A DNA stretch of 64,000 bases, taken from Candidatus Multivoradales bacterium. GTDB taxonomy: Bacteria; Acidobacteriota; Thermoanaerobaculia; Multivoradales; JAHEKO01. Position 1 is the stretch's first letter. Each line of letters starts with the position of its first letter. The position numbers and the translations under genes were made by a program. This document shows positions 1-64,000 of this stretch, one piece after another. Location: the NCBI GenBank assembly GCA_965223855.1, contig CBDCXM010000008.1, positions 1 to 64,000 on the forward strand, written 5' to 3'. The notes under the pieces were generated by a model. That model saw only the letters and a list, made by a program, of their open reading frames with translations, was not told the origin of the DNA and ran no database searches.

Positions 1-1
1 G

Positions 2-397
2 GTGCTCTTCTACGACCGCCCGCTCGGTTGGGCGCTCCTGACCATTCCCCTCGGCATGGCGCTGACGGCGATGTTCGCCCTCGGCATCGGTCTCGTCGTC
101 GCGACCGCCGGAGCGTTCTTCGTCGACATCCGGCTGACCTATCAGGTACTCCTGACCGGTTGGTTCTACGCCACACCGATCATCTACTCGCTCGAGATCG
201 TCGCTCCGGAGCGGCACCGACTGTTCGAGCTCAACCCGTTGCTGCACCTGTGCGAACTGGTGCGAAGCCCCATCTACGACGGCGTCGTCGCCGGTTTCGA
301 CCACTGGCGCGCGGCCCTCCTGGTGAGTGTGGCCGCGCTGGCCGTCGGCTGGGCCGTCTTCACCCGCTGGCGCAACGCCTTCGACTATCGAAGCTGA
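2..397 (+). CDS. wzm: ABC-2 polysaccharide export permease (Wzm), 5'-truncated by window edge
   Basis: Hydrophobic helices, 'WFYATPIIYS' and 'LNPLLHLCELVR' motifs of ABC-2 permeases; stop overlaps the ATPase start (TGATG). Confidence 0.9.
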   Translation: MLFYDRPLGWALLTIPLGMALTAMFALGIGLVVATAGAFFVDIRLTYQVLLTGWFYATPIIYSLEIVAPERHRLFELNPLLHLCELVRSPIYDGVVAGFDHWRAALLVSVAALAVGWAVFTRWRNAFDYRS

Positions 398-1171
398 TGA
401 GCGACCTTCCAGCCTCCCCGACCCCGGTGGTCGAGCTCACCGGAATCGGCGTGCGCTTCGTCGTGCCGACCGAACGCATCGTCAGCTTCAAGGAGTACAT
501 CCTTCGACGGCTGCGCAAGCAGATCTCACACCGCCAGTTCTGGGCGCTCCAGGGAGTCGATCTGACCATCGAGCCCGGTGAGACCGTAGGGCTGGTCGGC
601 CGCAACGGTGCCGGCAAGAGCACCCTGCTGAAGGTGATCTCGCGGGTCTTGAGACCGACTCAGGGGCGAGTGGTGGTGAGGGGCCGCACCGCACCGCTGC
701 TGGAGCTCGGAGCGGGCTTCCACTTCGATCTCACCGGTCGCGAGAACGTTTTCCTGAACGCCACTCTCTTCGGCTACCCCAAGAGCCTCATCGCCGAGCA
801 TCTGCCGGCGATCGTCGAGTTCTCTGAGCTCGCCGACTTCATCGACATGCCGGTGCGCAACTACTCGAACGGCATGCTGGCACGGCTCGGTTTCGCCGTC
901 GCGACGCAGTTTCCGGCCCGACACCCTGATCCTCGACGAGATTCTCGCCGTCGGCGACGCCGGCTTCCAGCAGAAGTGCCTCGATCGGGTGCAGAGCTTC
1001 CGCGACCGTGGCACCTCGATCCTGCTCGTGTCGCACGATCTCGAGACGGTCGCCGATTACTGCGATCGCGTCGCGTGGCTCGAGCACGGCAAGCTCATGG
1101 CGGTCGGCCCGACGGACGAGGTCCTCGAGCCGTTCCACGAGGCGGTCATGGCGCCGCACGACGCGATCTGA
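397..1171 (+). CDS. wzt: Polysaccharide ABC transporter ATP-binding subunit (Wzt), +1 frameshift near 910-912
   Basis: Walker A GRNGAGKST and 'YSNGMLARLGFA' in one frame; Walker B 'LILDEILAVGDAGFQQKC' and 'LLVSHD' in the next frame; removing one T from CAGTTTCCGG restores a continuous protein. Confidence 0.9.
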
Positions 1172-1184
1172 GGCGAGTGCGGCC

Positions 1185-2207
1185 GTGAGCGGAGGACGAG
1201 CGGTCGCCACACCCTCGGTGGCGATCTGCGTCGTGACTCACGACAGCGAACCGGACCTCGCGGACTTTTTCGCCTCGATCGATGAGCTCGACCCCGCGCC
1301 GGCCGAGGTCGTGGTGGTCGACTGTGCCAGCGGCGACGGCAGCGCCCGGTGGCTCGAGCGTCGCGCGACCGGGGACGTCCGCCTCCGGTTGGAGCTGTCA
1401 GAGCGCAACCTCGGCTATGCGGGAGGGATGAATCGTGCGCTCGAGATCGCACGCTCCCCCTGGATCCTCGCGCTCAACGCCGACACCCGCCCTTCGGTCG
1501 ACCTGCTGGAGCGGCTGCTGGAAGCGGTCGCCGCGCCCGGCGACGAGGCCGGCCCGGTCGGCGCCGTCACGCCGAGGCTGGTGCGCTTCGGAAGCGAGGG
1601 CAGCGCACCCCTTCTCGATGCCTGCGGCATGTTCCTCACCTGGCCGTGGCGCCACCACGACCGCGGCTCGGGAGCGATCGACCGTGGGCAACATCGGCAG
1701 CGGGAGCAGGTCTTCGGCGGTACCGGCGCCGCCCTGTTCCTGCGCCGCTCGGCGCTCGAGGACGTCGCGATCGACGGCGAAGCGTTCGCCGGGGAGTTCC
1801 ACTCCTTCCGCGAGGACGCGGAACTCGCGTTCCGGCTCGGTGAGCGCGGCTGGCGGGTCGTTTACGCACCCGCCGCGACGGCGCGCCACCGCCGCTTGAA
1901 CCTCCCGGCGCGTCGCTCGCAGATGCCGACGGCCGTCAACTACCACTCGCTCAAGAACCGCTACCTGCTGCGCTGCTATCACCAGAGCGCGCTCAATTTC
2001 GTGCTGACCCTCGTGCCGACGGCGCTGCGCGATCTCGGCGCCCTCGCCTATGTGCTCGCCTTCGAGCGCAGCTCGCTCGCCGCCTACGGCTGGCTGTGGC
2101 GCCATCGCAAGGCGATCGCCCGCAAGCGACGCCGCATCCAGGCCCGCCGCACCGCCGCCCGCGCCGCGGTCGAGCAGTGGTTCTGGCGCAGGAGCCGCCC
2201 GGCATGA
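1185..2207 (+). CDS. Glycosyltransferase family 2
   Basis: 'VVVVDCASGDGS', 'NLGYAGGMN', 'LNADT', 'EDAEL' motifs; GTG start inferred. Confidence 0.88.
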   Translation: MSGGRAVATPSVAICVVTHDSEPDLADFFASIDELDPAPAEVVVVDCASGDGSARWLERRATGDVRLRLELSERNLGYAGGMNRALEIARSPWILALNADTRPSVDLLERLLEAVAAPGDEAGPVGAVTPRLVRFGSEGSAPLLDACGMFLTWPWRHHDRGSGAIDRGQHRQREQVFGGTGAALFLRRSALEDVAIDGEAFAGEFHSFREDAELAFRLGERGWRVVYAPAATARHRRLNLPARRSQMPTAVNYHSLKNRYLLRCYHQSALNFVLTLVPTALRDLGALAYVLAFERSSLAAYGWLWRHRKAIARKRRRIQARRTAARAAVEQWFWRRSRPA

Positions 2208-3331
2208 AGTCAGACCGTCGGCCCCACGTCGCCCTGATGGGGAGCCGCGGCGTCCCGGCCAACTACGGCGGCTACGAGACGCTCGTCGAAGAACTGGGAG
2301 TCCGGCTCGTCGAGCGCGGCTGGAGGGTAACCGTCTACTGCCGCTCGCACTTCGACGAGCACGGCGGCAAGCGCTATCGCGGGATGGAGCGGGCGGTCCT
2401 GCCGACGCTCAGAACCAAGTACCTCGACACGCCCGTGCATACGCTGCTCTCGGTGCTGCACGGTTCCTTCTCGCGCTTCGACGCCGTGCTGATGGTCAAC
2501 TCCGCGAACGTGCTGTTCGTCCCCTGGCTGCGCCTCTTCGGCACCCCCGTCGCCCTCAACGTCGACGGCATCGAGAAACGGCGCGCCAAGTGGGGCTGGC
2601 CCGGGCGCCTCGTCTACGCTCTCTCGGAGCGCCTCGCGACGATCGCTCCGACGCGCCTCGTCACCGATGCCGATGTGATCGCCGACCACTACCGCAGCCG
2701 CTACGGTGCGGCATCGACGACCATCGCCTACGGCGTAGATCCACGACCGCTGCCGCCCGGCGGGACGCTCGAGAGTCTCGGCCTCGAGGCGCGCAAGTAC
2801 GTCCTCTACGTCAGCCGTTTCGAGCCCGAAAACAATCCTCATCGGGTCGTCGAGGCCTATGCCTCGGTGCCGGGCGAGCTGCCCCTGGTCATGGTCGGCG
2901 GAGCGCCCTACGCCAACCGCTTCGTCGAGAGCTTCACCGAAGGCGCCGACTCACGGGTGCATTTCCCGGGCGCCATCTACGGCGAGGGGTATCGGGAGCT
3001 GCTGTCGAACTGCGCGGTCTACATCCAGGCAACGGAGGTAGGGGGGACGCATCCCGCCCTGGTGGAGGCTCTCGGGTACGGCTGCTGCGTGCTGGCGAAC
3101 GGCACGCCGGAGAACCGCGAGGTCGCGGGTGACGCGGCCCGCTACTTCGACGCCGGAGAACCGGCGAGCCTCGCGCAGCTGCTGACGGCGGTCCTGAGCG
3201 AACCACAGACCCGGGAGGCGCTGCGGTCGGCCGGTGCCGAACGAGCCCGTGCCCGGTACTCCTGGGACGCCGTCACCGACGCCTACGAGCGACTCTTCGG
3301 CGAACTGTCGGGGATCGAAGTCGACACCTGA
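2204..3331 (+). CDS. Glycosyltransferase family 4 (DUF1972-type N-terminus)
   Basis: 'GSRGVPANYGGYET', 'SRFEPENN', 'GGTHPALVEA'; ATGA overlap with upstream gene. Confidence 0.9.
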   Translation: MKSDRRPHVALMGSRGVPANYGGYETLVEELGVRLVERGWRVTVYCRSHFDEHGGKRYRGMERAVLPTLRTKYLDTPVHTLLSVLHGSFSRFDAVLMVNSANVLFVPWLRLFGTPVALNVDGIEKRRAKWGWPGRLVYALSERLATIAPTRLVTDADVIADHYRSRYGAASTTIAYGVDPRPLPPGGTLESLGLEARKYVLYVSRFEPENNPHRVVEAYASVPGELPLVMVGGAPYANRFVESFTEGADSRVHFPGAIYGEGYRELLSNCAVYIQATEVGGTHPALVEALGYGCCVLANGTPENREVAGDAARYFDAGEPASLAQLLTAVLSEPQTREALRSAGAERARARYSWDAVTDAYERLFGELSGIEVDT

Positions 3332-3415
3332 GCCCGACTCTCCTCTGGTAGTCTGAGCGGCACCGAGAAGAGGTCGCCCGGGCTTCGCCGGCCGCGTCTG
3401 CTGGGGGTTACGTTC

Positions 3416-4861
3416 GTGCTGAAAGAGAGAGCCAGAGCCGTCGCACTGGCATTGCTCTGCGTCGACCTGCTGGCCGTCACCGTCGCGTTCCTCGCCGCCT
3501 ACTGGATCCGCGACGTCGGCGTCCCGGCGATCGGCATCCGCCCGCTGCCGCTCTATCCGCTGGCGCAGTATCTGCCGCTGCTGCCGCTGCTGCTCGGCAT
3601 CTGGGCCTTCCTGCTGTCGCGACTCGGCACCTACCGCTCCCATCGCACGATCACGCTGCTCGACGAGGCGTGGTCGATCCTGCGCGTGGCGGCGATGAGT
3701 TCGCTGGTGCTGGTGCTGTGTATCTACCTCTTCCGGCTCGACGAGCGGCTGCTCGGCGGCGACGAGATCAGTCGCCTGTGGGTGCTGCTCGTCGGAGTCT
3801 GCTCGGCGGCCTCGGTGCTCGTCGGCCGCACCACGGTGCGGGTGCTGTCGCGGTCGATTCGCGCCAGCGGCTACAACTACCGCACCATCGTGATCGTCGG
3901 CACCGGAGAGAGCGCGCAGACGCTCGCCCGCTCGCTCGAGCTGCACGGCTACTGGGGCTATCGCCTGCTCGGCTTCGTCACCTTCGGCGAGCGCCCGTCG
4001 GACCCGAGCCTCGGGTCCGAGGTGCTCGGCAGCACCGAGGAACTACTCGACCTGGTCGAGCAGCAGGTGATCGACGAGGTGGTCTTCACCGTCGGGCGGA
4101 CCGAGCTCAACCAGCTCGAGGACCTGGTGCTGCGTCTCGAGGAGCAGGGGATCGTCGTGCGGCTGGCGCTCGATCTGTTTCCCCACGCGCGCGCCAGGGT
4201 CTCGGTGGGCGACCTCGACGGTGTCCCGATGCTCACCTTCTCCACCGTGCCCTCCGGGGTCGTCAGGCTGGCCGCCAAGCGGATGCTCGACCTCGCCCTG
4301 GCGTTCTCGCTCCTGGTCGCCGCCCTGCCGGCGATGATCGCGATCTGCGTCGCGATCAAGGTGACGTCGCCCGGCAGCGTGCTCTTCCGCCAGGTGCGCT
4401 GCGGACTCAACGGCAGGCGCTTCACGATCTACAAGTTCCGCACCATGTTCGAAGGTGCCGAGCAGCGGCGGCGCGAGCTCGAGCACCTCAACGAGATGGA
4501 CGGCCCGGTCTTCAAGGTCCGTCGCGACCCGAGGGTGACTCGCGTCGGCAGGTTGTTGCGGCGCTACAGCCTCGACGAGCTGCCCCAGTTGTGGAACGTG
4601 GTTCTGGGCGACATGAGCCTCGTCGGACCCAGACCCGCCATTCCGGAAGAGGTGGCGCAGTACGAGAGCTGGCAGCGGCGCCGGCTGTCGATGAGGCCGG
4701 GGATCACCTGCCTGTGGCAGGTCAGCGGCCGCAACGAGATCGACTTCGAGCGCTGGATCGAGCTCGACCTCGAGTACATCGACTCCTGGTCGCCGCTGCT
4801 CGATCTCAAGATCCTCGCGCGCACCGTTCCGGTCGTGCTGAGCGGACGCGGCGCCTCCTGA
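3416..4861 (+). CDS. Priming sugar transferase (polyprenyl glycosylphosphotransferase, WcaJ/WbaP family)
   Basis: N-terminal TM helices, 'KFRTM', 'SLDELPQLWNVVLGDMSLVGPRP', 'RPGITCLWQVSGRN'. Confidence 0.93.
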   Translation: MLKERARAVALALLCVDLLAVTVAFLAAYWIRDVGVPAIGIRPLPLYPLAQYLPLLPLLLGIWAFLLSRLGTYRSHRTITLLDEAWSILRVAAMSSLVLVLCIYLFRLDERLLGGDEISRLWVLLVGVCSAASVLVGRTTVRVLSRSIRASGYNYRTIVIVGTGESAQTLARSLELHGYWGYRLLGFVTFGERPSDPSLGSEVLGSTEELLDLVEQQVIDEVVFTVGRTELNQLEDLVLRLEEQGIVVRLALDLFPHARARVSVGDLDGVPMLTFSTVPSGVVRLAAKRMLDLALAFSLLVAALPAMIAICVAIKVTSPGSVLFRQVRCGLNGRRFTIYKFRTMFEGAEQRRRELEHLNEMDGPVFKVRRDPRVTRVGRLLRRYSLDELPQLWNVVLGDMSLVGPRPAIPEEVAQYESWQRRRLSMRPGITCLWQVSGRNEIDFERWIELDLEYIDSWSPLLDLKILARTVPVVLSGRGAS

Positions 4862-4871
4862 GGAGTCGGCG

Positions 4872-5789
4872 CTGAGCCGCGGCAACCACGCCGACCTGAC
4901 GGTCATCCTGCTCAACTGGGGACGGGCCGATCCGACGTTGGGAGCCCTCGCCAGACTCGAGGAGTGGGCCGAACCGCCGGACGTGCTCGTGGTCGACAAC
5001 GGATCACCCGATGTCGAGGTCGCCCGACTCCGGAAGGGATCCGGAAGAGCCGGGCTGCTGGCGCTGCCGGCCAACGTCGGCTACGGAGCGGCCCACAACC
5101 TGGCGCTCGAGCGTGTCTCCACACCCTGGACGCTGCTCCTGAACGCGGACGCCGCGCTGGGCGAAGACGATGCGCGGCGGCTCCTCGACGCGCAGGCGGA
5201 CGAGCCCGGGATCGTCGGACCGCTCTTGACCCACGTGGAGCGGGGTCGCCGGTGGACCACCGCAGGGGGACGCGACGTCGCCCGGCACATGCGCACCCAT
5301 GCGCTCGCCGGCGAGCGGCAGCGGGAGATCGACACCGGGCTCCCGTTCGCCGTGCCCTACGTGCCGGGGACCGTCGCCCTCGCCCCGACGGAGCTTCTGC
5401 ACCGGCTTCAGGGATTCGAGGAATCGTACTTCTTCTCGGCAGAGGTGGCCGACCTGTGCTCACGAGCCGACGAAGCCGGCGTGCGCTCGAGGATCGAGCC
5501 GCAGGCCGAGGCGGTCCACGAACTCGATGTCGCAGGCAATCTGCGGGACGGCCTCTACCGCTACTACTCGCTGCGAAACCGCTTTCTCTACGTCCTGAGA
5601 CGCCTGCCGGCGAGCGAACACGGCCGCCTGCGGGCGAGATGGACCGCGCGGGGGCTCGCGCGGGTCTGCCACGGGGCGCTGACCGGACGCCTCTCTCGTG
5701 CCCGCCACCTCGCTCTTGCCGTGCGTCACGGGCGCCGAGGTCGTTTCGGTGCCGCGCCCGCGAGCCTGACCGCGGGGATGACGCCGTGA
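4872..5789 (+). CDS. Glycosyltransferase family 2 (possible CTG start)
   Basis: 'LTVILLNWG' first strand lies upstream of the listed TTG start; 'VVDNGS', 'NVGYGAAHN', 'LLNADA'; AGGAG at 4861-4865. Confidence 0.82.
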   Translation: MSRGNHADLTVILLNWGRADPTLGALARLEEWAEPPDVLVVDNGSPDVEVARLRKGSGRAGLLALPANVGYGAAHNLALERVSTPWTLLLNADAALGEDDARRLLDAQADEPGIVGPLLTHVERGRRWTTAGGRDVARHMRTHALAGERQREIDTGLPFAVPYVPGTVALAPTELLHRLQGFEESYFFSAEVADLCSRADEAGVRSRIEPQAEAVHELDVAGNLRDGLYRYYSLRNRFLYVLRRLPASEHGRLRARWTARGLARVCHGALTGRLSRARHLALAVRHGRRGRFGAAPASLTAGMTP

Positions 5790-6769
5790 CCGGCACCGTC
5801 GACCTCGTCATCCCGACGTGGAACTGCGAGCGGTGGATCGACGGTTGCCTCGAGGCGGTCTTCTCGCAGACGCTCGCACCGCGCCGGGTACTGGTGATCG
5901 ACGACGGCTCCGAGGACGAGACGGTCGCCCTCCTCGACAGGTGGCGACCGCGGATCGAGAGGACCGCGTTCGACCGCCGTGGCGGCTTCGCCCGCACGGT
6001 CTCCGCCGGTATCGGGCTCTCGACGGCGCCGATGGTGGCGCTGCTCAATGCCGACACCGAGCCGGAACCTTCCTGGCTCGAAGAGCTGGTGAACGCCCTC
6101 GAGGGCGCTGGAAGCGGCTTCGGCTCGGCCGCTTCCCTGATGCTCGCCTGGGACGAAGACGAGCGGGTCGACGACGCCGGAGACGTGTTCAGCGTCTACG
6201 GCTCCGCTTCCAAGAGAGGACACGACGAACCGGTCGGCGACTGGTCCGATCCCGGCACCGTGCTCTCTCCTTCCGCGGGGGCGGCGCTCTACCGCCGCGA
6301 ACTCCTCGAGCGCACGGGTGGCTTCGATCCCGGCTACGACAGCTACCTCGAGGACGTCGATCTCGGTCTGCGAGCGCAGTTGCTCGGTTTCGACTGCCTC
6401 TACGTGCCGGCGGCTCGAGTGCGCCACTACGGCGGCGGATCGCAGTTCCCACGCGCGAGCTACGTTCGCCGAGTGACCGCCAACCGGATCGCCACGGTGC
6501 TCAAGTCGTTTCCCGGCTCGGTGTTGCTCCGGGCGCTGCCGCGCCTCGTCTGGGGACAGGTCTACTACGCGCTCGCCTACCGGCACCCGGTCCAGTCCCT
6601 GCTCGGGTTCGCCGACGCGGCGGCACGACTCCCCGGGATTCTCCGACAGCGGCGAGATCTGCAACGCCGACGGCGGCGCACTCCGGCAGAGTTCGGGGCT
6701 CTCCTCGAAACGCGTTTCGGCGAACCACCGCTCCGGCGTCTCGTGGGCGACCGCCTGAGAAAGCGATGA
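5786..6769 (+). CDS. Glycosyltransferase family 2
   Basis: 'LVIPTWN', 'IDDGSED', 'LLNADT', 'YLEDVDLGLR'; GTGA overlap. Confidence 0.9.
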   Translation: MTGTVDLVIPTWNCERWIDGCLEAVFSQTLAPRRVLVIDDGSEDETVALLDRWRPRIERTAFDRRGGFARTVSAGIGLSTAPMVALLNADTEPEPSWLEELVNALEGAGSGFGSAASLMLAWDEDERVDDAGDVFSVYGSASKRGHDEPVGDWSDPGTVLSPSAGAALYRRELLERTGGFDPGYDSYLEDVDLGLRAQLLGFDCLYVPAARVRHYGGGSQFPRASYVRRVTANRIATVLKSFPGSVLLRALPRLVWGQVYYALAYRHPVQSLLGFADAAARLPGILRQRRDLQRRRRRTPAEFGALLETRFGEPPLRRLVGDRLRKR

Positions 6770-7794
6770 AGGCGGCCTTCCACCTGTCGATCGCTCCGCC
6801 GGCCGACCCCTCGCTCGACGCGGCTGTCCAGGAGGCGACCCTGCTCCAGAGCCGACTCGGGGGGACGCTCGACTACCTCGGTGGCCGCGGCCCAGTCGGG
6901 CGCTGGAGGGCTCTGCACGCCCCGCGACGGGCGATCCGGGAGCGGTTCCGGCGACGCGACGGTGAGGCCGACCTCCACTACGTCGTCACCGACCGCCTTC
7001 GTCTCCCGACCTACGTGAGGCAAGCCGACCGCCCCGTCGTCGTGCGCCTCCTGACGCCTCCGCGCAGGGAAGATCTCGCCGGCGTCCACTCCCGACCGCC
7101 GGCGACGCTGGTGGTGTCCGACCCCGCAGCCGGTGAGAGTCTGCGCGCCCTCGGGTTGCCGGTTCGCGAGGTCCGACCGCCTCTGATCGAGGCCGAACGT
7201 TGGCAGGCGGTACCGCCGCCGCCCGGCGACGGCCCGTTGACACTGCTGATGGCCTCGGCACCGTGGACGAAGAGGCAGTTCCGCACGAAGGGGATCGATC
7301 TTCTGCTTCGCGCCGTCGAGCGCGACGACCACCTGAGGCTGGTGCTCCTGTGGCGAGGCGTCCACGAGCGGGCGATCCGCAGGAGGATCGCCGCCAGCCC
7401 GGCGCGGGCGCGCCTCGAGCTGGTCGTCGAGCGCATCGACGTCGCTCGGGTCATGGCTCGCTGCCACGCCGTCGTGCTTCTCGCGACTTCGCCGCGGGTC
7501 GTCAAGGCGTTCCCTCACTCGCTCGTCGAGGCGCTGGGAGCCGGCCGACCGGTCGTGACCACCGATCGGCTGGCGATCGGGCCGTGGGTGGCGCAACGAG
7601 GGTGCGGCCTGGCGCTCGAGGAGGGACTCGAAGGACTCGACGAGGCACTCGCCGCCGCCCTCGCGCGGCTGCGAACCCGCTACGAGGCATATCGGAAGGC
7701 GGCGCTCGAGATCGACCTCACCGCCTTCTCCGAAGAGCGATACGTCACGCTCCATCGCGAGCTCTTCTCGCAACTGGCCCGTCCCTCAACCTGA
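6766..7794 (+). CDS. Glycosyltransferase (GT4/GT-B)
   Basis: 'KGIDLLL', 'FPHSLVEALGAGRPVVTT'; ATGA overlap. Confidence 0.82.
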   Translation: MKAAFHLSIAPPADPSLDAAVQEATLLQSRLGGTLDYLGGRGPVGRWRALHAPRRAIRERFRRRDGEADLHYVVTDRLRLPTYVRQADRPVVVRLLTPPRREDLAGVHSRPPATLVVSDPAAGESLRALGLPVREVRPPLIEAERWQAVPPPPGDGPLTLLMASAPWTKRQFRTKGIDLLLRAVERDDHLRLVLLWRGVHERAIRRRIAASPARARLELVVERIDVARVMARCHAVVLLATSPRVVKAFPHSLVEALGAGRPVVTTDRLAIGPWVAQRGCGLALEEGLEGLDEALAAALARLRTRYEAYRKAALEIDLTAFSEERYVTLHRELFSQLARPST

Positions 7795-7841
7795 CGGAAC
7801 GCCGCTCGCCAGAGCGGCATCGCAGATCCCGGACGGTGCCC

Positions 7842-9884
7842 TCAGGCGACGCCGAGTGCACGCGCGAGTCCGGCTCGTGCAACCTCCTCCGAGAAGTAAC
7901 GCTCGACGTGACGCGATCCCTCGACCGAGAGTCGCTGCCACAGATCCGAGTTGGAGTAGACCCGGAAGACCGCTTCGGCGAAGTCCCCCGGTTCCGATGC
8001 GAGCGCCGCGTGGACCTCGGGAAGCAGCGAAAGCCCCTCGGCGGCGATAGGCGTCGCCACGCACGGCAGACCGTAGGCGAGGCTCTGATGGACCTTCCCC
8101 TTGAGCCCGGCGCCGAACCGCAGCGGGGCAATCGACAGGCGCGAGCGTTGAAAGTAGGACGCCACGTCGTGCACGAAACCGTGAAACCGCACCTGCGAAT
8201 CCTGGTAGCGGGTCAGCTCCGGAGGCGGGCTCTCGCCGATCACGTTGAGGACGAACCCGGGAAGCAGCCTTCTCACCGCCGGGAAGACCGACTCGAGGAA
8301 CCAGATCAGCCCATCGACGTTGGGTCGATGGCGGAAGCCGCCGATGAAGATCGCTCCCGACCTGCGCTCGAAGGGAAGCTCCGGACGCACCAGCGGATAC
8401 CAGGTAGGAAGCAGTTCGATCCGTGCGTCCGGTCGCTGCTGGAGCAGCACGTCCCGCTCGACGCGGGAGGTCACGAGCGTCGCGTCGGCGGCGTCGAGAA
8501 CCTCGAGTTCGTGTTTCCGGCTGCGGCGAGCTGCCCGAACGAGCGCTGTGTCTCCCGTGAGCTCACCTTCCCGCTGGTCGCGAATCGACTTGAGGTCCAC
8601 CGTGTCGAAGAGAATCCGCGCCTCCGGGCAGCGCGCCCGGACGATCGAGACCAGCCGATGGGCCACACCCACACGGCTGAGCACGACGACGTCGAACTGC
8701 TGTTCCTGTGCCTTCAGGTAGCGATCCAGATGAGCGACGAAGGGGTGCCGCAGCACCTCGACCCCGAGCGCCTCGAGCCCGGCCCTCGGCTCCTCGTGGT
8801 CTTCGAGATCGTAGGGGGCAACCGTAGACCGCCAGCCGAGCCGCCGCAGGTCCTCGAGGATCCTCACCAGGCGCTGCGAGCCGGCGTCCCGTTCCGGAGT
8901 CGGCATCCGATGGTCGACGACCAGGGCGCGCTTCGGCATGCCCCGGTCCTTGGCTACGTCCTTGCCGCGCTCGCGCGAAGGTTGCTGTCCCAAGGCACGA
9001 TCCCACCGCTCACGGAACTTGTCGCGGTTCACTTCCTGGGACCGCTTCATGCCGTGAGCGGGATCCGTGCCGGCGGTGCCGCCTTCCTCGTGGTAGACCG
9101 TCGCCGCCGGCTCGTACCAGGTTCTCGCTCCGCGGACACGCGCAGCAAAGGACAGATCGACATCCTCGTAGTAGCCAGGGGCGTACAAGCGATCGAAAGC
9201 GTCGCATTCCTCGAACAGCGAACGGCGGACCAGAAGGCACGCGCCCGAGCAGTAGTCGACCTCGCGGGCGTAGCCGATTCGCGGGTCTTCGGGGTGGAAG
9301 CCGCGCCCGTAGTTGCTGGCCGAGCCGTCGGCCCACACGATTCCGCCCGCCTCCTGCACCGTGCCGTCCGGGAACACCAGCCGCGCACCGACGATCCCGA
9401 TGTTCGTAGAGCTCTCGATTCGCCTCCAGAGAGCATCGAGCCAGCCGTCCGTGACCACCGTGTCGTTGTTGAGGAACAGGAGGAAGTCGCCCGAGGCGGC
9501 GCGCGCACCCCGGTTGGCGGCGGCCACGAAGCCGCTACGCTCCTGATTGCGGACCAGATTCAGCCCCGGGACCCTCCCGAGGTCCGCCTCCAGCGGCGGC
9601 GAAGAGCCATCGTCGACGACGATCACCTCGAACGGCACTGCGGTGGCCGCCGTTCCGAGCGAGGAGAGGCACCTCAAGGTCAGGTCGACCTTGCCGTGAG
9701 CGGGCACGATGACCGACACGGTCGGCGACCCGGTCACGTCGAACGCCGAGGGCTTCTTCGAGATCGATTTCAGGTAGGCGTCGAGAGAGCGGTCGGGCAG
9801 CGACGCCGAGGTCTCCAGAGACACCCGCGACAGGCGCCCGAACGCCTTCTTCGAGGCCCGACGGATCCGCGACTTCCACTCCAT
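7842..9884 (-). CDS. Bifunctional GT2 + GT4 glycosyltransferase
   Basis: GT2 motifs 'VIVVDDGS', 'FLNNDT', 'YYEDVDL' then GT4 motifs 'DAGSQR', 'GGFRHRPN', 'APLRFGAGLKGK'; start uncertain (9884 or 10010). Confidence 0.88.
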   Translation of the reverse strand: MEWKSRIRRASKKAFGRLSRVSLETSASLPDRSLDAYLKSISKKPSAFDVTGSPTVSVIVPAHGKVDLTLRCLSSLGTAATAVPFEVIVVDDGSSPPLEADLGRVPGLNLVRNQERSGFVAAANRGARAASGDFLLFLNNDTVVTDGWLDALWRRIESSTNIGIVGARLVFPDGTVQEAGGIVWADGSASNYGRGFHPEDPRIGYAREVDYCSGACLLVRRSLFEECDAFDRLYAPGYYEDVDLSFAARVRGARTWYEPAATVYHEEGGTAGTDPAHGMKRSQEVNRDKFRERWDRALGQQPSRERGKDVAKDRGMPKRALVVDHRMPTPERDAGSQRLVRILEDLRRLGWRSTVAPYDLEDHEEPRAGLEALGVEVLRHPFVAHLDRYLKAQEQQFDVVVLSRVGVAHRLVSIVRARCPEARILFDTVDLKSIRDQREGELTGDTALVRAARRSRKHELEVLDAADATLVTSRVERDVLLQQRPDARIELLPTWYPLVRPELPFERRSGAIFIGGFRHRPNVDGLIWFLESVFPAVRRLLPGFVLNVIGESPPPELTRYQDSQVRFHGFVHDVASYFQRSRLSIAPLRFGAGLKGKVHQSLAYGLPCVATPIAAEGLSLLPEVHAALASEPGDFAEAVFRVYSNSDLWQRLSVEGSRHVERYFSEEVARAGLARALGVA

Positions 9885-10012
9885 GACGGAGGCGGACTCT
9901 AGCAGCAACGGAGCTTCCCACGGAGAGCCGCGAGTCGCCGTCGAAGGCCGCTCGCAACCGCCCGCTACTGGCCTGCGATCCTTTGATTTCGTACGATGCC
10001 GGGACTCCACCG

Positions 10013-11143
10013 ATGACCGACTGTCTCCTGATCCTCGGCATGCACCGAAGCGGCACCTCCGCCGTCGCCGGCGCTTGTGCGCAACTGGGGGTCGATTTCG
10101 GCCGGCACCTGATCGGAGCTCAGGACGACAACGTCAAGGGCTACTTCGAGGACGAGCGGGTGCTCGATCTCCATGAGAGCTACCTGTCGGCGGTCGGCAG
10201 CAGTTGGGACGATCTCGCCCCGGCCCCGCACGAGGACTCGCACCCGCGCCGAACGCTGCAGCAGGGAATCGAGGAGCTTCTTGCCGGGGTTGCGAAAAGC
10301 CCTTTCCCTGGGTTCAAGGACCCGAGGATGAGCAGGCTCGTGATCCCATGGCTCGATGCCCTGCGAGCAGCAGAGCGCGAGCCGGTGGTGCTGCTCGTTC
10401 ATCGGCCCGTCGGCGAGGTGATCCGGTCGCTCGCCCGCCGTAACGGCTTCGGCGCCGAGAAGTCCGCCCTCTTGTGGGCCGATCATCTGCTGCGGGCCGA
10501 GCGATCGACGCGGGGCGTGCGCCGGGCTTTCGTCTCCTATCCGGCCCTGCTGGAAGATCCGGCGACGCTGCTCGGCAGCGTTGCAGCAGAGCTCGGCGTC
10601 GAGTGGCCCACGGCTCCCGACCGCGTCGCCGACTCGCTGAGAGAGTTCGTCGATCCGGCTCTGCGGCACACGACCGGGGACGCCGGCGCGACGGCCGGAT
10701 GCGGCCGGGCGACGGAGCCTTGCCGCGCCATCGCCACGGCGCTCACCTCCGACGCAACCGAGGCGGCCTTCGACGCCGCGTCGCGCGAACTCGACGCGGC
10801 GGTGGCGTCGATCGACCCCCTGCTGACCTCGCACCTCCTTCAGGTGACACGCCGCGAGCGTACCGAGGAGATCTGGGCGGCGGTCAAGCCGGTCGAGAAG
10901 AGCCTCGCCAGGGAAGCCTCACGCACAGAGGAGCGGCGCGAGGAGATTGCCGCTCAGGTGGAGATCCTCACCGCGGAACTCGATCGCCTCGCCACGCTCT
11001 ACGCCGACAGCAGCGAGTCGGTTCAGGAGGCGTTGCAGCACCTGTCTCAGGTGTCGGGGCAGCAGGGAGAGGTGCTCGACCGGCTTCGCCGTTCCCTGCC
11101 CGGGCGCTTGCTGCGCCTCGGCCGGAAGTCCGGCTCGGACTGA
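10013..11143 (+). CDS. Sulfotransferase-family protein with C-terminal coiled coil
   Basis: PAPS-binding loop 'LGMHRSGTS', 'GYFE', 'KDPR', 'SLARRNG'; heptad-rich tail. Confidence 0.85.
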   Translation: MTDCLLILGMHRSGTSAVAGACAQLGVDFGRHLIGAQDDNVKGYFEDERVLDLHESYLSAVGSSWDDLAPAPHEDSHPRRTLQQGIEELLAGVAKSPFPGFKDPRMSRLVIPWLDALRAAEREPVVLLVHRPVGEVIRSLARRNGFGAEKSALLWADHLLRAERSTRGVRRAFVSYPALLEDPATLLGSVAAELGVEWPTAPDRVADSLREFVDPALRHTTGDAGATAGCGRATEPCRAIATALTSDATEAAFDAASRELDAAVASIDPLLTSHLLQVTRRERTEEIWAAVKPVEKSLAREASRTEERREEIAAQVEILTAELDRLATLYADSSESVQEALQHLSQVSGQQGEVLDRLRRSLPGRLLRLGRKSGSD

Positions 11144-11149
11144 GCCTCT

Positions 11150-12520
11150 TCACCGACCCAGAAGGCCGCGTTTGACCCGTCGCGCCAGTCGGCGCAGCCG
11201 CGAAGGGCGCGCGATCGGGTCGGGCGGCGGCGGCTCCGGGGGTACCTCGTCCCAGTCGAAGGGAGACCGCAACGCCCCCGGTCGATGGTCGGGCGCCTGG
11301 CTCGGCGCCGCCGCCCACTCGACCAGCGGCGCCGTCGCGGGAGCGAGAGAGAAACGCCGTTGGCAGACCTCGCGCCCGCGACGCGCCATCGCCGAGAGCT
11401 CGTCGCGATGGCGGGCCGCCCAGACCATGCGACGCGCCAGATCCTGTGCGTCTCCCTGCTCGAAGATCAGGCCGACATCCTCGTCCGCCAGCAGGTCTCC
11501 GACGTCGCCGACGCGGTTGTACGCACACGGGAGACCGGCCGCCAACCACTGGAGAATGCGGTTCTTCGAGCCGAGGACTCCCTCGTACATCGGGCGGTCG
11601 GTCAGCACTCCGAGATCGGCTTCCTCGACGTAGTTGCCGACCCATTCGCGCTTCACCCATCCGGCGAGTTGAAAGCGGTCCTGGAGCGGCGATCCGGCGA
11701 TCCTCTCCTGGAAGCGGGCGTAGGTGGAGTCGTCGTGACCTCCGATGGCGCCGCCGGTCGAGACGAAGTGGACCGACGGCTCCTCCTTCATCGCCAGTTC
11801 GAGTCCGTCGAAGAGAGTCTCGACATCGCTCCAGACGTTGTAGCCGCCACTCCACAGCACGATGAAGGCGTCTTCCGGCACGCAGACACCGCGAGCCACC
11901 GCCCTGCCGGCTACCGGCTCCTCCGGCTCGACGACGCCGCACGGGATGACCGCTGTGAACTCGTAGCCGCACGTCTCGGCGGTCAGGCGGCCGAGCGCGC
12001 CCAGTTCACCGATGGCGGCGTAGCGTTGCCTCTCCGACACCGCCGAAACCCGATCGGCGCGACTCATCACCGGGTGGACCATCCGCCACCACCGGGGAAT
12101 CGGCCAGTTCTCCTCCTCGAGGGCAGCTTTCGCCTGAGCCTCGGCCATCACGTGACCGAACTGATCGGCCCAGAAGGGCAGCTCGGGGTCCGTCTGTGCC
12201 AGCGCCAGAGAGCCGTAGATCGTGGCGCCCACGAGGGCGGTCGGGCGGAAGGACTCGACCTCCCGAGCGATCGTACCCGGGTCGAGGAAGGCCTCCGCAT
12301 CGAGGCGGCGAATCGACACTCCGTCGACCGTCTCCTCGTCGATCCTCTCCCCCGGCTCGTAGACCCCCGGTATCTCCATCGCCACCACCCGCACGGTGTG
12401 ACCGGCGGCTGTGAGACCGCGCGTCAACTGCCACGTTCGGATACCCGGCCCGTAGTTCTGGGAGGTGTTCTCGAAGGGCAGCGGGCACAGGCCCGCGATC
12501 AGGATGCGCTGAGGGTTCAT
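11150..12520 (-). CDS. Glycosyltransferase family 4
   Basis: 'GPGIR', 'LWSGGYNVWSD', 'NRILQWLAAGLP' GT-B pattern. Confidence 0.82.
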   Translation of the reverse strand: MNPQRILIAGLCPLPFENTSQNYGPGIRTWQLTRGLTAAGHTVRVVAMEIPGVYEPGERIDEETVDGVSIRRLDAEAFLDPGTIAREVESFRPTALVGATIYGSLALAQTDPELPFWADQFGHVMAEAQAKAALEEENWPIPRWWRMVHPVMSRADRVSAVSERQRYAAIGELGALGRLTAETCGYEFTAVIPCGVVEPEEPVAGRAVARGVCVPEDAFIVLWSGGYNVWSDVETLFDGLELAMKEEPSVHFVSTGGAIGGHDDSTYARFQERIAGSPLQDRFQLAGWVKREWVGNYVEEADLGVLTDRPMYEGVLGSKNRILQWLAAGLPCAYNRVGDVGDLLADEDVGLIFEQGDAQDLARRMVWAARHRDELSAMARRGREVCQRRFSLAPATAPLVEWAAAPSQAPDHRPGALRSPFDWDEVPPEPPPPDPIARPSRLRRLARRVKRGLLGR

Positions 12521-12662
12521 GGGAGGTTCGCGACGGGCGAAGCGCGGCAGAGTGTATCCGCTGGCGGTCGCCACTTTGCCACCGGCGACCACTCCTGCGA
12601 AAATCCGGCGGCGGCTGTCAGCCGCACCGACCCACCAGGCTCGTCACGGAAAGGACCCACTC

Positions 12663-13238
12663 ATGCCCCGCATTCGCCTCTCGGCGACGACGTTCGCCGT
12701 CTGTTGTACTGTGCTGCTCTGTCTCGGCCCGGCCCGGGGTGACCAAGGCCAGGATCACGACTCCCCCGCGGACGCCCCTAGCGAAGTCGAGGCGCCGGCT
12801 GAGGAGCCGTTCGAAGAGGAGTCCTACTCGAGGACGTTGCGGTGGAGCACCGCCAGTGAGGTCGACAACTTCGGGTTCGACGTCTACCGCGGCGACAGCG
12901 AGGAAGGTCCCTTCGAGCGTCTGACCGAGACGCCGATCGAGGGTGCGGGAACGACCGATCTCACCACCAGGTACTCGTTCGAGGACGACACGATCGACCC
13001 CTACCGGACCTACTACTACTACGTCGAGAGCATCTCCCTCACCGGTGTTCGCGAGCAGTTCACGCCGGTGATCACGGCCAAGCCCAAGCTGCCCGCGGAA
13101 GGAGAGACCGAGGCCGGCGAGGACGACAACGGGGACGAGGGTGAGTCGGGCGAAGACGAGGATGACGAAGACCAGGGCGGCGACGACGAGGGCGGCGACG
13201 ACTCCGAGTCTGCGGAGGACGACGCGGATTCCCGCTGA
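12663..13238 (+). CDS. Secreted small beta-sandwich (FN3-like) protein with Asp/Glu-rich tail
   Basis: Signal peptide; 'LRWSTASEVDNFGFDVYRG...YSFED...TYYYYVES' motif; C-terminal ~40 aa dominated by D/E/G/S/A. Confidence 0.75.
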   Translation: MPRIRLSATTFAVCCTVLLCLGPARGDQGQDHDSPADAPSEVEAPAEEPFEEESYSRTLRWSTASEVDNFGFDVYRGDSEEGPFERLTETPIEGAGTTDLTTRYSFEDDTIDPYRTYYYYVESISLTGVREQFTPVITAKPKLPAEGETEAGEDDNGDEGESGEDEDDEDQGGDDEGGDDSESAEDDADSR

Positions 13239-13245
13239 GGCTGCA

Positions 13246-14598
13246 TCAGACGTCGGCGGCGAACGCCAGCCAGAGTAGAGCCCCTGCCAGCGACGCACCG
13301 GCCGCGTAGCGAGCTGCGCCACCCGCCTCTCCCCTGCGCCGTGCGCAGCGGTCGAGCGCGTACGCAGCGAAGAAGAACATCGCCGGCAGCATCTGCAGCC
13401 GATACCGCGTCTTGACGTGGAGCAGCAGGAAGAGGGCGAGCTGACCCAGCATGAAGACCAGCACCCATCGGCCGGCGGGGTACCGTTGGAAGGAGAAGAG
13501 CGCCACCCCGAGTGCGAAGGCGGCCAGCAGCACAGCCCACCCCACGTAGCAGAGCCATCGGACCGCCCCGGCCAGCCAGGACGGAGTCGCCGGGTACCCC
13601 TGCCCGCCGGACGTGGCCCGTCCTCCGGGAAGCTGGATGGTGAGAAAGCTATCCTTGTCGAACAGGCGGTAGTACTGGCGCCCGAGCTGCCGGACAAGCA
13701 CCGTGCCGACTCCGTCGGCAGCGACCTTGTCCAGCACCTTCTCGCGCAGCAGACGCTCGCGCGCCTCGGAGGAGCGGGCGCTGTCGAGATAGCGCCGGTA
13801 CTCCTCCTCCGCGATCGAGTCGACGAACTCGTGCCGGGAACTGTCGTTGAGCCCGAGCCAGAGGTTGAACCAGCCGCTCCGGGCACCCGGCTGCGAGCCG
13901 GTGGCGAGCGAAGGCGCCAGCCCCAGAGCGAGCCCGAGGAGGAGCGCCGTCGTCGTGCGGCCCCTGGCACCGCGGGGCGACAGCAAGGCCGATCCGAGGA
14001 TCAGCAGCGGCACGAACGGAGTCAAGAGCGCCTTGGTGTGCAGGCAGAGCGCCAGGAGCAGACCCGCTGCCACCATCCACACCGCCCTTCGCCGGCGCAC
14101 CGCCTCGTCGAAGCAACAGATCGCCGCCAGCATCAGGAACAGGTGCAGCACTTCCGGCCACAGGTAGTGCGCGAAAGCGGCGAGCGGCAGGTGGACGACG
14201 GCGAGAAGCGCCGCGAGGTCACCCGCCCTGGAACGACCGGTCCAGCGGCTCGTCAGGAGCCCGATCATCCACGCCGTCGCCAGCCACAGAGCGATCTGAA
14301 CCCCCTGCACCGCCCAGGGAGCGCCGTCGGCCACCACGAGCCAGGGCCGCAGAAACCAGGCATAGAGCGGCGGCCAGAGGGAGTCGAGGCCGCTCGTGCC
14401 GGACGTCCCGATCGACTCCACGGCGCGCAGGTAGAGCTTCTCGTCGCCCAGCGGGCGCTTCGCTTCGGGAACGTAGTAGACGAGAAGCAGCAGCGCCTGC
14501 ACCGCCAGCGCGGCGCCCCAGAAAACCCATCGCGAAGGCCCGCTGCCGTTCGACGGCGGCGCCTCAGCCGCAGCGGGCGTGGGCGATCGGCCGCGCAC
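13246..14598 (-). CDS. Polytopic membrane glycosyltransferase (ArnT/PMT, GT-C fold)
   Basis: 'GDEKLY' loop, 'WPPLY', 'LWPEVL', 'RYRL' and many TM segments. Confidence 0.75.
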   Translation of the reverse strand: MRGRSPTPAAAEAPPSNGSGPSRWVFWGAALAVQALLLLVYYVPEAKRPLGDEKLYLRAVESIGTSGTSGLDSLWPPLYAWFLRPWLVVADGAPWAVQGVQIALWLATAWMIGLLTSRWTGRSRAGDLAALLAVVHLPLAAFAHYLWPEVLHLFLMLAAICCFDEAVRRRRAVWMVAAGLLLALCLHTKALLTPFVPLLILGSALLSPRGARGRTTTALLLGLALGLAPSLATGSQPGARSGWFNLWLGLNDSSRHEFVDSIAEEEYRRYLDSARSSEARERLLREKVLDKVAADGVGTVLVRQLGRQYYRLFDKDSFLTIQLPGGRATSGGQGYPATPSWLAGAVRWLCYVGWAVLLAAFALGVALFSFQRYPAGRWVLVFMLGQLALFLLLHVKTRYRLQMLPAMFFFAAYALDRCARRRGEAGGAARYAAGASLAGALLWLAFAADV

Positions 14599-14600
14599 GA

Positions 14601-15926
14601 CTACTCCAGGTAGCCGAGCGCCTGAAGCCGCTCGATCTGCTCCTCGTCGAGCGGCTCGCGGCCTGCCTGGGCACGCGGAGGCAGATGGTAGTCACCGAGC
14701 AGCCCCTTCATCTCGTGAGTCAGGACCCGCCGTCTTCGCGCCAGGTCCTCGGCTCCGTAGGGGTCCTCGCTGAGGTTGAAGAGCTCCACCCGCTCGCCGT
14801 CGTGTCTGTTGACGACCAGCTGATAGAGGCCGTCGTCGCGCTGCTGGAAGACCGACTCGATCTGATGCGAGTACCCCTCGGCGTAGGCGCGTGACTTGAA
14901 GTCGAGGTCCGGATTGTCGAGCAGCGGCGCGAGGCTCCTACCCGACAGCCTGAGAGGCGCAGCGTCGATACCGGCGAGTTCCAGCAGCGTGGGGGCGATG
15001 TCCACACTCTCCACGAGAGAGGGAACTCGCGTGCCACGGCGCTGGTCGAGGCGCCGGATCAGCAGCGGAACGTGCAGCGTTTCGTTGTAGATCTGATGGT
15101 GGGCAAAGCCGCCGTGCTCGCGGAACTCCTCTCCGTGATCCGAGGTGATGACGACCCAGACCTCGCCGGCGCTGTCGACCCCCCAGAGAGCCTCCATGAA
15201 GCGCCGCAACTGATCGTCGACGAAGCGCAGGCTCGAGTCATAGAGGGACACGAAGTACTCGATCCCCTCGCGGTCGATCTCGAGCTCTCCTCTGCTGGCG
15301 CGGGCCAGGTTCCGGCCGGTCGGCTCCCAGACGTCGGGCGGCGCCCCTTCCCAGGATCCGTAGCCGTCGGGCGCCATGTAGGGATCGTGGACCTCGTAGG
15401 TATGAAGGAAGATGAAGAACCGATCGTCGCGCCCGAGGTCGTCTACGAACTCGAGAGCGCGCCGCACCGTCTCGGCCGCTCCTCCCGGCTTGTCTTTGGT
15501 GATGTCGTCGTAGACGTCGAAGCCCCGCGAGAAACCGTAGCGCCCGGCCACGTACCCTCCCTCGGAGAAGGCGGCGGTGCGATAGCCCGCCTGCTGAAAC
15601 AGCTCGGGCAGGGTCGGGATCGACTCCGACAGAACGCTGTCCGGTGGATAGACCCCGTGCTCACGCGGGTAGAGGCCGGTGAAGATCGACATGTGGGACG
15701 GAAGGGTCCCCGGGAGCTGTACCCGGGCCTGCTCGAAGAGCGTGCCCCGCTGTGCGAACTCGTCGAAGAACGGGCTCGTGTCAAGCGGATAGCCATAGGC
15801 GCCGAGATGGTCCGCGCGTAGCGTGTCGATCGAGATGAGCACCACTCCTGAGACGTCGCGAGGACGCGACCACCAAACACCGACCGCCAGGACCAGTGCC
15901 ACGACGACGAACAGGACTCGCTTCAC
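14601..15926 (-). CDS. Sulfatase-like hydrolase/transferase (alkaline phosphatase superfamily)
   Basis: 'ISIDTLRADH', 'TLPSHMSIFTG', 'HDPY', 'TSDHGEEF', C-terminal 'LQALGY'. Confidence 0.88.
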   Translation of the reverse strand: MKRVLFVVVALVLAVGVWWSRPRDVSGVVLISIDTLRADHLGAYGYPLDTSPFFDEFAQRGTLFEQARVQLPGTLPSHMSIFTGLYPREHGVYPPDSVLSESIPTLPELFQQAGYRTAAFSEGGYVAGRYGFSRGFDVYDDITKDKPGGAAETVRRALEFVDDLGRDDRFFIFLHTYEVHDPYMAPDGYGSWEGAPPDVWEPTGRNLARASRGELEIDREGIEYFVSLYDSSLRFVDDQLRRFMEALWGVDSAGEVWVVITSDHGEEFREHGGFAHHQIYNETLHVPLLIRRLDQRRGTRVPSLVESVDIAPTLLELAGIDAAPLRLSGRSLAPLLDNPDLDFKSRAYAEGYSHQIESVFQQRDDGLYQLVVNRHDGERVELFNLSEDPYGAEDLARRRRVLTHEMKGLLGDYHLPPRAQAGREPLDEEQIERLQALGYLE

Positions 15927-16054
15927 GCCGGGAGTCTTTCACAGCGTCCCCGGTGCTAAGGTCGCCATGGGAGCGACGCCGCACGAGTGGAGGCACCGGC
16001 CGTCCGCGACCAGCGTTGTGACCCTCCTCAGCACCCGCTCGAACACTCCAGCCG

Positions 16055-18664
16055 ATGCGCCAGGCCGCCATCCAAGCCCTAACGCTCGCCTGCGCTCTGA
16101 CTCCCTGGAGTCTCGCCGCATCCGAGGCCGAGCGCTCGACGGCCCCCCCGGCCTTCTGGCTCGAGGTGCTCACTCCGGGGGTCCATCGGCTGACCTTCGA
16201 CGAGCTCGAGTCCGAGGCACCGCTGCCCGAAGTCGACAGCAACCTGTTGCGGCTCACTCAGCGGGGCGAGCCGGTGCGGATCTGGGTCGACGACGGCGGC
16301 GATGGCCGCTTCGGCCGCGGAGACGCCATCGAGTTCGTCGGCCGGCACCTCGAGGGCGAGGTGTCGCATTTCCACCTGTACTCGCCGGTCAACGTCTACC
16401 GCCTTAGCGTCGAGCCGCAGCCGGCGGGGTCGGAGTCCCGCTATCGCTCACCCGAGGAAGGTCCCGGCGGCACCGTGGCCGCTCCGCTGCTGGCCCGCAG
16501 GCACTTCGAGAACGACCGGCTGATGGTGCGGTTCCGGGAAAAGCGCGGGACGCCTCCGCGCGAGACCTGGTTCTGGGAGAGGCTGACCTTCCTGGCCGGC
16601 CGGACGTTCCGCACCGAAGTCGAGCTGGACGGGCTGCTGTCCGGAGGAGGGCGCACAGCTCGAGCCAGGTTCGATCTGCGCGGATGGTCGAGGACCCAAC
16701 GAGGAGCGCGCGGCGATCAGATCGAGCATCACGTCGACGTCGCCTTCAACGGAGTCCAGGTCGGACCGGCGCAGTGGGACGGGCGCGATCCCCATTCGGT
16801 CACCTTCGAGCCTCTTCCCCCCGGCGCGCTCGCTGCGACGACACAAGTCTCTCTGTCGGTGCCCCAACGCCCCGGCCCGAACGGGACCGACCCGCTGGTC
16901 GATCTGAGCCTCCTCAACTGGTTCGAGATCGAGTATCCCCACGACGGTTCGGTCGTCCGCGACCAGACGGTGGTCCATGTTGCGGGTTCCGGCCGCCGTT
17001 CGGCGGTGTTCGAGGCACCTGGCGCCGACACCCTCACCGCCTTCTCCGACTCGGGCGAGCGCTGGTTCGCCTCCGCCGCCGACGGCGCAACGCGAGTCGA
17101 GGTGACGATCGAGGAGGATCGTGAGACCGAGGTCGTCGCCGTTCGTTCCGGAGGCCACCTCGAGGTGCACGCCGTGCGCGTCGACCGCCCCTCGGACTGG
17201 CGATCCGGCCGCCACTCCGCCGACTACCTGATGATCGCCCACGAGTCGTTGCTCGAAGGAACCCGCCGACTGGCGCGATTCCATCGCGATCGCGGGCTCG
17301 AGGTGGCGGTCGTCGACGTGCAGGACCTCTACGACGAGTTCAGCCATGGAGTCGTCGAGCCGCGAGCGATCCGCGACTTCATCGATCACGCCTACCACCG
17401 CTGGCAGGGCGGTCCTCCCCGCTTCGTGCTGCTCGTCGGCGACGCGAGCTGGGACATCGACGGTCGCAGCCTCGAGGACAGCGACTACGCAGACTGGTCT
17501 TTCCTCGAGATCGAGGCGCAGCGCGAGGGGTTCCTCAAGAACCTGAGCACGCCCTACGACGGAGCGCCGAGGATGCGCGGCCTCATTCCCACCGGCAGCT
17601 ACCGCAGCGCGGAAGGACACGCAGCGAGCGACAACTACTTCGTCGCTCTGGGCGAAGAGGACAACCTGCCGCGCCTCGCCATCGGCCGGATCCCCGTCGT
17701 CGATCCGGCAGATCTCGACGCCGTCGTCGACAAGACGATCCGCTACGTGCGCGACTCGCAAGTCGGCCCTTGGCGCCGCCGAATCCTGTGGATCAGCAAC
17801 GAAGAGGCGACGATCAGGAATCGCAACGACGAACTGGCTGCGGATCGCAACACGGCGGGATTCTCCGGCCTCAAGATCTACCCTCGCCCCGAGGAGCGAA
17901 GCAACGACGAGCACCAGCAGGCGTTGCTCGAAGCGCTCGACGACGGCCAGCTCGTCGTCTACTTCCACGGTCACGGCGGGCGCTACATCTGGCGTACCGG
18001 AGCCACCGACCACCGCAAGAACCGCGACCTGTTCAACCTCGACCATCTCGACCAGCTCGCCCCCAACGAGCGGCTGCCGGTCATCCTCAGTATGACCTGC
18101 TACTCCGCCCCGTTCGACCACCCGCTCGCCGACTCGATCGGCGAGAAGTTCCTCCGACTCCCGGAGAGTGGCGCGATCGCGGTGTTCGCGGCGTCGTGGC
18201 GCAACAGCCCGGCGCTCGACCTGAGTCAGGCGCTCGTCGAGGAGCTGACGAAGCCTCAGACGATCGGCGAGGCGATCGTGGCAGCCAAGAGCAGAACGGT
18301 CCGCAAGGACATGATCGAGACCTACAACCTGCTCGGAGATCCGGCTGTTCCGGTCGCCGCGCCTCGTCACCGGCTCGAGATCACGGCTCACCCGATCGAC
18401 GAAGGCTACGTCGTCCGCTCGCGCCTGCCGGCGACGATCGACGGATTTTCCGGCAGCGCGATCGTCGATGCCTTCGACGCCGAGGGCCGTGTCGTCGCCA
18501 GTCGCGAAGTCCGCCTCGACGAGCCTCGGCTGGAGACGACGCTGGACGGGATCGAGGGGACGCCGGTCCGGATCGGGGTCTACCTGTGGGATCCCGATCG
18601 CGGACTCGACGCCATCGGTGCCACCGACCTGGCTCCGGGGGACACGGTCCAGGGCTCGCCCTAG
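16055..18664 (+). CDS. C25 family cysteine peptidase (gingipain/PorU-like), secreted
   Basis: Signal peptide; 'FVLLVGDA', 'IGRIP', catalytic His 'FHGHGG' and Cys 'SMTCYSAPF', 'YNLLGDPA'. Confidence 0.88.
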   Translation: MRQAAIQALTLACALTPWSLAASEAERSTAPPAFWLEVLTPGVHRLTFDELESEAPLPEVDSNLLRLTQRGEPVRIWVDDGGDGRFGRGDAIEFVGRHLEGEVSHFHLYSPVNVYRLSVEPQPAGSESRYRSPEEGPGGTVAAPLLARRHFENDRLMVRFREKRGTPPRETWFWERLTFLAGRTFRTEVELDGLLSGGGRTARARFDLRGWSRTQRGARGDQIEHHVDVAFNGVQVGPAQWDGRDPHSVTFEPLPPGALAATTQVSLSVPQRPGPNGTDPLVDLSLLNWFEIEYPHDGSVVRDQTVVHVAGSGRRSAVFEAPGADTLTAFSDSGERWFASAADGATRVEVTIEEDRETEVVAVRSGGHLEVHAVRVDRPSDWRSGRHSADYLMIAHESLLEGTRRLARFHRDRGLEVAVVDVQDLYDEFSHGVVEPRAIRDFIDHAYHRWQGGPPRFVLLVGDASWDIDGRSLEDSDYADWSFLEIEAQREGFLKNLSTPYDGAPRMRGLIPTGSYRSAEGHAASDNYFVALGEEDNLPRLAIGRIPVVDPADLDAVVDKTIRYVRDSQVGPWRRRILWISNEEATIRNRNDELAADRNTAGFSGLKIYPRPEERSNDEHQQALLEALDDGQLVVYFHGHGGRYIWRTGATDHRKNRDLFNLDHLDQLAPNERLPVILSMTCYSAPFDHPLADSIGEKFLRLPESGAIAVFAASWRNSPALDLSQALVEELTKPQTIGEAIVAAKSRTVRKDMIETYNLLGDPAVPVAAPRHRLEITAHPIDEGYVVRSRLPATIDGFSGSAIVDAFDAEGRVVASREVRLDEPRLETTLDGIEGTPVRIGVYLWDPDRGLDAIGATDLAPGDTVQGSP

Positions 18665-18698
18665 AGGGGCGCCCGCGAGCGAACGGGCACCGGAAGGG

Positions 18699-19751
18699 TC
18701 AGAGAAGCTCGGCGTCCGCCGGCAACTCCGGAAGCTCGATCACCGGCACCGAGCCTCGCGGCTTCAATCGCTCGACCCAGGTCGAAGTGCCGCCCGACCG
18801 GCGGCGCGTCGCCAGCGCACGCGGGGCCCGCACGAGCGCCCCGGCCCAGGAGCGCGCCTGCAGCTCGAGATCGCTCCACGCACGAGCCCGGGCACGGCGG
18901 AGGGCGAGCTTCAGCTCCGTCCACGCCAGGCGCGACCCGGCGCCGAGCAACAGCCCCCAAGGCCAGTGGGTCAGCAACAACAGGAAGCGGTTGCGCCACG
19001 ACAGCTTGCGTTTGAAATCGGAGCCCCGCGCCGCGGTCGCCGAGATCGCATGCGCCACCCGGGCTCGACGAGCCACCCGCACCGACCGATCGCGCGAACG
19101 GGCCCGCAGGCAGAGATCGATGTCCTCGAAGTAGAAGCCGTAGATCTCGTTCCAGCCTCCGAGCTCCTCGAAGAGCTCTCGTCGGACCATCAGCGCCGCG
19201 CCGGTCACCGCGAGCACGTCGAGCGAATCGGCGTCGAGCTCGTACTCAGCGCTCGGACGGCCGATCCCCTCGTCCCACGCTTCACCGTCGACCGTGACGT
19301 TCAGGCCGAGACTGTTGAGGACGCCCGGAGCTCCCCAGATCTCGAGCTGCGGGCCGACAATCCCGCACTCGGGGGCCGCGTCGAACTCGGCCACGAGCGC
19401 TGCCAGAGCTCCAGGCTCGACGAGTGCGTCGTTGTTGACGAAGAAGTAGGCATCGACCGGCGAGAGGTTCTCCCGCGCCCATGCGGCCCCCAGGTTGTTG
19501 GCGTCGGAGAAACCGATCGAGCGCTCGGAGCGAACGACATGCAGGGCGGCACTGGAAGCGATGCGCTCCGGCAGCGCCTCGCGGCAGCCGTTCGCCACCA
19601 CCACGACCTCCACTTCGACGCCGATGCTCCCCTCCAGACACTCGAGACAACGATCCAGCAATCGAAGTCCCCGGTGGTGCACGATCACCGCGCAGACTCT
19701 CGAGCCCCCTTCCGGCTCTCTCTCGCCTGTCGCCCTGTCGCCCACCGTCAT
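18699..19751 (-). CDS. Glycosyltransferase family 2
   Basis: 'GFSDANN', 'FVNNDA', 'FYFEDIDLCLR'. Confidence 0.88.
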   Translation of the reverse strand: MTVGDRATGEREPEGGSRVCAVIVHHRGLRLLDRCLECLEGSIGVEVEVVVVANGCREALPERIASSAALHVVRSERSIGFSDANNLGAAWARENLSPVDAYFFVNNDALVEPGALAALVAEFDAAPECGIVGPQLEIWGAPGVLNSLGLNVTVDGEAWDEGIGRPSAEYELDADSLDVLAVTGAALMVRRELFEELGGWNEIYGFYFEDIDLCLRARSRDRSVRVARRARVAHAISATAARGSDFKRKLSWRNRFLLLLTHWPWGLLLGAGSRLAWTELKLALRRARARAWSDLELQARSWAGALVRAPRALATRRRSGGTSTWVERLKPRGSVPVIELPELPADAELL

Positions 19752-19805
19752 CCGGGCAACTTACCTCACCTCCGAACCGGGGCGCTGCTAGAGTCCCTAA
19801 GGGCC

Positions 19806-21341
19806 ATGCACTCGCGCTACGACATCGTCGTGCTCGGCGGGGCGTTCGCCGGCTCGACCTTTTCCCTGCTGCTCCGGCGCCGGCGGCCGGAGGCGCGGCT
19901 GCTGATCGTGGAGCCACGGACGACCTTCGACCGCAAGGTGGGCGAAGCGACGGTCGAGATCTCCGCGCACTTTCTCGACACCGTGCTCGGCCTCCGCGAG
20001 GTGCTCGAGAGGGACCACCTCGCCAAGCACGGGCTCCGTTTCTGGTTCACCGACGGGCCGGATCGCGACCTCGGCTCGATGACCGAGATCGGCCCTGACG
20101 AGGTCCCCGCACTGCCGAGCTTCCAACTGGACCGCGAGCGGCTCGATCCGGAGCTGCTGCGGCTCGCCGAAGAAGAGGGAGCCGAAGTGGCGCGCGGCTA
20201 TCGGGCGAAGTCGGTCGATCGGCGCGACGACGGCTTCGAGCTGCGGCTCGAGGGCGACGGGCCCGATCGACGGGTCGAGGCGACCTGGCTGATCGACGCC
20301 ACCGGACGTCACGGCTTCCTGGCGAGACGCTGGAACCTGAGACGCAAGGTCGAGGCGCCTCGAACGACTGCGGTCTGGGCCCGCTGGCGGGACGTCGCCG
20401 ACCTCGACGACCGCGAGCGCTTCCCCGAGCTCTCGCACGTCGCGCCCCGCCGCCGGCTGGCGACCAACCACTTCTGCGGTCACGGCTGGTGGTGCTGGAA
20501 GATCCCGCTCCAGCACGAGCGCGCCAGCGTCGGTCTGGTCTGGGACAAGACGATCTTCGATCTGCCTGGACGCGGCCCGCTTCTCGACCGCTACGTCGAC
20601 TTCGTCCGCGGCCGCCCGGGGCTCGGGCAACTGCTGGAAGAGGCGAAGGTCGAGCGCGAGGACCACATGGCCTACGGCCATCTGCCCTATGCCGCCAGCC
20701 GCTATGCCGGACGACGCTGGGCGCTCCTGGGCGACGCCGCCAGCTTTACCGATCCCTTCTACAGCCCGGGGCTCGATCACACCGCGATGTCGGTCTACGC
20801 CACCGCGCAGCTGGTGGACAAAGCGCTCGGCCGGAGCGTCGACGGCGCTGCGGAGCCGGAGGCGGTCGCGGAGCACAACGCCAGGTTCCTACGCTCCTAC
20901 GGCAGGTGGCTCGAGGCGCTCTACACCGACAAGTACGAGCTCTTCGGCGACGCCCAACTGACGGCCGCGAGCTATCTGGCCGACACCGCCCTCTACTACC
21001 TCGGTGTCGTCCGGCCGGTGCTGCGCGACCGTGACGCCCTCGCCCATCCGACCTTCGGTCTCGGCATCCCTGCCACCCGCTGGGCATCCGCTTCGATGGC
21101 GCGCTTCAAGCGGCGGCTGGTGACACTGGCCCGGCGGCGCCGGGAGTTGGGACTCCACCAGCGTCGCAATGCCGGCTGGCGCCTTTACTCGCCTGCGTTT
21201 CGTGCCGGCGCCGGCTCGCTACGCCATCTCGGGATCGCACTCCGGCTCTGGTGGGGTGCGGAATGGAGCTGCCTCATCGCTCGGGCGAAACGCCGCCTGC
21301 GACGCGACCGGATCGCCGGCGAGCCGGAGCCGGCAGGCTGA
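19806..21341 (+). CDS. Flavin-dependent halogenase-like oxidoreductase
   Basis: Rossmann 'DIVVLGGAFAG', 'RKVGEAT', WxWxIP motif 'WCWKIP', 'GDAASFTDPFYSPG'. Confidence 0.82.
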   Translation: MHSRYDIVVLGGAFAGSTFSLLLRRRRPEARLLIVEPRTTFDRKVGEATVEISAHFLDTVLGLREVLERDHLAKHGLRFWFTDGPDRDLGSMTEIGPDEVPALPSFQLDRERLDPELLRLAEEEGAEVARGYRAKSVDRRDDGFELRLEGDGPDRRVEATWLIDATGRHGFLARRWNLRRKVEAPRTTAVWARWRDVADLDDRERFPELSHVAPRRRLATNHFCGHGWWCWKIPLQHERASVGLVWDKTIFDLPGRGPLLDRYVDFVRGRPGLGQLLEEAKVEREDHMAYGHLPYAASRYAGRRWALLGDAASFTDPFYSPGLDHTAMSVYATAQLVDKALGRSVDGAAEPEAVAEHNARFLRSYGRWLEALYTDKYELFGDAQLTAASYLADTALYYLGVVRPVLRDRDALAHPTFGLGIPATRWASASMARFKRRLVTLARRRRELGLHQRRNAGWRLYSPAFRAGAGSLRHLGIALRLWWGAEWSCLIARAKRRLRRDRIAGEPEPAG

Positions 21342-21449
21342 GGTCGCCGCGCCGGATCAGGGACGCCTCCCCTGCGTGCCGGAAGAGCCTGAAACCTCCC
21401 GAAGCCCGGGAGCTACCGAAGTCCGTCCCCTGCCGCTGTGCCACGACGG

Positions 21450-23885
21450 CTACCGCTCACGCTCGAGAGCGGGCAGCACGGTCACCGTCGCCACGAAGCA
21501 GACAGTCACGCCGATCGCCACGAGCAACCCTCCCATCCTCAGAGCGGGCAGTCGCGAAGCCCCTAATGAACCGAACGCCCAGACCGTCGTCACCGTCGTC
21601 AGAAGCAGACCGCGGCCCGAGCCCCTGACCGCCTCGACGCGATCGCGTGCACCGCTGAGCACCACGTGAAGCCCGTCGTCGACCCCCAGGCCGAGGACGA
21701 TCGGCAACACGCACAGCGAGACGAGGTCGAGAGGAATACCGGCCCAGCCGAGCGCGCCGACGGTCACGACGCCGCCGAAGATCGCAGGCAGACAGGCCAG
21801 AAGCGCCCGTCTCGGGCCACCCGCAACCACCGCCAGGACAAGGACGACGACGAAAAGGCCCGCGACGGCGAGTCGTCGGAAGTCGGCAATCGCCCGACTC
21901 TCGAGCGCCGCGCCCAGCCGCCCGGCGGAGGCCCAGCGCGCCTCGGGCCACCGCTCCTCGAGCTCCTCCCACAGGGCGGGGTCGGCCGGTCCCGAGCTGC
22001 GCACCCGCACCACCGCGAGCGCGCGCCCCTCCGACGAGACCACTCCGGAGAGGGGCGAGGGGCCCGTGGCCCCTCCAGCAGGTTCGTTGGCTGTCCACCG
22101 ACTCGAGGTCGGCGACTCGAGCCACTGCCAGGCCGAGGCCAGCGCCGTCGGATCGAGCCCCGCCCGCTCGAGAGCCTCGCGAATCTCCGCCGCCCTCTCC
22201 GCACCGCCGAGACGTTCCGCCCGTCGTGCTCTCTCCTCGGGACCGAGCGGCCGCGCCGTCGCCATGGGGGCGTTGATTCTCCAGCTCGGTTCGCGCGTCT
22301 CGAGCCATCCGCTCACCGCAGCGGCCGTGCGCAGAGCCTGACCGGTGTCGGCAGCCGTGACGACGATCGCGGCGGTATCCGCGCCGATGCCGAACTGCTC
22401 GGCGAGGGTACGTTCGACGGCGAACAACGGGCTGTCCGCCGGCCGCAACGCGGCGAGATCGGTGTCGAACTCGACACGAACGAGGCCGAGCGCTCCGACA
22501 ATCGCGATCAGACCGGCAGCGGCCAGCAGGAGACCCCGCGACCCGCGCGCACGCTCGCTCACGAGGGAGAGCCGACGTTCGATCCCGCCTGCGGGCTCCT
22601 CCCGTTTCGCCGCGGCGCCGGCGAGCGACCAGCCGCCGATCGCGAACGTCGCCACGAGAAGGCTGCCGACTCCGAGCGCCAGCAGGAAGCCGAGCTGCCT
22701 GAGCAGAGGCCAGCCTGCGAGGGCGAGTACGAGCGCCGCGGCAGCCGTCGACGCGGCAGAGGCGAAGGCGGGTCGTCCGACCCGCTCGAGCACCAGCCGC
22801 CAGCGCCGCTCCCGGGTCAGGGACTCGGCCGCACGGGCACGCGCCAGGAAGTGAACACCGTAGTCGACACCCAGCCCGACGACGATCGGCAGGCATCCGA
22901 CGGCGAGAGCGAGCACGACCGGCGAGAAGAGACTCCAGAGCGCGGCGGTCCAGAGGCCACCGACGACGACGATCGCGGCCAGCAGCAGCGGAGCTCGAAA
23001 GCTCCGCAGACCCAGCCAAAGCAGCAGCGCACAACCGGCGAGCGACAACGGCAGGGTCGTCGAGAGATCGCGGCGCAGGACGCGCTCGTCGGCCGCGGCA
23101 TAGAGCGAACCGCCCACGGCGACGAGTCCGACGGCGCTCTCGAACTCGGTCTTCAGCCGTTGCTCCACCTCGTCGAGCTGCCTCTCGACGAGCCGTCCAG
23201 CGGCCGCATCGAGCTCTTCGCCCGCCGTCTCGACGATGATCAGACGATGCCGCGGGTCCCTGCCGACGTAGAGGCCGGTCACCGGATCGATCGGCGCGTC
23301 CGCGGAGACCTCCCCGAGCGGCGAAAGCTCGAGCAGCTCGAGCGGGTCGGCCCGCCACCACGGAGCGAGCCCGACACTCGCCGGCGTCGCCAGTCTACGG
23401 CGCAACCTCTCGAACCGATGTTCGAGGGCGTCCGGCTCGAGGCGCCGGGCGACTTCGTCGAGCGCCGACTCGGGGAGCGACCAGATCAACCCCGGCAGAA
23501 ACTCCTCGCGAAGCCGACGCTCCTCGGTGGATGTCAGCCCCGCCCGCGCCGAGAGGGTGCCGGGTAGCGCCGCGATCAGCTCCTCGGCCCGACTGTGGAC
23601 GTTCGCCGCCACAGGCAGGTCGCTCTCAGGGACGTTGGCGACGACGAAGGTCGCTTCGTTCCCACCGAATACCTCGGCGAGTTCGCGGTACGCCTCTGCC
23701 GCCGGCTCCCCCTCCGGCAGGAGGGAGGCGACACGGGGGTCCACACCGAGACGGAGCGCGGCAGGGACCGCGAGAGCCAGCGAGAGGAGCAGGGCGACAC
23801 CCACCCGACGCCGTCTCGGACCCCAGTGGCGACTCTCTTCCGACGAGTCGGGTGCCGGCAACCCCGGGCCGTCTTCCGGCGTCAG
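21450..23885 (-). CDS. MMPL/RND-family lipid exporter
   Basis: Two repeats of TM bundles with 'GLGVDYGVH' and 'GLGVDDGLH'; start uncertain (CTG 23885 overlapping the fabG stop, or a GTG near 23805). Confidence 0.85.
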   Translation of the reverse strand: MTPEDGPGLPAPDSSEESRHWGPRRRRVGVALLLSLALAVPAALRLGVDPRVASLLPEGEPAAEAYRELAEVFGGNEATFVVANVPESDLPVAANVHSRAEELIAALPGTLSARAGLTSTEERRLREEFLPGLIWSLPESALDEVARRLEPDALEHRFERLRRRLATPASVGLAPWWRADPLELLELSPLGEVSADAPIDPVTGLYVGRDPRHRLIIVETAGEELDAAAGRLVERQLDEVEQRLKTEFESAVGLVAVGGSLYAAADERVLRRDLSTTLPLSLAGCALLLWLGLRSFRAPLLLAAIVVVGGLWTAALWSLFSPVVLALAVGCLPIVVGLGVDYGVHFLARARAAESLTRERRWRLVLERVGRPAFASAASTAAAALVLALAGWPLLRQLGFLLALGVGSLLVATFAIGGWSLAGAAAKREEPAGGIERRLSLVSERARGSRGLLLAAAGLIAIVGALGLVRVEFDTDLAALRPADSPLFAVERTLAEQFGIGADTAAIVVTAADTGQALRTAAAVSGWLETREPSWRINAPMATARPLGPEERARRAERLGGAERAAEIREALERAGLDPTALASAWQWLESPTSSRWTANEPAGGATGPSPLSGVVSSEGRALAVVRVRSSGPADPALWEELEERWPEARWASAGRLGAALESRAIADFRRLAVAGLFVVVLVLAVVAGGPRRALLACLPAIFGGVVTVGALGWAGIPLDLVSLCVLPIVLGLGVDDGLHVVLSGARDRVEAVRGSGRGLLLTTVTTVWAFGSLGASRLPALRMGGLLVAIGVTVCFVATVTVLPALERER

Positions 23886-24622
23886 ATCGAAGCTCCGGCG
23901 TCGACGACCACGGTCTGCCCGGTGATGGCGGCGGCGTCCGACGACAGAAGGAACGAGGCGACGGCCGCAACGTGCGCCGGTGTCACGCCGTCCGGAAGGC
24001 ACTCCCCGGACCTCAGGCGCGCGATCTCCTCGTCATCGAGCCGGCGGGTCATCGGAGTATCGACGAACCCCGGCAGCACCGCATTGACGCGAATCCTCTT
24101 GGAGCCCATCTCACGAGCGAGTGAGCGCATCATCGCGACCACTCCGGCCTTCGAGGCGGCGTAGGCGGCCTGTCCCGGGACTCCACGGACCGCCGACAGA
24201 GACGCGACGTAGACGAGCGATCCCCCTCCCCGCCTGAGAAGGGCCCGGACGACCTCGCGAGCACCGCGGAAGGCCGCCCCGAGATTGAGATCGAGAACGC
24301 GGTCCCACTCGTCGTCGGAAGTGAACGCGAGCAGGCCACCGGAGGTCACGCCGGCGCAATGCACGAGTCCCGCCACCGGAGCGAAGGTCTCCTCCACCTC
24401 CCGAATCCATCGGGCCCAGGCGGATCGGTCCGCGAGGTCGACCTGAAACCCCTTCGCGCGCCCACGGCTCGCCTTCTCGACGCGTTCCGCCTCCGCCTCG
24501 CCGTTGCGATAGGTGAAGGCGACGTGCGCTCCCTCCGCGACCAGCCGCGCGACGACCGCCTCTCCGATTCCGCCGCTGCCGCCGGTGACGAGGACCACTC
24601 CTTGTTCCTCCGACCCGCTCAT
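23882..24622 (-). CDS. fabG: 3-oxoacyl-ACP reductase (FabG-like SDR)
   Basis: 'TGGSGGIG', 'YAASKAG', 'PGFVDTPMT', 'ITGQTVVVDAG'. Confidence 0.85.
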   Translation of the reverse strand: MSGSEEQGVVLVTGGSGGIGEAVVARLVAEGAHVAFTYRNGEAEAERVEKASRGRAKGFQVDLADRSAWARWIREVEETFAPVAGLVHCAGVTSGGLLAFTSDDEWDRVLDLNLGAAFRGAREVVRALLRRGGGSLVYVASLSAVRGVPGQAAYAASKAGVVAMMRSLAREMGSKRIRVNAVLPGFVDTPMTRRLDDEEIARLRSGECLPDGVTPAHVAAVASFLLSSDAAAITGQTVVVDAGASI

Positions 24623-25302
24623 CGATGCGACTCCCAGCGCGCACGCCAGACCGCTCTGGCAATTCTCAGACTGTCCACCAGAGCCCGATAGTGGCTTGTC
24701 AGACGCCCGTCTGCAAACCCGAGCTCGACGGGAACGCTGGCAATCCGGAAGCCGCGGCGAGCGGCTCGGACCACCACTGCGCTCTCCGCTTCGAAACGGT
24801 CCTCCGCGAAGCCGACCGCCTCCACGAGACTCAGCCGATAGGCACGGAAGCCGGTCTGAACGTCGGCAACTCGGCGGCCGGCGGCGAAGGAGATCGCTCT
24901 CGAAGAGAGCGTGTTGCTGGCTCGGCGAAGGCGGCTCATCGCCGCGAAGTGCCGGGTTCGGGAGCCGAGCACCAGATCGGCCTCGCCGATCGCCGCCAGC
25001 AGCACCGGAATCTCCTCCGGGAGGTGCTGCCCGTCGGCATCCAGAGTGACGACGGTCTCGGCGCCGGAACGGGCGAGTTCCGAGAAGCCGAGCCTGAGTG
25101 CCGCACCCTTGCCGCGGTTGGTCTGGTGGCGCAGAACCCGCGCGCCCGCCTCGCGCGCCGCCTTCGAGGTGTCGTCGGTCGAGCCGTCGTCCACCACCAG
25201 CACCTCGTGCCCCAGCGCTCGGGTGCGACGCACGACCTCCCCGACACTGGGAGCCGCCTGGTAGGCGGGGATGATGGCGGGCGGCAGCGGCGATCCGTTC
25301 AC
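24619..25302 (-). CDS. Glycosyltransferase family 2 (DPM-synthase-like)
   Basis: 'IIPAYQ', 'VDDGSTD', 'NRGKGAAL', 'LDADGQH', 'DVQTGFR'. Confidence 0.88.
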   Translation of the reverse strand: MNGSPLPPAIIPAYQAAPSVGEVVRRTRALGHEVLVVDDGSTDDTSKAAREAGARVLRHQTNRGKGAALRLGFSELARSGAETVVTLDADGQHLPEEIPVLLAAIGEADLVLGSRTRHFAAMSRLRRASNTLSSRAISFAAGRRVADVQTGFRAYRLSLVEAVGFAEDRFEAESAVVVRAARRGFRIASVPVELGFADGRLTSHYRALVDSLRIARAVWRARWESHR

Positions 25303-26489
25303 GCGACGCCCTCGAACACGCACCAGGAAGCGGCCCCGCCCGGTGCGAGGGCGACGGCGAGCACCCGACGAGGCTGGGCCGACAGCGTCGACTCGAGAGG
25401 AGAGAGGTCGAGGGTCGGATCGGACTCCTCGAAGCCGGCGGTCGGGCCGACCTCGCCGGACGCAGCGAGCGCGCCGCAAGCGAGCAGCACCGGACCGCAG
25501 TTGCCGGAAGCGCCGAACGGCGCCGTCACCGGCGGTGTCGCCTCCGATCCCGGCCACAGTTGGCGCACCAGTCCGGCGTAGGCACGATCACCGTCGCGGG
25601 CTCCGGACGCTCCGGTGACGACCAGGTCGATCGAATCGAGCGGAATGCCGGATCGCCCCAGACCCTCACGAACGGCGTCTCCCAGATCGGCCGCGCCGCG
25701 GCCCCAGTTCACCCGGGTGGCAGTAGGATCGAACGCCGCCCCGCACGCGAGCAGGCGCGCGAGCGGAGATCCCGCCGTTTGCTCGCCGCTCTCGAGTCGC
25801 AGCACCGCCGCACCCTCGGCGACGACGAAGCCGTCCCGTCGACGGTCGAACGGCCGGCCGCATCCGCCGTCCGCGGTCGACAGCGCTCCCATGCGATCGA
25901 GCACCGCGTGCAACAACGGGTTGACCTCATCGACCGCCCCCACCAGCGCGCGCTCGATCCGCCCCGCGGAGAGCGCCAGAGCAGCCTCCCGTGCCGCCAG
26001 GAAAGGTCCCGCATCGCGCTGGGTCAGGGTGATGTTGGGACCGGTCGCACCCGCCGCGATCGCCACCTGCGCCGCCGGCGCGTTGGCCACCGACTCGGTG
26101 AAGAGAAACGGTGAAACCGCCTGAGCCCCCTCTTCGAGGATCTGGCGCAGGATGCCCTCCGTGAAGCTCGAAGGGCCGTACGAGGTAGCGACGTAGACCC
26201 CCGTCTCCGAAGACGTGCTCGTCTCGATCGCCTGCGCCATCGACGCTGCGGCGACGGCGAAACGCGACGGCGGGCTCATCCGCCTCGCCTGCCGGGGCGG
26301 GAGCCAGGCCGAGAGGTCGATCTCCCCGACCAGAACCGCACGACGGGAACCCTGCGGGCGGTGATAGCCCGCTTCTGTGTCGACCTCGAGGGTCGGCGAG
26401 GCCTTCCCCGCCAGGATCGACCGCACGATCTCCTCCCCCGTCCCTCCGGCGAGCACAGCGCCTACCCCGGTGACGACGATCGAAGTCAA
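25299..26489 (-). CDS. Beta-ketoacyl synthase chain-length-factor-like subunit
   Basis: KS fold ('SPFLFTESVANAPA', 'PFDRRRDGFVVAEGA') but no catalytic Cys/His/His; TTG start overlaps the upstream KS stop. Confidence 0.82.
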   Translation of the reverse strand: MTSIVVTGVGAVLAGGTGEEIVRSILAGKASPTLEVDTEAGYHRPQGSRRAVLVGEIDLSAWLPPRQARRMSPPSRFAVAAASMAQAIETSTSSETGVYVATSYGPSSFTEGILRQILEEGAQAVSPFLFTESVANAPAAQVAIAAGATGPNITLTQRDAGPFLAAREAALALSAGRIERALVGAVDEVNPLLHAVLDRMGALSTADGGCGRPFDRRRDGFVVAEGAAVLRLESGEQTAGSPLARLLACGAAFDPTATRVNWGRGAADLGDAVREGLGRSGIPLDSIDLVVTGASGARDGDRAYAGLVRQLWPGSEATPPVTAPFGASGNCGPVLLACGALAASGEVGPTAGFEESDPTLDLSPLESTLSAQPRRVLAVALAPGGAASWCVFEGVA

Positions 26490-27694
26490 GGCGGCGGCCC
26501 GATGAGCAGCGCGGCGTTCGAGCCGCCGAACGCGAAGCTGGTCGACAGGCCGATTCCGCCCTCGTCGAGCGGACGTGAGCGACCGGTCACCAGATCGACG
26601 CCGAGCTCGGGATCGACGCTCTCTTCGCCAGGGGTCGGATGGATCTCGCCGCTCACCAGCGACTGGACGGCCGCGACCGCCTCGATCGCTCCCGACGAGC
26701 CGAGGAGGTGACCGACCGACCCCTTCACCGACGTGACCGGCAGCCTCAGCGCCCGATCGCCGAAGACATCGAGCAGGGCTGCCGTCTCGGAAGAGTCGTT
26801 GAGCGGTGTACCGGTTCCGTGAGCGCTGACGAAGCCGACATCGTCCGGCTCGACGCCGGAATCCTCGAGCGCGCCGCGGATGGCACGGGCGGCTCCCAGG
26901 CCGTCCGCACGCGGAGCCGTCATGTGGTGGGCATCGCACGACGCACCCGATCCGAGCAGGCAGGCCAACACCCGCGCTCCCCGCCGCCGCGCCGCAGCCT
27001 CGCTCTCGATCACGACGACCCCTGCCCCCTCGCCGAGGCTGAGGCCGGCTCGTTCGGCGCGAAAGGGCCGAGACGGATCCGGATCGACCGCCCTCAGGGC
27101 GTTGAAACCGGCGTAGGTGAGCGCGCAGAGAGCGTCCGCGCCGCCTGCCAGCGCGATCTCGACCTCACCGCTGCGCACCGCGTCGAGCGCCATTCCGACG
27201 GCGAGGGCACCGGACGCGCAGGCCGAGGAGACCGACTGAACCGGCCCTGTCACTTTCATGGCGCGTGCCACGGCGTCCCCCGGACCGTTGAGCTGGTGCG
27301 ACGCCAGCCATCCGAGACGGAGCCGGGTCCGGGAGTGGCCGGTCAGGGCAGCAAAGAAGCGCTCCCCCTCGGCCATCGCCGCCGTGCTGCCACCGAAAAA
27401 GATCCCGGCGGATGGCGGCAGGCGATCGAGGCCGGCATGCTCAATCGCCTCGCCGGCAGCCGCGAGGGCGAATCGGTCACAGCGGCTCCACTGGGCGCCG
27501 CGAAGAGGTTCTTCCCCCGGAACCTCCGCCGCCAGACGGGTCTTGTGCTCCGAGGTGTCGAATCGCTCGGGGATCCGAATCGCGCTCCTGTCGCCGGTGA
27601 GGCCGGCCCAAAGCGCCGCGACACCCCAACCCCAGCCCGAGACCGCACCCAGACCGGTGATGCAGGCCGGCTGACGCGGGACCGGGCCTCTCAT
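26486..27694 (-). CDS. Beta-ketoacyl-ACP synthase (FabF-like, catalytic residues intact)
   Basis: 'SSACASG', 'SAHGTGT', 'KGSVGHLLG', 'SFAFGGSNA'. Confidence 0.92.
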   Translation of the reverse strand: MRGPVPRQPACITGLGAVSGWGWGVAALWAGLTGDRSAIRIPERFDTSEHKTRLAAEVPGEEPLRGAQWSRCDRFALAAAGEAIEHAGLDRLPPSAGIFFGGSTAAMAEGERFFAALTGHSRTRLRLGWLASHQLNGPGDAVARAMKVTGPVQSVSSACASGALAVGMALDAVRSGEVEIALAGGADALCALTYAGFNALRAVDPDPSRPFRAERAGLSLGEGAGVVVIESEAAARRRGARVLACLLGSGASCDAHHMTAPRADGLGAARAIRGALEDSGVEPDDVGFVSAHGTGTPLNDSSETAALLDVFGDRALRLPVTSVKGSVGHLLGSSGAIEAVAAVQSLVSGEIHPTPGEESVDPELGVDLVTGRSRPLDEGGIGLSTSFAFGGSNAALLIGPPP

Positions 27695-27978
27695 CCAGCG
27701 GAGCTCGACTCCGCCTGCGCTCGCGCCCCTTCGACGAAGGCGGCGAGCCGCTCGACGCTGGAGAACGCTTCCTGATCCATGTCCTCGCTGTCGATCCTGA
27801 GGTCGTATTCCTTCTCCAGGGCAACCACCAGCTCGAGCGCATCGACCGAGTCCAGACCGAGACCTTCCCCGAAGAGCGGCTCTTCGTCGCCAATCTCGTC
27901 GACGCTCATCCCGTCGAGCCTGAGGCTCTCGATCAGGACCTCCTTGATTCGCCGCTTCGTCTCCGATGTTGCAGTCAT
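27691..27978 (-). CDS. Acyl carrier protein
   Basis: 'LFGEGLGLDSVDALELVV' phosphopantetheine site. Confidence 0.92.
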   Translation of the reverse strand: MTATSETKRRIKEVLIESLRLDGMSVDEIGDEEPLFGEGLGLDSVDALELVVALEKEYDLRIDSEDMDQEAFSSVERLAAFVEGARAQAESSSAG

Positions 27979-28054
27979 CGCTCTCTTCCAGCCTCCTTCG
28001 AGCCGCAGATTGTAGCTGAGCGCGTGCTACGATTGGCGCCCCCGAGAGAACGCC

Positions 28055-29254
28055 ATGACACGCTTCCCACTCGCCGCCGCTGTCGTCAGTTTCGCTGTCC
28101 TCGCGGCCGCGGATGCAAGAGCGACCTCGTACGTGGAAATCAGTGACGAGGCTCTCGCCCGTCAGGCGCACGCGATCGCCGTCGTCAACGTGCTGTCCGC
28201 CGGCGCTGCGCCCGCCGTCGGCCCTCCATCGACCGACTACATCGTCGTGGTGGAGAGGCTGCTCAAGGGGACCGTGTCCGGCTCCACGATCGTGGTGCGG
28301 GTCGCGGGAGGCATCGGTCCGGACGGTTGGGGGCTCGACCTCGTCGGCGCACCGCGCTTCTTCGAGGGTGACCGCGCCATCCTCTTCCTCGTGCCGCGCA
28401 ACGACGGGACCTACGGCATCCTTCACTGGATGCTGGGGGCCTTTCACAGCTTCGAGATCGGCGACCGTCATCTCGCCGTCCGGGACCTGTTGGAGACCCG
28501 GCCCCTGTCGGCGGAGGGGGACTCCCGACCACGTGACTTTGAAGCCTTCGCCGAATGGCTCTCCGGCAACGCAGACCGGGCCGACTACCGGGTCTCGATC
28601 GACTCGGGCAGGCTCGAGCGGTGGCAGCGCGCGTTCGGGGTCCTGCGCCACGAGCGGCGCCGGCTCCGCTGGTTCGAGGATCAGGTGGAGTGGTTTCTCG
28701 GTCGCCCCGCCCATCCCCGACTCCGCCGAACCCTGAAGAGCGTCCTGAGAGCGTGGAGTCCGATCGCCAGTCTGGAACTGGTCTACGGCGGCCGTAGCGA
28801 CTCGAGGTCGGGGCTCCACAGCTTCGATGGCGAGAATGTCCTCACGACGGGCGATCGAGACGATGTGATTCCGGGCAGCTTCGACTGCGGAAGCGGGGGC
28901 GTGGTGGCCGTCGGCGGTCCCTGGTTCGACCCCGAGATCACCGCCAAGCGGCAGCCCGGAAGCGGCCATCTACCTTCGATCCGGATTCTCGGTGCAGACG
29001 TCGTGCTCAACGACGGCGCGGAGTGCCTCCTGGAGGTGGACGGAGACCTGGCCTTCGAGTCACTGATCCACGAACTCGGTCACACTCTCGGCCTGGGGAC
29101 GAGCTGCGGAGACTCGGTATCGGGGCCGTGTCGGGGCGACGCCGCGACGGGCGCGATGCGCGCGATTCTCGATGCCGCCGGTCCCCACCAGCCCGACGGT
29201 TCCGCGCGACTGCCCGGAGAGCGGGAGCGCGGGGAGCTCCAGCACCACGACTGA
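28055..29254 (+). CDS. Secreted matrixin/metzincin-like protein (third zinc ligand His replaced by Thr)
   Basis: Signal peptide, 'ADVVLN', 'HELGHTLGLGTSC', Met-turn-like 'AMRA'. Confidence 0.72.
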   Translation: MTRFPLAAAVVSFAVLAAADARATSYVEISDEALARQAHAIAVVNVLSAGAAPAVGPPSTDYIVVVERLLKGTVSGSTIVVRVAGGIGPDGWGLDLVGAPRFFEGDRAILFLVPRNDGTYGILHWMLGAFHSFEIGDRHLAVRDLLETRPLSAEGDSRPRDFEAFAEWLSGNADRADYRVSIDSGRLERWQRAFGVLRHERRRLRWFEDQVEWFLGRPAHPRLRRTLKSVLRAWSPIASLELVYGGRSDSRSGLHSFDGENVLTTGDRDDVIPGSFDCGSGGVVAVGGPWFDPEITAKRQPGSGHLPSIRILGADVVLNDGAECLLEVDGDLAFESLIHELGHTLGLGTSCGDSVSGPCRGDAATGAMRAILDAAGPHQPDGSARLPGERERGELQHHD

Positions 29255-29315
29255 GCCACCGGCGCACGCCGATCCCGCCGCCACGAGCGAGCCGGCCGAA
29301 GGCCTGTCGGCACCC

Positions 29316-30692
29316 ATGGCCGTTGAGAACGGGCCGCGGCTGCTGAGCCGCGCCGTCGATTCGTGCCTTCGCAGGGAGCCGCGGCGGATCGTGCTCGAGA
29401 TCGGCGGGCGCTCCTTCACCGGACGCGAGCTGCTCGACCAGGCGCGCGCCATGGCGCAGCGCCTTGCGGCGCCGCCGCACAGGCTGGTCGCCCTTCGCGC
29501 GGAGAACGGGCCGTGGTTTCTCGCGGCAATGCTCGCGATCTGGCTCAGGGACTGCGCAGTCGCGCTGCTCGACCCTTCGCTCAGCCGATCGAGGGCGGCG
29601 GAGATCGCGGCCGCTCTCGGCGCAGCCGCGAGCTGCAGCGCCGACCCTGCAGGAATCCGGGTCACGCAGATGGGCGGAGAGGCGGCCCTCGCCTCGTCGA
29701 CGGCAGTCGTCAAGATGACTTCCGGCAGTTCGGGAGAGCCACGCGGGGTCCTCACTTCGGGGCGGGCTCTGCTCGCCGACGAAGGCCAGCTTGCCACGAC
29801 GATGGGGATCCGAGCTTCGGATCGGATCCTCGGCGCCGTGCCGATGTCGCACTCCTACGGGCTCTCGAGTGTCGCCTTGCCGGCGCTCGTCAGGGGCAGC
29901 CGGGTGCTGGTACCCGAAACCGACCATCCGCTCGCTCCGCTGAAACTGGCACGCGACGGCGGCGCCTCCGTCCTCCCCACCGTTCCGGCGTTCCTCCAGG
30001 CGGTCGTGCCGTTGCGATCGGCGCCCCCGCTCCCTTCGAGCCTCAAGTTGATCTTCAGTGCCGGAGCGCCGCTCGGAGCCTCGACGGCAGCTGCCTTCGA
30101 GGAGCGTTTCGGACACCGGGTCAGGGTCTTCTACGGCGCGAGCGAATGCGGAGGCATCACGTTCGATCGCACCGGTGAGGCGGCGCTCGAGGGGACTCTC
30201 GGGACCCCGGTCGACGGCGTGGAGGTCTTCCTCGACGGGGACGGCGGCACCGAGGGCTCGGTTTGCGTGCGCTCTCCTGCCGTCGCCAGCGGCTATCTGC
30301 CGATCGAGAACCAGGGGTTGTCGGATGGGATCTTCCGCACCAGCGACAGGGCGCGCTGGCGCGGCGATCGCCTGGAGCTTCTGGGCCGCGACGACGACCT
30401 GATCAACGTCCGTGGCAGGAAGGTCAGACCGCGCCGCGTCGAGATCGTCCTCGAGCGGCATCCCAGCGTTGCGGAAGTCTCGGTCTTCGGCCTGCCCGTA
30501 CAGGGAACCGATCTGGTGACCGCCGTCGTCGCCGCGCGGCAGCCGGTCGAGCGAACGGCGATACTCGACTGGTGTCGTCGACACCTGGATCGGCACGAAG
30601 TGCCGCGGCGTCTTCGAATCGTCGACACACTGCCCCGCACCTCGCGAGGGAAAATCGATCGCGAGCGCCTGCGCGCCCTGGCAGGACCATGA
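29316..30692 (+). CDS. AMP-dependent acyl-CoA/acyl-ACP ligase
   Basis: 'TSGSSGEPRG', 'YGASECG', 'RTSD', 'PRTSRGK'. Confidence 0.88.
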   Translation: MAVENGPRLLSRAVDSCLRREPRRIVLEIGGRSFTGRELLDQARAMAQRLAAPPHRLVALRAENGPWFLAAMLAIWLRDCAVALLDPSLSRSRAAEIAAALGAAASCSADPAGIRVTQMGGEAALASSTAVVKMTSGSSGEPRGVLTSGRALLADEGQLATTMGIRASDRILGAVPMSHSYGLSSVALPALVRGSRVLVPETDHPLAPLKLARDGGASVLPTVPAFLQAVVPLRSAPPLPSSLKLIFSAGAPLGASTAAAFEERFGHRVRVFYGASECGGITFDRTGEAALEGTLGTPVDGVEVFLDGDGGTEGSVCVRSPAVASGYLPIENQGLSDGIFRTSDRARWRGDRLELLGRDDDLINVRGRKVRPRRVEIVLERHPSVAEVSVFGLPVQGTDLVTAVVAARQPVERTAILDWCRRHLDRHEVPRRLRIVDTLPRTSRGKIDRERLRALAGP

Positions 30693-32215
30693 GCGCTTTC
30701 CGCTCCTGGACCGTCGCGTCGTTCGTCGCCGCCACTGCGCTCGGTGGCGCGGCCGCAAAAGGGGCGGTTCCGGACGCGCCCGTCGGGGAATCACAGGCGC
30801 TCGGATCCCTCGAGATCCGAGACTTCGCCCTCGACAACGGCATGCGATTCCTCGTCGTGGAGCGCCCGTCGATGCCGACCGTCGAGGCCGGATGGGTCGT
30901 CGCCACAGGTTCCGCAGCCGAGGAAGAGGGTCGCACCGGAGTCGCACACCTGCTGGAGCACATGCTCTTCAAGGGCTCGGCCACCATCGGCTCCCGTGAC
31001 TGGCCACGGGAGAAAGATCTGCTCGAGCGGCTGCAGGCGATCGAATCGAGCCTCGCCCGCACCCGCTCGGAGCCGCAGAGCGCCGACGCGGAGCGGCTCG
31101 CCGCCGAGGTGCGATCGCTCGAGGCCGCGGCGGCCGATCTCGTCACCCTCGGCGCCTTCTCGCTCGAGTACTCCCGGGAAGGAGCGACCCGTCTCAACGC
31201 CAACACCAGCGCGGACAGCACCCTGTACTACGTCACTCTGCCGCGCGAGAAGGTCGAGCTCTGGTTCTGGCTCGAGTCAGATCGGCTGTCGTCACCGGTG
31301 TTCAGGGAGTTGCCGAAGGAGATCCGGGTCGTCGGCGAGGAGTATCGCAACCGCATCGAGGCCGATCCTGTCGGCGAGGCGGATCTGCGCGCCCGCGAAA
31401 GCTTCTGGTCGGCGCTCTTCGAGCCCGCCAGCCCCTACGGTCGATCGACGATGGGAGAACCCGGCGATGTCCGGCGAGCCACTAGGGGCCAACTGAGAGC
31501 CTTCTTCGACCGGTATTACCGGCCCGAGCAGCTCACCGCGGTCCTGGTCGGCGCCGTCGATGCCGTGGAAGTGGAACGGCTGGCTCGCCGCTACTTCGGC
31601 CGCCTCGGGAGCCGCGGGCCGGTGGCGTCGCGCAGCCCCGACGCGCGCCAGCGCGACGGCATCGACCGACTCGATCTCACCTGTGACTGCCCGGCGCAGG
31701 TGAGGGTCCGCTACCCCACCGTCCCGTTCGGTCACGACGACCAGTTCGCCCTTCAGGGACTCGCCGGCCTGCTCAACGGACGCGCCGGGCGTCTCTACCG
31801 CAGTCTCGTTCTCGACCAGGGGCTCGCGTTCGCCGCCTTCGCCCGGCAGCGCCCGCTCCGCCATGCGGGAGTCTTCGAAGTCACCCTCGAGGCCCGTGGC
31901 GATACCCCGCTTCAGGCTCTCGTCGACGCCTGGGACCGGGAGATCGGACGACTGCTGGACGAGCCGCCGGCAGCGCAGGAGTGGACGCGCACGCGGCGTC
32001 GGCTCGAGACCGAGCATCTCGACGCGCTGAAGGACCCCCACCTGCTGATGCGACGGCTTCTCCTGTACGCCGGCCTCGGCGACTGGCGGGTGCTCGGCGA
32101 CTGGCCCCGACGCCTCGGGTCGGTCACCCCCGAAGAGCTGTCCCAGGCGGCGCGCCGCCACCTGCGCCCGGATCGGCGCGCCATCGCCTTCTACCGGCCC
32201 GAGGCGAGTCCATGA
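30689..32215 (+). CDS. M16 (pitrilysin) zinc peptidase, active subunit
   Basis: 'GVAHLLEHMLFKG' (HxxEH), 'NANTSAD', signal peptide. Confidence 0.92.
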   Translation: MSAFRSWTVASFVAATALGGAAAKGAVPDAPVGESQALGSLEIRDFALDNGMRFLVVERPSMPTVEAGWVVATGSAAEEEGRTGVAHLLEHMLFKGSATIGSRDWPREKDLLERLQAIESSLARTRSEPQSADAERLAAEVRSLEAAAADLVTLGAFSLEYSREGATRLNANTSADSTLYYVTLPREKVELWFWLESDRLSSPVFRELPKEIRVVGEEYRNRIEADPVGEADLRARESFWSALFEPASPYGRSTMGEPGDVRRATRGQLRAFFDRYYRPEQLTAVLVGAVDAVEVERLARRYFGRLGSRGPVASRSPDARQRDGIDRLDLTCDCPAQVRVRYPTVPFGHDDQFALQGLAGLLNGRAGRLYRSLVLDQGLAFAAFARQRPLRHAGVFEVTLEARGDTPLQALVDAWDREIGRLLDEPPAAQEWTRTRRRLETEHLDALKDPHLLMRRLLLYAGLGDWRVLGDWPRRLGSVTPEELSQAARRHLRPDRRAIAFYRPEASP

Positions 32216-33756
32216 CGATTCGCACGGCGGTGCTCGCCCTGGCAACGCTGAGCGGCGTGGGCGCCCTGCCGGCACAGGAGGCTCCGCTTCCGGCGCACCC
32301 GCGTGATCTCGTCTTCCCCGAGGCAACGTGGCGTCCTCCCGATGCCTCAGCCCTTCGACACGAACTCCCGGGGGGAGCCACCGCCTATGTCCTGACCGAT
32401 CGCTCGCTGCCGCTGGTCGATCTGGTAGTGGTCGCCCGCAACGGCGGTCATCTCGACCCTCCCGGCCTTCGTGGCCTCGCCGAGATGACGACGACCCTGC
32501 TGCGCAGAGGCGGAGCGGGCGACCGCAGCTCCGAAGCGTTCGACCGTCGCGCCGACGAGCTCGGTGCGCGCCTCTTCTCGGTACCGACGATGCTCTACGG
32601 GGCCGCGGGCCTGAGATGCACCTCGGACGTGGTGCCCGAAGCGCTCGACCTGCTGCTCGACATGCTGGCCAGCCCCCGCTTCGAGGAGGCGCGGTGGCGC
32701 AACACCGTGGCCAACACTCGCGAAGCGTTGTCGCGTCGCAACCTCGACTCCCGACAGGTTCTCGAGCGGGAGTTCGACTGGCTGCTCTTCGGCGAGCGGC
32801 ACTTCTCCACCCGACCCATCCGCTCCTCGGACCTTCAGGCGATGACCCCCGCCGAGCTCGCAGCCTTTCACCGTCGTCACTGGGCGCCGTCGGGCTTCGT
32901 CCTGGCGGTCGCAGGGGACATCGACGCCGAGCAACTGCGCGGGCACCTGGCATCTCGCTTGAGAGACTGGCCGGGCGAACCCGACGGCTCGGCCGCGCCC
33001 CCATGGCCGCCACCCGGCCCGGACGAACCGGCTCGGGCAGGCCTGTTTCACATCGATGCCGACATTCCTCAGGCGAGGTTCCTCTTAGGCCATCGTGCTC
33101 CCGTCCTCCCGGCGACGGTCAAGGAACGGGTGGAACTCGAGGTAGTGGCGGAGATTCTCGGCGGTCGCGGCGCGATCTCCCGCCTCGGGGGCAGGCTTCG
33201 ATCTTCCGAAGGGCTGGTCTACTCGATCGCTGCCGACTTCGACCCCGGCGACCTGTGGCCCGGCTCGTATCGCATCCGCTTCGACACGAGGGCCGACCAG
33301 GCGGCTCGCGCCCTCCAGGCGACCCTCCAGGAGCTGCGTCGCATGATCGACACTGTGCCGAAGCCCGGAGAATTGGAGACCGTCAAGCTGGAGCTCAAGG
33401 CTCGTCGTCGGCAGGAGTTCGACACGGCCGAGGAGGCGGTCGGCCTGCTGGTGCAGGACGCTCTCGTCGGCAGACCGGCCGAGTACCGGTCCGACTACGA
33501 GCGGCTGCTGGACGCGGTGACACCCGAGGCGGTGGCCGCTGCTGCCGCCCGCCATCTGAATCCCGACGCGCTGACGATCGTCGTCGCGGGCCGATGGGAC
33601 GAACTGGCAGGAGCGGTCTACGCCGACGGTCGAACGGAGCTCGAAAGGATCGCGGGCTCTTCCGTCGAGCCTCTGCCGACTCGCGATCCACTGACCCTCG
33701 CTCAGCCCGCGGGGACGGCGCGCAAGGCCGGGCCGCACTCCGGGCCGGACAGCTAG
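32212..33756 (+). CDS. M16 peptidase partner subunit (no HxxEH)
   Basis: M16 fold ('DRSLPLV', 'LRSSEGLVYSI'), translationally coupled to the previous gene. Confidence 0.88.
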   Translation: MTIRTAVLALATLSGVGALPAQEAPLPAHPRDLVFPEATWRPPDASALRHELPGGATAYVLTDRSLPLVDLVVVARNGGHLDPPGLRGLAEMTTTLLRRGGAGDRSSEAFDRRADELGARLFSVPTMLYGAAGLRCTSDVVPEALDLLLDMLASPRFEEARWRNTVANTREALSRRNLDSRQVLEREFDWLLFGERHFSTRPIRSSDLQAMTPAELAAFHRRHWAPSGFVLAVAGDIDAEQLRGHLASRLRDWPGEPDGSAAPPWPPPGPDEPARAGLFHIDADIPQARFLLGHRAPVLPATVKERVELEVVAEILGGRGAISRLGGRLRSSEGLVYSIAADFDPGDLWPGSYRIRFDTRADQAARALQATLQELRRMIDTVPKPGELETVKLELKARRRQEFDTAEEAVGLLVQDALVGRPAEYRSDYERLLDAVTPEAVAAAAARHLNPDALTIVVAGRWDELAGAVYADGRTELERIAGSSVEPLPTRDPLTLAQPAGTARKAGPHSGPDS

Positions 33757-33763
33757 CCCGGCG

Positions 33764-36145
33764 CTACTCGGCGACGAGCTTCCGCGCGGCGGCGACCACG
33801 TCGTCCTCGCCCGGAAGGTAGTCGTGCTCGAGGGGGGGCGCGTAGGGAACCGGTGTGTCGGGCGCCGTGACTCTCCGGATCGGGGCGTCGAGGTCGTAGA
33901 AGAGGTCGTCGGCGATCCTCGCCGCCAGTTCTCCAGCGAAGCCTCCCCTGCGGGTGTCCTCATGAAGCACCAGCATCCTGCTGGTCTTGCGCACCGAGGC
34001 AAACAGAGCCTCTTCGTCCAGCGGCACGAGAGTGCGCAGGTCGAGCACCTCGGCCTCGATGCCCTCCTCCTGCAGCCTGCCGGCAGCCGCGAAAGCGGTC
34101 CAGACCATCGCTCCGTACGTGGCGATCGTCAGATCCTCGCCCGATCGACGCACGGCCGCCTTCCCGAGCGGTACCCGCACTGCGGAGCCGGTCGGTACCT
34201 CCTCGCGAAGATCGGTCCTGAAGAAGCCGTAAAGACCCTTCGCTTCGAGGAAGAGAACCGGCCCTTCGTCGTCGATCGCCGCCAACAGGAGGCCTTTCGC
34301 GTCTGCCGGCGTCGAGGGAGCGACGATCTTCCACCCCGGCGTGCGGACGAACCACATCTCGGGACACTGGCTGTGGAAAGGCCCCCCACCCAGGAGCGGC
34401 GTGTGCGTACCGGTCGCTCCGCCGTAGGGCAGCCGGACGACCATCGGCACCTCTCTCCCCCAGCGCCAGTAGACCTTCGCCGCGTTGTTGACGAGTGCAT
34501 TGAAGGCGGGCGCGAGGAAGTCGGCGAACTGCATCTCCACCACCGGTCGGAACCCCAGGAGCGCCGAGCCGACACCGCAACCGACGATCGCCGACTCCGC
34601 GAGCGGCGTATTGAGGCAACGCTCGGGGCCGAACTCCTTGGCCAGCCCGCGGGTCACACCGAACGCGCCGCCGTAGCGCCCACCGACGTCCTCTCCCAGC
34701 AGATAGACCCGCTCGTTCGCCCGCATCGCCTCTCGGAGCCCGTCCCGAACGGCTTCGTCGTAGGACATGCGCCTGGTCGCCGACCCGGCATCCGGCGCGC
34801 GCTCGGGAGGTGGCGGCGGGTAGACACGGGAACGATACTCGTCCGGATCGGGCCACGGTGCGGAAGCGGCAATCTCCGCAGCGGCCGCTACCTGAGCCTC
34901 ACACTCCTCGGCCATCCGGCGTTGGGCGTCGCGATCGAGCACGCCCGCCTCTGCGAGGCGATCGCCGAACAGGACCACCGGATCGACCGCCTCCCAGGCG
35001 GCAGCTTCCTCCGGGAACTCGTAGCCCGGGATCTTCGCCTCCGGGCTGCCGTGGAACCTGTCGTCGTCATGGTGAGCGTGTCCGGACCGACGGTAGCTGA
35101 CCAGCTCGATCAGAGTCGGTCCATGGCCGGATCTCGCTCTCTCCGCCGCCCAGGTGACGCCCGCGGCGATCTCCTCGGGGTCGTTGCCGAAGAGCGTCAC
35201 TCCGGGAATTCCGTAGCCGGCGGCGCGCAACGAGAAGCGGCGGGCCGCCGACTGCTCGCTGACGTGGGTCCCCAACGCCCACTGGTTGTTCTCGATGACG
35301 AACACCAGATTCAGCTTCTGCACCGCGGCGAAGTTGATCGCCTCGTGCCACTCCCCGAGGCTCGCGCCGCCCTCGCCGATGAAGGTCACTCCCACGCGGT
35401 CCTCGTCGGCAAGCCGGAAGCCGTAGGCGATGCCGAGCATCGTCTGAACCGCGACTGCCAGCGGCGCCGCAGGCGGAAGGACGCCATGATCGAAGTCGCC
35501 GGTATGAAGGTCCCGGCCGCCGACCGGCGTGCCGGTCTTCCCGTACTGCACGAGGATCGGATGCAGCGGATCCGGCAGGAACATGAGCAGCGCGCCCAGG
35601 TCGCGAATCAGCGGTGCAATGACGTCTCCCTGGTAGTCCGCACCCGGTGGATACGCCGGAGGGCGCCGGAGTCGCAGCGCTGCGCCGACGATCGCCTCCT
35701 GGCCGGTGGAACGGAACCCTTTCTGCGGTGACGGGTAGTCTCCCCACGCCACCTCCTTGCGGTCGAACGCCGTCTTGAGATGCCCGTCCACCGCTCGAGT
35801 GAGGAGCATGCCGCGCAGGAGCGCCTCGCGCTCCTCGGGCGCGAGGCTCCGCCGGATCCTCCGTCGCTCGAAGAAGCCACGGACTGCGACCTCGAGCGCA
35901 CCGCGCTCACCGGCAACCGCCTCGCCATGGGTGAGGCCGGGGTAGAGGGACACGTCCGAGTACCTCGGGCCCGTTCTGAAACGATGGTCGATGCGCTCGA
36001 CCAGCGCGGTCTCGAGCTCCTCTTCGCTCGCTGCACGCGGCAGATCGCGGATCAGAAAGGGGGCCTCGAGGCTCAGAAAGCCGTGGAGATCGCGCAACAG
36101 GGTCTCGGAGAGCATCGCTCCACCCGCTGGTGAGGGCTCGTTCAT
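33764..36145 (-). CDS. 2-oxoacid dehydrogenase E1, fused alpha/beta
   Basis: ThDP motif 'IGEGG...IENN', 'GEDVGG', 'NTPLAES', 'EMQFADF', 'FHSQ'. Confidence 0.92.
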   Translation of the reverse strand: MNEPSPAGGAMLSETLLRDLHGFLSLEAPFLIRDLPRAASEEELETALVERIDHRFRTGPRYSDVSLYPGLTHGEAVAGERGALEVAVRGFFERRRIRRSLAPEEREALLRGMLLTRAVDGHLKTAFDRKEVAWGDYPSPQKGFRSTGQEAIVGAALRLRRPPAYPPGADYQGDVIAPLIRDLGALLMFLPDPLHPILVQYGKTGTPVGGRDLHTGDFDHGVLPPAAPLAVAVQTMLGIAYGFRLADEDRVGVTFIGEGGASLGEWHEAINFAAVQKLNLVFVIENNQWALGTHVSEQSAARRFSLRAAGYGIPGVTLFGNDPEEIAAGVTWAAERARSGHGPTLIELVSYRRSGHAHHDDDRFHGSPEAKIPGYEFPEEAAAWEAVDPVVLFGDRLAEAGVLDRDAQRRMAEECEAQVAAAAEIAASAPWPDPDEYRSRVYPPPPPERAPDAGSATRRMSYDEAVRDGLREAMRANERVYLLGEDVGGRYGGAFGVTRGLAKEFGPERCLNTPLAESAIVGCGVGSALLGFRPVVEMQFADFLAPAFNALVNNAAKVYWRWGREVPMVVRLPYGGATGTHTPLLGGGPFHSQCPEMWFVRTPGWKIVAPSTPADAKGLLLAAIDDEGPVLFLEAKGLYGFFRTDLREEVPTGSAVRVPLGKAAVRRSGEDLTIATYGAMVWTAFAAAGRLQEEGIEAEVLDLRTLVPLDEEALFASVRKTSRMLVLHEDTRRGGFAGELAARIADDLFYDLDAPIRRVTAPDTPVPYAPPLEHDYLPGEDDVVAAARKLVAE

Positions 36146-36242
36146 CGGCGGGCTAGTATACGGACGGAGTCGGCGATGCCGCCGGGCCGGTCGCGACCCG
36201 GTGATAGCGTCCACGACTCGCCATCCTCCGCCGGTATCCTGC

Positions 36243-39089
36243 GTGAAGTCCTCGACTCAAATCCTGAGCTCGTTTCTGCGCGGCGTTCGTTTCCTCTTCG
36301 ACTCCGCTGCTGCGGCCGTCTTCGTGCCTCCTCCTTCCGACGGCAGCCTCGAGCCGATTCTGGTGCATGACGGCGATCGGGACGCCTTGCACGAGTTCCG
36401 GTCGGTCGAGGCCGCCCAGAGCACGGTGGAGCAGCTGATGGCCGGAGGGCGGGTCGCAGACAGGAGACCCGCGGGCGACTCCGGCGGCGTCTGGATCCTG
36501 CCGATGGTCTCCGCCCCTCCGAAGCCCGCGGATCCACCCACGACCTCTCGACGCGCGGCCGACAACGATCCCGCCAGAAGGCCTCGAGCCTACCTCGCCG
36601 TCCACATCGACTCCGGCTCCGGGCAGGTGGACGATGCCGGGACGTCCGACCCGCGATGGCAGTGGGTGCGGGAGTTCGGAGCCGATCTGGCCGAGCAGGC
36701 GATCAGGGTCCACAGCACCCTGCGCGACCCGGTAACCGGCCTGGCAGACCGCATCGGCTTCCAGGCACTGCTCTCGGACCAGGTGGAGAGGGCGACGCAG
36801 GCAGGCACCTGGCTCTCTCTGGTCCTCATCAACCCTCACAACTTCGGTCAGGTCAACGAGCGCTTCGGCAGGTTCTCGGGAGACAAGGTGCTGCGCGAGG
36901 TCGCAGAGCTGATCTGCGACACGCTGCGGGAATCGGATCCGGTGTCTCGCTACGGCGGTGCGATCTTCGGCGCGCTGCTCCCTGCCACCCCTCCCGAGGA
37001 CGCCACGACCGTGGCGCACAAGCTCGTCCATACCGTGCGCGACAGCACGTTCCTGGACGGTGATGTCCGTCTCGAGCTGTGCTGCGGCGTCGCGTCCCTC
37101 GACCCGGGCGACCAGCCCCTCGGAGACCCTCTCGACCTCCTCAGGAGGGCCGACCTCGCTCTCAACCGGGCGCGGCGCGAGGGGGAGGGTGCGGTGGACG
37201 TGTGGGGGAAGGCTGGAGGTGAGGCAGAGGAGGGTCGCGTCGAGTCGGGGAGGATCAGCGAGCTCTTCAGCGGTGATCTTGCTCGCGACTACCGGAACAT
37301 GGCGCTGCTGCGGGACGCGGTCGACCTCGTCGCCGACACCCACGACCTCGAGACCCTGGCCGGAGCCGTCGTCGAACGGCTCTACTCCGCCTGCAAGGCC
37401 GAGCGGGTCGGGCTGTTCCGTCGCGCCGACGGTCAGCCTCAGCTGGTGCGCGGAATCGCTCGCCCCTCGACTCCGGTCGGAGCGCGACGGGAGACGTTCG
37501 AGCTCGAGCCCGCACCCGCCGCTCTCCTCGCCTCCGCCATGGAGCAGGCTTCCGTCCAGAGCCGGCCCGTGGAGATCGGAGACGGGCGGACTCACCTCGC
37601 CTTCGCAGTGCCGATCGTGGCCGGCGGCGAGGCGATCGGCGGCTTTTACATCGACGGAGCCGTCGAGTCGATCGACGTCGATGCAACCGACCTGATCTTC
37701 TTCAAAGCACTCTCTTCCCAGCTCTCGATCGCCCTCGAGCGAGCGCAACTCGAATCGAGCCGCAGCTCGAGCAGACTCGAGGAGGAGCTCCTCGAGCTGC
37801 GCACCGCAGTTCAAGAGAGCCAGCTGGTCCACACGTCAGAGTCGATGGCCCAGCTCCTGGACGCGGTCGATCGGGTCGGGCCGACCGAAGCTACGATCCT
37901 CATCACCGGCGAGAGCGGCACGGGCAAGGAGATGATCGCTCGCCGGCTTCACGAGTCGAGCGCACGCCGTCGCCGCGGCCTGACGGTCGTCGATTGCGCC
38001 GCCATCGCGCCGACTCTGATCGACAGCGAGCTGTTCGGCCACGACCAGGGTGCCTACACGGGCGCCCAGAGGCGCCGTTCCGGCAGGCTCGCCGAGGCCG
38101 ACGGCGGGACCGTCCTGCTCGACGAGGTCGGCGAGCTTCCGGTCGAGGTCCAGAGCCGCCTGTTGCGGTTCGTGCAGGAGAAGCAGATCACCCTGGTCGG
38201 CGAATCCCGGCCGCGCAAGATCGACGTCAGAATCCTCGCTGCGACGAATCGCGATCTCGAAGAGGAAGCGCGCGCCGGTCGGTTCCGGGAGGATCTCTAC
38301 CACCGTCTGAACGTCGTGAGGCTGGACGTGCCGCCTCTGCGCGACCGCCCGGACGACGTCGTCTTCCTCGCCGAGCACTTTCTCTCCCAGTTCTGCGATC
38401 AATACGGCAAGGTGGGCGCCCACCTCACCGCGGACGCCAGGGAGGCTCTCGTGCGCTACGACTGGCCCGGCAACGTCCGGGAGCTGCAGAACCGGATGCT
38501 GCAGGCGGTGATCCTGCTCGAAGGTCGCGCGCTGGCGGCAGCCAGTCTCGGGCTTCCTTCGGAACCGGCGCCACGAGTCGTCCAACGTTCTCGACCGGAG
38601 AAGGCTCCGAGAGCCGGCGCGACCGTCGAAGAGGCGCTCGACGAGTTGAGGCTCATCCTGCGCGGTCAGATCGAGGCGATCGTCGATCGCAGCCGGGCGG
38701 TCCATCTCCCGCTCGGGAAGTGGCTGGCGGAGGACCTTCTCGCCGAGGCCGACCTGGCCGAGGGAGGCACCGCCAGAAGGGCCGCGCAGCGTATCGGGCT
38801 GGCTGAGACGACCTACCGGCGTCGCCTTGCCCAGGCACAGGCCCGCGAACGCGCCGGGCTCGCTCCGAGGCCCGACGGGTGGCTGGACGTTCGCGAGGCG
38901 TTGACCCGACTCCTGCACGCCTCCGATCGCGACGGAAAGCCGCTGCTGAAGCTGGCCGAGGCGGCACTGCTCGACGAGATCGTCTCGCAGCTCGAGGGGG
39001 ACGAGGTCACGGGAGCCGCGCTCCTGGGAGTCACTCTACCGACGTACCGACGGCGCATCGAGAGTTGGCTGGACAGCGCCGGCACCTGA
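36243..39089 (+). CDS. Sigma54-dependent enhancer-binding protein with degenerate GGDEF and GAF domains
   Basis: 'RDPVTGL...RESDPVSRYGGAIF', GAF-like region, 'GESGTGKE', 'GAYTGA', 'LLDEVGE', 'WPGNVREL', two HTH-like segments; start approximate. Confidence 0.9.
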   Translation: MKSSTQILSSFLRGVRFLFDSAAAAVFVPPPSDGSLEPILVHDGDRDALHEFRSVEAAQSTVEQLMAGGRVADRRPAGDSGGVWILPMVSAPPKPADPPTTSRRAADNDPARRPRAYLAVHIDSGSGQVDDAGTSDPRWQWVREFGADLAEQAIRVHSTLRDPVTGLADRIGFQALLSDQVERATQAGTWLSLVLINPHNFGQVNERFGRFSGDKVLREVAELICDTLRESDPVSRYGGAIFGALLPATPPEDATTVAHKLVHTVRDSTFLDGDVRLELCCGVASLDPGDQPLGDPLDLLRRADLALNRARREGEGAVDVWGKAGGEAEEGRVESGRISELFSGDLARDYRNMALLRDAVDLVADTHDLETLAGAVVERLYSACKAERVGLFRRADGQPQLVRGIARPSTPVGARRETFELEPAPAALLASAMEQASVQSRPVEIGDGRTHLAFAVPIVAGGEAIGGFYIDGAVESIDVDATDLIFFKALSSQLSIALERAQLESSRSSSRLEEELLELRTAVQESQLVHTSESMAQLLDAVDRVGPTEATILITGESGTGKEMIARRLHESSARRRRGLTVVDCAAIAPTLIDSELFGHDQGAYTGAQRRRSGRLAEADGGTVLLDEVGELPVEVQSRLLRFVQEKQITLVGESRPRKIDVRILAATNRDLEEEARAGRFREDLYHRLNVVRLDVPPLRDRPDDVVFLAEHFLSQFCDQYGKVGAHLTADAREALVRYDWPGNVRELQNRMLQAVILLEGRALAAASLGLPSEPAPRVVQRSRPEKAPRAGATVEEALDELRLILRGQIEAIVDRSRAVHLPLGKWLAEDLLAEADLAEGGTARRAAQRIGLAETTYRRRLAQAQARERAGLAPRPDGWLDVREALTRLLHASDRDGKPLLKLAEAALLDEIVSQLEGDEVTGAALLGVTLPTYRRRIESWLDSAGT

Positions 39090-39111
39090 CAGACCGGACC
39101 TGACAGACCGG
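39084..39111. repeat. Perfect 14-bp tandem duplication ACCTGACAGACCGG x2 across the activator stop codon
   Basis: Read directly from the sequence. Confidence 0.8.
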
Positions 39112-39205
39112 GCAGCGCAGAGCCCTCTCCCTCGAGGGGATACCGTCCCACCTCCACCCGCCGGCCACTCGGGTCCGAGGGCTCGGAGGGAGCGTGTTCC
39201 GACCC

Positions 39206-39225
39206 GCCTCGCCGCCCGGCGAGGC
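39206..39225. terminator. GC-rich hairpin between convergent transcripts
   Basis: GCCTCGCCG-CC-CGGCGAGGC inverted repeat; no clear U tract. Confidence 0.4.
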
Positions 39226-39286
39226 AGGGACTGAAGGGTGACTTCATCTCATCCGGCGCAGTCCTGTTGTCTCAGGGCCGGGACAG

Positions 39287-39457
39287 CTAGCCGCGGGAAG
39301 GGTCGACCAGAGGGGCCGGCGGCTCGTCGTCGCCGGTATCACCCTTCTCGTCGATGTAGTCCGAGGGACGGGCGAGGAATCCCTGATCGGCGCCCGTATC
39401 GGTCGCGGGGAGAACGGGGAGGACGGTCAGCATGAGGGCGAGAATCAGTCGAAGCAT
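39287..39457 (-). CDS. Small secreted peptide copy 3, 56 aa: MLRLILALMLTVLPVLPATDTGADQGFLARPSDYIDEKGDTGDDEPPAPLVDPSRG
   Basis: Translated by hand; AAGGA RBS upstream; paralog of the two neighbouring ORFs. Confidence 0.88.
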   Translation of the reverse strand: MLRLILALMLTVLPVLPATDTGADQGFLARPSDYIDEKGDTGDDEPPAPLVDPSRG

Positions 39458-39539
39458 GGGTAGGGTCCTTTTTCAGAGGTTGAGCGCCTCCGGCGTGGGA
39501 AGGAGGCTCGTTCCAGCGGTGTCCTGACGGGAAGCTGGG

Positions 39540-39710
39540 CTACCAGGAACGGTCGTCGCGCAGCGGCGCAGGCGGCTCGTCGTCGCCCGTGTCGCCCTTC
39601 TCGTCGATGTAGTCCGAAGGCCGGGCCAGGAAGCCCTGGTCGACATCGGTATCGGTCGCGGGGAGGACGGGGAGGATGGTCAGCATGAGGCCGAGAATCA
39701 GTCGAAGCAT
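39540..39710 (-). CDS. Small secreted peptide copy 2, 56 aa: MLRLILGLMLTILPVLPATDTDVDQGFLARPSDYIDEKGDTGDDEPPAPLRDDRSW
   Basis: Translated by hand; AAAGGA RBS; signal-peptide-like N-terminus. Confidence 0.88.
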   Translation of the reverse strand: MLRLILGLMLTILPVLPATDTDVDQGFLARPSDYIDEKGDTGDDEPPAPLRDDRSW

Positions 39711-39767
39711 GTGGATGTTCCTTTGTCGTGAGCAGGTTCGTTAGGGAAGGTCGCGATGCAGCTCTCG

Positions 39768-39941
39768 CTACCAGGACCGGTCGTCGCGCAGCGGCGCGGG
39801 CGGCTCGTCGTCGCCGGTATCACCCTTTTCGTCGATGTAGTCCGAAGGACGGGCGAGGAAGCCCTCGTCGGCTCCGTCGGTCGTCTGTGCCGGCAGCACC
39901 GGCAGCACGGTGAGAATCAATGCGATCATCCATCGGAACAT
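39768..39941 (-). CDS. Small secreted peptide copy 1, 57 aa: MFRWMIALILTVLPVLPAQTTDGADEGFLARPSDYIDEKGDTGDDEPPAPLRDDRSW
   Basis: Translated by hand; GAGGAG RBS; signal-peptide-like N-terminus. Confidence 0.88.
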   Translation of the reverse strand: MFRWMIALILTVLPVLPAQTTDGADEGFLARPSDYIDEKGDTGDDEPPAPLRDDRSW

Positions 39942-40292
39942 GGCGTTCTCCTCTTCTGGTCGTTCCGTTGCGTTGAAGTCGAAGCGACCTCATGATCGCT
40001 CCGACGGGTAGACACTTCTTGACACCCGGTCTTCGACGTTCGAGCGGCGTAGGGACCGCGCCGGGTCAACGATCGGCGGCCGAGACGGCGAAAAAACGGA
40101 GCAGCGGAAGCTCCGCAAGTGCGCATGCGGGGATGCGGGTCTTGCGACCCTCTCACTACAACCACCTGGTGTCCCTCAGCCATCGTTCGGTTTCGAGCCC
40201 CCCCGGGCCCGACGTATTATGTATCAGCTTTTAGCGCACACCCTCCGTCGCCGCAAGGGAGTCCGGCACAACGTCCGACTGGTGGAAGCCCG

Positions 40293-43200
40293 ATGGGTCT
40301 CGACCCTAGCCCGGGCCCCTGCTCCCTCGGGTCCCTTTGTGGGGTAAACTCCCGAGTCTTGAGAGGAAATCGGCTTTCGGCGCGACTCTCGGGGAGATGC
40401 GAGCCGAAGCGAAGACGGGGCATACGTCCTGCCCTTCGCGCCACGCTCGTCGCATCCTCGCTCCTGTGGCTGGTCTCGACGGCCTCCGGGGCGGCGCCTA
40501 CCTACCGATTCCACTACCCGCTCACCGGCGACTCCTCGGTCATCTACGACGTCTCGCACATCGTGCAGGACGGCCGCGGCTTCATCTGGCTCGGCTACGA
40601 GCGCAGCGTCGACCGGTACGACGGCTCCCGCGTCACGAGAGTCAAGTTGCCGGGGTCGGCGTCGCTCACAGAGATGACCACGTCCAACGACGGCCATCTG
40701 TGGCTGGCGACGCGTTCTGAAGGTCTGCTGGTCTGGGACGCGGCCACGGAGAGCTTTCTGCGCTGGACGCCCGACCCCGGTTCACCGGCCGTCCCTCTCG
40801 ATCTCGAAGCACTGACCGTCGGTCCGAGCGGGTTGCTGTGGGCGGCGACGAGTGACGGCAGAGTCGTCAGGATCGATCCCATCCGACGGCAGGCGACCGC
40901 AGTCGCGGCTCTGTCCGGCGGCGGCAACGTCTCGATTCGCAGCCTGGCCACCGGTCCCGGCGGCCAGGTCTGGATAGGGACGGGCAGCGGCGATCTCTAC
41001 CGGTTCGACCCTGCATCCAACGAGTCGACCCGACTCCGGGAGGCTGTCGGCGCTGCGCCGGTCTCGGCGCTGATCGCCGACGAGGAAGCGGTCTGGGCGG
41101 CGGGCGAGACGGGCCGGCTGATCCGCATCGATCCTCGCAACCTCGAGACGACGGCGATGGTCGTGGCTACCCGTGAGCGTGCCGAGCCACAGTCGATCCT
41201 CTCGCTGGCGCTCGACCCGCAGGGCAAACTCTGGGTCGGCACCGTCGATGGTCTGCGTCAGTTGTCGTCGGACGAACGGCGCCTCGAGACGGTACGAGCC
41301 GACCAGCGCGAGTTCAGCGAGCCCAACAGCAGCGCCGTGCGCGCGCTCTACCTCGATCGAGGCGAAGTGCTGTGGATCGCGAACGACGGCGGCATCGCCA
41401 CGGTCACGACCCGGGCCAGCGGCTTCACCCACTGGCGCATCGAAACGGGTGGGGCGACACACCCCGTCACCTCTCTCGCTGTCGAGGAGGACGGAACACT
41501 GTGGGCGGGCACCTACGACGGTGGGCTCTTCCGGAGATCTCCGTCGGGTGTGGTCGAGCAGATGGACCGCTCCCCCATCTCCGTCCGCGACGAGGGCGGA
41601 ACCGACCGTTGGCGCTCGAGCGCCAACGACTTGCACATCGCTCCTGACGGCACGTTGTGGATGGGGACGATGCGCAAGGGACTCGCCAGATGGGATCCGG
41701 CGGCGGGAGAGTTCGACTACCTCCCCTTCGACCCCCGCACCGAGGGTGCGCTCAACAACTCGACGGTGACCGTGCTGGCCGATCGCCGCGCCGGTGGACT
41801 GTGGGTGGGCACCTTCGCCGGAGGACTCAACCAGCTGGACACCGAAACCGGCAGATTTCGGGCCGAGAAGAGCGATCCCGACGACCCGACAACCCTGAGT
41901 CAGAACCAGATCAGAAGCCTGCTGGAGGATTCGGCAGGGCGTCTGTGGGTCGGCACGCGAGACCACGGGCTCAATCTCCGACGTCCCGGTGATCGAGGCT
42001 TCCTCCGCCTGAGGATGGACACCACCGACAGCCGGGCGCTCCAGGACGACACCGTCTTCGCTCTGACGGAAGATTCAGACGGGAGGATCTGGGTGGGTAC
42101 CTGGGGAGGGCTTCATCAGGCGCTCGTGACCGACAACGGCGTCGAGTTCCGGCACTACGGCCGCGAGGAAGGCCTCCAGGGCCGCAGGGTCTATTCGATC
42201 CTCGAAGACGCAGACGGCATGATCTGGCTCAGTACTTCGAGCGGTATCTCGAAGCTCAACCCGACGACCAACACGATCGTCAACCTGGGCCTCGATCACG
42301 GACTTCCGCCGACCGGATTCAACTTCAACGCCTATGCCCTGGGTCCGGACGGGACCCTGCACTACGGCAGCAGCTACGGTGTGACGTCGCTCGATCCGAA
42401 GCAGACTCTGGTCGAGGTCTACACGCCGGAGATCATCCTCACTGGAATCTCGAAGACCGGAGGGTCGACCACGGTAGAGACGGACTCGGTCACGCTCTCC
42501 TACAGCGAGGGGTTCGTGACGTTCGACTTCAGCCTCCTCGACTTCGGCGCACAGGACCGCAACCGCTACGAGCACAGGCTCGACGGGTTCGACGACGAAG
42601 GAAAGTGGGACGACACCGGCTCCCACCAGCGGGCGACCTACTCCCAGCTTCCTCCCGGCCGCTACACGTTCCGCGTCCGCGGAGCCAACAGCGAAGGGGT
42701 CTGGTCGGCGAACGAAGCGCGCGCCGAAGTTCACGTCCTGCCTCCGCCCTGGGCCACCTGGTGGGCCTACACCGCCTACATCGCGCTCGCCGTAGCGATG
42801 GTTCTCGCCTATGCCCGGATGCAGTCGCGCCGCCAGCAACGCGAGGCGACGTACCGCCGCCGGCTGGAGAGCGAAGTGCACCAGCGCACGCAGGAACTCG
42901 CCGAGCAGAACGAGAAGCTGCGCTACGCCAACGAGTTGCTCGAGGTGGCGAGCGTCACCGACTCACTCACAGGCGTACGGAACCGGCGCTTCCTGCTGAC
43001 GACGATCGATCAGGACATCGCTCTCGTCGATCGAGCCTTCGCCAAGGACGCCGTCGATCCCGAGAACTCCGCGTTCGTCTTCATCCTGTTCGATCTGGAC
43101 GGATTCAAGGAGATCAACGACGGCTATGGCCATTCGGCAGGCGACCTGGTCCTCTACCAGGTTCGGGATCTCCTCGCGCAGGCGTGCCGCACTTCCGACA

Positions 43201-43640
43201 CCCTGGTGCGATGGGGCGGGGACGAGTTCCTCATCGTGGCGAGAGAGGCGACGAGACGACACGTCGAGGCCCTCGCGGAGAGGATCCGTCAGAGCGTCTC
43301 CGGCCACGAGTTCGACGTCGGCGGCAGCACTCCCGTACGCCTCACCTGCTCCCTAGGCTTCGCCTGCTATCCGTTCGTCGCCGGAAACCCCAAGCTGTAC
43401 TCGTGGGAAGAGGTGATCGACATCGCCGACAGGGCTCTGTACGTGGCAAAGCGCCATGGACCGAACATGTGGGCTGGAATCTTCGGCACCGAGCGAACGG
43501 AAGAGACACCCTCGGAGGATCTCCTGACGCTGATCCTGGAGCGACCGGAGCTTCTCAACGACGAGGGGAGCATCCGGCTCGTCACCTCGAAGCCCACGCC
43601 ATACGCCATTCACCCCAGATCCAAGCCTAGCGGCAGGTAA
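40293..43640 (+). CDS. Membrane sensor diguanylate cyclase: periplasmic beta-propeller repeats + Y_Y_Y domain + TM + GGDEF
   Basis: Repeated 'D..G.LWVGT..GL' blades, 'YEHRLDGFD...ATYSQLPPGRYTFRVRGAN', TM helix, 'RTSDTLVRWGGDEF'; start uncertain (40293 to ~40400). Confidence 0.92.
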   Translation: MGLDPSPGPCSLGSLCGVNSRVLRGNRLSARLSGRCEPKRRRGIRPALRATLVASSLLWLVSTASGAAPTYRFHYPLTGDSSVIYDVSHIVQDGRGFIWLGYERSVDRYDGSRVTRVKLPGSASLTEMTTSNDGHLWLATRSEGLLVWDAATESFLRWTPDPGSPAVPLDLEALTVGPSGLLWAATSDGRVVRIDPIRRQATAVAALSGGGNVSIRSLATGPGGQVWIGTGSGDLYRFDPASNESTRLREAVGAAPVSALIADEEAVWAAGETGRLIRIDPRNLETTAMVVATRERAEPQSILSLALDPQGKLWVGTVDGLRQLSSDERRLETVRADQREFSEPNSSAVRALYLDRGEVLWIANDGGIATVTTRASGFTHWRIETGGATHPVTSLAVEEDGTLWAGTYDGGLFRRSPSGVVEQMDRSPISVRDEGGTDRWRSSANDLHIAPDGTLWMGTMRKGLARWDPAAGEFDYLPFDPRTEGALNNSTVTVLADRRAGGLWVGTFAGGLNQLDTETGRFRAEKSDPDDPTTLSQNQIRSLLEDSAGRLWVGTRDHGLNLRRPGDRGFLRLRMDTTDSRALQDDTVFALTEDSDGRIWVGTWGGLHQALVTDNGVEFRHYGREEGLQGRRVYSILEDADGMIWLSTSSGISKLNPTTNTIVNLGLDHGLPPTGFNFNAYALGPDGTLHYGSSYGVTSLDPKQTLVEVYTPEIILTGISKTGGSTTVETDSVTLSYSEGFVTFDFSLLDFGAQDRNRYEHRLDGFDDEGKWDDTGSHQRATYSQLPPGRYTFRVRGANSEGVWSANEARAEVHVLPPPWATWWAYTAYIALAVAMVLAYARMQSRRQQREATYRRRLESEVHQRTQELAEQNEKLRYANELLEVASVTDSLTGVRNRRFLLTTIDQDIALVDRAFAKDAVDPENSAFVFILFDLDGFKEINDGYGHSAGDLVLYQVRDLLAQACRTSDTLVRWGGDEFLIVAREATRRHVEALAERIRQSVSGHEFDVGGSTPVRLTCSLGFACYPFVAGNPKLYSWEEVIDIADRALYVAKRHGPNMWAGIFGTERTEETPSEDLLTLILERPELLNDEGSIRLVTSKPTPYAIHPRSKPSGR

Positions 43641-45391
43641 TGCGGCCCGCCCGCGGCGACGCCGCCAGGTCGGCCGCTTCCGCCACCCTTCGGGTCCTGC
43701 TCGTCTGCGCCGAGAGTCTCAAGAGCGAGGCGCTCAGACTGCTCGAGGAGGCCGGAGACCGCATACGCGTGGTGATCGCCTCCGAATCGGAGGCGGCGGA
43801 GGCGATGCTCGGTGCAGGGCGCTTCGACGCGGTACTGATCGAGTCGACGGCGGACGGCACCTCCGGCGAAGAGCTGTGCCGACGGTTCCGTGAGCGCTCG
43901 CGGTTCGACGATGTGCGTGTCGTAGTCGTCGTCGATGGCGGCAGGGAAGAGACCGACGAGGCCCTCGCCGCCGGCGCGACCGAGGCGGCACCGCGCCCCC
44001 TCGCTTTGCCGGCACTGCTGGGACACCTCGGTGGCACCCGTCTCCAGATCGAGCAGCCGGAGGTCGATGATGGGAAGCGCGACTCGAGGGTCGATCCACT
44101 GACCTCGCTGCCGGATCGCAACGCCTTTCGCCGACTGCTCGCGGAGCGTCTCGAAGCGAGGCAGGGAGACGGGCCCGTAGCGGCGATCCTCCTCGACATC
44201 GACCGCTTCAAGAAGATCAACGACAGTCTCGCCCACTCTTTCGGCGACCGGGTGCTCGTGGAGTTCGCGCGCCGCCTCAGCGTGGCACTCGGCGGGCCTG
44301 CCGAAGGGCGGGCCCTCGGTCGATACGGAGGAGACGAGTTCGCGGTGATGCTCGGCGACCTGGAGCGCGTAGGCGACGTCGCACAGGCGGCACGACACAT
44401 TCTCGCGACCCTGGCCCGCCCCCTTGCCGTGGAGGACCGCGAGATCTTCATCACGGCAAGCGTCGGGGCGGCCGTGGCACCGGCCGACGGCAAGACCGCG
44501 GAGCTGCTGCTGCGCAACGCCGAGACCGCGATGTACGCGGCCAAGAAGGCGGGGCGCGACACGTTCCGCTTCTATACCGACCCGATGAGCGCTTCGGTCG
44601 TGCGCAAGTTCGATCTCGAAAACAAGCTGAGGCGAGCGCTCGAGCGTGACGAATTCGAGCTCCTCTATCAGCCGATCATCAATGCAAGACGGCAGAGCCT
44701 GACCGGCGTCGAGGCGCTGTTGAGGTGGAACCGGGCGGGCGAGGAACCGAGTCAGCCGGAGGAGTTCATCGCCGTCGCCGAGGAGACCGGACTGGTGGTG
44801 GAGATCGGTGAATGGGTGCTCCGGAAGGCCTGCGCGCAGGCGCACGAGTGGAACCGCTCGTCCCCCTCCCCGGTTCGCGTGACCGTCAACGTCTCACATC
44901 GCCAACTGCGCAGCCGCGGCTTCGTCAGCTCGGTGGCGAGGATTCTCGGGGACACCGGGCTCGATGCCCGCCTCCTGGAACTCGAGATCACCGAAAGCAG
45001 CGTCGTCCGCAACGAGCGCGAGACGCTCACCGCACTCCACCAGCTCAAGGTCCAGGGGATCCGCCTCGCGGTCGACGACTTCGGGACCGGACACTCGGCC
45101 CTGAGCTATCTCAAGAAGTTCCCGCTCAACACCCTGAAGATCGATCAGTCCTTCACGCGCGGGATCACGACCGACGCCGACGATGCCGCCATCATCACCG
45201 CGACGATCAACATGGCCCACGGGTTGAACATGACAGTCGTCGCCGAAGGGGTGGAACTCGAAGAACAGCTCTACTTCCTGAGCCAGAACCAGTGCGACGA
45301 AGTCCAGGGGTTCCTCTTCGCCGCTCCCCTCGACGTCGAAGAGGTCGGTCGGCGGCTCCATGCCCAGAGCTGGGGCCCCGCCTCCGGCTGA
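43640..45391 (+). CDS. Receiver-like + GGDEF + EAL c-di-GMP enzyme
   Basis: 'RYGGDEF', 'LLYQP', 'EALLRW', 'DDFGTG', 'EGVE'; TAATG overlap with the DGC. Confidence 0.92.
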   Translation: MRPARGDAARSAASATLRVLLVCAESLKSEALRLLEEAGDRIRVVIASESEAAEAMLGAGRFDAVLIESTADGTSGEELCRRFRERSRFDDVRVVVVVDGGREETDEALAAGATEAAPRPLALPALLGHLGGTRLQIEQPEVDDGKRDSRVDPLTSLPDRNAFRRLLAERLEARQGDGPVAAILLDIDRFKKINDSLAHSFGDRVLVEFARRLSVALGGPAEGRALGRYGGDEFAVMLGDLERVGDVAQAARHILATLARPLAVEDREIFITASVGAAVAPADGKTAELLLRNAETAMYAAKKAGRDTFRFYTDPMSASVVRKFDLENKLRRALERDEFELLYQPIINARRQSLTGVEALLRWNRAGEEPSQPEEFIAVAEETGLVVEIGEWVLRKACAQAHEWNRSSPSPVRVTVNVSHRQLRSRGFVSSVARILGDTGLDARLLELEITESSVVRNERETLTALHQLKVQGIRLAVDDFGTGHSALSYLKKFPLNTLKIDQSFTRGITTDADDAAIITATINMAHGLNMTVVAEGVELEEQLYFLSQNQCDEVQGFLFAAPLDVEEVGRRLHAQSWGPASG

Positions 45392-45438
45392 CGGAGTCGT
45401 CGGCCCTCCGCGATTCTCATCGCGACCGCTGCCCCGCG

Positions 45439-45444
45439 TATACT
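45439..45444 (+). promoter_or_regulatory. Putative -10 box TATACT, 6 nt before the GTG start (leaderless transcript)
   Basis: AT-rich hexamer in GC-rich DNA; no SD before the GTG. Confidence 0.45.
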
Positions 45445-45450
45445 CCGCTC

Positions 45451-45879
45451 GTGTCGATCCCGGCGGCCACCCTCGAACTGCTCCGCGACCTCGCCTGCCG
45501 CGAGCCGGTGTCGCTCATCATCTCGGGAGCCTGCATGGAGCCGGTCCTGCGCGACGGCGATCGGGTGACGGTCAGCCGACGGCGACGCTACGCTCCCGGC
45601 GACATCGTGGCGTTTCAGCGAGCCGGAGGGGAACTGGTGGCCCACAGGGTCCTCGGCTACTGTCCGACTCGCAGCGGCTGGAAGCTGATGGCGAGAGGAG
45701 ATCGCCTGTCGCGTGAGGACGAGCCGGTGACGCTCGATCGAGTGGTCGGCCAGGTCGTGGCGACCACCGCTGGAGCACTCGACAAGCCCGGCCCGCAACT
45801 GCGCTTGCTGTGCTCTTTCGAGCTGCTCCGACGACTCGCCCGGCGGGCCCTGTCATGCTTCTCGGCGAACGCTTCCTGA
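45451..45879 (+). CDS. S24/S26 peptidase-family protein
   Basis: 'ISGACMEPVLRDGD', 'PGDIVAF', 'VAHRV', 'RGD'. Confidence 0.8.
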   Translation: MSIPAATLELLRDLACREPVSLIISGACMEPVLRDGDRVTVSRRRRYAPGDIVAFQRAGGELVAHRVLGYCPTRSGWKLMARGDRLSREDEPVTLDRVVGQVVATTAGALDKPGPQLRLLCSFELLRRLARRALSCFSANAS

Positions 45880-46790
45880 CACAGCCCGATCTGTTCCCGG
45901 CACGCCTGGCCGGGACACCCGCCGGGAACGAGGCGGTCGAGCTCGAGTTGCCCGGCGGCCCCTACGATGTCGCGGGCCTCTCGAGCCGCCAACGAGACGC
46001 TCTCGAGGGCCGTTACGGCCCGCTGTGCAAGAGCTCCGGAGCGCGGAGCCTCGCGCAGGCGGTGCCCATTCGTGTCTTCATGGTGGACAGCGGAGAGTTC
46101 CTCGCCGGGGACACGGCCGGGAGGGTCAACGACTTCGACTTCGACTATCTGGAAGACCGCGTCCGGCTGGCAGGCCACCGGGTGATGGCGCAGCTGCGCC
46201 TCGCCCCCTCATCTACGCTGGCCCTGTGGACCAGCGTCACCGACGAGGGGCCCTTCCTCGAGCTGTTCGAGAACTGCTTCAGGGTCTGCGTCGCCTACAG
46301 GCTGCTGGAGAGTGGGGGCGCTCTCGTTCATAGCGCAGCGATCGCCGACAACGGCAAGGCGTGGCTCTTCTTCGGTCACTCGGGGGTCGGCAAGACGACT
46401 CTGGCGCGAAGCGCCCGCGAGCAGGGCTTCGAGCTGCTGAGTGACGACCTCAACGCGGTCGTCGCACGCGGGGACGGCCTGGCACTCGTGAGAATGCCGT
46501 TCTCGGGCGAGCTGCGCCACCCTCCCGCCCCCGCCACCGAAGTGCCCCTGACCGCCGCCGCGGCGCTGGTGCAGGCCGAGTCGGTCGACTGGAAGCCGCT
46601 GACCTCGGGCCGCGCGATGGCGGCCCTGGCGTCGAGCTGCCCGTTCCTCAATCGCGATCCGCATCGGCTCCCCAGCCTTCTCGATACCCTTCGGGCGATG
46701 GCGGACCGCGTACCGATCGGAGAACTGTCGATGACCCTGAACCCGAATCTGAGGCAGGTGTTGCCTCGTCCCGACGAGGTGACGGCTTGA
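45855..46790 (+). CDS. HPr-kinase-related P-loop protein
   Basis: 'LVHSAAI', 'GHSGVGKTT', 'LLSDD', 'PFSGE'. Confidence 0.8.
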   Translation: MLLGERFLTQPDLFPARLAGTPAGNEAVELELPGGPYDVAGLSSRQRDALEGRYGPLCKSSGARSLAQAVPIRVFMVDSGEFLAGDTAGRVNDFDFDYLEDRVRLAGHRVMAQLRLAPSSTLALWTSVTDEGPFLELFENCFRVCVAYRLLESGGALVHSAAIADNGKAWLFFGHSGVGKTTLARSAREQGFELLSDDLNAVVARGDGLALVRMPFSGELRHPPAPATEVPLTAAAALVQAESVDWKPLTSGRAMAALASSCPFLNRDPHRLPSLLDTLRAMADRVPIGELSMTLNPNLRQVLPRPDEVTA

Positions 46791-47065
46791 AGCCGGAGCT
46801 GTCTGCCGTCCTCGAGCGGGCAGACGACGTCCGCTACCGCTCGGTCGAGCGTGAGACCGTCGTCATCCGCCAGCAACAGGCCGAGGCACTCGTACTCAGC
46901 GAGGTGGCCGGGCGGATCCTCGACCTGCTCGACGGCACGCGAAGCCTCGAAGAGGTCGTCGCCCGCCTGCTCGACGAGTTCTCCGTCGATCGGGCGGTTC
47001 TGGAAGAGGACGTCAGGGCCTACGCCGGAGAACTTCTCGAGACCGGACTGGTGCTCGAAGCATAG
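46787..47065 (+). CDS. PqqD-family RiPP recognition element (RRE)
   Basis: 'LSEVAGRILDLLDGTRSLEEVVARLLDEFSV...DV..Y..EL...GLV' pattern. Confidence 0.9.
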   Translation: MKPELSAVLERADDVRYRSVERETVVIRQQQAEALVLSEVAGRILDLLDGTRSLEEVVARLLDEFSVDRAVLEEDVRAYAGELLETGLVLEA

Positions 47066-47173
47066 TCTCGATCGGGCAGCCTGGACGGCACGAGTCGAAC
47101 TGCACCACCGCGACGCGGCGCCGGCTGGCCTTCTGCGGGAAGGTCGCAGCGACCCCTTCTCGAAGGCCGGAGC

Positions 47174-47338
47174 TCAGGACTGAATCGGGCCGACCGTACA
47201 GCTGAGGGGGTCGGTCTTGCCGGTGTCGCAGACGACCGCGAGAGCCTCGAGGCGCTCGCGCGAGAGCGTCCGCGGCTTGCGGTAGGGCCTCTTGCTCTCG
47301 TTCTCCCCGCCCCTGCCTACGCCATGACTCATCTTCAT
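47174..47338 (-). CDS. Putative RiPP precursor, 54 aa: MKMSHGVGRGGENESKRPYRKPRTLSRERLEALAVVCDTGKTDPLSCTVGPIQS
   Basis: Translated by hand; lies just downstream of the radical SAM gene; YxxP leader motif; two Cys in the C-terminal core; purine-rich RBS. Confidence 0.82.
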   Translation of the reverse strand: MKMSHGVGRGGENESKRPYRKPRTLSRERLEALAVVCDTGKTDPLSCTVGPIQS

Positions 47339-47396
47339 CCTACAGCCCCCCTCGATTCGATCCCAGAACCCCCTCCGAGACCCCGATCATACGTGC

Positions 47397-48488
47397 CTAC
47401 TCGACGATCGGCAACAGCGCAGAACCGGGAGCCGCAGCCTCCTCTTTGAGCTGCCTGCGCGCCGCAGCCGCCGGATAGAGACCCAACGGACTGCCGGTCT
47501 GCGTCTCGGCGTTCCCGGGACAGAAGGCCATCTGGGATCCGAACGTACCCTGGCCCTCGATCGATCTCTTCACTTCTTCGGTCGTCGAGCGGACCTCCTC
47601 GAGCCCTGCCGAGCCGCTCCACAGCTCTTCGATCGAGGTTTCGTGGAGATTGCCCACGGCTCGTCTCCACTGAACGCAGGGATACACGGTACCGAATGGA
47701 TCGATCGCAATCGTCGAGGAGCCGGCCCCGCAGTGCTTGCTGGTCGGTACGGCGGGTAGCAGGTCGTCTCCCTCTCTGGACACCAGAATCGTCGCCGCCG
47801 CCTGCCGTTCGGTCTCGCGCTCGGCACGCTTCGACTGAATCCTGAAGAGTCTCAGCACCGCCTCCCTCGAAGCCCGGATCGACTGCGGCTCCGCATCGCC
47901 GTCGTCGCGCGGCGTCACCTCGGGATCGATCTGCATCGGCAACCCGAGGTCTTCGACCAGTTCGATCATCGCCTCGAGCTCGTGCTCGTTCCAGGCGGTA
48001 AGCGTGGTGTTGACCTTCATCCGGAGGCCGAGTTCGCCGGCCTCCCTGAGGTTCTCCAGCAACCGGTCGAAGCTTCCCGGTACGCGGGTCTGGCGATCGT
48101 GCGTCGCGGCCGTGGCTCCGTGGAGACTGGTTTCGATCTGAAACGGGTCGACCTCGTCCCGGAGCCGGCGCGCCACGTCCCCTCTCAGCGCGTGACCGTT
48201 CGACTTCAACCGCACCACGAAGCCGAGATCCCTCGCGCGACGACCGAGCTCGAAGAAGTCCGGATGCGCCAGGGGCTCCCCTCCGCTGAGAATGAGATTC
48301 AACGTCCCGAGGCGCTCCAGACCGGAGAAGAGCTCGAAATACTGCTCCTTGTCGAGCGGCTTGCCCCGCAGCGACAGATCGTTGTAGCAGAAAAAGCAGT
48401 CGAGGTTGCACCGGTAGGTCAGCTCGATGAGGGCTGAAAACAGGTGGTTCTGCTGCCAGGTCTTGTGGACGATCTTGGAGAAGCTCAT
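47397..48488 (-). CDS. Radical SAM protein with SPASM/Twitch domain (peptide maturase)
   Basis: 'CNLDCFFC', 'SGGEPL', 'CGAG...DPFGTVYPC...GNL', 'FCPG'. Confidence 0.92.
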   Translation of the reverse strand: MSFSKIVHKTWQQNHLFSALIELTYRCNLDCFFCYNDLSLRGKPLDKEQYFELFSGLERLGTLNLILSGGEPLAHPDFFELGRRARDLGFVVRLKSNGHALRGDVARRLRDEVDPFQIETSLHGATAATHDRQTRVPGSFDRLLENLREAGELGLRMKVNTTLTAWNEHELEAMIELVEDLGLPMQIDPEVTPRDDGDAEPQSIRASREAVLRLFRIQSKRAERETERQAAATILVSREGDDLLPAVPTSKHCGAGSSTIAIDPFGTVYPCVQWRRAVGNLHETSIEELWSGSAGLEEVRSTTEEVKRSIEGQGTFGSQMAFCPGNAETQTGSPLGLYPAAAARRQLKEEAAAPGSALLPIVE

Positions 48489-48641
48489 GGTGGAAAGCGC
48501 CTGGTCGGGAAGCGGGGCGGAACGTGGCAGCGCGGGGCTCGTGACGGTCGAAAAGTATAGCGGAGCGCCTGCAAGGCAGTTCCTGCGCCGGTCTCCCGCC
48601 CGGTTCGGGCGAGTCGATTCCCCTCTGATAGCCTCCCGAGC

Positions 48642-49550
48642 GTGAGCGTCCGCACCCGCACGACGGCCGTGCTGATGATCGGGTTCGGTTTCGCGGTGTC
48701 GGCGGCCGGGGCCAACCCCGCAGTCGCAACGGCGACCCTCCTCGGCAATCAGGAGTTCGCGCTCTGCCGCGATCTCGGTAACCGGCTCGGCAGCGTCAGT
48801 CTCGAGCAGTGCCGCGCCGCCGGTCTCAGTCACGCCGGCGCCTGGTCGGCCGAAGGGAGGGCGATCGTCTACCGGGACTTTCCCCGGCTGCCCGGGAGGA
48901 AGCCGCTGGGTAAGGTCCTTCTCATCGGTGGCATCCACGGCGACGAGTACTCGTCGATCAGCATCGTCTTCCGCTGGCTTTCGACGCTGCGCAAGTACCA
49001 CTCGGGACTCTTCGAGTGGCGCATCGTTCCCGTGCTCAATCCTGACGGTCTACTGCGCCGACCCGCACAGCGCATGAACGCCAACGGGGTCGATCTCAAT
49101 CGCAACTTCCCTTCTCCCAACTGGGCGTCGGAGAGTCGCGACTACTGGGTTCGCCGGACCTCCCGCAATCCCCGCCGATACCCCGGGCCGGCCGCGTTGA
49201 GCGAGCCGGAGAGCCGCTGGCTGGCCGATCAGATCGCCGACTTCGAACCGGACGTCATCGTCTCGGTCCACGCGCCTCACAGCATCGTCGACTACGACGG
49301 ACCCGCAGCGGCGCCGGAGAAACTCGGCTCGCTCTATCTCAAGCTCCTCGGCACCTACCCCGGATCTCTGGGTCGCTATGCCGGCGTCCACATGGACATC
49401 CCGGTCGTGACGATCGAACTCGCGAGCGCGGGCTCGATGCCCTCGGCGGGCGAGCAGCGCGACATCTGGATCGACCTCGTTCGCTGGCTGAGGGGCAAGA
49501 TGCCCGAGCGGGCTCTCGGTCCGGGCAGCCCCCGGACCGGCGGCGGCTGA
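48642..49550 (+). CDS. M14 zinc carboxypeptidase / murein peptide amidase A-like
   Basis: 'GGIHGDE', 'NPDG', 'NANGVDLNRNFP', 'SEPES', 'VSVHAP'. Confidence 0.88.
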   Translation: MSVRTRTTAVLMIGFGFAVSAAGANPAVATATLLGNQEFALCRDLGNRLGSVSLEQCRAAGLSHAGAWSAEGRAIVYRDFPRLPGRKPLGKVLLIGGIHGDEYSSISIVFRWLSTLRKYHSGLFEWRIVPVLNPDGLLRRPAQRMNANGVDLNRNFPSPNWASESRDYWVRRTSRNPRRYPGPAALSEPESRWLADQIADFEPDVIVSVHAPHSIVDYDGPAAAPEKLGSLYLKLLGTYPGSLGRYAGVHMDIPVVTIELASAGSMPSAGEQRDIWIDLVRWLRGKMPERALGPGSPRTGGG

Positions 49551-49559
49551 GGCCCCGTC

Positions 49560-50771
49560 TCAGCCTTCGAAGACGATCTGCCAGCGACCGTCCTCGAACA
49601 GCCAGTACTGGCGCTTCTTCTTCGACCCGCGAAAGTTGTCGCTCTCGTAGCGCTGCAGGAAATCCACGACGACCATCGCGTCTTCGCCCGGATAGCCGAA
49701 GATCGAGAGATCCTCGAGAGCGACCCTGATGTAGCGCTTCGACGGGTTGACCCTTCTCTTGTGAGCTGCGAAAGCGGCGCGATTCATGTCGCTCGTCCGG
49801 AAACTCGAGGCGTAGTGCCCGAGGTAGGAGTCGGCGTCGCGGCTCTCCCAGTCGAGCCTCCACTGCTCGATCGCCTCGCCCACCGACTCGCGGACCGAGC
49901 GCATCGAGTCGGGCGACACCCAACGAACGCCGCGGGTGAGGACGACCGGAGTCGAACCGACATCCACCTGCTCCCTCAGCGTGGCGAAATCTTCGTTGCT
50001 GAGGGTGACGCACCCGCGGCTCGACAGGGGCGGGCGGCTGTACCGTTCGGACTCGGTACCGTGAATCCAGATCCCACTGCCGGTGCGTCCCTGCAGACGA
50101 TCCCATTCGTTGGGATAGTCGATCGGGAACGCCCCGAGGCCGTAGAGATCCGGCAGCGTCTCGCCCGGCAGATAGGAGGAGACGCGGTAGAGACCGGTCG
50201 GCGTCTTCTCGTCCCCCTCGTAGCGCTTGTCCGTGCCCCCCTTGCCGATCGAGACGTAGAAGTCGAGCACCCTCTCCGGCCGGTCACCGACCAGGGAGAA
50301 GAGGTACAGCCGGTAGGCTTCGGTATCGACGAGAATCACGTTGCGAGTCTTCTCGGGGAGCTGCAACAGCTCGGCAGGGACGGCCTCGGACGGCGGCCCT
50401 TCGAGATACCGGGCCAGACGCGCCTGAGCCTCCTCCCGAAGTCCCGAGACGCTTTCCACGCCGGCGGCTTCTCCACCGAACGCGGCCAGCGGCTCTCGCA
50501 TCGCCTGCAGAAGGTCTCCTCGCACCAGCTGCGCGAGTTCGAAGTCCGGACGACGCTCGAGAATCCGCGAGGTGTGATCCAGAGCGTCCTCGAGACGACC
50601 GGCCTGGATGTCCAGGAGCGTCCAGATGAGGCGTTCCTCGATCGACGAGGTCGCCTGCCCCGAAGCCCCGATCTGGTGCCCGGCTTCGTCGAGTGCCTCG
50701 ACGCTTCCCGAGCCCAGAGCACAGAGCGAGGCCGCCAGAACAGCGATCCCGAGGTGCCGGCGTCGGCTCAC
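49560..50771 (-). CDS. L,D-transpeptidase (YkuD) with C-terminal NTF2/SnoaL-like domain
   Basis: 'GDEKTPTG', 'IWIHG...SRGCV'. Confidence 0.88.
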   Translation of the reverse strand: MSRRRHLGIAVLAASLCALGSGSVEALDEAGHQIGASGQATSSIEERLIWTLLDIQAGRLEDALDHTSRILERRPDFELAQLVRGDLLQAMREPLAAFGGEAAGVESVSGLREEAQARLARYLEGPPSEAVPAELLQLPEKTRNVILVDTEAYRLYLFSLVGDRPERVLDFYVSIGKGGTDKRYEGDEKTPTGLYRVSSYLPGETLPDLYGLGAFPIDYPNEWDRLQGRTGSGIWIHGTESERYSRPPLSSRGCVTLSNEDFATLREQVDVGSTPVVLTRGVRWVSPDSMRSVRESVGEAIEQWRLDWESRDADSYLGHYASSFRTSDMNRAAFAAHKRRVNPSKRYIRVALEDLSIFGYPGEDAMVVVDFLQRYESDNFRGSKKKRQYWLFEDGRWQIVFEG

Positions 50772-51781
50772 GACTCGGTCGACTCCTCTGCATCGATGCG
50801 CCAGGAATCTCCGGATCGGACGAGATCGAGCACCTTGACGACCGTGTCCTGAAAGCTGTCCGAGCGGTAGCGCTGCAGGAATCTCACCTGCACTCGACCG
50901 GAGCCGGCGGGACGTACCGCGATCGACTCGACGGCGACTTCGATGAACCTCGGCCCTTCGATCCTCTGCCTTCTTTGCCGTTCCCACTCCGCCCGACTGC
51001 GATCGGCCGGGGAGAAGTCCGGCGAGTAGTAGCCGAGATAGGCATTCACGTCCTGATCGGACCATGCCTGTGCCCAGGCGCGGACGAACCCCGCCACGGC
51101 CGCCGCATCGAACTGCGCCCTCGGCTCGTCGGCGGCGGGGCCGGAGGCATCACCTTGCCCGCCGGTGGGAGTCGGGTCTCCGAGCGGCTCGGCCGGAGCG
51201 ACCCGCTCGGTGAGAGGAGCCTTGACGGCAACTCTTCCCGACGAGGGAGCCGCCGTCTGCGGGACGGCTTCGCCCCCGTCGCTCCCGGACTCGAGGCCGC
51301 CGAGCAGCCGAAGATCCGGGCCGGCCGTCCCATCGCTCGACTCCTGACCGAGCGCGCGGTCGTAGGCACGACTCGCGAGCTTCCCGTAGACCTTCGTGAG
51401 GTTGTCGTAGGCGGTGCCGTAGCTCGAATGAGTGGCGAGCGCCAGCTTGAGGATCTCGACGGCACGCTCGTACTCGCCCCGCTCGGCGTAGAGGACAGCA
51501 AGGTTGTTGAACGGCTCCGGGTAGTCAGGATGGCTGCGCGTCAGTTCGAGGAAGATCTCCTCAGCCTCGGCCTCCCGGCCCGATCGAGCGAGCACGACCC
51601 CCTTGACGAACTGCGCTTCGGCGGAACCGTTGCCCTCGATCTCCGCATCCAACAGGCTGAGAGCCTCCGGTAGCCGGCCCTCCGACGCTGCTCTCGTTGC
51701 TCGCTCGATCGCCCCCTCCTGCGCCGCCAGTCCGCCGGCGAGCAGAGCGGCCGCAACCGCCGCGCACACCCGTCTCGTCAT
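50768..51781 (-). CDS. TPR protein with C-terminal NTF2/SnoaL-like domain
   Basis: 'PEPFNNLAVLYA' TPR; 'WAQAWS..DVNAYLGYYSPDF'. Confidence 0.82.
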   Translation of the reverse strand: MTRRVCAAVAAALLAGGLAAQEGAIERATRAASEGRLPEALSLLDAEIEGNGSAEAQFVKGVVLARSGREAEAEEIFLELTRSHPDYPEPFNNLAVLYAERGEYERAVEILKLALATHSSYGTAYDNLTKVYGKLASRAYDRALGQESSDGTAGPDLRLLGGLESGSDGGEAVPQTAAPSSGRVAVKAPLTERVAPAEPLGDPTPTGGQGDASGPAADEPRAQFDAAAVAGFVRAWAQAWSDQDVNAYLGYYSPDFSPADRSRAEWERQRRQRIEGPRFIEVAVESIAVRPAGSGRVQVRFLQRYRSDSFQDTVVKVLDLVRSGDSWRIDAEESTES

Positions 51782-51870
51782 TGCCTCTCCTTCACGCTTT
51801 CCTCAGGCTTCCTGCCGCCAAAGCCGAGTCAAATGCTAGCACGGCTCCGGGCGGCCCGAACTGCGCGACA

Positions 51871-52503
51871 ATGGCTCGAAATCGGAACTTTTTCCGGCTT
51901 CGGGCGTTGGAGCTAGACGTGGAGACGGCCGTTCACCATACGCATGAACCGGACGACGCGGAACTCTTCCGTCGGGCGCGTGCCGGTGACCACCAGGCCC
52001 TCGGCGACCTGGTCGACCGGCACAAGGACGCGCTGGTCAACTACCTCACCCGGATCAGCGGCCGCCGCGAGACCGCCGAGGACACCGCGCAGGAGACCTT
52101 CCTCAAGCTCCTTCAGCACAGCGACCGTTACGTCGAGCGCGGACGCTTGCTCCCGTACATTTACCGCATCGCCACCAACCTCGTGCGCTCGGAGCAGAGG
52201 AGAAACCAGCGCTGGCGGCTCCTCCATCCCCGGCTGCTCGCAGGGAGCGAGCGCTCGGCCCCTCCGGCTCAGCATCACGGGATGGAACGCCGCCAACTCG
52301 GCAAAGTGCTGACCGGTGCGCTGGCTCAGCTGCCGTCCCGCTATCGGGTCCCTGTCGTCCTGCGAGACATCGAGGGCTGGGCCTACTCCGAGATCGCCGA
52401 CGTGCTCGGGGTCAGGCCGGGCACCGTCAAATCCCGCCTGCACCGGGGTCGCGCGCTCCTGCGCGACCTCGTTCGTCCTCACTGGAACGGAGTTTCGTCA
52501 TGA
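51871..52503 (+). CDS. ECF sigma-70 factor
   Basis: 'AEDTAQETF', 'YSEIADVLGVRPGTVKSRLHRGR'; start 51871 or 51919. Confidence 0.92.
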   Translation: MARNRNFFRLRALELDVETAVHHTHEPDDAELFRRARAGDHQALGDLVDRHKDALVNYLTRISGRRETAEDTAQETFLKLLQHSDRYVERGRLLPYIYRIATNLVRSEQRRNQRWRLLHPRLLAGSERSAPPAQHHGMERRQLGKVLTGALAQLPSRYRVPVVLRDIEGWAYSEIADVLGVRPGTVKSRLHRGRALLRDLVRPHWNGVSS

Positions 52504-52934
52504 ATCGAGAACGCTCACCCTCGACCGAGGACGTGCGCAGAGCCCTCGGCTCGCTGCCACGCCACGCAGCGAGCGCAGGATTCACAGCGCGGCTGCTCTC
52601 CAGACACGCCGCCGCAGGGAGGCCCTCACCCCGACCGGGAATCCCGCGACTCGCACTCGCGATCGCGGCTGGCCTGATCGTGGTCTTCGGCCTGTTCGCG
52701 GTTCGCGGCCGGGTCACGCAGCAGCGGGAGGCCCGTCTCGCACGCGAGCATGCCGCTCTCTCGCTGGAGCTCGAGGCTCTCGATCGCCGCCTGCGGCAGG
52801 CCGAGACAATCTACGTCGGCAGCGATGCCGAGACCGATCTCGTGCTCTCGGTCGATGCCCTGGCTGCACTTTCCTCGACACGCAACTCGACCCTCTCCCC
52901 CGCCCTGTCCCAGCGTCAGGGTCCCCGACACTGA
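52500..52934 (+). CDS. Putative single-TM anti-sigma factor
   Basis: Coupled to the ECF gene; one TM helix. Confidence 0.6.
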   Translation: MNRERSPSTEDVRRALGSLPRHAASAGFTARLLSRHAAAGRPSPRPGIPRLALAIAAGLIVVFGLFAVRGRVTQQREARLAREHAALSLELEALDRRLRQAETIYVGSDAETDLVLSVDALAALSSTRNSTLSPALSQRQGPRH

Positions 52935-52984
52935 GAAGGCCCGGTACCGCCCGCACCGGCTGCGATTCACCTCAAGGAGTCATC

Positions 52985-53719
52985 ATGGTTCGTCTACCCG
53001 CCCTCGTCGCCGTCCTCGCCTCACTCGCCGTCCCGCTCGAGGCTCAGCACCGGACGGAGGAGTTTCGCAGCGAGAAGGTCTTCGTCTTTCGTGGCGGGCC
53101 GGGGGCTGCGCTTCGCCTCTCGACCTCCCATCTCGAAGGCGCGCACCTCGGCGTGACGACTCTCGACATGACCGAAGAGTTGCGCGCCCATTTCGGTGTC
53201 AGCACCGATCGCGGCGTGCTCGTCTCTTCGGTCCTCGAGGACTCGCCTGCCGGGCGTGCCGGTATCCGGGTCGCCGACATCGTCGCCCAGCTCGACGGGC
53301 AGCCTGTCTCCGGCTCGCTGATGCTCGCCGCCGCGATCGGACACAGACAGCCGAGCGACAGAATCGAGTTGGTGGTCGTGCGCGACGGCACCACGATCTC
53401 CTCGACGATCGAACTCGGCGAGGCGACGCGACGCCGGCTCGATCTCAGCCCGCTGCTGCTCGAAGCGCCCGTCGTCGAGGGTCGCTTCCAAGCGATGCGA
53501 GGCGAGCCGGCACCGGTGCTGCGCGAGGTGGAGACCGAGTTCGCCGCACCTCTCGGCCTGGACGCTCTCCTCACCCGAGTGAGTCAGCAGCTCGAAGATG
53601 AAGCCGTTCGCCAGCAACTCGACCTGCTCCTCCAGGAGCGCGATCTGCTGAGGCTCCAGGTCGAGAAACTGGAGACTCGCCTCGAGAGACTCGAGAGCGA
53701 TCTGTCCTCGCGACGGTGA
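52985..53719 (+). CDS. Secreted PDZ-domain protein with coiled-coil tail
   Basis: AAGGAG RBS, signal peptide, 'LGV...GVLVSSVLEDSPAGRAGIRVADIV'. Confidence 0.85.
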   Translation: MVRLPALVAVLASLAVPLEAQHRTEEFRSEKVFVFRGGPGAALRLSTSHLEGAHLGVTTLDMTEELRAHFGVSTDRGVLVSSVLEDSPAGRAGIRVADIVAQLDGQPVSGSLMLAAAIGHRQPSDRIELVVVRDGTTISSTIELGEATRRRLDLSPLLLEAPVVEGRFQAMRGEPAPVLREVETEFAAPLGLDALLTRVSQQLEDEAVRQQLDLLLQERDLLRLQVEKLETRLERLESDLSSRR

Positions 53720-53827
53720 TCCGCCACGTCACCCGACCGCGCCGGCCTGCAGCGAGGACGGCTCCGAGATCGGGGCTTTGCGACTTCCTACGACAAGACC
53801 TCGTGAAGTGCACGCTAGACTGGCGAC

Positions 53828-54427
53828 TTGCGCATCGCCATCCTCCCGGCCGCGGGCCGCTCTTCGCGGCTCGGTCGCCCCAAGGCCCTGATCGCCTGGC
53901 GTGGACGTAGCGTCGTCGAGACGATGCTCGGCACGCTGAAGACCGCAGGCGTCACCCACCAGGTCGTCACCATCGCCACCGGAGAGCTCGGGCTCGCTCG
54001 AACCCTCGAGTCGCTCGGGGTGCTCTTCTGCCTGCAGTCGAAGCCGCGTCGAGGCATGCTCGCTTCCATCCAGTTGGCGCTCGAGGCGGCCGCTCCATCG
54101 AGGCAAGACACCGTTGCGATCTGCCCGATCGACGTTCCGGCTCTGTCGAGCAGCACGGTCGGTCTGCTGTTCGACACCGTGGAGAGACCGGGAGGGCCCG
54201 GGGTGGCAGTGCCGCTTCACGATGGCCGTCGCGGACATCCGGTGGTGCTACGCGGCAGCCTGGCGAAAGAGATCTTCGCCCTCGATCCCGCGATCGGTCT
54301 GCGGGACCTGTTCCGGACTCATTCCCCCGAGCCGGTACGGTGCGACGATCCCGGGACGGTTCTCGATCTCGACACATGGATCGACCACCTCCAGCTCGAG
54401 GAGCTCTCCGGGCCCGTCGAGTCCTGA
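53828..54427 (+). CDS. MobA/MocA-like nucleotidyltransferase
   Basis: 'ILPAAGRSSRLGRPKAL', 'GRRGHPV', 'DLDT'. Confidence 0.85.
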   Translation: MRIAILPAAGRSSRLGRPKALIAWRGRSVVETMLGTLKTAGVTHQVVTIATGELGLARTLESLGVLFCLQSKPRRGMLASIQLALEAAAPSRQDTVAICPIDVPALSSSTVGLLFDTVERPGGPGVAVPLHDGRRGHPVVLRGSLAKEIFALDPAIGLRDLFRTHSPEPVRCDDPGTVLDLDTWIDHLQLEELSGPVES

Positions 54428-54455
54428 CGCGAGAGACCCGGAGACTTCGAGTTCT

Positions 54456-55283
54456 CTACACACCGACGGCGCGCCGCTCCAACTCGGCAGCGACGTGCCC
54501 CCCGACCAGGATCGACAGCGCCGTCAGGTAGAACCAGACGAGCAGCAGCATGCCGCCCCAGACGTAGCCGTACGGGGTGTAGTCCGACAACCCCCTCACG
54601 TACAGCCGGAAGAGCACCGACACTCCGGCCCAGGCGGAGGTACCGACCAGAGCGCCGACGAGGATTCTGCGCTTGGAGCGACTCTGGTCGTGGAAGGGCA
54701 GGAAGTAGTAGATGAGCCACAACATCGAGAGCGCGACAAGGAAGAGGACGGGCCAGCGCAATCCGCTGGCCAGGGACTCGAGGCCGGTGAGACGGCTCAG
54801 CTCGGGCCCGGCGAGGAGCGCCACTGCGCTCCCCAGCATTGCACCGAGAGCGAGCAGCAGGAAGACGACCGCCATCGCCCGTTTGCGCCACCACTTCCTG
54901 CGTCGGCGGACGCAATAGGCCATGTTGAGGCCGTCGAAGAGCGCTGCGAAGACGTTCGAAGCGAAGATGAACGTGAGGACGACGGATACCGAGAGCACAC
55001 CCGGGCGCCGTTCGATGGTCACCTCGGCGACGAAGTCTTCCAGCACCCGATACGCCTCCCCGGGAAGGGCGCTGCCGAGCTGCCGCATGACCCAGTGGAA
55101 GGCATCGTCCCCGCCGACGAGCCCGGTCAGGGAGAAGAGCGCAAGAAGAAAGGGGAAGAGCGAGAGGAACCCGTAGTAGGCGACACGCGCCGCCTCGGCG
55201 GTGACTCGATCGCGTCGCAGTGTGCCGACGATCGCCCGGCCGACCACGTCGAGCCAGTTCCACGCTCGGGAGAGAAGGCTCAC
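54456..55283 (-). CDS. YihY/BrkB family membrane protein
   Basis: 'AARVAYYGFLSLFPFLL', 'YG...GGMLLLVWFYL'. Confidence 0.88.
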   Translation of the reverse strand: MSLLSRAWNWLDVVGRAIVGTLRRDRVTAEAARVAYYGFLSLFPFLLALFSLTGLVGGDDAFHWVMRQLGSALPGEAYRVLEDFVAEVTIERRPGVLSVSVVLTFIFASNVFAALFDGLNMAYCVRRRRKWWRKRAMAVVFLLLALGAMLGSAVALLAGPELSRLTGLESLASGLRWPVLFLVALSMLWLIYYFLPFHDQSRSKRRILVGALVGTSAWAGVSVLFRLYVRGLSDYTPYGYVWGGMLLLVWFYLTALSILVGGHVAAELERRAVGV

Positions 55284-55996
55284 AGGTGCCCCCGCAACCA
55301 CGAAGCACGCTCCATCCTGCGCTCGATGCGCTCGACGGCGACCAGAAGCGAGGGCTCCTGACCGTCCGCCCGCCAGCTACGCGGCCGGGGTAGGACGGCC
55401 GCGAGGCGCGCCGCCTCACGGCGAGTCAGCGAGGACGCCGACTTGCCGAAGAAGTGACGGCTGGCCGCCCCGCACCCGAAGACCCCTTCGCCGAACTCGA
55501 CGATGTTGAGGTAGACCTCGAGGATCCTCCGTTTCGACAGATGCTCCTCCAGCTGTCTCGTCAGCAGGAACTCCCGTGCCTTTCTCAGCGGTGACCTGGA
55601 CGGGGAGAGCCACAGGTTCTTCGCCAGCTGCTGTGTGAGCGTGGAAGCGCCACGCGGTGCCTCCCGTCGCTCGATCGCATCGTCGATCGCATTGCGCACT
55701 TCTCCCCAATCGAAGCCGGAATGAGAGAAGAAGTTGATGTCCTCCGACACGACGACGGCTCGCTTGAGCGACTCGGCGATACGCCCGTACTCCACCCACG
55801 ACAGGTCGACCTCTTCCCCGCTCTTCTCCTCCCAGCGACGAACGAAAGCGCTGTCGCTCGGATTCGCCCCGGCGACTGCCGCCACGTCGGGCCACCGCCA
55901 CCACTCGAAGCCGGCCCAGAGCACCAGCGCCGCGAGGCCCGGGACGAGCCAGCGGAAGCGATTCGAGCGACGCACGGGAGTTTCCTGAGAGTTCAT
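55280..55996 (-). CDS. mtgA: Monofunctional peptidoglycan transglycosylase
   Basis: 'SEDINFFSHSGFD', 'RGASTLTQQLAKNL', 'RKARE', 'ILEVYLN'. Confidence 0.92.
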   Translation of the reverse strand: MNSQETPVRRSNRFRWLVPGLAALVLWAGFEWWRWPDVAAVAGANPSDSAFVRRWEEKSGEEVDLSWVEYGRIAESLKRAVVVSEDINFFSHSGFDWGEVRNAIDDAIERREAPRGASTLTQQLAKNLWLSPSRSPLRKAREFLLTRQLEEHLSKRRILEVYLNIVEFGEGVFGCGAASRHFFGKSASSLTRREAARLAAVLPRPRSWRADGQEPSLLVAVERIERRMERASWLRGHL

Positions 55997-56155
55997 CCGA
56001 CGGCTCGAGGGAAGTAGCCAGATGGGGCGGGAGATCGCGGGTTAGGATAACGCCTTACCGGCTCCCCGGGCATCGCTTCCGGATCGAACTCTGGATGCCT
56101 CGAGCGCCGGACAACCTTCCTCAAGACCTCTGACCCTCCCGTCACGGAGCGATCC

Positions 56156-57403
56156 ATGAAGATCCGAGCGTTTCACGGCCTCCGCTTCAGCGGCGATGCA
56201 CCGCAAGCCGGCTCTCTCGCAGCGCCGCCCTACGACCAGGTCGACGAGGAACGGCGCGACGCCTTCCACCGCACACCAGGGCACTTCGTCCATCTGACCT
56301 GTCCGGTGCCCGGAACCAGCGGCAGCGCTCACGAGAACAGCGCGCATCTCCATCGAGAGTGGCAGGCCGAGGGCCGTCTCCTGCGGGACGACGAACCGGG
56401 CCTGTACCTCAACACCATTCTCACCCCGCGGGGAGGGGTGAGACATGGACTGACAGCGCTCGTCGACATCGAGCCGTCCGAAGCCGGCGTCATCAGGCCT
56501 CATGAGTTGACCGTCGAGAAGACGGTCGAAGAGCGACTCGGTCTGCTCAGAACGACCGGCATCGACTACGAGCCGATTCTGCTGCTGTCCGAGGATCGCG
56601 GCGAGCTAGAGCAACAGCTCACCGCCGACTACGAAGACTCGGAGCCGCACGCCGTCCACCGTGACGAGGACGGCAACGTTCACGAGAGTCGGCGTATCAC
56701 CGGAAGCGAACAGATCCGGGCGTACCGTTCGATCCTCGACGGCGCGGCGGGCCTCATCGCCGACGGTCACCACCGCTACCGGACGGCCGGCCTGTTCGCC
56801 CGGGAGATCGATGCCGTTCGAGGCACCGGCGCCGCTGCGAAACTGGCGGTGATCACGAGCCTCGAGTCGAGCTCGCTCACCATCGATCCGATCCACCGCG
56901 CATTTCCCCAAGCCGTCTCCCGCGATGCCGTCGCCGACTGCATACTCCGCGCCACGGCCATCGAGGCCTCCACGGGCGGCGAGCTGGCGAGTACGGTCGC
57001 CGAGGCGGCGAGTGCGGGAGGCGACTCCCCCGCCCTCGCGCTCCTCACGGCGGGCGAGGCGCAGCTGCTGGAGCTCGATCCCGCCTGCGGTCCCGACTCC
57101 CTGCCCCGCGCGGCCTCCGACCTCGCGGTCGTACTCCTGCACTCGGCGCTCCTTCCCGGTTGGGGCTTCGAAGCCGCGGCGGCGACCGACGGCACCCTGG
57201 CCTACCGGTCTGACGTCGAAGTGCTGTGGCGGCAGGTGATGGACGGCACCTTCCCGGCCGGCATCGTGCTGCCGCCGATGACCGCTCCGGGATTCGCCGC
57301 AGCGATCGCCAACGGCGACGTTCTGCCGCCGAAGTCCACCCGCTTTCTGCCGAAGGTGGTCTCCGGCCTGGTCTGGGCCGACCACCGCGACCCGGTCTTC
57401 TGA
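56156..57403 (+). CDS. DUF1015 family protein
   Basis: 'APPYDQV', 'PHELT', 'IADGHHRY', 'LPPKSTRFLPKVVSG'. Confidence 0.9.
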   Translation: MKIRAFHGLRFSGDAPQAGSLAAPPYDQVDEERRDAFHRTPGHFVHLTCPVPGTSGSAHENSAHLHREWQAEGRLLRDDEPGLYLNTILTPRGGVRHGLTALVDIEPSEAGVIRPHELTVEKTVEERLGLLRTTGIDYEPILLLSEDRGELEQQLTADYEDSEPHAVHRDEDGNVHESRRITGSEQIRAYRSILDGAAGLIADGHHRYRTAGLFAREIDAVRGTGAAAKLAVITSLESSSLTIDPIHRAFPQAVSRDAVADCILRATAIEASTGGELASTVAEAASAGGDSPALALLTAGEAQLLELDPACGPDSLPRAASDLAVVLLHSALLPGWGFEAAAATDGTLAYRSDVEVLWRQVMDGTFPAGIVLPPMTAPGFAAAIANGDVLPPKSTRFLPKVVSGLVWADHRDPVF

Positions 57404-57408
57404 GGGCG

Positions 57409-57777
57409 ATGCCCACCTTCCGGCAGCGTGACGAGACTCCGGTCGTCGTTTTCGACGCCGCGCTGGAGATCTCCCCGTTCACGCTCTTCCGGAGGCTGAG
57501 CGACGGGATCGAGACGACGCTGATCGACGTACGCCCGGAACGCGGCGGCAGGGAACTCGCCGGCGCCCTCTCGATCGACGACCTGCCGGACGATCGCCAA
57601 CAGCCGATAGTCTTGTTCGACGACGACGGGAGCCGCGCCCTCGAGCATGCCCGAAAGCTCCAGGAGGCCGGCTACCCGTTCGCCAAGGCGCTCTTCGGCG
57701 GCCTCGACCTCTACGAGTTCTCTCTCGACCCCGAAGTGGTCGGCGCCGAGACCTTCCTCGTCAGGAACCCTGACTGA
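57409..57777 (+). CDS. Rhodanese-like domain protein (no catalytic Cys)
   Basis: 'LIDVR', 'ARKLQEAGY', 'ALFGGL'. Confidence 0.72.
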   Translation: MPTFRQRDETPVVVFDAALEISPFTLFRRLSDGIETTLIDVRPERGGRELAGALSIDDLPDDRQQPIVLFDDDGSRALEHARKLQEAGYPFAKALFGGLDLYEFSLDPEVVGAETFLVRNPD

Positions 57778-58793
57778 CCGAGCCGTCGGCGCCAACGGTC
57801 CACAACTCGCCCGAGTAGAGGAGCTCTTCCAGGGTGCCCTGGCCGCGAGATTCGATCTCGCCCTCGATCTGCCCGACCACACCGCCGTCGTAGCTCGGCT
57901 CATCGATCGCCCGCATGATCCCCACGGGGGTGGGGAATGCCGGCGGCACCATCTGCGCCATCATGAACGCGGCGGTCGGGTTGGGGTTCGTCTCGTCCCA
58001 GACCAGGCAGTCGTCGGCCGTGAACCCGTCAGAGAACTTCACCACCTCGAGCTCCGTTCCCACCAGCCTCACGCCGCGATCCTTCTCCTTGCCGAAGACC
58101 ATCGGTTGACCGTGCTCCAGGAAGAGCGTCTGGTCGTCGCGCACGTCCTTCTCCGTCATGTACGCGAAGGCCTTGTCGTTGAAGATGTTGCAGTTCTGGT
58201 AGATCTCGATGAACGCGGTCCCCTCGTGCTCGGAGGCGCGCATGAGCGTGTCCCTGAGGTGTGCCTGGTAGATGTCCACGCTGCGAGCGACGAAAGTCGC
58301 CCCCGCTCCGACAGCCAGCGCCAGCGGGTTGAAGGGAGTGTCCAGCGAGCCGACCGGTGTCGACTTGGTGCGCTTCCCCACCTCGCTGGTCGGAGAGTAC
58401 TGCCCCTTCGTGAGGCCGTAGATGCGGTTGTTGAACAGCAGCACTTTCACGCCGACGTTGCGGCGGAGGAGATGGATCAGATGGTTGCCACCGATCGACA
58501 TCGCGTCGCCGTCGCCGGTCGCGATCCACACCTGGAGGTCCGGTCGGGTGATCTTGAGCCCGGTCGCTACGGCAGGCGCCCGGCCGTGAATGGCGTGAAA
58601 GCCGTAGGAGTCGACGTAGTACGGGAAGCGGCTGGAACAGCCGATGCCCGAGACGACGACGAACTTCTCCTTCGGCAGACCGAGCTTCGGCATGATCGTC
58701 TGCATCGCCGAGAGAATGGCGTAGTCGCCGCAGCCGGGGCACCAGCGAACCTCCTGATCGGATTGGAAGTCCTTCTTCGTCAGCGTCGGGGTG

Positions 58794-58804
<11 letters not shown>
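57761..58804 (-). CDS. korB: 2-oxoacid:ferredoxin oxidoreductase beta subunit
   Basis: 'WCPGCGD', 'SGIGCSSR', 'GDGD', 'YGLTKGQYSPT'. Confidence 0.93.
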
Positions 58805-60689
<1,885 letters not shown>

Positions 60690-60748
60690 GGGCGGATCTC
60701 CGCGAGAAATGGCGACTCGGTGAGTCGGTCCCGAAAGAAGGGGTCTAG

Positions 60749-60805
60749 GGGAAGGAGCTCGGGAAGGAGTTCGGGAAAGGGTTCGGGACAGGATGTTCGG
60801 GAACC
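60749..60805. repeat. Degenerate ~12-bp tandem repeat upstream of korA
   Basis: GGGAAGGAGCTC GGGAAGGAGTTC GGGAAAGGGTTC GGGACAGGATGTTC GGGAACC. Confidence 0.75.
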
Positions 60806-61244
60806 GACGCTGCTGCGGGCTCGGCGGTCGTGCCCCCTCGCCCGAGCGTAGGCTCCCGGATCGGGAATCTTGGCGTCTAGGTGCGTTCTCGGATCGGCGG
60901 CCGAACGTAGGGACCGGTCATGGGCGACCGGGCCGGGGAAAGGGCGGAGCGACAGCAACGCGGCGTTTCCGGTGGCTCGAAGGCGCCCGGCTCGCAGCGC
61001 TGACGTTAGGACTTTAGCAGACGCCCGGGGCCTCTCAAAGAGGCGCTCCTCCTCGCTTTCGACCCTCGAATCGAGCCGTCTGTCACGGCAGCGAACGGCG
61101 GGTGGCGTAGGATCGAGCGGTTCGACTCCGCCCGCCAACGTAGCTGCTGAGTCGCACCTCGAACCCGGTCGATGGAACTCGGGGCGAGACTCAGCGTAGG
61201 TAACGGGGACGGGCGGTGCTTCTGCGCCGCCACGTCAACGATCG

Positions 61245-63194
61245 ATGCGCTCGCCGACTCCAGCCCGAATCTTCTGGCTCACGCTCGTCGTGGCCGGGCT
61301 CGCGCTCGGGATCGGCGGATGGCTACTCGAACCGTCGCTGCAGCGCACGATGGTTCGAATCGCCTTTGTCAGCGTTGCCTGTCTCGCTCTCTTTGCCCTC
61401 AGTCTCAGGTTCCTTCGCTGGTATCTGTGGCGTGTCGGCCGCCGGCTCGCGTTCTCCTACTTCCTGATCGGTGTCCTGCCGATCCCGATGGTCGCGGCCG
61501 TCGGGGCGATCTCCCTATATCTGCTCTCCGGCTACTTCCTGAGTCACCAGTACCGAACCGCCGTCGCTACGCTGCACTCGGACCTCGAACGGGAAGCCCG
61601 CACAGCCCTCGCTCACTTCGACAGCCGTGTCGCATCGCTCTATCGCCAGCCCGAGGAAGGCCTCGCCCTCTACGTCTCCGGGCGCCGGGTCGGCGGAGGC
61701 AGCCAGGCCCCCGAGAGCTGGCCATCCTGGGCCGAGCCCGGGGACGGCGATTCCCCTCGAATGTGGCTACTCGAGAACGGGGGCCTGGCCATCGCTGCAA
61801 CCGCGATCGACGGCTCCAGAGCCGCCCTCGCCTACTTCGACGGCCCACTCGGACCGGAACTGGCGCGACGGAGCGGAGTCTGGGTCACCTTTGTCGATCC
61901 CTCCAAACGCGCGCCGGGCTCCTCGGTCACCCTGCAGCTCGGCTCGGGAGAGTACGCACTGGCAAACATGTCCGCCGGCACCGACCAGCAGGCGAGGGAC
62001 CGGTTCCTCGGCATCGACGGCACCGAGACGTGGAAGGAAAGGCCGATTCTGTGGTGGGGCGAGGTCGCCGGACCGTTGCTGCGGCTCGCCGACGGCACGG
62101 AGATCAGCGAATGGATGACGGCTTCTCTCAACGGCACGGTGGCGTCGCTGGAGGAACAGATGTTCTCGACCTCGGCGGAGCTCAATGCCGCCGTGTGGGC
62201 GAGCCTGATCGGCGTCACCGGGCTGCTGTCGTCGATCTACCTCATCGCCGTCGCGATGGCGCTGTTCATGATCTACAGCCTGAGTCGTGCGGTGAACCGG
62301 CTGAGCCTCGCCACCGACGCCGTCCGCTCGGGTGACTTTTCGAAGCGGATTCCCGTACGACGCAAGGATCAGATCGGAGATCTGCAGCATTCGTTCAACG
62401 ACATGATCGGCAACCTCGAGACGCTGGTGGACACGGCGGCCCAGAAGGAGCTGATCGAGAAGGAACTCGTGCTGGCGCGCGACCTCCAGGAGAGCCTGCT
62501 ACCTGCCGAGCTGCCGGCGACCGAGAGGGTCGAGTTCTCGACGCTGTTCGAACCGAGCGCGGCGATCGGCGGCGACTATTTCGACATCCTGCGCATCGAC
62601 GCCGACAGGCTGGCGATCGTCATCGCCGACGTCTCGGGACACGGTCTCCCGACCGGACTGCGGATGGCGATGCTCAAGGCCGCCCTCGTCATCCTCGTCG
62701 AAGAGCAGAAGCCGCCGAGCGAAATCCTGCGTCGGTTGAACTCGATGGTGCGGGCGGAAAAGCAGCAGCGCTTCTTCGTGACCGCCACGATCGCGGTCGT
62801 CGATTTCTCGGCCGGCACGCTGGAAATCACCAACGCAGGACACCCGCCGACCTACCTGCTGCGCAACGGCGAGGTTCAGGAAATCCTCCTCGCCGGAAGC
62901 CCGCTGGGTGCCCTCGACGAGAACTACCGCCACGAGCGGATCGATCTCGAGGCGGGCGATGTGGCCGTATGGCTCTCCGACGGACTCATCGAGGCGACCA
63001 ACCCCGAGGACGAAGTGTTCGGCTACGACGCCACGGTCGCTGCGCTCGAGGGATCGGCGGAGTCCGCGACAGCGGTGCGGAATCGACTCCTGGACGCCGT
63101 GCGAGCCCACACCGCCGGTCGATCGGCCGACGACGACCGCACCCTGGTGGCCATGCACTACTTCCCCGGCCGGGCGACCTCGACCGATTCCTGA
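61245..63194 (+). CDS. Membrane PP2C/SpoIIE (RsbU-like) phosphatase with HAMP domain
   Basis: TM helices, HAMP 'DQIGDLQHSFNDM', 'IGGDYFD', 'IADVSGHG', 'NAGH', 'SDGLIE', 'DDRT'. Confidence 0.92.
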   Translation: MRSPTPARIFWLTLVVAGLALGIGGWLLEPSLQRTMVRIAFVSVACLALFALSLRFLRWYLWRVGRRLAFSYFLIGVLPIPMVAAVGAISLYLLSGYFLSHQYRTAVATLHSDLEREARTALAHFDSRVASLYRQPEEGLALYVSGRRVGGGSQAPESWPSWAEPGDGDSPRMWLLENGGLAIAATAIDGSRAALAYFDGPLGPELARRSGVWVTFVDPSKRAPGSSVTLQLGSGEYALANMSAGTDQQARDRFLGIDGTETWKERPILWWGEVAGPLLRLADGTEISEWMTASLNGTVASLEEQMFSTSAELNAAVWASLIGVTGLLSSIYLIAVAMALFMIYSLSRAVNRLSLATDAVRSGDFSKRIPVRRKDQIGDLQHSFNDMIGNLETLVDTAAQKELIEKELVLARDLQESLLPAELPATERVEFSTLFEPSAAIGGDYFDILRIDADRLAIVIADVSGHGLPTGLRMAMLKAALVILVEEQKPPSEILRRLNSMVRAEKQQRFFVTATIAVVDFSAGTLEITNAGHPPTYLLRNGEVQEILLAGSPLGALDENYRHERIDLEAGDVAVWLSDGLIEATNPEDEVFGYDATVAALEGSAESATAVRNRLLDAVRAHTAGRSADDDRTLVAMHYFPGRATSTDS

Positions 63195-63908
63195 TCAGCC
63201 CTGATCGGGCGGTGGGTCGATGCCCAGGAAGCCGTAGATCCGACGGATGTAGTTCCGCGTCTCGGTGTAGGGCGGCACACCGCGATACCTCTCCACAGCC
63301 CCCTCGCCGGCGTTGTAGGCGGCCAGCACCAACGGCAGATCGGACGAGTACTGTTCCAGCAGCCGACCGAGATAGCGCACCCCGGCGCTGATGTTGATCT
63401 CGGCGTCGAAGAGTTCCTGAGGAGCCACACCGAGGCTCCTCCCGGTCGCCGGCATCAGCTGCATCAGCCCCCGGGCGCCCTTGGGCGACACCGCCTGAAC
63501 ATCGAAAGCGGACTCGGCTCGGACGATCGCCACCACCAGCCTCGGATTGACGTCTCTCTCCTGCGAAAAGCGGTGAATGAACTCTCCGAACGGAACATCC
63601 GGGACCGGAGCATCCTCGGGAAAACCGAGGTCGATGGAAGCGTCTTCTGGAAGGTCGAGCACAGGAGCCGCTACGGCACTCGAGATCTCGTCCTCGATGA
63701 TCCGCTCGATGCGGGTCACCGACAGCACCAGCTCTCCTCCCCGGTCCAGTTCGAGCCTCATCCGCTCGCCTTCGAGGTGGTAGGCGGAGACGGTGAGGAA
63801 GCGACCGTTGTCGAGAACGACGATCTCGGCCGGGGACGCCGAGGCCCACAGGACGAACAGGCAGAACAGGCCCCGAGGGACGGCCGCCAGGCCCGGTCGA
63901 CAACTCAT
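63195..63908 (-). CDS. Lytic transglycosylase (SLT domain)
   Basis: 'AESAF', 'GARGLMQLMP', 'AAYNAG', 'ETRNY'. Confidence 0.92.
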   Translation of the reverse strand: MSCRPGLAAVPRGLFCLFVLWASASPAEIVVLDNGRFLTVSAYHLEGERMRLELDRGGELVLSVTRIERIIEDEISSAVAAPVLDLPEDASIDLGFPEDAPVPDVPFGEFIHRFSQERDVNPRLVVAIVRAESAFDVQAVSPKGARGLMQLMPATGRSLGVAPQELFDAEINISAGVRYLGRLLEQYSSDLPLVLAAYNAGEGAVERYRGVPPYTETRNYIRRIYGFLGIDPPPDQG

Positions 63909-63918
63909 CTGCGCCCTC

Positions 63919-63999
63919 TCATCGCTCGGACCTGGGGTGGTGCCGGTCGTAGACCGAGCGCAGACGATGGGCGTGGATGTGCGTGTAGATCTGAGTCGT
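63919..63999 (-). CDS. xerD: 3' end of a XerC/XerD tyrosine recombinase (continues beyond the window)
   Basis: Reverse frame reads TTQIYTHIHAHRLRSVYDRHHPRSER*, the conserved Xer C-terminus containing the catalytic Tyr; xerC vs xerD not resolvable from this fragment. Confidence 0.8.
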   Translation of the reverse strand, partial: TTQIYTHIHAHRLRSVYDRHHPRSER

Positions 64000-64000
64000 C

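Follow-up and report, generated by a model that had tools for sequence, protein, structure and literature searches.

Positions 36243-45391 of the window (the whole 64,000-nucleotide stretch of DNA analysed here) hold a sigma54 activator, three tandem small genes, a propeller cyclase and a GGDEF-EAL protein. We read this locus as a conserved c-di-GMP/sigma54 signalling unit carrying a lineage-specific secreted-peptide add-on, a reading to which we assign a probability of roughly 0.4. The arrangement described in the earlier note is present, with the peptide array on the minus strand, head to head with the cyclase and tail to tail with the activator, and so are the intact GGDEF motif of the cyclase (RTSD-x5-GGDEF) and the degenerate one of the activator (GGAIF). 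Coordinates are collected in Table 1.

Table 1. Features of the locus and of the neighbouring cassette, with positions counted from the first letter of the window
Feature	Position	Strand	Basis
Sigma54 enhancer-binding protein (bEBP), 948 aa	36243(GTG)-39089	+	Pfam, NCBIfam; start read from sequence
RESD-x5-GGAIF: intact RxxD I-site and dead active-site motif of the activator	36927..36968	+	sequence reading
AAA+ motifs: Walker A GESGTGKE, sigma54-contact loop GAYTGA, Walker B LLDEVGE	37908..38135	+	
Peptide gene c, 56 aa; signal-peptide-like N-terminus, acidic tail ending VDPSRG	39287-39457	-	
Peptide gene b, 56 aa; predicted mature part 38 aa, net charge -8	39540-39710	-	
Peptide gene a, 57 aa; first gene of the array	39768-39941	-	
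Block TGTG-N8-CCTTGC-N17-GCTAnA, 289 nt upstream of the first peptide ATG	40230..40270	- (peptide strand)	
Sensor diguanylate cyclase, 1115 aa from ATG 40293	40293-43640	+	Pfam; start choice read from sequence
First propeller of the cyclase, residues 119-340; fast-diverging sensor part in peptide-bearing lineages	40647..41312	+	
RTSD-x5-GGDEF: intact I-site and active-site motif of the cyclase	43188..43229	+	
Pseudo-receiver-GGDEF-EAL protein, 583 aa	43640-45391	+	Pfam EAL 4.8e-74, GGDEF 5e-38
S24-like peptidase, 142 aa; first gene of the cassette	45451..45879	+	Peptidase_S24 25.7 bits, cut-off 23.3; orthologues found
HprK-related kinase-like gene	45810-46790	+	
PqqD-family peptide chaperone	46787-47065	+	
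Two-cysteine peptide, 54 aa	47174..47338	-	
Radical SAM/SPASM enzyme, 363 aa	47397..48488	-	Pfam Radical_SAM and SPASM

Outside the genus, the activator gene adjoins a propeller cyclase at 14 of 18 loci, in three families and in several gene orders; twelve of the 18 are co-directional and lack the peptide (at one of these, L064, the match covers the propeller part only), two carry it and four have no nearby cyclase. The genome encodes rpoN (sigma54), and LpxC and Omp85 were both found, identifying the host as a diderm. The recurrence of the genes together supports a conserved functional unit made up of cyclase, EAL protein and GGDEF-bearing activator, and comparison across loci makes the predicted link from c-di-GMP to the sigma54 activator well supported.

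In Pfam the activator matches GGDEF, GAF, Sigma54_activat (2.4e-63) and AAA_lid_14, and its domains run from an N-terminal GAF-like region (a lead only, with an Atlas score of 0.87) through the degenerate GGDEF, a GAF domain, the AAA+ sigma54-interaction domain and its lid to a C-terminal region. Degenerate GG[VA][IVT]F replaces the catalytic GG(D/E)EF in all 14 aligned orthologues, and RxxD-x5-GG[VA][IVT]F is kept in 13 of them. The domain shows both marks of a degenerate-GGDEF receptor, a lost catalytic motif and an RxxD five residues upstream of it, and is predicted to be a receptor-type domain that binds c-di-GMP. As expected of a bEBP, the AAA+ sigma54-interaction domain has Walker A and B motifs and a GAFTGA-type loop: Walker B and the contact loop are conserved in all 14 orthologues (one reads GGYTGA), and the Walker A core SGTGKE is invariant, with the first E of the motif changed to A or P in four. 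The C-terminal region, of about 170 aa, is conserved and has no recognised Fis-type HTH, and Pfam detected no HTH family in the activator at E<=0.01. The earlier note had proposed a relay from peptide to cyclase, c-di-GMP, enhancer-binding protein and sigma54; its core, the cyclase/EAL/activator unit, holds up (14 of 18 loci, RxxD in 13 of 14), but the peptide does not emerge as a general input to the circuit, since 12 of the 18 loci have the activator-cyclase pair without it.

The cyclase, for which we took the ATG at 40293 as the start within a longest ORF that begins at 40119, consists of a signal/TM segment, two Reg_prop propellers, a Y_Y_Y domain, a TM segment and GGDEF (Pfam: Reg_prop 2.3e-41, Y_Y_Y 1.9e-13, GGDEF 1.1e-35). 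Direct reading places hydrophobic segments before residue 68 and at 817-840, and the double propeller and Y_Y_Y lie between these membrane segments, the layout of a Reg_prop/Y_Y_Y sensor. Residues G1033-F1037, the motif of an active cyclase, are invariant in 14 sequences. Domain search and direct reading show no periplasmic part in any protein of the unit other than the cyclase. The ATG of the GGDEF-EAL gene overlaps the cyclase stop codon (TAATG), such that the two genes are translationally coupled. When the list of EAL catalytic motifs is used as a yardstick, ELLYQP, EITE, DDFGTG, KIDQSF and EGVE are all found in the translation, and DAVLIE occupies the acceptor position of the receiver; the protein is probably the c-di-GMP phosphodiesterase of the unit. 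In the mechanism that we propose, an extracytoplasmic cue would act through the cyclase to raise c-di-GMP and the EAL protein would lower it, while c-di-GMP bound at the I-site of the activator would control the AAA+ ATPase and, through it, sigma54 transcription.

A purine-rich, ribosome-binding-like stretch precedes each of the three peptide ORFs, whose GC3 of 0.79-0.86 is like that of real genes in this window of 68% GC. Peptides b and c are 75-80% identical to the first, and a 25-residue core is identical in all three although pS is about 0.4-0.5. Among the window copies pN/pS is 0.26-0.32 at pS 0.37-0.55 (for peptide paralogues overall, 0.12-0.64 at pS 0.18-0.56), and we therefore regard them as translated genes rather than chance ORFs; the substitution pattern indicates real genes under purifying selection. 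Direct reading of 12 peptide sequences gives an N-terminus of M-[FLI]-R, 12-15 hydrophobic residues with Pro and small residues at -3/-1, which is a Sec-type signal with sites such as LPA-T, SVS-T and SVA-T (the hyphen marking the cut). We infer that the peptides are exported by Sec and cut after an LPA/SVS-type site, which would leave a mature part of about 38 aa and 4 kDa with a net charge of about -8. Arrays hold one to three peptide genes and the cores are species-specific. A cysteine pair is found in all other members of the family and is missing from the three peptides of the window, whose function may therefore have changed here.

We found the peptide in 7 of the 45 genomes of the family, belonging to three genera, and in every one of the seven it is convergent with the activator, with tail-to-tail gaps between array and activator of 24, 29, 37, 55, 150 and 197 nt. 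Five of the seven also have it divergent from the cyclase (G000, G002, G004, G016 and G012). Of the remaining two, G001 has a contig end that conceals the cyclase side, and G003 carries the activator and peptides on a different contig from the cyclase, the EAL gene and the radical-SAM cassette. A ten-row profile (A6), made without the two divergent members, detected no peptide in 200 other genomes of the class, an absence limited by sensitivity, as the first profile searches missed two divergent peptide genera that were later located by position. The peptides hit only themselves among 5.8 billion and 1.84 billion proteins, scans of metagenome contigs gave no relatives, Pfam and NCBIfam returned nothing credible for ten members of the family, and the Atlas gave no usable match. 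A narrower query yielded one genome match, which was spurious, and the marginal order-level matches (E 0.004-0.03) were traced either to unrelated ORFs or to the signal peptide of a 403-aa protein. The peptide family appears to be fast-evolving and to mark one branch, of three genera, of the signalling unit.

So narrow a family, with nothing in two very large protein collections or in metagenome contigs, also suits the idea that the peptide genes are passengers, encoding a small secreted protein of unrelated function that has settled in a permissive intergenic spot and is passed on with the genes around it. Synteny within the genus extends over the whole neighbourhood, so that adjacency by itself tells little, and in one species the cyclase is unlinked. 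However, position and orientation are kept in three divergent genera whose activators are only 38-41% identical, and where the peptide is present the adjacent sensor evolves under a distinct regime; we consider mere passengers unlikely. Gene co-occurrence, which the earlier note had named as a check, speaks for some peptide-sensor link in that the peptide recurs at the same site in three genera; 12 activator-cyclase pairs do without it, and the cyclase of G003 lies elsewhere.

The distinct regime of the sensor is visible in the ratio of sensor identity to GGDEF identity, which is 0.51-0.68 for nine peptide-bearing pairs and 0.76-0.94 for seven peptide-less pairs, without overlap, the pairs being phylogenetically non-independent and representing two or three lineages only (quick tree). 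The excess divergence is located in propeller 1, whose identity within a genus is 27-35% where the peptides are present versus 57-75% in peptide-less genera. In peptide-bearing lineages pN is 0.39-0.51 for propeller 1 versus 0.20-0.32 for propeller 2, and in peptide-less ones 0.22-0.23 versus 0.16-0.23; the first propeller thus diverges about twice as fast in the former, in a comparison where these repeat-rich domains may be misaligned. Its dN/dS is below 1, with synonymous sites close to saturation. These values hint at co-evolution of peptide and sensor, with which they are consistent, but relaxed constraint fits them equally well. The sensor is acidic whether or not the locus has a peptide (net -20 to -38), and the charge complement that we looked for between it and the acidic peptide was not seen. 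For a complex of the periplasmic sensor (residues 125-877 of the long ORF; alignment of 14 rows) and the mature peptide (alignment of 10 rows), prediction scored 0.02 where the mark is 0.32, and the result was counted neither way. We hypothesize that the peptides would most likely act in the periplasm on propeller 1 of the adjacent cyclase, as ligand or modulator. In its stronger form, in which the exported peptides are a species-specific ligand of propeller 1 and drive, through c-di-GMP, the programme of the I-site sigma54 activator, either in the periplasm or, if released, between cells, this idea is a tentative one.

The earlier note proposed a quorum-sensing-like system in a diderm; in such a system the peptide would leave the cell, build up with density and be sensed by the propeller cyclase. 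The conserved position of the peptide and the accelerated divergence of the sensor would agree with this, and arrays of one to three genes with species-specific cores recall pheromone precursors. Nevertheless, the peptides bear a Sec-type signal only, and no exporter or processing gene adjoins them; the S24 peptidase, and the HlyD-family gene that congeners have upstream of the activator, are members of other conserved gene groups. Peptides of about 4 kDa would not cross the outer membrane unaided, and given a Sec signal only and a diderm host, the peptide would therefore be expected to reach the periplasm and not the medium. Its promoter region also speaks against such a system. The TGTG...CCTTGC block is present as a single copy in all four genomes of the genus whose upstream region is complete, it stays with the peptides in the one species where the cyclase has moved away, and together with GCTAnA it appears to be a sigma70-type -35/-10 promoter pair. 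Read as a -24/-12 sigma54 promoter, the block has the wrong spacing. Scans of the genus (<=2 mismatches, and weighted) found no sigma54 promoter at the peptides or the cyclase, nor was a convincing -24/-12 site present in or near the whole unit. Because the peptide promoter appears sigma70-like and has no sigma54 site upstream, no autoinduction loop is visible, and the quorum-sensing proposal, which these observations do not bear out, seems to us very unlikely. A modulator that acts within the periplasm of the producing cell seems likelier than true quorum sensing, and the peptide would then be a cell-autonomous feedback or tuning device rather than a freely diffusing quorum signal.

The layout of the intergenic region bears on a further explanation, by which the peptides are part of the unit but not an input to its sensor, being either a secreted output (matrix, adhesion or antagonism) or the occasion for antisense transcription that regulates the neighbours. 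On this account an ancestral operon running from activator to cyclase has been interrupted by the array, whose leader overlaps the 5' region of the cyclase and whose 3' end is 24-197 nt away from the activator stop. Peptide-less loci are co-directional, and directly behind the activator gene, in the gap before the cyclase, they have sigma54-like sites (p<0.1 for 6 of 13 gaps, relative to random windows of the same locus), a layout that peptide-bearing loci have lost. The tail-to-tail gaps are short, and the cyclase start is near the -35-like element of the peptides, at about 36 nt in the window and a few bases from it in two other genera. Tandem small secreted proteins that enable biofilms are, moreover, described for a cyanobacterium in the available excerpt of PMC4997328. 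Yet the mature peptide is under strong purifying selection, which speaks for a role of the product and not of transcription alone, no sigma54 promoter puts the peptides under the activator, and the leader has no conserved structure (fold z -0.47, weak consensus structure). We rate output or antisense as a minority explanation, rather unlikely on balance. The RNA upstream of the peptides had no Rfam match at the gathering score or at E<=5, and congeners do not share the terminator-like hairpin at 40116-40096.

Multi-copy precursors are common in RiPP-type systems, and the three peptides could in principle be substrates of the neighbouring cassette of S24 peptidase, HprK-like, PqqD and radical SAM/SPASM genes, which accompanies the peptide-bearing unit in all three genera; the peptides of relatives also bear two cysteines. 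Against this, the cassette has a conserved two-cysteine peptide of its own beside the radical SAM gene, of 54 aa, which shares 70-77% identity with its counterparts in three congeners and 50-63% with those in two further genera and is likely to be the precursor of that enzyme. The peptides of the window have no cysteine while the cassette is intact, their hydrophobic Sec-type N-terminus is unlike the usual leaders, array and cassette are on different contigs in G003, at odds with obligate linkage, and genera that lack the array peptide (g6, g14 and g4) have HprK-like genes as well. A RiPP origin for the array is in our estimate very unlikely. The cassette itself resembles those of the SynChlorMet/GeoRSP type, with weak matches to ScmC, HprK_rel_A/B, GeoRSP PqqD and radical SAM/SPASM maturases; the scores are far below the curated cut-offs (ScmC 31 versus 125 bits) and it is therefore not a member of these named systems, from which it also differs in bearing an S24-like peptidase.

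In c-di-GMP networks, sensor cyclases with no known input are numerous and hard-wired routes to transcription are few. The unit described here would be a compact and conserved route of this kind, with a sensor cyclase, a phosphodiesterase and a sigma54 activator that has its own I-site receptor domain, and the peptide family with its fast-diverging propeller 1 offers a testable candidate for a proteinaceous cyclase input in a diderm. If true, this would widen the ligand range of Reg_prop/Y_Y_Y sensors beyond glycans, add a peptide layer to c-di-GMP control and constitute the first peptide-to-c-di-GMP-to-sigma54 relay in a diderm. If the peptide input is refuted, the activator-cyclase module would remain a new variant of c-di-GMP-dependent sigma54 regulation.

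PelD, like the activator, combines GAF and GGDEF domains. In PelD and PopA, a dead-site GGDEF that has kept RxxD serves as c-di-GMP receptor (available excerpt of PMC10333796), and the GGDEF of the activator is likewise dead with RxxD retained; its output differs, however, being a sigma54 AAA+ ATPase and not polysaccharide synthesis or the targeting of proteolysis. The activator also resembles FleQ, FlrC, VpsR and BerB, sigma54 activators whose bEBP activity is set by c-di-GMP, tying the second messenger to sigma54 or related transcription (excerpts of PMC10333796, PMC3424551 and PMC5552954). According to the first of these excerpts, FleQ binds c-di-GMP on its AAA+ domain and these bEBPs are REC-AAA+-HTH proteins (PMC10333796), whereas the activator of the window has a separate degenerate GGDEF with an I-site, flanked by GAF-type domains and upstream of the AAA+ core. 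A full-text literature search found no description of such a fusion of degenerate GGDEF and sigma54 activator. Among small secreted proteins of diderms, the four EbfG proteins of Synechococcus elongatus enable biofilm development and have a double-glycine secretion motif; the peptides here are instead Sec-like at the N-terminus, and the available excerpt on EbfG mentions no link to a c-di-GMP sensor (PMC4997328).

The nearest solved relatives of the sensor are hybrid two-component sensors of Bacteroides, in which membrane segments flank a homologous periplasmic double propeller and Y_Y_Y (PDB 4A2L/4A2M, 3V9F, 3VA6 and 3OTT; E 2.4e-72, for 4A2L, to 7e-34). The cyclase differs from them in its output, which is GGDEF rather than histidine kinase/response regulator. 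Glycan fragments are the known ligands of the Bacteroides sensors, which counts against a peptide as input, and a literature search found no peptide ligand for the Reg_prop/Y_Y_Y fold. In YfiBNR, periplasmic YfiR represses the cyclase YfiN, and in the MgrB/PhoQ pair MgrB is a small regulator of a sensor. Both place a small exported protein beside a membrane sensor that it tunes from the periplasm, and they serve as the working analogy for our best explanation, in which the peptides might do the same. The likeness would be one of arrangement: YfiR is a folded protein of about 190 aa with no sequence relationship to the peptides, which at about 38 aa are acidic, fast-evolving and often multi-copy.

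Gene order in the window, whose GC content is about 68%, was read from an ORF listing together with third-position GC and family scans. The earlier description of 36243-45391, in which an array of small peptide genes is divergent from a propeller/Y_Y_Y sensor cyclase coupled to a GGDEF-EAL protein and convergent with a sigma54 activator, is correct: all genes lie where it had placed them, and the stop codon of the cyclase is overlapped by the start codon of the GGDEF-EAL gene (TAATG).

Features of the window and of fetched loci (L numbers) from related genomes (G numbers)
Feature	Sequence	Position	Strand	Remark
E1 dehydrogenase	window	33764-36214	-	
Sigma54 activator	window	36243-39089	+	
Three small peptide ORFs	window	39768-39941, 39540-39710, 39287-39457	-	
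Terminator-like hairpin and T-run	window	40096-40116	-	
Promoter-like block	window	40230-40270	-	
Reg_prop/Y_Y_Y/GGDEF cyclase	window	40293-43640	+	ATG 40293; longest ORF from 40119
GGDEF-EAL protein	window	43640-45391	+	
Peptide-maturation cassette	window	45451-48488		the next five rows
S24-like peptidase	window	45451-45879	+	
HprK-like (HprK-related kinase-like) gene	window	45810-46790	+	
PqqD	window	46787-47065	+	
Two-cysteine peptide	window	47174-47338	-	54 aa
Radical SAM/SPASM enzyme	window	47397-48488	-	
M14/MpaA-like peptidase	window	48642-49550	+	
YkuD transpeptidase	window	49560-51065	-	
Two adjacent Cds6_C genes	window	49560-51781		
Divergent peptide gene	L073	4675-4818		G016
Divergent peptide gene	L074	11474-11629		G012
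Sigma54-like site	L044	6525-6540		TGGCATCGGCTTTGCT
Sigma54-like site	L052	7564-7549		TGGCACGCGGGGTGCA
Sigma54-like site	L049	6367-6382		
Sigma54-like site	L062	10286 region		
HlyD-family gene	L019	5559-6782		
HlyD-family gene	L020	1509-2783		
tRNA-Thr gene	L019	10900-10975		G003

The activator carries a GGDEF domain degenerated to GGAIF, with RESD five residues upstream, as well as a GAF domain and an AAA+ core (GESGTGKE, GAYTGA, LLDEVGE); an Atlas score of 0.87 offers a lead to an additional GAF-like domain in residues 1-160. The cyclase has the motif RTSD-x5-GGDEF, and hybrid two-component sensors of Bacteroides (4A2L/4A2M, 3V9F, 3VA6 and 3OTT; E values from 2.4e-72 to 7e-34) are homologues of its periplasmic part; the known ligands of these sensors are glycans. 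The GGDEF-EAL protein combines a pseudo-receiver (DAVLIE at the acceptor position) with a GGDEF domain and an EAL domain in which ELLYQP, DDFGTG and the remaining motifs are present. Sigma54, LpxC and Omp85 proteins are all encoded in the genome, and the organism is therefore a diderm with sigma54 machinery.

With the N-terminal half of the activator as query, most of the family's 45 genomes (tallies over these 45 include G005, flagged as unpublished, on which no specific claim depends) yielded full-length orthologues at 35-46% identity; at E<=1e-30 they were also present in 10 of 151 genomes, from two further families of the class. Several genomes hold two or three copies. We fetched 18 loci outside the genus and scored them for layout: in 12 (L042-46, L048, L050-52, L062-64) the propeller cyclase is a co-directional neighbour of the activator, in some cases across an intervening GGDEF-EAL gene, a peptide gene is present in two (L073, L074), and no cyclase lies within the fetched stretch in four (L047, L049, L053, L075). 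The activator-cyclase gap contains no small ORF in any of the 12 co-directional loci; gene order is reversed in L063, with the cyclase ahead of the activator, and the match in L064 is limited to the propeller part. Of 14 aligned activators, 13 retain the pattern RxxD-x5-GG[VA][IVT]F, and the exception reads HAYD. Because the linkage outlasts changes in gene order, and because a domain with a dead active site and a live I-site is conserved, there is good evidence that cyclase and activator would cooperate and that the activator would sense c-di-GMP, whose binding we infer. The earlier proposal of a step from c-di-GMP to sigma54 is accordingly one that this comparison of linkage and of the RxxD/degenerate GGDEF domain supports.

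The cyclase-activator module is old and can do without the peptide. A quick maximum-likelihood tree of 21 activators is divided by a split of 97% support, the peptide-bearing ones falling on one side and all 16 peptide-less ones, other families included, on the other; two old versions of the module thus exist, one with the peptide and one without. Activators of the two other families of the class nest within this family's peptide-less clade, so that the gene tree departs from taxonomy, a sign of old paralogy or transfer. Upstream of the activator most relatives carry a divergent gene for an HlyD-family membrane-fusion protein (in L019, L020 and several more), replaced by the E1 dehydrogenase gene in the window and in G033. 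The two adjacent genes that in the window encode the Cds6_C NTF2-like domain, one as a YkuD L,D-transpeptidase fusion and one as a TPR-repeat fusion, come directly after the cyclase in some peptide-less relatives. In peptide-less loci a sigma54-like -24/-12 site is often located immediately 3' of the activator gene, ahead of the cyclase or EAL gene, and in 6 of 13 gaps the best such site has p<0.1 when random windows from that locus serve as the reference. These sites suggest that the activator may drive the adjacent c-di-GMP genes there; no sigma54 site was found at the peptide/cyclase region in the window's genus.

The three window peptides share an identical 25-residue core, GFLARPSDYIDEKGDTGDDEPPAPL, and their genes differ by a synonymous divergence of 0.37-0.55 with pN/pS of 0.26-0.32. 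In each, M-[FL]-R opens the sequence, 14-15 hydrophobic residues with prolines and LPA come next, and the remainder is acidic; the predicted mature peptide has 38-39 aa, a mass of about 4.0-4.3 kDa and a net charge of -7 to -8. They matched no family model, gave no usable Atlas match and retrieved only the window's own three proteins from 5.8 billion sequences and 1.84 billion representatives. Whole-genome profile searches revealed relatives in each of the remaining four species of the genus (2, 2, 2 and 1 copies), and divergent members in two further genera were located by position. With a 12-sequence profile the family is found in 7 of the 45 genomes (genus g1, 5 of 5; g13 and g9, 1 of 1 each), with nothing credible in 151 genomes of the order and, by an earlier ten-row profile (A6), no find in 200 other genomes of the class; as the two divergent genera had escaped the first profiles, these absences are limited by sensitivity. 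The signature of the family consists of a signal peptide and then D-x-x-D-[DE]-[WYE]-x-C-x(3-6)-C-x-P; comparison with L004, L007, L008, L020, L073 and L074 shows that loss of the cysteine pair (C-x3-6-C) and of a PPPP motif is confined to the window's species, where an acidic DTGDDEPPAP stretch replaces them in all three copies.

In each of the seven genomes that bear them, the peptide genes converge on the activator across a tail-to-tail gap of 24-197 nt, and in five they are divergent from the cyclase; in G001 the contig ends at the peptide genes, and in G003 the cyclase, EAL gene and radical SAM cassette lie together on a contig separate from the activator and peptides. A tRNA-Thr gene marks the G003 breakpoint. 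As to the co-occurrence across genomes envisaged in the earlier note, the peptides always adjoin the activator, and the cyclase-activator pair stands without a peptide in 12 loci. That the peptide genes are an unrelated passenger is improbable in our judgement. Three genera have in common a nine-gene unit of activator, peptide, cyclase, EAL protein, S24-like peptidase (in the window with Cys in place of the usual Ser of the S24 motif GxSMxP), HprK-like protein, PqqD, Cys peptide and radical SAM enzyme, the last five forming a peptide-maturation cassette. Given this company, the array peptides might be substrates of the radical SAM cassette; the case is weak, as a conserved two-cysteine precursor belongs to the cassette itself, the window peptides have no cysteine, and array and cassette are unlinked in G003.

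If the exported peptide acts with the unit at all, the sensor is its obvious partner, since no protein of the unit other than the cyclase extends into the periplasm. For each protein pair we set the identity of the sensor against that of the catalytic domain; over these pairs, which are non-independent, the sensor/GGDEF ratio is 0.51-0.68 for nine peptide-bearing pairs and 0.76-0.94 for seven peptide-less pairs, ranges that do not overlap. Within the genus the sensor is 43-60% identical and the GGDEF domain 83-91%. The excess divergence falls in the first propeller (residues 119-340 and 414-448), with 27-35% identity in the genus versus 57-75% in peptide-less genera, whereas propeller 2, Y_Y_Y, the transmembrane segment and GGDEF are conserved at least as well as in those genera. 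Non-synonymous divergence is 0.39-0.51 for propeller 1 versus 0.20-0.32 for propeller 2 in the genus, and 0.22-0.23 versus 0.16-0.23 in peptide-less pairs. Peptide pN/pS between species is 0.29-0.80 (G001 versus G002, 0.29-0.42; more distant pairs, 0.58-0.80). This pattern would fit co-evolution of propeller 1 with a fast-changing peptide and is not proof of it: relaxed constraint on propeller 1 would give an equal pattern, dN/dS there is below 1 with synonymous sites near saturation, and the sensor is acidic in both module versions (net -20 to -38), as is the peptide. Peptide input to the cyclase, as first suggested, is unproven, yet it has become a sharper hypothesis because three genera conserve the peptide and its presence goes with a fast-evolving propeller. 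We consider a true quorum signal less likely than a periplasmic modulator, because the export signal is of Sec type only, an outer membrane surrounds the cell and no autoinduction loop can be seen; YfiBNR and MgrB are systems for comparison.

On the peptide strand, each of the four genomes of the genus with a complete upstream region has a single TGTG-N8-CCTTGC-N17-GCTAnA block, 224-289 nt ahead of the first ATG, and in G003 it remains with the peptides; the other two genera have in its place TAGACA-N16-TACCAT, within a few bases of the start codon of the cyclase. Both resemble, and we infer them to be, sigma70-type promoters. The peptide leader matched no known RNA family and had no conserved or significant fold; the terminator-like hairpin within the presumed 289-nt leader of the window's peptide operon shows no conservation among congeners. 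Should the block be the peptide promoter, that of the cyclase would have to lie within the peptide leader, and transcription of peptide and cyclase would overlap head-to-head. The peptides could instead be an output, or the antisense transcription unit itself could have the role, both of which we regard as unlikely.

In the literature searched we found no account of a GGDEF-fused sigma54 activator and no paper on a propeller/Y_Y_Y cyclase, and for peptide pheromones with cyclases in Gram-negatives nothing beyond reviews and the small secreted EbfG proteins (PMC4997328). The maturation cassette scores far under the cut-offs of the named systems SynChlorMet, GeoRSP and HprK-rel. For the activator, the nearest counterparts in PMC10333796 are PelD and PopA, degenerate-GGDEF RxxD receptors, and the c-di-GMP-binding enhancer-binding proteins FleQ (also PMC3424551), FlrC and VpsR, which have a REC-AAA+-HTH layout; BerB (PMC5552954) is a further c-di-GMP-responsive sigma54 activator.

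Follow-up and report, generated by a model that had tools for sequence, protein, structure and literature searches.

What are three small genes in tandem doing between a sigma-54 activator and a membrane sensor, both of which belong to c-di-GMP signalling? The annotation of metagenome-assembled genomes continues to overlook families of small ORFs, or to leave them unnamed, even when purifying selection on them is evident, and the locus described here is a case in point. Are the ORFs genes at all? Is it the peptide or the DNA that is conserved? Where in the cell would such peptides act, and on what? Here, these questions are taken up for a stretch of 64,000 nucleotides from Candidatus Multivoradales bacterium (GCA_965223855.1 CBDCXM010000008.1:1-64000), which is called the window in the following and has a G+C content of 68.2%.

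Genes of the Locus

The three ORFs, all on the minus strand, are real genes. The array begins with peptide gene 1 (39768..39941, 57 aa) and continues with gene 2 (39540..39710, 56 aa) and gene 3 (39287..39457, 56 aa), the last of which has a different C-terminal tail, VDPSRG. A preliminary description of the locus had reported three ORFs of this kind, and they are present at exactly those positions and lengths, each starting with ATG. It had also assigned a Shine-Dalgarno sequence to each, and indeed GAGGAG or AAGGA lies 6-8 nt upstream of all three start codons: GAGGAG at 39948-39953, 6 nt ahead of the ATG of gene 1, and AAGGA at 39719-39723 for gene 2 and at 39466-39470 for gene 3. Such a site precedes all ten copies found in the genus. 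The N-terminal part, said to end in VLPA, ends in LPVLPA in all three copies, and the 25-residue core common to the three peptides is GFLARPSDYIDEKGDTGDDEPPAPL. The spacers between the genes, 57 and 82 nt long, have little in common beyond the ribosome-binding site, in keeping with the earlier view that they are unrelated.

The stretch is also carried by Logan contigs of four public runs (two samples from one study); none of the public runs listed as carriers is an RNA run. An 871-nt contig from the second sample covers all three genes with zero differences, so that the triplet did not arise through an error in one assembly. The best holder of the stretch may be the window's own source. By manual codon reading, a variant at 39311 in the public contigs is synonymous and lies within the core of copy 3, and another at 39294 is non-synonymous and lies in the tail of the same copy.

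The neighbouring genes are as follows. Convergent with the array, a plus-strand gene at 35991..39089, the true start of which is probably near 36231, encodes a sigma-54 AAA+ activator with a degenerate GGDEF domain and a GAF domain (Pfam GGDEF, GAF, Sigma54_activat and AAA lid). It has the motif RESD-x5-GGAIF and the sigma-54 contact loop GAYTGA, and its GGDEF domain (GGAIF with RESD) is presumably catalytically dead with the c-di-GMP pocket of the inhibitory site retained. The genome has rpoN. Divergent from the array, a second plus-strand gene (40119..43640, likely start 40293 or 40359) encodes a membrane diguanylate cyclase with a periplasmic sensor (Pfam Reg_prop, Y_Y_Y and GGDEF). Its motif RTSD-x5-GGDEF is intact, and two hydrophobic segments of the protein, 108-126 and 879-897, bracket the Reg_prop/Y_Y_Y propeller region. 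Directly downstream of this sensor lies a plus-strand gene for a GGDEF-EAL protein (43640..45391; Pfam GGDEF and EAL) in which both motifs are present. Past it come S26-like peptidase, HprK-like and PqqD-like genes and, on the opposite strand, a 54-aa ORF and a radical-SAM/SPASM gene. These make up a cassette on both strands at 45.4-48.5 kb, 5.4-8 kb from the peptide genes. The 54-aa ORF (47174-47338), next to the radical-SAM gene on the strand opposite the S26-like, HprK-like and PqqD-like genes, is the cassette's own RiPP precursor. A tRNA scan of the window returned none.

Selection on the Peptides

Is the repetition simply a recent copy of DNA, or is the peptide itself under constraint? 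The codons give a clear answer. As had been claimed, 11 of the 25 core codons vary between the copies, all of them synonymously and none non-synonymously; copy 2 has the same core residues as copies 1 and 3, from which it differs synonymously at 7 and 10 codons. The pairwise dS values of the core are 0.43, 0.52 and 0.94 with a dN of 0 (Nei-Gojobori), and when 11 single-base changes were put into the core at random, none of 200,000 trials was wholly synonymous. The amino-acid changes between the window's copies are found in the N-termini, in the linkers and in the last six residues.

The same tendency recurs in tandem pairs of other genomes and loci. Between residues 20 and 50, synonymous and non-synonymous differences number 14 and 3 in G001, 6 and 2 in G003, 3 and 0 in G002, and 18 and 9 in L036. 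In the tails past residue 50 the change is mainly non-synonymous. The purifying selection on the peptide that had been proposed from the window is therefore observed both there and in the paralogue pairs, and from the pattern in these pairs the constrained unit consists of the putative export signal and about 25-30 residues of the mature part, with a C-terminal tail that drifts freely.

A Lineage-Restricted Peptide Family

The preliminary description did not recognise the family. This agrees with the curated libraries, as Pfam-A and NCBIfam gave no family at E<=10 for any of the three peptides, but relatives do exist elsewhere. Several searches reached none of them: a single-sequence, word-seeded homologue search returned the window's own three proteins and nothing else, the ESM Atlas gave no usable match to the peptides, and a narrower family alignment searched against species-representative genomes gave 43 pattern matches, none of which was confirmed. 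A single-sequence search of 61 genomes found two tandem small ORFs in a genome of the same genus, G002, at an E-value of about 4e-4. With a five-sequence profile, copies were found in all five genomes of the genus (3, 2, 2, 2 and 1), and nothing convincing came from the 295 genomes that make up the rest of the order, where the next best match (E 4.5e-4) is partial and lies inside a 233-aa frame. A ten-sequence profile had 21 matches at E<=1e-3 among 1.84 billion representative proteins. Eighteen of these are proteins of 56-69 aa that align from residue 1, including one of the window's own, and the other three are long repetitive proteins that were taken as spurious. Gene 1 of the window matches the family profile with an E-value of 1e-32. 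From a scan of metagenomes, 4 of 54 pattern matches were confirmed as family loci.

In other genera, the gap beside the activator gene holds divergent single copies of 47 aa (G016) and 51 aa (G012); both have a C-x6-C pair, and a Shine-Dalgarno site precedes each of them. Protein homologues in other genera, about 20-35% identical, occupy the same position. A 24-sequence profile places the peptide family in 7 of the 45 genomes of the taxonomic family, namely in all five genomes of genus g1 and in G016 and G012, which belong to two further genera. At E<=0.05 it detected no peptide in the remaining 38, one of which is the unpublished genome G005, which is also counted in the 61-genome, order-wide and activator-search tallies. 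A genome has one to three tandem copies, the size of the members ranges from 47 to 71 aa, and all members that bear a name are called 'hypothetical protein'. None of the papers that turned up on Y_Y_Y diguanylate cyclases, on HprK/PqqD/radical-SAM cassettes, on small proteins of Thermoanaerobaculia and on MgrB describes the family, which is nameless and could not be targeted by name. The peptides are a rare, undescribed and lineage-restricted family of small proteins of uncultured Acidobacteria (Thermoanaerobaculia, Acidobacteriota).

Gene Order and Its History

The context of the peptide genes is constant. The order of activator, peptide gene or genes on the opposite strand and sensor is found in the window, G002, G004, G012, G016, L035 and L038. 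In G001, G003 and L036 the activator side is visible and the sensor is not, and in L037 only the sensor side is visible; the contig end cuts the other side in G001, L036 and L037. Wherever the activator side can be seen, the activator is next to the peptide genes. The exception to the full order is G003, in which the activator and the peptides are followed by tRNA-Thr and unrelated genes, and the sensor operon lies with the cassette on another contig (peptides on C286, cassette on C54); adjacency to the sensor is therefore not obligatory. The GGDEF-EAL gene occurs together with the peptides in the window, G002, G004, G012, G016 and L038. In G002 the HprK-like gene is at a contig end.

How old is this arrangement? 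Full-length relatives of the N-terminal half of the activator, 34-47% identical, occur in most genera of the taxonomic family, and some match to it at E<=1e-10 occurs in 44 of its 45 genomes. Thirteen activator loci from other genera were examined. The sensor is also within the examined stretch in nine of them, and seven of these nine have no peptide gene; in those seven genomes the activator and the sensor are kept together, adjacent in four and with a GGDEF-EAL gene between them in three. Thus, the peptides were inserted into an older pair, and the sensor does not need the peptide, because relatives without it retain both sensor and activator. In an activator tree (18 sequences, MAFFT and FastTree, SH-like supports, unrooted) the peptide-bearing lineages form one clade with a support of 1.0, so that the recurring gene order amounts to about one event in evolution, a single gain that has been kept since.

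Signals for Expression

A promoter-like element, TTGCGG-N17-TAAAAG, lies on the minus strand at 40228..40256, where it faces the peptide genes, and is followed by a G-run at 40198-40204. In a more general form, CCTTGC-N17/18-TAnAA and then a G-run, this block again faces the peptides, lies some 250-320 nt ahead of the first of their genes and is conserved in six distinct upstream regions (window, G002, G003, G004, L035/L037 and L038). When the leaders of different genomes are aligned, the block and the G-run align and nothing else does. G016 and G012 share a different pair upstream, TAGACA-N17-TACCAT. A scan with the sigma-70 consensus called no site, the conserved CCTTGC block included, and the assignment of the block as a putative promoter is a manual one.

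Inside the leader of about 280 nt, a terminator-like hairpin with a T-run lies on the minus strand at 40090..40116; one such site compares with 0.7 expected in shuffled sequences, and the T-run of this hairpin is present in the window alone. Between the array and the convergent activator there is a GC-rich inverted repeat with an 8-bp stem (39206..39225), a candidate terminator in which a T-run is absent and on which the terminator scan was silent. A search of Rfam with positions 38900-40700 at E<=10 gave two chance-level matches to eukaryotic families and no riboswitch.

Does the activator switch on the peptides? No sigma-54 site of the form GG-N10-GC is conserved between genomes upstream of any peptide copy, and a scan of the window gave 13 matches against 12.9 expected, none of them between 30946 and 45213. 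A feedback from activator to peptide is unsupported, because no sigma-54 promoter was found near the array.

Anatomy of the Peptide and Export

The anatomy was counted in 29 members of the family. Three residues are invariant: M1, P14 and an Asp that is D33 in the window. Position 3 is R or K in all 29, the single basic residue of the N-terminus; residues 4-19 are hydrophobic. The N-terminal consensus is MFRLIAAIxMIxMPIISVSTG, and the window's version of it is MLRLILALMLTVLPVLPAT. After 6-10 variable residues there follows the motif [FIL]-x-[ST]-[RH]-D-x-x-[DE]. The next part is usually G-C-x(2-6)-C, after which a Pro-rich stretch runs up to an F or L; the tail behind it is variable. In an AlphaFold2 model built with 27 sequences (mean pLDDT 64), a helix is predicted for residues 2-15, which is short for a membrane span, and a short helix for 34-38, the rest being mostly coil.

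The preliminary description took the peptides to be exported, and this reading is favoured by the make-up of the N-terminus. One basic residue is followed by an uncharged run of 13-22 residues with the invariant Pro, and a rule-based scan of our own placed candidate cleavage sites, with small residues at -3 and -1, between residues 17 and 24. A basic n-region, an h-region, P14, small -3/-1 residues and the lack of a lipobox Cys together resemble a Sec-type signal for signal peptidase I. Past the first candidate cleavage site, the remainder would be 27-52 residues long and acidic, its net charge ranging from -1 to -8 in all 29 members and being -7 or -8 in the window. There are exactly two Cys in 25 of the 29 members and none in the other four (the window's three copies and P0024). 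A strict pair in most members is what one would expect of a peptide with one disulfide outside the cytoplasm, while a role for a disulfide loop is not general, because the window's copies lack the pair. Taken together, the signal-like N-terminus, the count of two Cys and the acidic, apparently unstructured remainder point to the periplasm as the site of action.

Other routes of export were considered and rejected: no member has a Cys ahead of the candidate cleavage site, as a lipoprotein would, and the twin Arg of a Tat signal is absent. The S26-like gene (about 45.48-45.88 kb) was also set aside as a dedicated signal peptidase, since its product has no evident N-terminal membrane segment and the gene travels with the RiPP cassette.

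A Possible Modulator of the Sensor Cyclase

On what could a periplasmic peptide act? The sensor was tested as its partner, because it is the sole protein of the locus with a large periplasmic domain. The reading that we favour, tentatively and at somewhat less than an even chance, is that the peptide is an exported modulator of the propeller/Y_Y_Y sensor cyclase in the periplasm. An outline of the proposed process is as follows: initially, the Sec-type N-terminus would deliver an acidic, Pro-rich and largely unstructured peptide of 27-52 residues to the periplasm, where it could either be cleaved free or be held by its N-terminal helix. Then the peptide would bind to the membrane diguanylate cyclase encoded next to it, at the periplasmic propeller/Y_Y_Y domain, and modulate that domain. 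The c-di-GMP produced by the cyclase may in turn be read by the sigma-54 activator via its degenerate GGDEF domain, in which the RxxD site is intact. The three copies with one identical core would serve for dosage.

This pairing was examined by complex prediction, in which the mature peptide (residues 19-56, 10-row alignment) was combined with residues 125-876 of the sensor (72-row alignment). The median ipSAE was 0.33 (0.56, 0.02 and 0.33 in the three runs), against 0.02 for the best of three controls, a result graded as weak support; the runs share at least 48% of the contacts and the pLDDT of the partner is at least 33. The benchmark mark is reached by 58 of 80 solved complexes and by 2 of 110 mismatched pairs, counts that apply approximately here, since the prediction was run with alignments of our own. 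At scores of 0.60 or less, only 7 of those 80 complexes pass together with both mismatched pairs, so that a pass at such a score will be wrong more often than right unless the pairing was probable beforehand. A signalling peptide was among the functions suggested earlier; the constant c-di-GMP context fits this part of the suggestion, and the predicted complex, with one of its three runs near zero, supports it weakly. In a diderm cell, a peptide of about 4 kDa would probably not get beyond the periplasm, and this speaks against a diffusible pheromone.

A more specific proposal is that the peptides are cognate, species-specific ligands at the head of a relay in Acidobacteria that would lead from exported peptide to diguanylate cyclase, to c-di-GMP and to the sigma-54 activator; we regard this as rather unlikely. 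If it held, the locus would provide a periplasmic autocrine signal, or one that reports the state of the envelope, wired to c-di-GMP and perhaps coordinated with the adjacent radical-SAM RiPP, and it would be, to our knowledge, the first case of a peptide ligand assigned to a Y_Y_Y-type sensor domain.

Other Explanations

A rival reading gives the peptides a different role, as exported output, that is, a periplasmic or secreted effector such as a cation-binding or matrix-associated acidic peptide, with its expression set by the c-di-GMP module and its copies serving for yield. The strongly acidic and Pro-rich remainder would suit such a function, as would the one to three tandem copies per genome, and the array comes with a long leader and with a conserved promoter-like element of its own. 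Moreover, the peptides are linked most tightly to the activator; in G003 it is still their neighbour and the sensor is not. However, neither a sigma-54 promoter nor a recognisable activator site was found upstream, the activator gene is convergent rather than divergent, and a Sec-exported peptide would have no evident outer-membrane route, at least among the scanned neighbours, where an exporter was looked for. We consider an output role somewhat unlikely; if the peptides were merely the output of the locus, they would amount to a modest new family of small proteins, and unnamed small exported proteins are common. That the ORFs are not genes at all, being chance ORFs or a non-coding repeat, might be suspected from their shortness in a genome of 68% G+C, where spurious ORFs are abundant. 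The probability of this is negligible in view of the all-synonymous substitutions in the core, the conserved ribosome-binding sites and the distant homologues that hold the same position in other genera.

Could the peptides instead be RiPP precursors, substrates of the nearby radical-SAM/SPASM-PqqD cassette with the conserved N-terminus as a leader? The preliminary description listed this among its suggestions. The cassette lies beyond the sensor and GGDEF-EAL genes, which share the direction of its first genes; genomes with the peptide and genomes with the cassette precursor (7 of 45 each) nearly coincide, with an overlap of six; and most family members have two Cys near acidic residues. This reading is disfavoured, mainly because the cassette has its own precursor, with a leader (LSRERLEALAV) invariant across genera, a two-Cys core and a C-terminal Ser, none of which the tandem peptides share. 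A hydrophobic, signal-like leader is also unusual for substrates recognised via a PqqD-type element. The window's three copies and P0024 lack the Cys for thioether-type links, which leaves room for other radical-SAM chemistries; the separate contigs of peptides and cassette in G003 mean that linkage to the maturase genes is not obligate; G009, a genome that is 62% complete, has the precursor and yielded no peptide; and the co-occurrence of peptide and cassette belongs to one clade and is roughly one event. We consider the peptides quite improbable as RiPP precursors. Still more remote is a Sec-dependent antimicrobial or toxic, bacteriocin-like peptide, a role that small tandem genes varying between species behind a conserved export signal would bring to mind. 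It is made very improbable by the strongly anionic remainder after the signal, by the lack of any recognised immunity or exporter gene among the scanned neighbours, and by the cores of the window's copies, which are identical and not diversified within the genome.

Comparison with Known Systems

With a modulator of the sensor cyclase as the preferred reading, two known regulators invite comparison. MgrB, a membrane protein of 47 aa, inhibits the sensor kinase PhoQ in enterobacteria; behind a hydrophobic helix at its N-terminus it has a short part in the periplasm, in which two Cys and only a few other residues are essential (PMC8404706). The peptides resemble it in their very small size and in a predicted helix at the N-terminus, followed by a short part that would lie in the periplasm, and, as MgrB does, they would act on a much larger membrane sensor. 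The Cys pair conserved in MgrB has its counterpart in most members of the present family and none in the window. There is no sequence relationship between the two (the peptides have no Pfam match), and the proposed target is a propeller/Y_Y_Y diguanylate cyclase, whereas that of MgrB is a histidine kinase. Furthermore, the N-terminus of the peptides looks cleavable, with its long uncharged run and Pro at 14, and their genes are in tandem.

In the YfiBNR system of Pseudomonas, the membrane diguanylate cyclase YfiN is repressed from the periplasm by YfiR, which Cys cross-links make redox-sensitive. YfiR is a Sec-exported partner encoded beside the cyclase; it binds the periplasmic domain of YfiN and sets the c-di-GMP output (PMC3375315). 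The peptides would be such a partner of the sensor cyclase, with no sequence relationship to YfiR. In the same account YfiR is a folded protein (homology model 68-190) with four Cys, whereas the peptides have about 40 residues and are predicted to be mostly coil. YfiR is also described there as working with the outer-membrane protein YfiB, and no YfiB-like gene is found among the scanned neighbours of the peptide genes.

RiPP precursors resemble the peptides in being small and sometimes multi-copy, with a conserved N-terminus, a variable C-terminus and, in most members of the present family, a Cys pair. They differ in that the N-terminus of the peptides is hydrophobic and signal-like and lacks the leader motif of the cassette, and two signalling genes separate the peptides from the maturase. 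Like pheromone precursors of the Phr/competence type, the peptides combine a conserved putative export signal with a mature part that varies between species, and in both cases the gene lies next to that of the presumed receptor. The pheromone systems belong to monoderm bacteria and work with RNPP receptors or two-component kinases, whereas the present organism is a diderm acidobacterium in which no RNPP or two-component kinase gene was recognised among the scanned neighbours.

Thousands of bacterial signalling proteins begin with Reg_prop/Y_Y_Y domains, which are regarded as sensors that bind ligands; the known ligands are mainly those of polysaccharide sensors from Bacteroidota. If one of these sensors had a peptide partner encoded in its own locus, its sensing could be put to the test, and this in a phylum in which few signalling systems are tractable. 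Among 8,000 candidate proteins, 4,100 score E<=1e-30 against the sensor of this locus.

A RiPP-type cassette in the window

Between positions 45478 and 48500, the window carries a RiPP-type cassette that is apparently uncharacterised: an S26/S24-like peptidase (about 45478-45879, +), an HprK-like protein (45810-46790, +) and a PqqD-like protein (46787-47065, +) are encoded on one strand, and a 54-aa ORF (47174-47338, -) and a radical-SAM/SPASM protein (47397 to about 48500, -) on the other. Searches of the cassette enzymes against NCBIfam gave matches that all fell far under the curated cut-offs, and these weak matches include the ScmC, ScmE and HprK-related families. The 54-aa ORF is conserved in seven of the 45 genomes searched in the taxonomic family. 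Its leader contains the motif LSRERLEALAV, which is invariant, its core contains two Cys residues spaced by 9-10 residues, and its C-terminal residue is Ser.

The S26/S24-like peptidase contains the sequence GACMEP, which we take to occupy the position of the Ser nucleophile motif in signal peptidases, and no N-terminal membrane segment is evident on reading of its sequence. The protein is possibly a leader peptidase of the cytoplasm that uses Cys as its nucleophile.

Surroundings of the peptide array

The sigma-54 activator convergent with the peptide array (35991-39089, +) has an unusual domain architecture, in which an N-terminal region is followed by a degenerate GGDEF domain, a GAF domain and an AAA+ domain. 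The degenerate GGDEF reads GGAIF with its RxxD intact, and GAYTGA replaces GAFTGA in the AAA+ domain. Most genera of the taxonomic family have full-length relatives, usually adjoined by a propeller/Y_Y_Y diguanylate cyclase. The protein is a candidate c-di-GMP-responsive activator; a target promoter was looked for and not found.

The stretch at 40090-40256 (-), upstream of the peptide array, includes a promoter-like block and a G-run, both of which are conserved, and, within the long leader of the array, a terminator-like hairpin with a T-run that is present in the window only. No Rfam match was obtained there. The stretch may act as an attenuator or encode a short RNA of its own.

In G003, a genome of the same genus, the corresponding locus (L013, contig C286, 1914-2536) has a break immediately upstream of the promoter region of the peptides. 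The sensor operon is found on another contig, C54, and its place is taken by a tRNA-Thr and by genes with no relation to the locus (hydrolase, FG-GAP and subtilase).

Among public contigs from a single study, two single-base variants were found in the array. By codon reading, the variant at window position 39311, inside the conserved core, is synonymous, and that at 39294, in the unconstrained tail, is non-synonymous.

Follow-up and report, generated by a model that had tools for sequence, protein, structure and literature searches.

The window analysed here, the whole 64,000-nucleotide stretch of DNA, contains a real and widely conserved set of five genes whose product is so far uncharacterised. 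On balance, we favour the view that this cassette makes a small, serine-terminated RiPP that is cross-linked and probably phosphorylated; we infer both modifications from sequence, structural models and analogy with described pathways, which together suggest a scheme of four steps. Firstly, the PqqD protein would bind the leader of the precursor at its [Y/W]xxPx[I/V]L motif, and present the precursor to the other enzymes. Secondly, the radical SAM enzyme, using its SAM cluster and a single auxiliary cluster (three conserved Cys), would modify the core loop Cys37-x3-Lys41-x5-Cys47, most likely forming a thioether or another cross-link to carbon in which the invariant Cys, and possibly also Lys41, take part. 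Thirdly, the kinase would add one or perhaps several phosphates to the side chain of Ser54, the invariant C-terminal residue. Fourthly, the peptidase, which here has a Cys nucleophile, would cut after the invariant Ala34 to leave a 20-residue core. All five open reading frames were located within 45451-48488, where the original prediction had placed them, in a forward-strand unit of three genes convergent with a reverse-strand unit of two:

45451..45879, forward strand: S24/S26-like peptidase, 142 residues from a GTG start, with Pfam and NCBIfam matches and an AF2 model
45810..46790, forward strand: HPrK/PEPCK-fold P-loop kinase (predicted activity), reading frame from GTG 45810, likely start ATG 45855, giving 311 residues
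46787..47065, forward strand: discrete PqqD-type RiPP recognition element (RRE), 92 residues, matching PF05402 and overlapping the kinase stop by 4 nt
47174..47338, reverse strand: precursor peptide, 54 residues, or 52 from the second ATG, recognised by conservation; predicted leader, residues 1-34 (47237-47338); predicted core, residues 35-54, VVC...IQS (47177-47236)
47386..47414, reverse strand: putative promoter TTGCCG-17-TATGAT, a consensus match just upstream of the precursor ORF that straddles the radical SAM stop codon
47397..48488, reverse strand: radical SAM enzyme, 363 residues, with a truncated SPASM (Twitch-like) C-terminal domain and Radical_SAM and SPASM matches

The 54-codon ORF is a genuine precursor gene, conserved far beyond chance. 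It contains the KRPYRKP leader stretch and the C-x9-C core that had been read from it originally, and ends in Ser; a 52-residue version, beginning at the second ATG, was already present in the protein collection as a product of the window. The original prediction was to be abandoned if the peptide were not conserved beside orthologues of the radical SAM enzyme, yet of 80 related loci, 67 have a peptide ORF beside such an orthologue, and most of the remaining 13 are cut by a contig end. All 68 peptides from these 67 loci have a C-terminal Ser. The alignment of homologous precursors proposed at that stage found eight residues, Y19, P22, E31, A34, C37, K41, C47 and S54, to be invariant among 14 orthologues. 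Four elements are near-invariant: the leader motif [Y/W]xxPx[I/V]L, in keeping with the YxxP leader first suggested; a core of the form Cys-x(n)-Lys-x(n)-Cys; an Ala at the third position ahead of its first Cys; and the C-terminal residue. At E<=1e-3, a precursor profile picked out 762 representative proteins from 1.84 billion. The family, with these 762 representative clusters, is large. Among the best 150 of these 762 matches, the last residue is Ser in 148 and Thr in two, every sequence has exactly two Cys in its last 26 residues, and 148 contain the E..A..C motif; a Lys lies between the two Cys in each of the 148 with this anchor motif. Conservation across the 14 orthologues, the 67 loci and the 762 profile matches led us to reject the idea of a spurious ORF. 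Y19, P22, A34, C37, K41, C47 and S54 are natural targets for mutagenesis.

The other genes travel with this peptide. All five occur in 57 of the 80 related loci, in varying order and orientation but with their adjacency kept. The distribution is patchy, with the cassette found in 14 of 401 genomes sampled from the phylum. It is frequent among uncultured Acidobacteria of soils and sediments.

Among described systems, the linear polyphosphorylated peptide (LPP) pathway of Bacillota, encoded by LppA/B/K/S/N/D clusters (Popov et al., Nat Commun 2026, PMC13381572), comes closest and, judged on the available text of that paper, is a nearer precedent than SynChlorMet. Experiments on that pathway showed that a SipW-like peptidase, an RRE and an HprK-like kinase process and phosphorylate the LPP precursor, with cleavage by LppS requiring the RRE; the same text describes LPP as restricted to Bacillota, and does not treat Acidobacteria (PMC13381572). 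[quoted passage not shown] (-1) ... (+3), such that the spacing of the LPP motif YxxPxVLxHQxIxFETxxS, as given in that text, equals Y19-P22-L25...A34(-1)...C37(+3). The differences, on the same text, are that residues -3 to -1 are A-x-A here rather than F-E-T; that LPP clusters have no radical SAM enzyme, whereas this cassette does; that the LPP phosphosite is core Ser3, whereas core position 3 is an invariant Cys in these peptides; and that LPP cores are long and variable, whereas these span approximately 20 residues, contain a Cys-Lys-Cys loop and end in an invariant Ser. Additionally, the LPP core set described there includes the NTP-transferase LppN and the MsbA-like exporter LppD, and neither is encoded between positions 40119 and 52503 here; this lack of an exporter and a nucleotidyltransferase counts against our preferred reading.

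The PqqD protein named in the original prediction proved to be a discrete PF05402 domain (53.1 bits), the gene for which recurs in related loci, although it scores below the cut-off for all NCBIfam PqqD equivalogs (37.6 against 46 for PqqD, and 37.1 against 100 for the GeoRSP PqqD). Its predicted complex with the precursor scored 0.56, compared with 0.04 for the best control, which the tool grades as weak support, and this pass may reflect likeness to known structures, because solved RRE-leader complexes exist. Of 157 solved complexes, 116 reached the mark for such scores, as did two of 215 mismatched pairs, yet the passing scores of 0.60 or below comprise only 18 of the solved complexes and both of the passing mismatches. 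The runs agreed in at least 96% of contacts, with a partner pLDDT of at least 54.

The product of 45451..45879 is a putative soluble SipW/Sec11-type leader peptidase. It matches Pfam Peptidase_S24 (25.7 bits, cut-off 23.3), with the best NCBIfam match being the archaeal-type signal peptidase I model TIGR02228 (36 against a cut-off of 51.85). The S26-like character originally ascribed to it is borne out by its AF2 model (pLDDT 91.9), which has a signal-peptidase fold whose best matches are human SEC11C/A (7p2q_A and 7p2p_A; E 1.4e-4, TMq 0.54), followed by LexA, and by a putative Cys28-His65-Asp90 triad. M29, P31, H65, R66 and D90 are invariant in the orthologue alignment. The triad spacing, C28/H65/D90, equals that of LppS, S29/H68/D93, in the available text (PMC13381572); hence the fold, the invariant His65 and Asp90, and the spacing are all as in the LPP peptidase, while the nucleophile here is mostly Cys: among 64 orthologous ORFs, this position is Cys in 56, Ser in six and unmatched in two. 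Cleavage after Ala34 is proposed by analogy, as this residue is in the register of T-1 in LPP precursors. In 145 of the 148 anchored sequences among the best 150 of 762, the residue occupying position -3 relative to the proposed cut is A, V, G, L, S, T or I, which fits the -3/-1 rule of signal peptidases. The S24-like gene was not found with the query used in three of 11 fetched orthologous loci (L026, L027 and L029), which counts against the preferred reading.

The product of 45810..46790 is, by its predicted activity, an HPrK/PEPCK-fold P-loop kinase. The HPrK-like kinase of the original prediction is upheld to the extent that the fold and catalytic motifs are kept: H174, G189xSGxGKT and L210-S-D-D213 are invariant in the orthologue alignment, preserving the His, Walker A and SDD motifs. 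Its weak matches to NCBIfam models are to ScmC, HprK_rel_A and HprK_rel_B (31.1, 30.2 and 24.9 bits; E 1e-7 to 1e-5), and the latter two lie far below the 200-bit cut-offs of the HPr-rel-A and HprK-related equivalogs TIGR04352 and TIGR04355. Three observations count against our preferred reading: the protein falls short of all curated cut-offs for kinase families, Pfam Hpr_kinase_C gave no match to it at E<=0.01, and the modelled fold agrees better with PEPCK than with HPrK. The model (pLDDT 86.2) matches PEPCK with Z 16.2 and rmsd 4.0 over 261 aligned residues, while its match to HPrK 1ko7 (Foldseek E 2.2e-4) covers 135 columns; the 50 structure matches listed by VIA-align are all PEPCK, which does not in itself exclude a likeness to HPrK.

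The kinase-like protein might then do something other than phosphorylate the C-terminal Ser, although we consider this rather unlikely. It could instead act on another residue near the cleavage site, including +3, or use ATP for a different purpose, for instance activation for elimination or a scaffold role; the C-terminal Ser would then matter to the radical SAM enzyme or to recognition. MftC, a related type of radical SAM enzyme, acts at the C-terminus of its precursor. The whole-model likeness to PEPCK, the limited span of the match to HPrK, and the failure to reach any curated kinase-family cut-off all favour such a role. So does LppK, which acts on core Ser3 in the available account of LPP; this residue aligns with the invariant Cys37, which counts against our preferred reading. 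Against this, the sole invariant hydroxyl residue among the best 150 of the 762 matches is the last one, the protein retains its Walker A, His and SDD motifs, and there is direct precedent in the HPr-kinase homologues that, according to the accessible text on paeninodin-type lasso peptides, phosphorylate the C-terminal Ser of their precursors (PMC8498205).

The radical SAM enzyme matches Pfam Radical_SAM (78.7 bits) and SPASM (35 bits, residues 253-300), and has no fused RRE. Its only invariant Cys are C27, C31, C34, C253, C271 and C323. It does not have the seven-Cys SPASM motif including CxxCx5Cx3C, as C253, C271 and C323 alone are conserved beyond the SAM-cluster motif; the SPASM domain is therefore truncated and Twitch-like, and one auxiliary cluster is expected. 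Its nearest solved relatives are PqqE 6c8v (6.4e-24) and SkfB (2.9e-15), with four in all at E<=1e-10. The best NCBIfam match is NirJ (118.6 against a cut-off of 515), and it counts against the preferred reading that, by score, the enzyme is closer to NirJ, AhbD and PqqE than to maturases known to form thioethers.

It also counts against a thioether that the two precursor Cys could simply form a disulfide. The invariant pair would then be a plain disulfide loop, with the radical SAM enzyme acting elsewhere, for instance on Lys41, or on backbone carbons through epimerisation, methylation or a C-C link. The loop Lys is as invariant as the Cys, only one auxiliary cluster is expected from the conserved Cys, and sactipeptide maturases (StsB, 88 bits) score no better than non-thioether enzymes. 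However, a three-Cys auxiliary cluster would leave an open site for a substrate thiol, the thioether-forming SkfB is among the only four solved relatives, and a precursor in the cytoplasm would not be readily oxidised, making a simple disulfide unlikely. It is improbable that the peptide is sacrificed to yield a small molecule resembling a cofactor or signal, in the manner of PQQ and mycofactocin biosynthesis. Under that reading, the radical SAM enzyme would build a small cross-linked unit out of invariant residues (Cys, Lys or Ser), and this unit would be cut out for use within the cell. In its favour, the closest relative of the enzyme with a solved structure is PqqE, PqqE and MftC (94.7 and 90.9 bits) are among the best peptide-maturase matches, the PqqD partner is discrete as in those systems, few core residues are invariant and no exporter is linked across 40119-52503. 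However, the scores fall far short of the cut-offs (381 and 265), the cassette contains neither an oxidoreductase nor the other tailoring genes that such pathways use, its only peptidase is a leader-type signal-peptidase homologue, and its distribution is patchy. The cross-linked and probably phosphorylated peptide is the reading we retain.

No NCBIfam equivalog cut-off was reached, hence the genes do not belong among true SynChlorMet, GeoRSP, PQQ or mycofactocin cassettes, and membership of these, and of HPr-rel-A, was rejected on the curated cut-offs. The resemblance to SynChlorMet (NCBIfam TIGR04248-TIGR04251) suggested originally, compared here through database models, holds at the superfamily level: both combine a PqqD-like protein, a radical SAM/SPASM enzyme and a ScmC-type P-loop protein, and the precomputed PF27840 'ScmC' family is listed for the kinase of the window and nearly all of its 119 homologues. 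It does not extend further, as the cut-offs are missed widely (ScmC 31.1 against 125, ScmE 79.9 against 400 and ScmF 64 against 400), ScmD had no match in the cassette at E<=0.01, and SynChlorMet has two radical SAM genes, whereas there is one here. A genuine SynChlorMet cassette was not found in the loci of two weaker radical SAM matches (L032 and L033), where Scm scores were below 83 against 400 bits, and a literature search for SynChlorMet by name found no paper. For GeoRSP, the radical SAM score was 66.6 against a cut-off of 400. In PqqE/PqqD and MftC/MftB, too, the radical SAM enzyme carries no fused RRE and is partnered by a small PqqD protein, the two acting on a short precursor, but these systems differ in score, in the three C-terminal Cys conserved here and in the precursor motif. 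Paeninodin-type phosphorylated lasso peptides share the [Y/W]xxP leader, discrete PqqD RRE, HPr-kinase homologue and Ser-ending precursor, as far as the accessible text describes them (PMC8498205). However, the Asn-synthetase-like macrolactam cyclase and B2 transglutaminase-type protease of lasso systems are absent, with a radical SAM enzyme present instead; as neither a cyclase nor a B2 protease is encoded between positions 40119 and 52503, a lasso peptide was rejected.

The cassette would join radical SAM cross-linking with peptide phosphorylation of the HPr-kinase type, hitherto studied apart. More tentatively, and with somewhat less confidence than in the pathway itself, it may represent a RiPP class that has so far gone unrecognised, plentiful in Thermoanaerobaculia with scattered occurrences in other phyla, in which an LPP-type toolkit of RRE, HprK-like kinase and cytoplasmic signal-peptidase-fold peptidase, switched to a Cys nucleophile, is combined with a one-auxiliary-cluster radical SAM enzyme to make a product of approximately 20 residues that carries both a radical cross-link based on Cys/Lys and one or more phosphates on its C-terminal serine. 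We know of no described natural product with both of these features. Literature searches found no paper on a RiPP cassette with a radical SAM enzyme, HPr kinase and PqqD, nor on an equivalent in Acidobacteria, and none for 'HprK-related kinase'. The putative leader protease, a natural Cys-nucleophile form, would extend beyond Bacillota a signal-peptidase type that, on the available text (PMC13381572), was first reported in RiPP pathways in 2026.

The interval 40119-52503 encodes GGDEF and GGDEF-EAL proteins, the five cassette members, an M14 peptidase, a YkuD protein, a TPR protein and an ECF sigma factor. Profile searches of this interval found no cyclase, nucleotidyltransferase or transporter, in agreement with the original observation that no lasso cyclase or exporter is adjacent. 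The GGDEF-EAL gene was rejected as a cassette member: of the 11 orthologous loci fetched, four (L021-L024) have it alongside, and a fifth (L025) shows no more than a partial GGDEF match. The M14 peptidase, matched in none of 14 fetched loci, was rejected as well. No intrinsic terminator was found between the convergent units, where the local hairpin is no better than shuffles (z 0.45), while one promoter-like site was found against 0.1 expected in shuffles, as a consensus match only. The only PF13471 match of the source genome is on another contig (C9), as are its PF14907 matches, away from the cassette; PF14907 genes lie near the cassette in 30 of the 80 related loci.

Five open reading frames (ORFs) form two convergent units at 45451 to 48488, as in the original prediction. 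They and their neighbours are as follows, with strand given for the cassette itself.

40119 to 43640, region directly upstream of the cassette: propeller/Y_Y_Y-GGDEF protein (c-di-GMP gene)
43640 to 45391, directly upstream of the cassette: receiver-like GGDEF-EAL protein (c-di-GMP gene)
45451 to 45879, plus strand: S24/S26-like peptidase, 142 aa, GTG start
45810 (GTG) or, favoured, 45855 (ATG) to 46790, plus strand: P-loop kinase
46787 to 47065, plus strand: PqqD, 92 aa, start overlapping the kinase stop by 4 nt
47174 to 47338, minus strand: precursor ORF, 54 codons, 58 nt downstream of the radical SAM gene
47397 to 48488, minus strand: radical SAM enzyme, 363 aa, ATG at 48488
48642 to 49550, cassette flank: M14/MpaA-like peptidase
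49560 to 51065, cassette flank: YkuD L,D-transpeptidase with a Cds6_C domain
Beyond the YkuD gene, cassette flank: TPR/Cds6_C protein, then an ECF sigma factor

The later kinase start is preferred because it agrees with the orthologues and with a 311-aa version in the protein collection, and the radical SAM start is supported by orthologues that begin MSF; the precursor ORF has two in-frame ATGs, preceded by a G-rich stretch. Pfam and NCBIfam searches of the flanking genes found no cyclase, nucleotidyltransferase or transporter, in line with the earlier statement that neither a lasso cyclase nor a dedicated exporter is adjacent. The GGDEF-EAL gene holds the same position in the loci of four of the closest relatives (L021 to L024), with a partial GGDEF match only in a fifth, L025. 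At 49560 to 51781, two adjacent genes both encode a Cds6_C NTF2-like C-terminal domain, one joined to YkuD and the other to TPR repeats.

Conservation at the sequence level shows that the 54-codon ORF is a real gene. Radical SAM matches at E ≤ 1e-20 were detected in 17 of 41 genomes (the window's own and 40 relatives), 15 of which, the window's own included, carry clear orthologues (E ≤ 1e-109). Far from lacking conservation beside radical SAM orthologues, which the original prediction had named as grounds for abandoning it, a homologous peptide ORF was present in all 11 orthologous loci fetched, these having been chosen for room on both sides. It mostly adjoins the radical SAM gene, the exceptions being a locus in which it lies ~5 kb away (L031) and another with two copies (L026). 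In the window's lineage the peptide gene is downstream of the radical SAM gene on the same strand, and in other lineages it is convergent with it or upstream; hence their adjacency is not simple inherited synteny. The proposed alignment of homologous precursors revealed eight residues invariant across 14 orthologues: Y19, P22, E31, A34, C37, K41, C47 and the last residue, S54, in window numbering. In the window's genome itself, peptide and cassette each occur once.

The same pattern extended to a wider set of loci. Comparing the radical SAM alignment with one genome per species gave 584 pattern matches; tblastn confirmed 408 of these, from which the best 80 were kept, nearly all from Thermoanaerobaculia or other Acidobacteriota metagenome-assembled genomes, with one each labelled Vicinamibacteria, Sedimenticola and Polyangiaceae. 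A census of these 80 with hidden Markov models found the complete five-gene set in 57 and the peptide in 67; the 13 loci lacking it mostly stop at a contig edge just past the radical SAM gene, and four with room (L070, L073, L079 and L107) had no peptide within ~6 kb. All 68 peptides from these loci end in Ser. A peptide profile compared with 1.84 billion representative proteins produced 762 matches at E ≤ 1e-3, 111 of them at E ≤ 1e-10. Among the best 150 of the 762, 148 terminate in Ser and the other two in Thr, exactly two Cys fall within the final 26 residues in every sequence, and the E..A..C anchor is present in 148, each of which has a Lys between the two Cys. The YxxP-type leader that had been recognised in the window's precursor also recurs among these 150, with the aromatic position occupied by Y in 137, W in nine and F in two.

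Judged by sequence profiles, the cassette lies outside every curated family that was tested. Pfam recognised the peptidase as Peptidase_S24 (25.7 bits, cut-off 23.3), PqqD (53.1) and the Radical_SAM and SPASM domains (78.7 and 35.0); the kinase gave a sub-threshold PEPCK_ATP match and a marginal AAA match (22.5 bits against a cut-off of 21.2, with no single stretch passing), and the precursor gave no Pfam match. In NCBIfam, all five proteins missed every curated cut-off. The best peptidase match was archaeal-type signal peptidase I (36 against 51.85); the kinase reached 31.1 against 125 for ScmC, 30.2 against 200 for HprK_rel_A and 24.9 against 200 for HprK_rel_B; and the PqqD protein scored 37.6 against 46, and lower with other PqqD models. 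The radical SAM enzyme scored 118.6 against 515 for NirJ, 110.3 for AhbD, 94.7 against 381 for PqqE and 90.9 against 265 for MftC, followed by StsB (88), ScmE (79.9 against 400) and ScmF (64 against 400).

The CxxxCxxC motif of the radical SAM enzyme starts at residue 27, so that no RRE is fused at its N-terminus. Beyond this motif just three Cys are invariant (C253, C271 and C323), too few for a complete seven-Cys SPASM motif. By analogy with Twitch-type enzymes, the protein would be expected to hold one auxiliary cluster in which a coordination site is left open. Its solved relatives at E ≤ 1e-10 are PqqE (6.4e-24), two BlsE entries and SkfB (2.9e-15).

The kinase retains H174, the Walker A motif G189-x-S-G-x-G-K-T and L210-S-D-D213 in all 13 sequences compared. 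In the P-loop region, its profile matched ATP-dependent PEPCK (1.7e-5) and HPr kinase (1jb1 and 2qmh, 1.4e-3) among PDB sequences. Its AF2 model (pLDDT 86.2, pTM 0.86) retrieved PEPCK first with Foldseek (E 2.8e-6), with HPr kinase 1ko7 in 34th place (E 2.2e-4, 135 columns), and VIA-align superposed model residues 22-326 on PEPCK 2pc9_D (Z 16.2, rmsd 4.0, 261 aligned). Hence the kinase belongs to the PEPCK/HPrK P-loop superfamily and has two domains. Of 8000 candidates in a word-based search, 119 scored as homologues at E ≤ 1e-10; these are called 'hypothetical protein' wherever named, and almost all have a precomputed match to Pfam PF27840 ('ScmC' per Atlas, Pfam 38.1).

The peptidase model (pLDDT 91.9) most resembles 7p2q_A and 7p2p_A, which are catalytic subunits from the human signal peptidase complex (E 1.4e-4 and 2.3e-4; TMq 0.54), followed by LexA and lambda-repressor C-domains. 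The signal-peptidase boxes are invariant, comprising M29 and P31 after the nucleophile position, G50-D51, H65-R66, G83-D84 and D90, and His serves as general base, a trait of SipW/Sec11-type enzymes. The protein has no membrane anchor, and is modelled with an N-terminal helix at 5-17 and a long basic C-terminal helix at 115-141. In the window the nucleophile position is Cys28 (codon at 45532-45534). Among 64 orthologous ORFs in the best 80 of the 408 loci, this position is Cys in 56 and Ser in six; truncation or disruption puts the remaining two outside the pattern. The exchange of Ser for Cys in the window and in most of these loci (L035 to L114) is a naturally occurring nucleophile switch within an S26-type fold.

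The nearest relative of the cassette is better named the linear polyphosphorylated peptide (LPP) pathway of Bacillota, as defined by Popov et al., Nat Commun 2026 (PMC13381572), than SynChlorMet. In the conserved LPP set described there, LppS is a SipW-like signal peptidase, LppB a discrete RRE, LppK an HprK-like kinase, LppN an NTP-transferase and LppD an MsbA-like exporter; core Ser3 receives as many as four phosphates from LppK, and LppS, with catalytic residues S29, H68 and D93, cuts the leader after T-1 and requires LppB (PMC13381572). The published leader motif, YxxPxVLxHQxIxFETxxS (PMC13381572), aligns with the cassette precursor in identical register: Y19, P22, [I/V]24 and L25 match, invariant Ala34 occupies the T-1 position and invariant Cys37 that of the phosphorylated Ser3. 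Equally, the spacing of C28/H65/D90 in the window's peptidase equals that of the LppS triad. Among the best 150 of the 762 profile matches, the -1 residue of the corresponding site is always Ala, and the -3 residue is A in 87, V in 27, G in 11, L in seven, S and T in five each, I in three, F in two and M in one, which fits a signal-peptidase-type site. The SynChlorMet likeness suggested earlier survives in the PF27840 label of the kinase homologues, but not in the ScmC, ScmE and ScmF models, whose cut-offs were missed, and LPP is nearer. The cassette is an LPP-type recognition, kinase and peptidase toolkit combined with a radical SAM enzyme, and has a distinctive Cys-Lys-Cys core ending in Ser. 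A keyword search of the main text of PMC13381572, which calls LPP restricted to Bacillota, found no mention of radical SAM, SPASM or Acidobacteria; its supplementary table places acidobacterial SpI homologues with an 'other' RRE nearby in SSN cluster 3, outside that study. A description of the cassette's product was not found in the literature searched.

The evidence in hand covers which genes are present and co-occur, their folds and catalytic residues, and how the precursor is conserved; it supports the overall interpretation first offered, of which the underlying observation is confirmed. Firstly, PqqD would bind the leader and present the precursor to the other enzymes. The predicted PqqD-precursor complex weakly supports this step: it scored 0.56 against 0.04 for the best control, passing a mark that 116 of 157 solved complexes and two of 215 mismatches also attain, with only 18 of the solved complexes, and both passing mismatches, at 0.60 or below. 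The runs agreed on at least 96% of contacts, with a partner pLDDT of at least 54, and since similar RRE-leader complexes have already been solved, the pass may reflect likeness to them. Secondly, the radical SAM enzyme would modify the loop Cys37-x3-Lys41-x5-Cys47. Alternatively, the two conserved Cys could form a disulfide instead, and against the proposed enzymatic role, the known thioether formers are not the closest relatives of this enzyme. Thirdly, the kinase would phosphorylate the invariant terminal Ser. This target is preferred because no other hydroxyl residue is invariant and position +3 is Cys; HPr-kinase homologues described in PMC8498205, which phosphorylate the C-terminal Ser of lasso precursors, provide a second precedent. 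Against it, the LPP kinase acts at +3 rather than at the C-terminus, and against the wider mechanism, the kinase as a whole is more PEPCK-like than HPrK-like. Fourthly, the peptidase would cleave after Ala34, releasing a 20-residue core; counting against this scheme, the peptidase query found no S24-like genes in three of the related loci (L026, L027 and L029).

Radical SAM orthologues occur patchily, with a concentration in the window's class: in an even sample of the phylum, 14 of 401 genomes, the window's own included, have one at E ≤ 1e-80. The usual order in the wider clade has peptidase, kinase, PqqD and radical SAM genes on the same strand, with the precursor convergent behind the last; relative to this, the radical SAM gene is inverted in the window's lineage. 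Of the best 80 of the 408 loci, 39 have a PorU/gingipain-like Peptidase_C25 protein and 30 a PF14907 nucleotidyltransferase nearby, neither being near the window's cassette. In one such locus (L039, 7280-11776, minus strand) a 1499-aa Peptidase_C25/PorU-like protein adjoins the precursor gene, and the window has a C25 gene at 17225-18352 (plus strand), ~30 kb upstream of the cassette. About 18 of the 80 contain a second, lasso-like set of PqqD, lasso B2 (53.3 bits against a cut-off of 33), an HprK-related kinase and a PF14907 nucleotidyltransferase, with no cyclase seen in these sets. It lies a few kb from the cassette in L041 (1242-3236), L046, L050, L052, L054, L055 and others, much as LPP and paeninodin sets are reported to be paired in Bacillota. 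On another contig of the window's genome (C9, ~1784008-1791478), a weak kinase-profile match and PF14907 and PF13471 (B2-type) matches fall within ~8 kb, and this group is probably the lasso-like set that adjoins the cassette in relatives. Finally, a distant paralogous cassette in a related genome (L032, 4749-8053, on contig C27 of G025) combines a radical SAM enzyme of 30% identity with a kinase and an S24-like peptidase; its candidate precursor, which also terminates in Ser, contains three Cys and a leader of the YxxP type.
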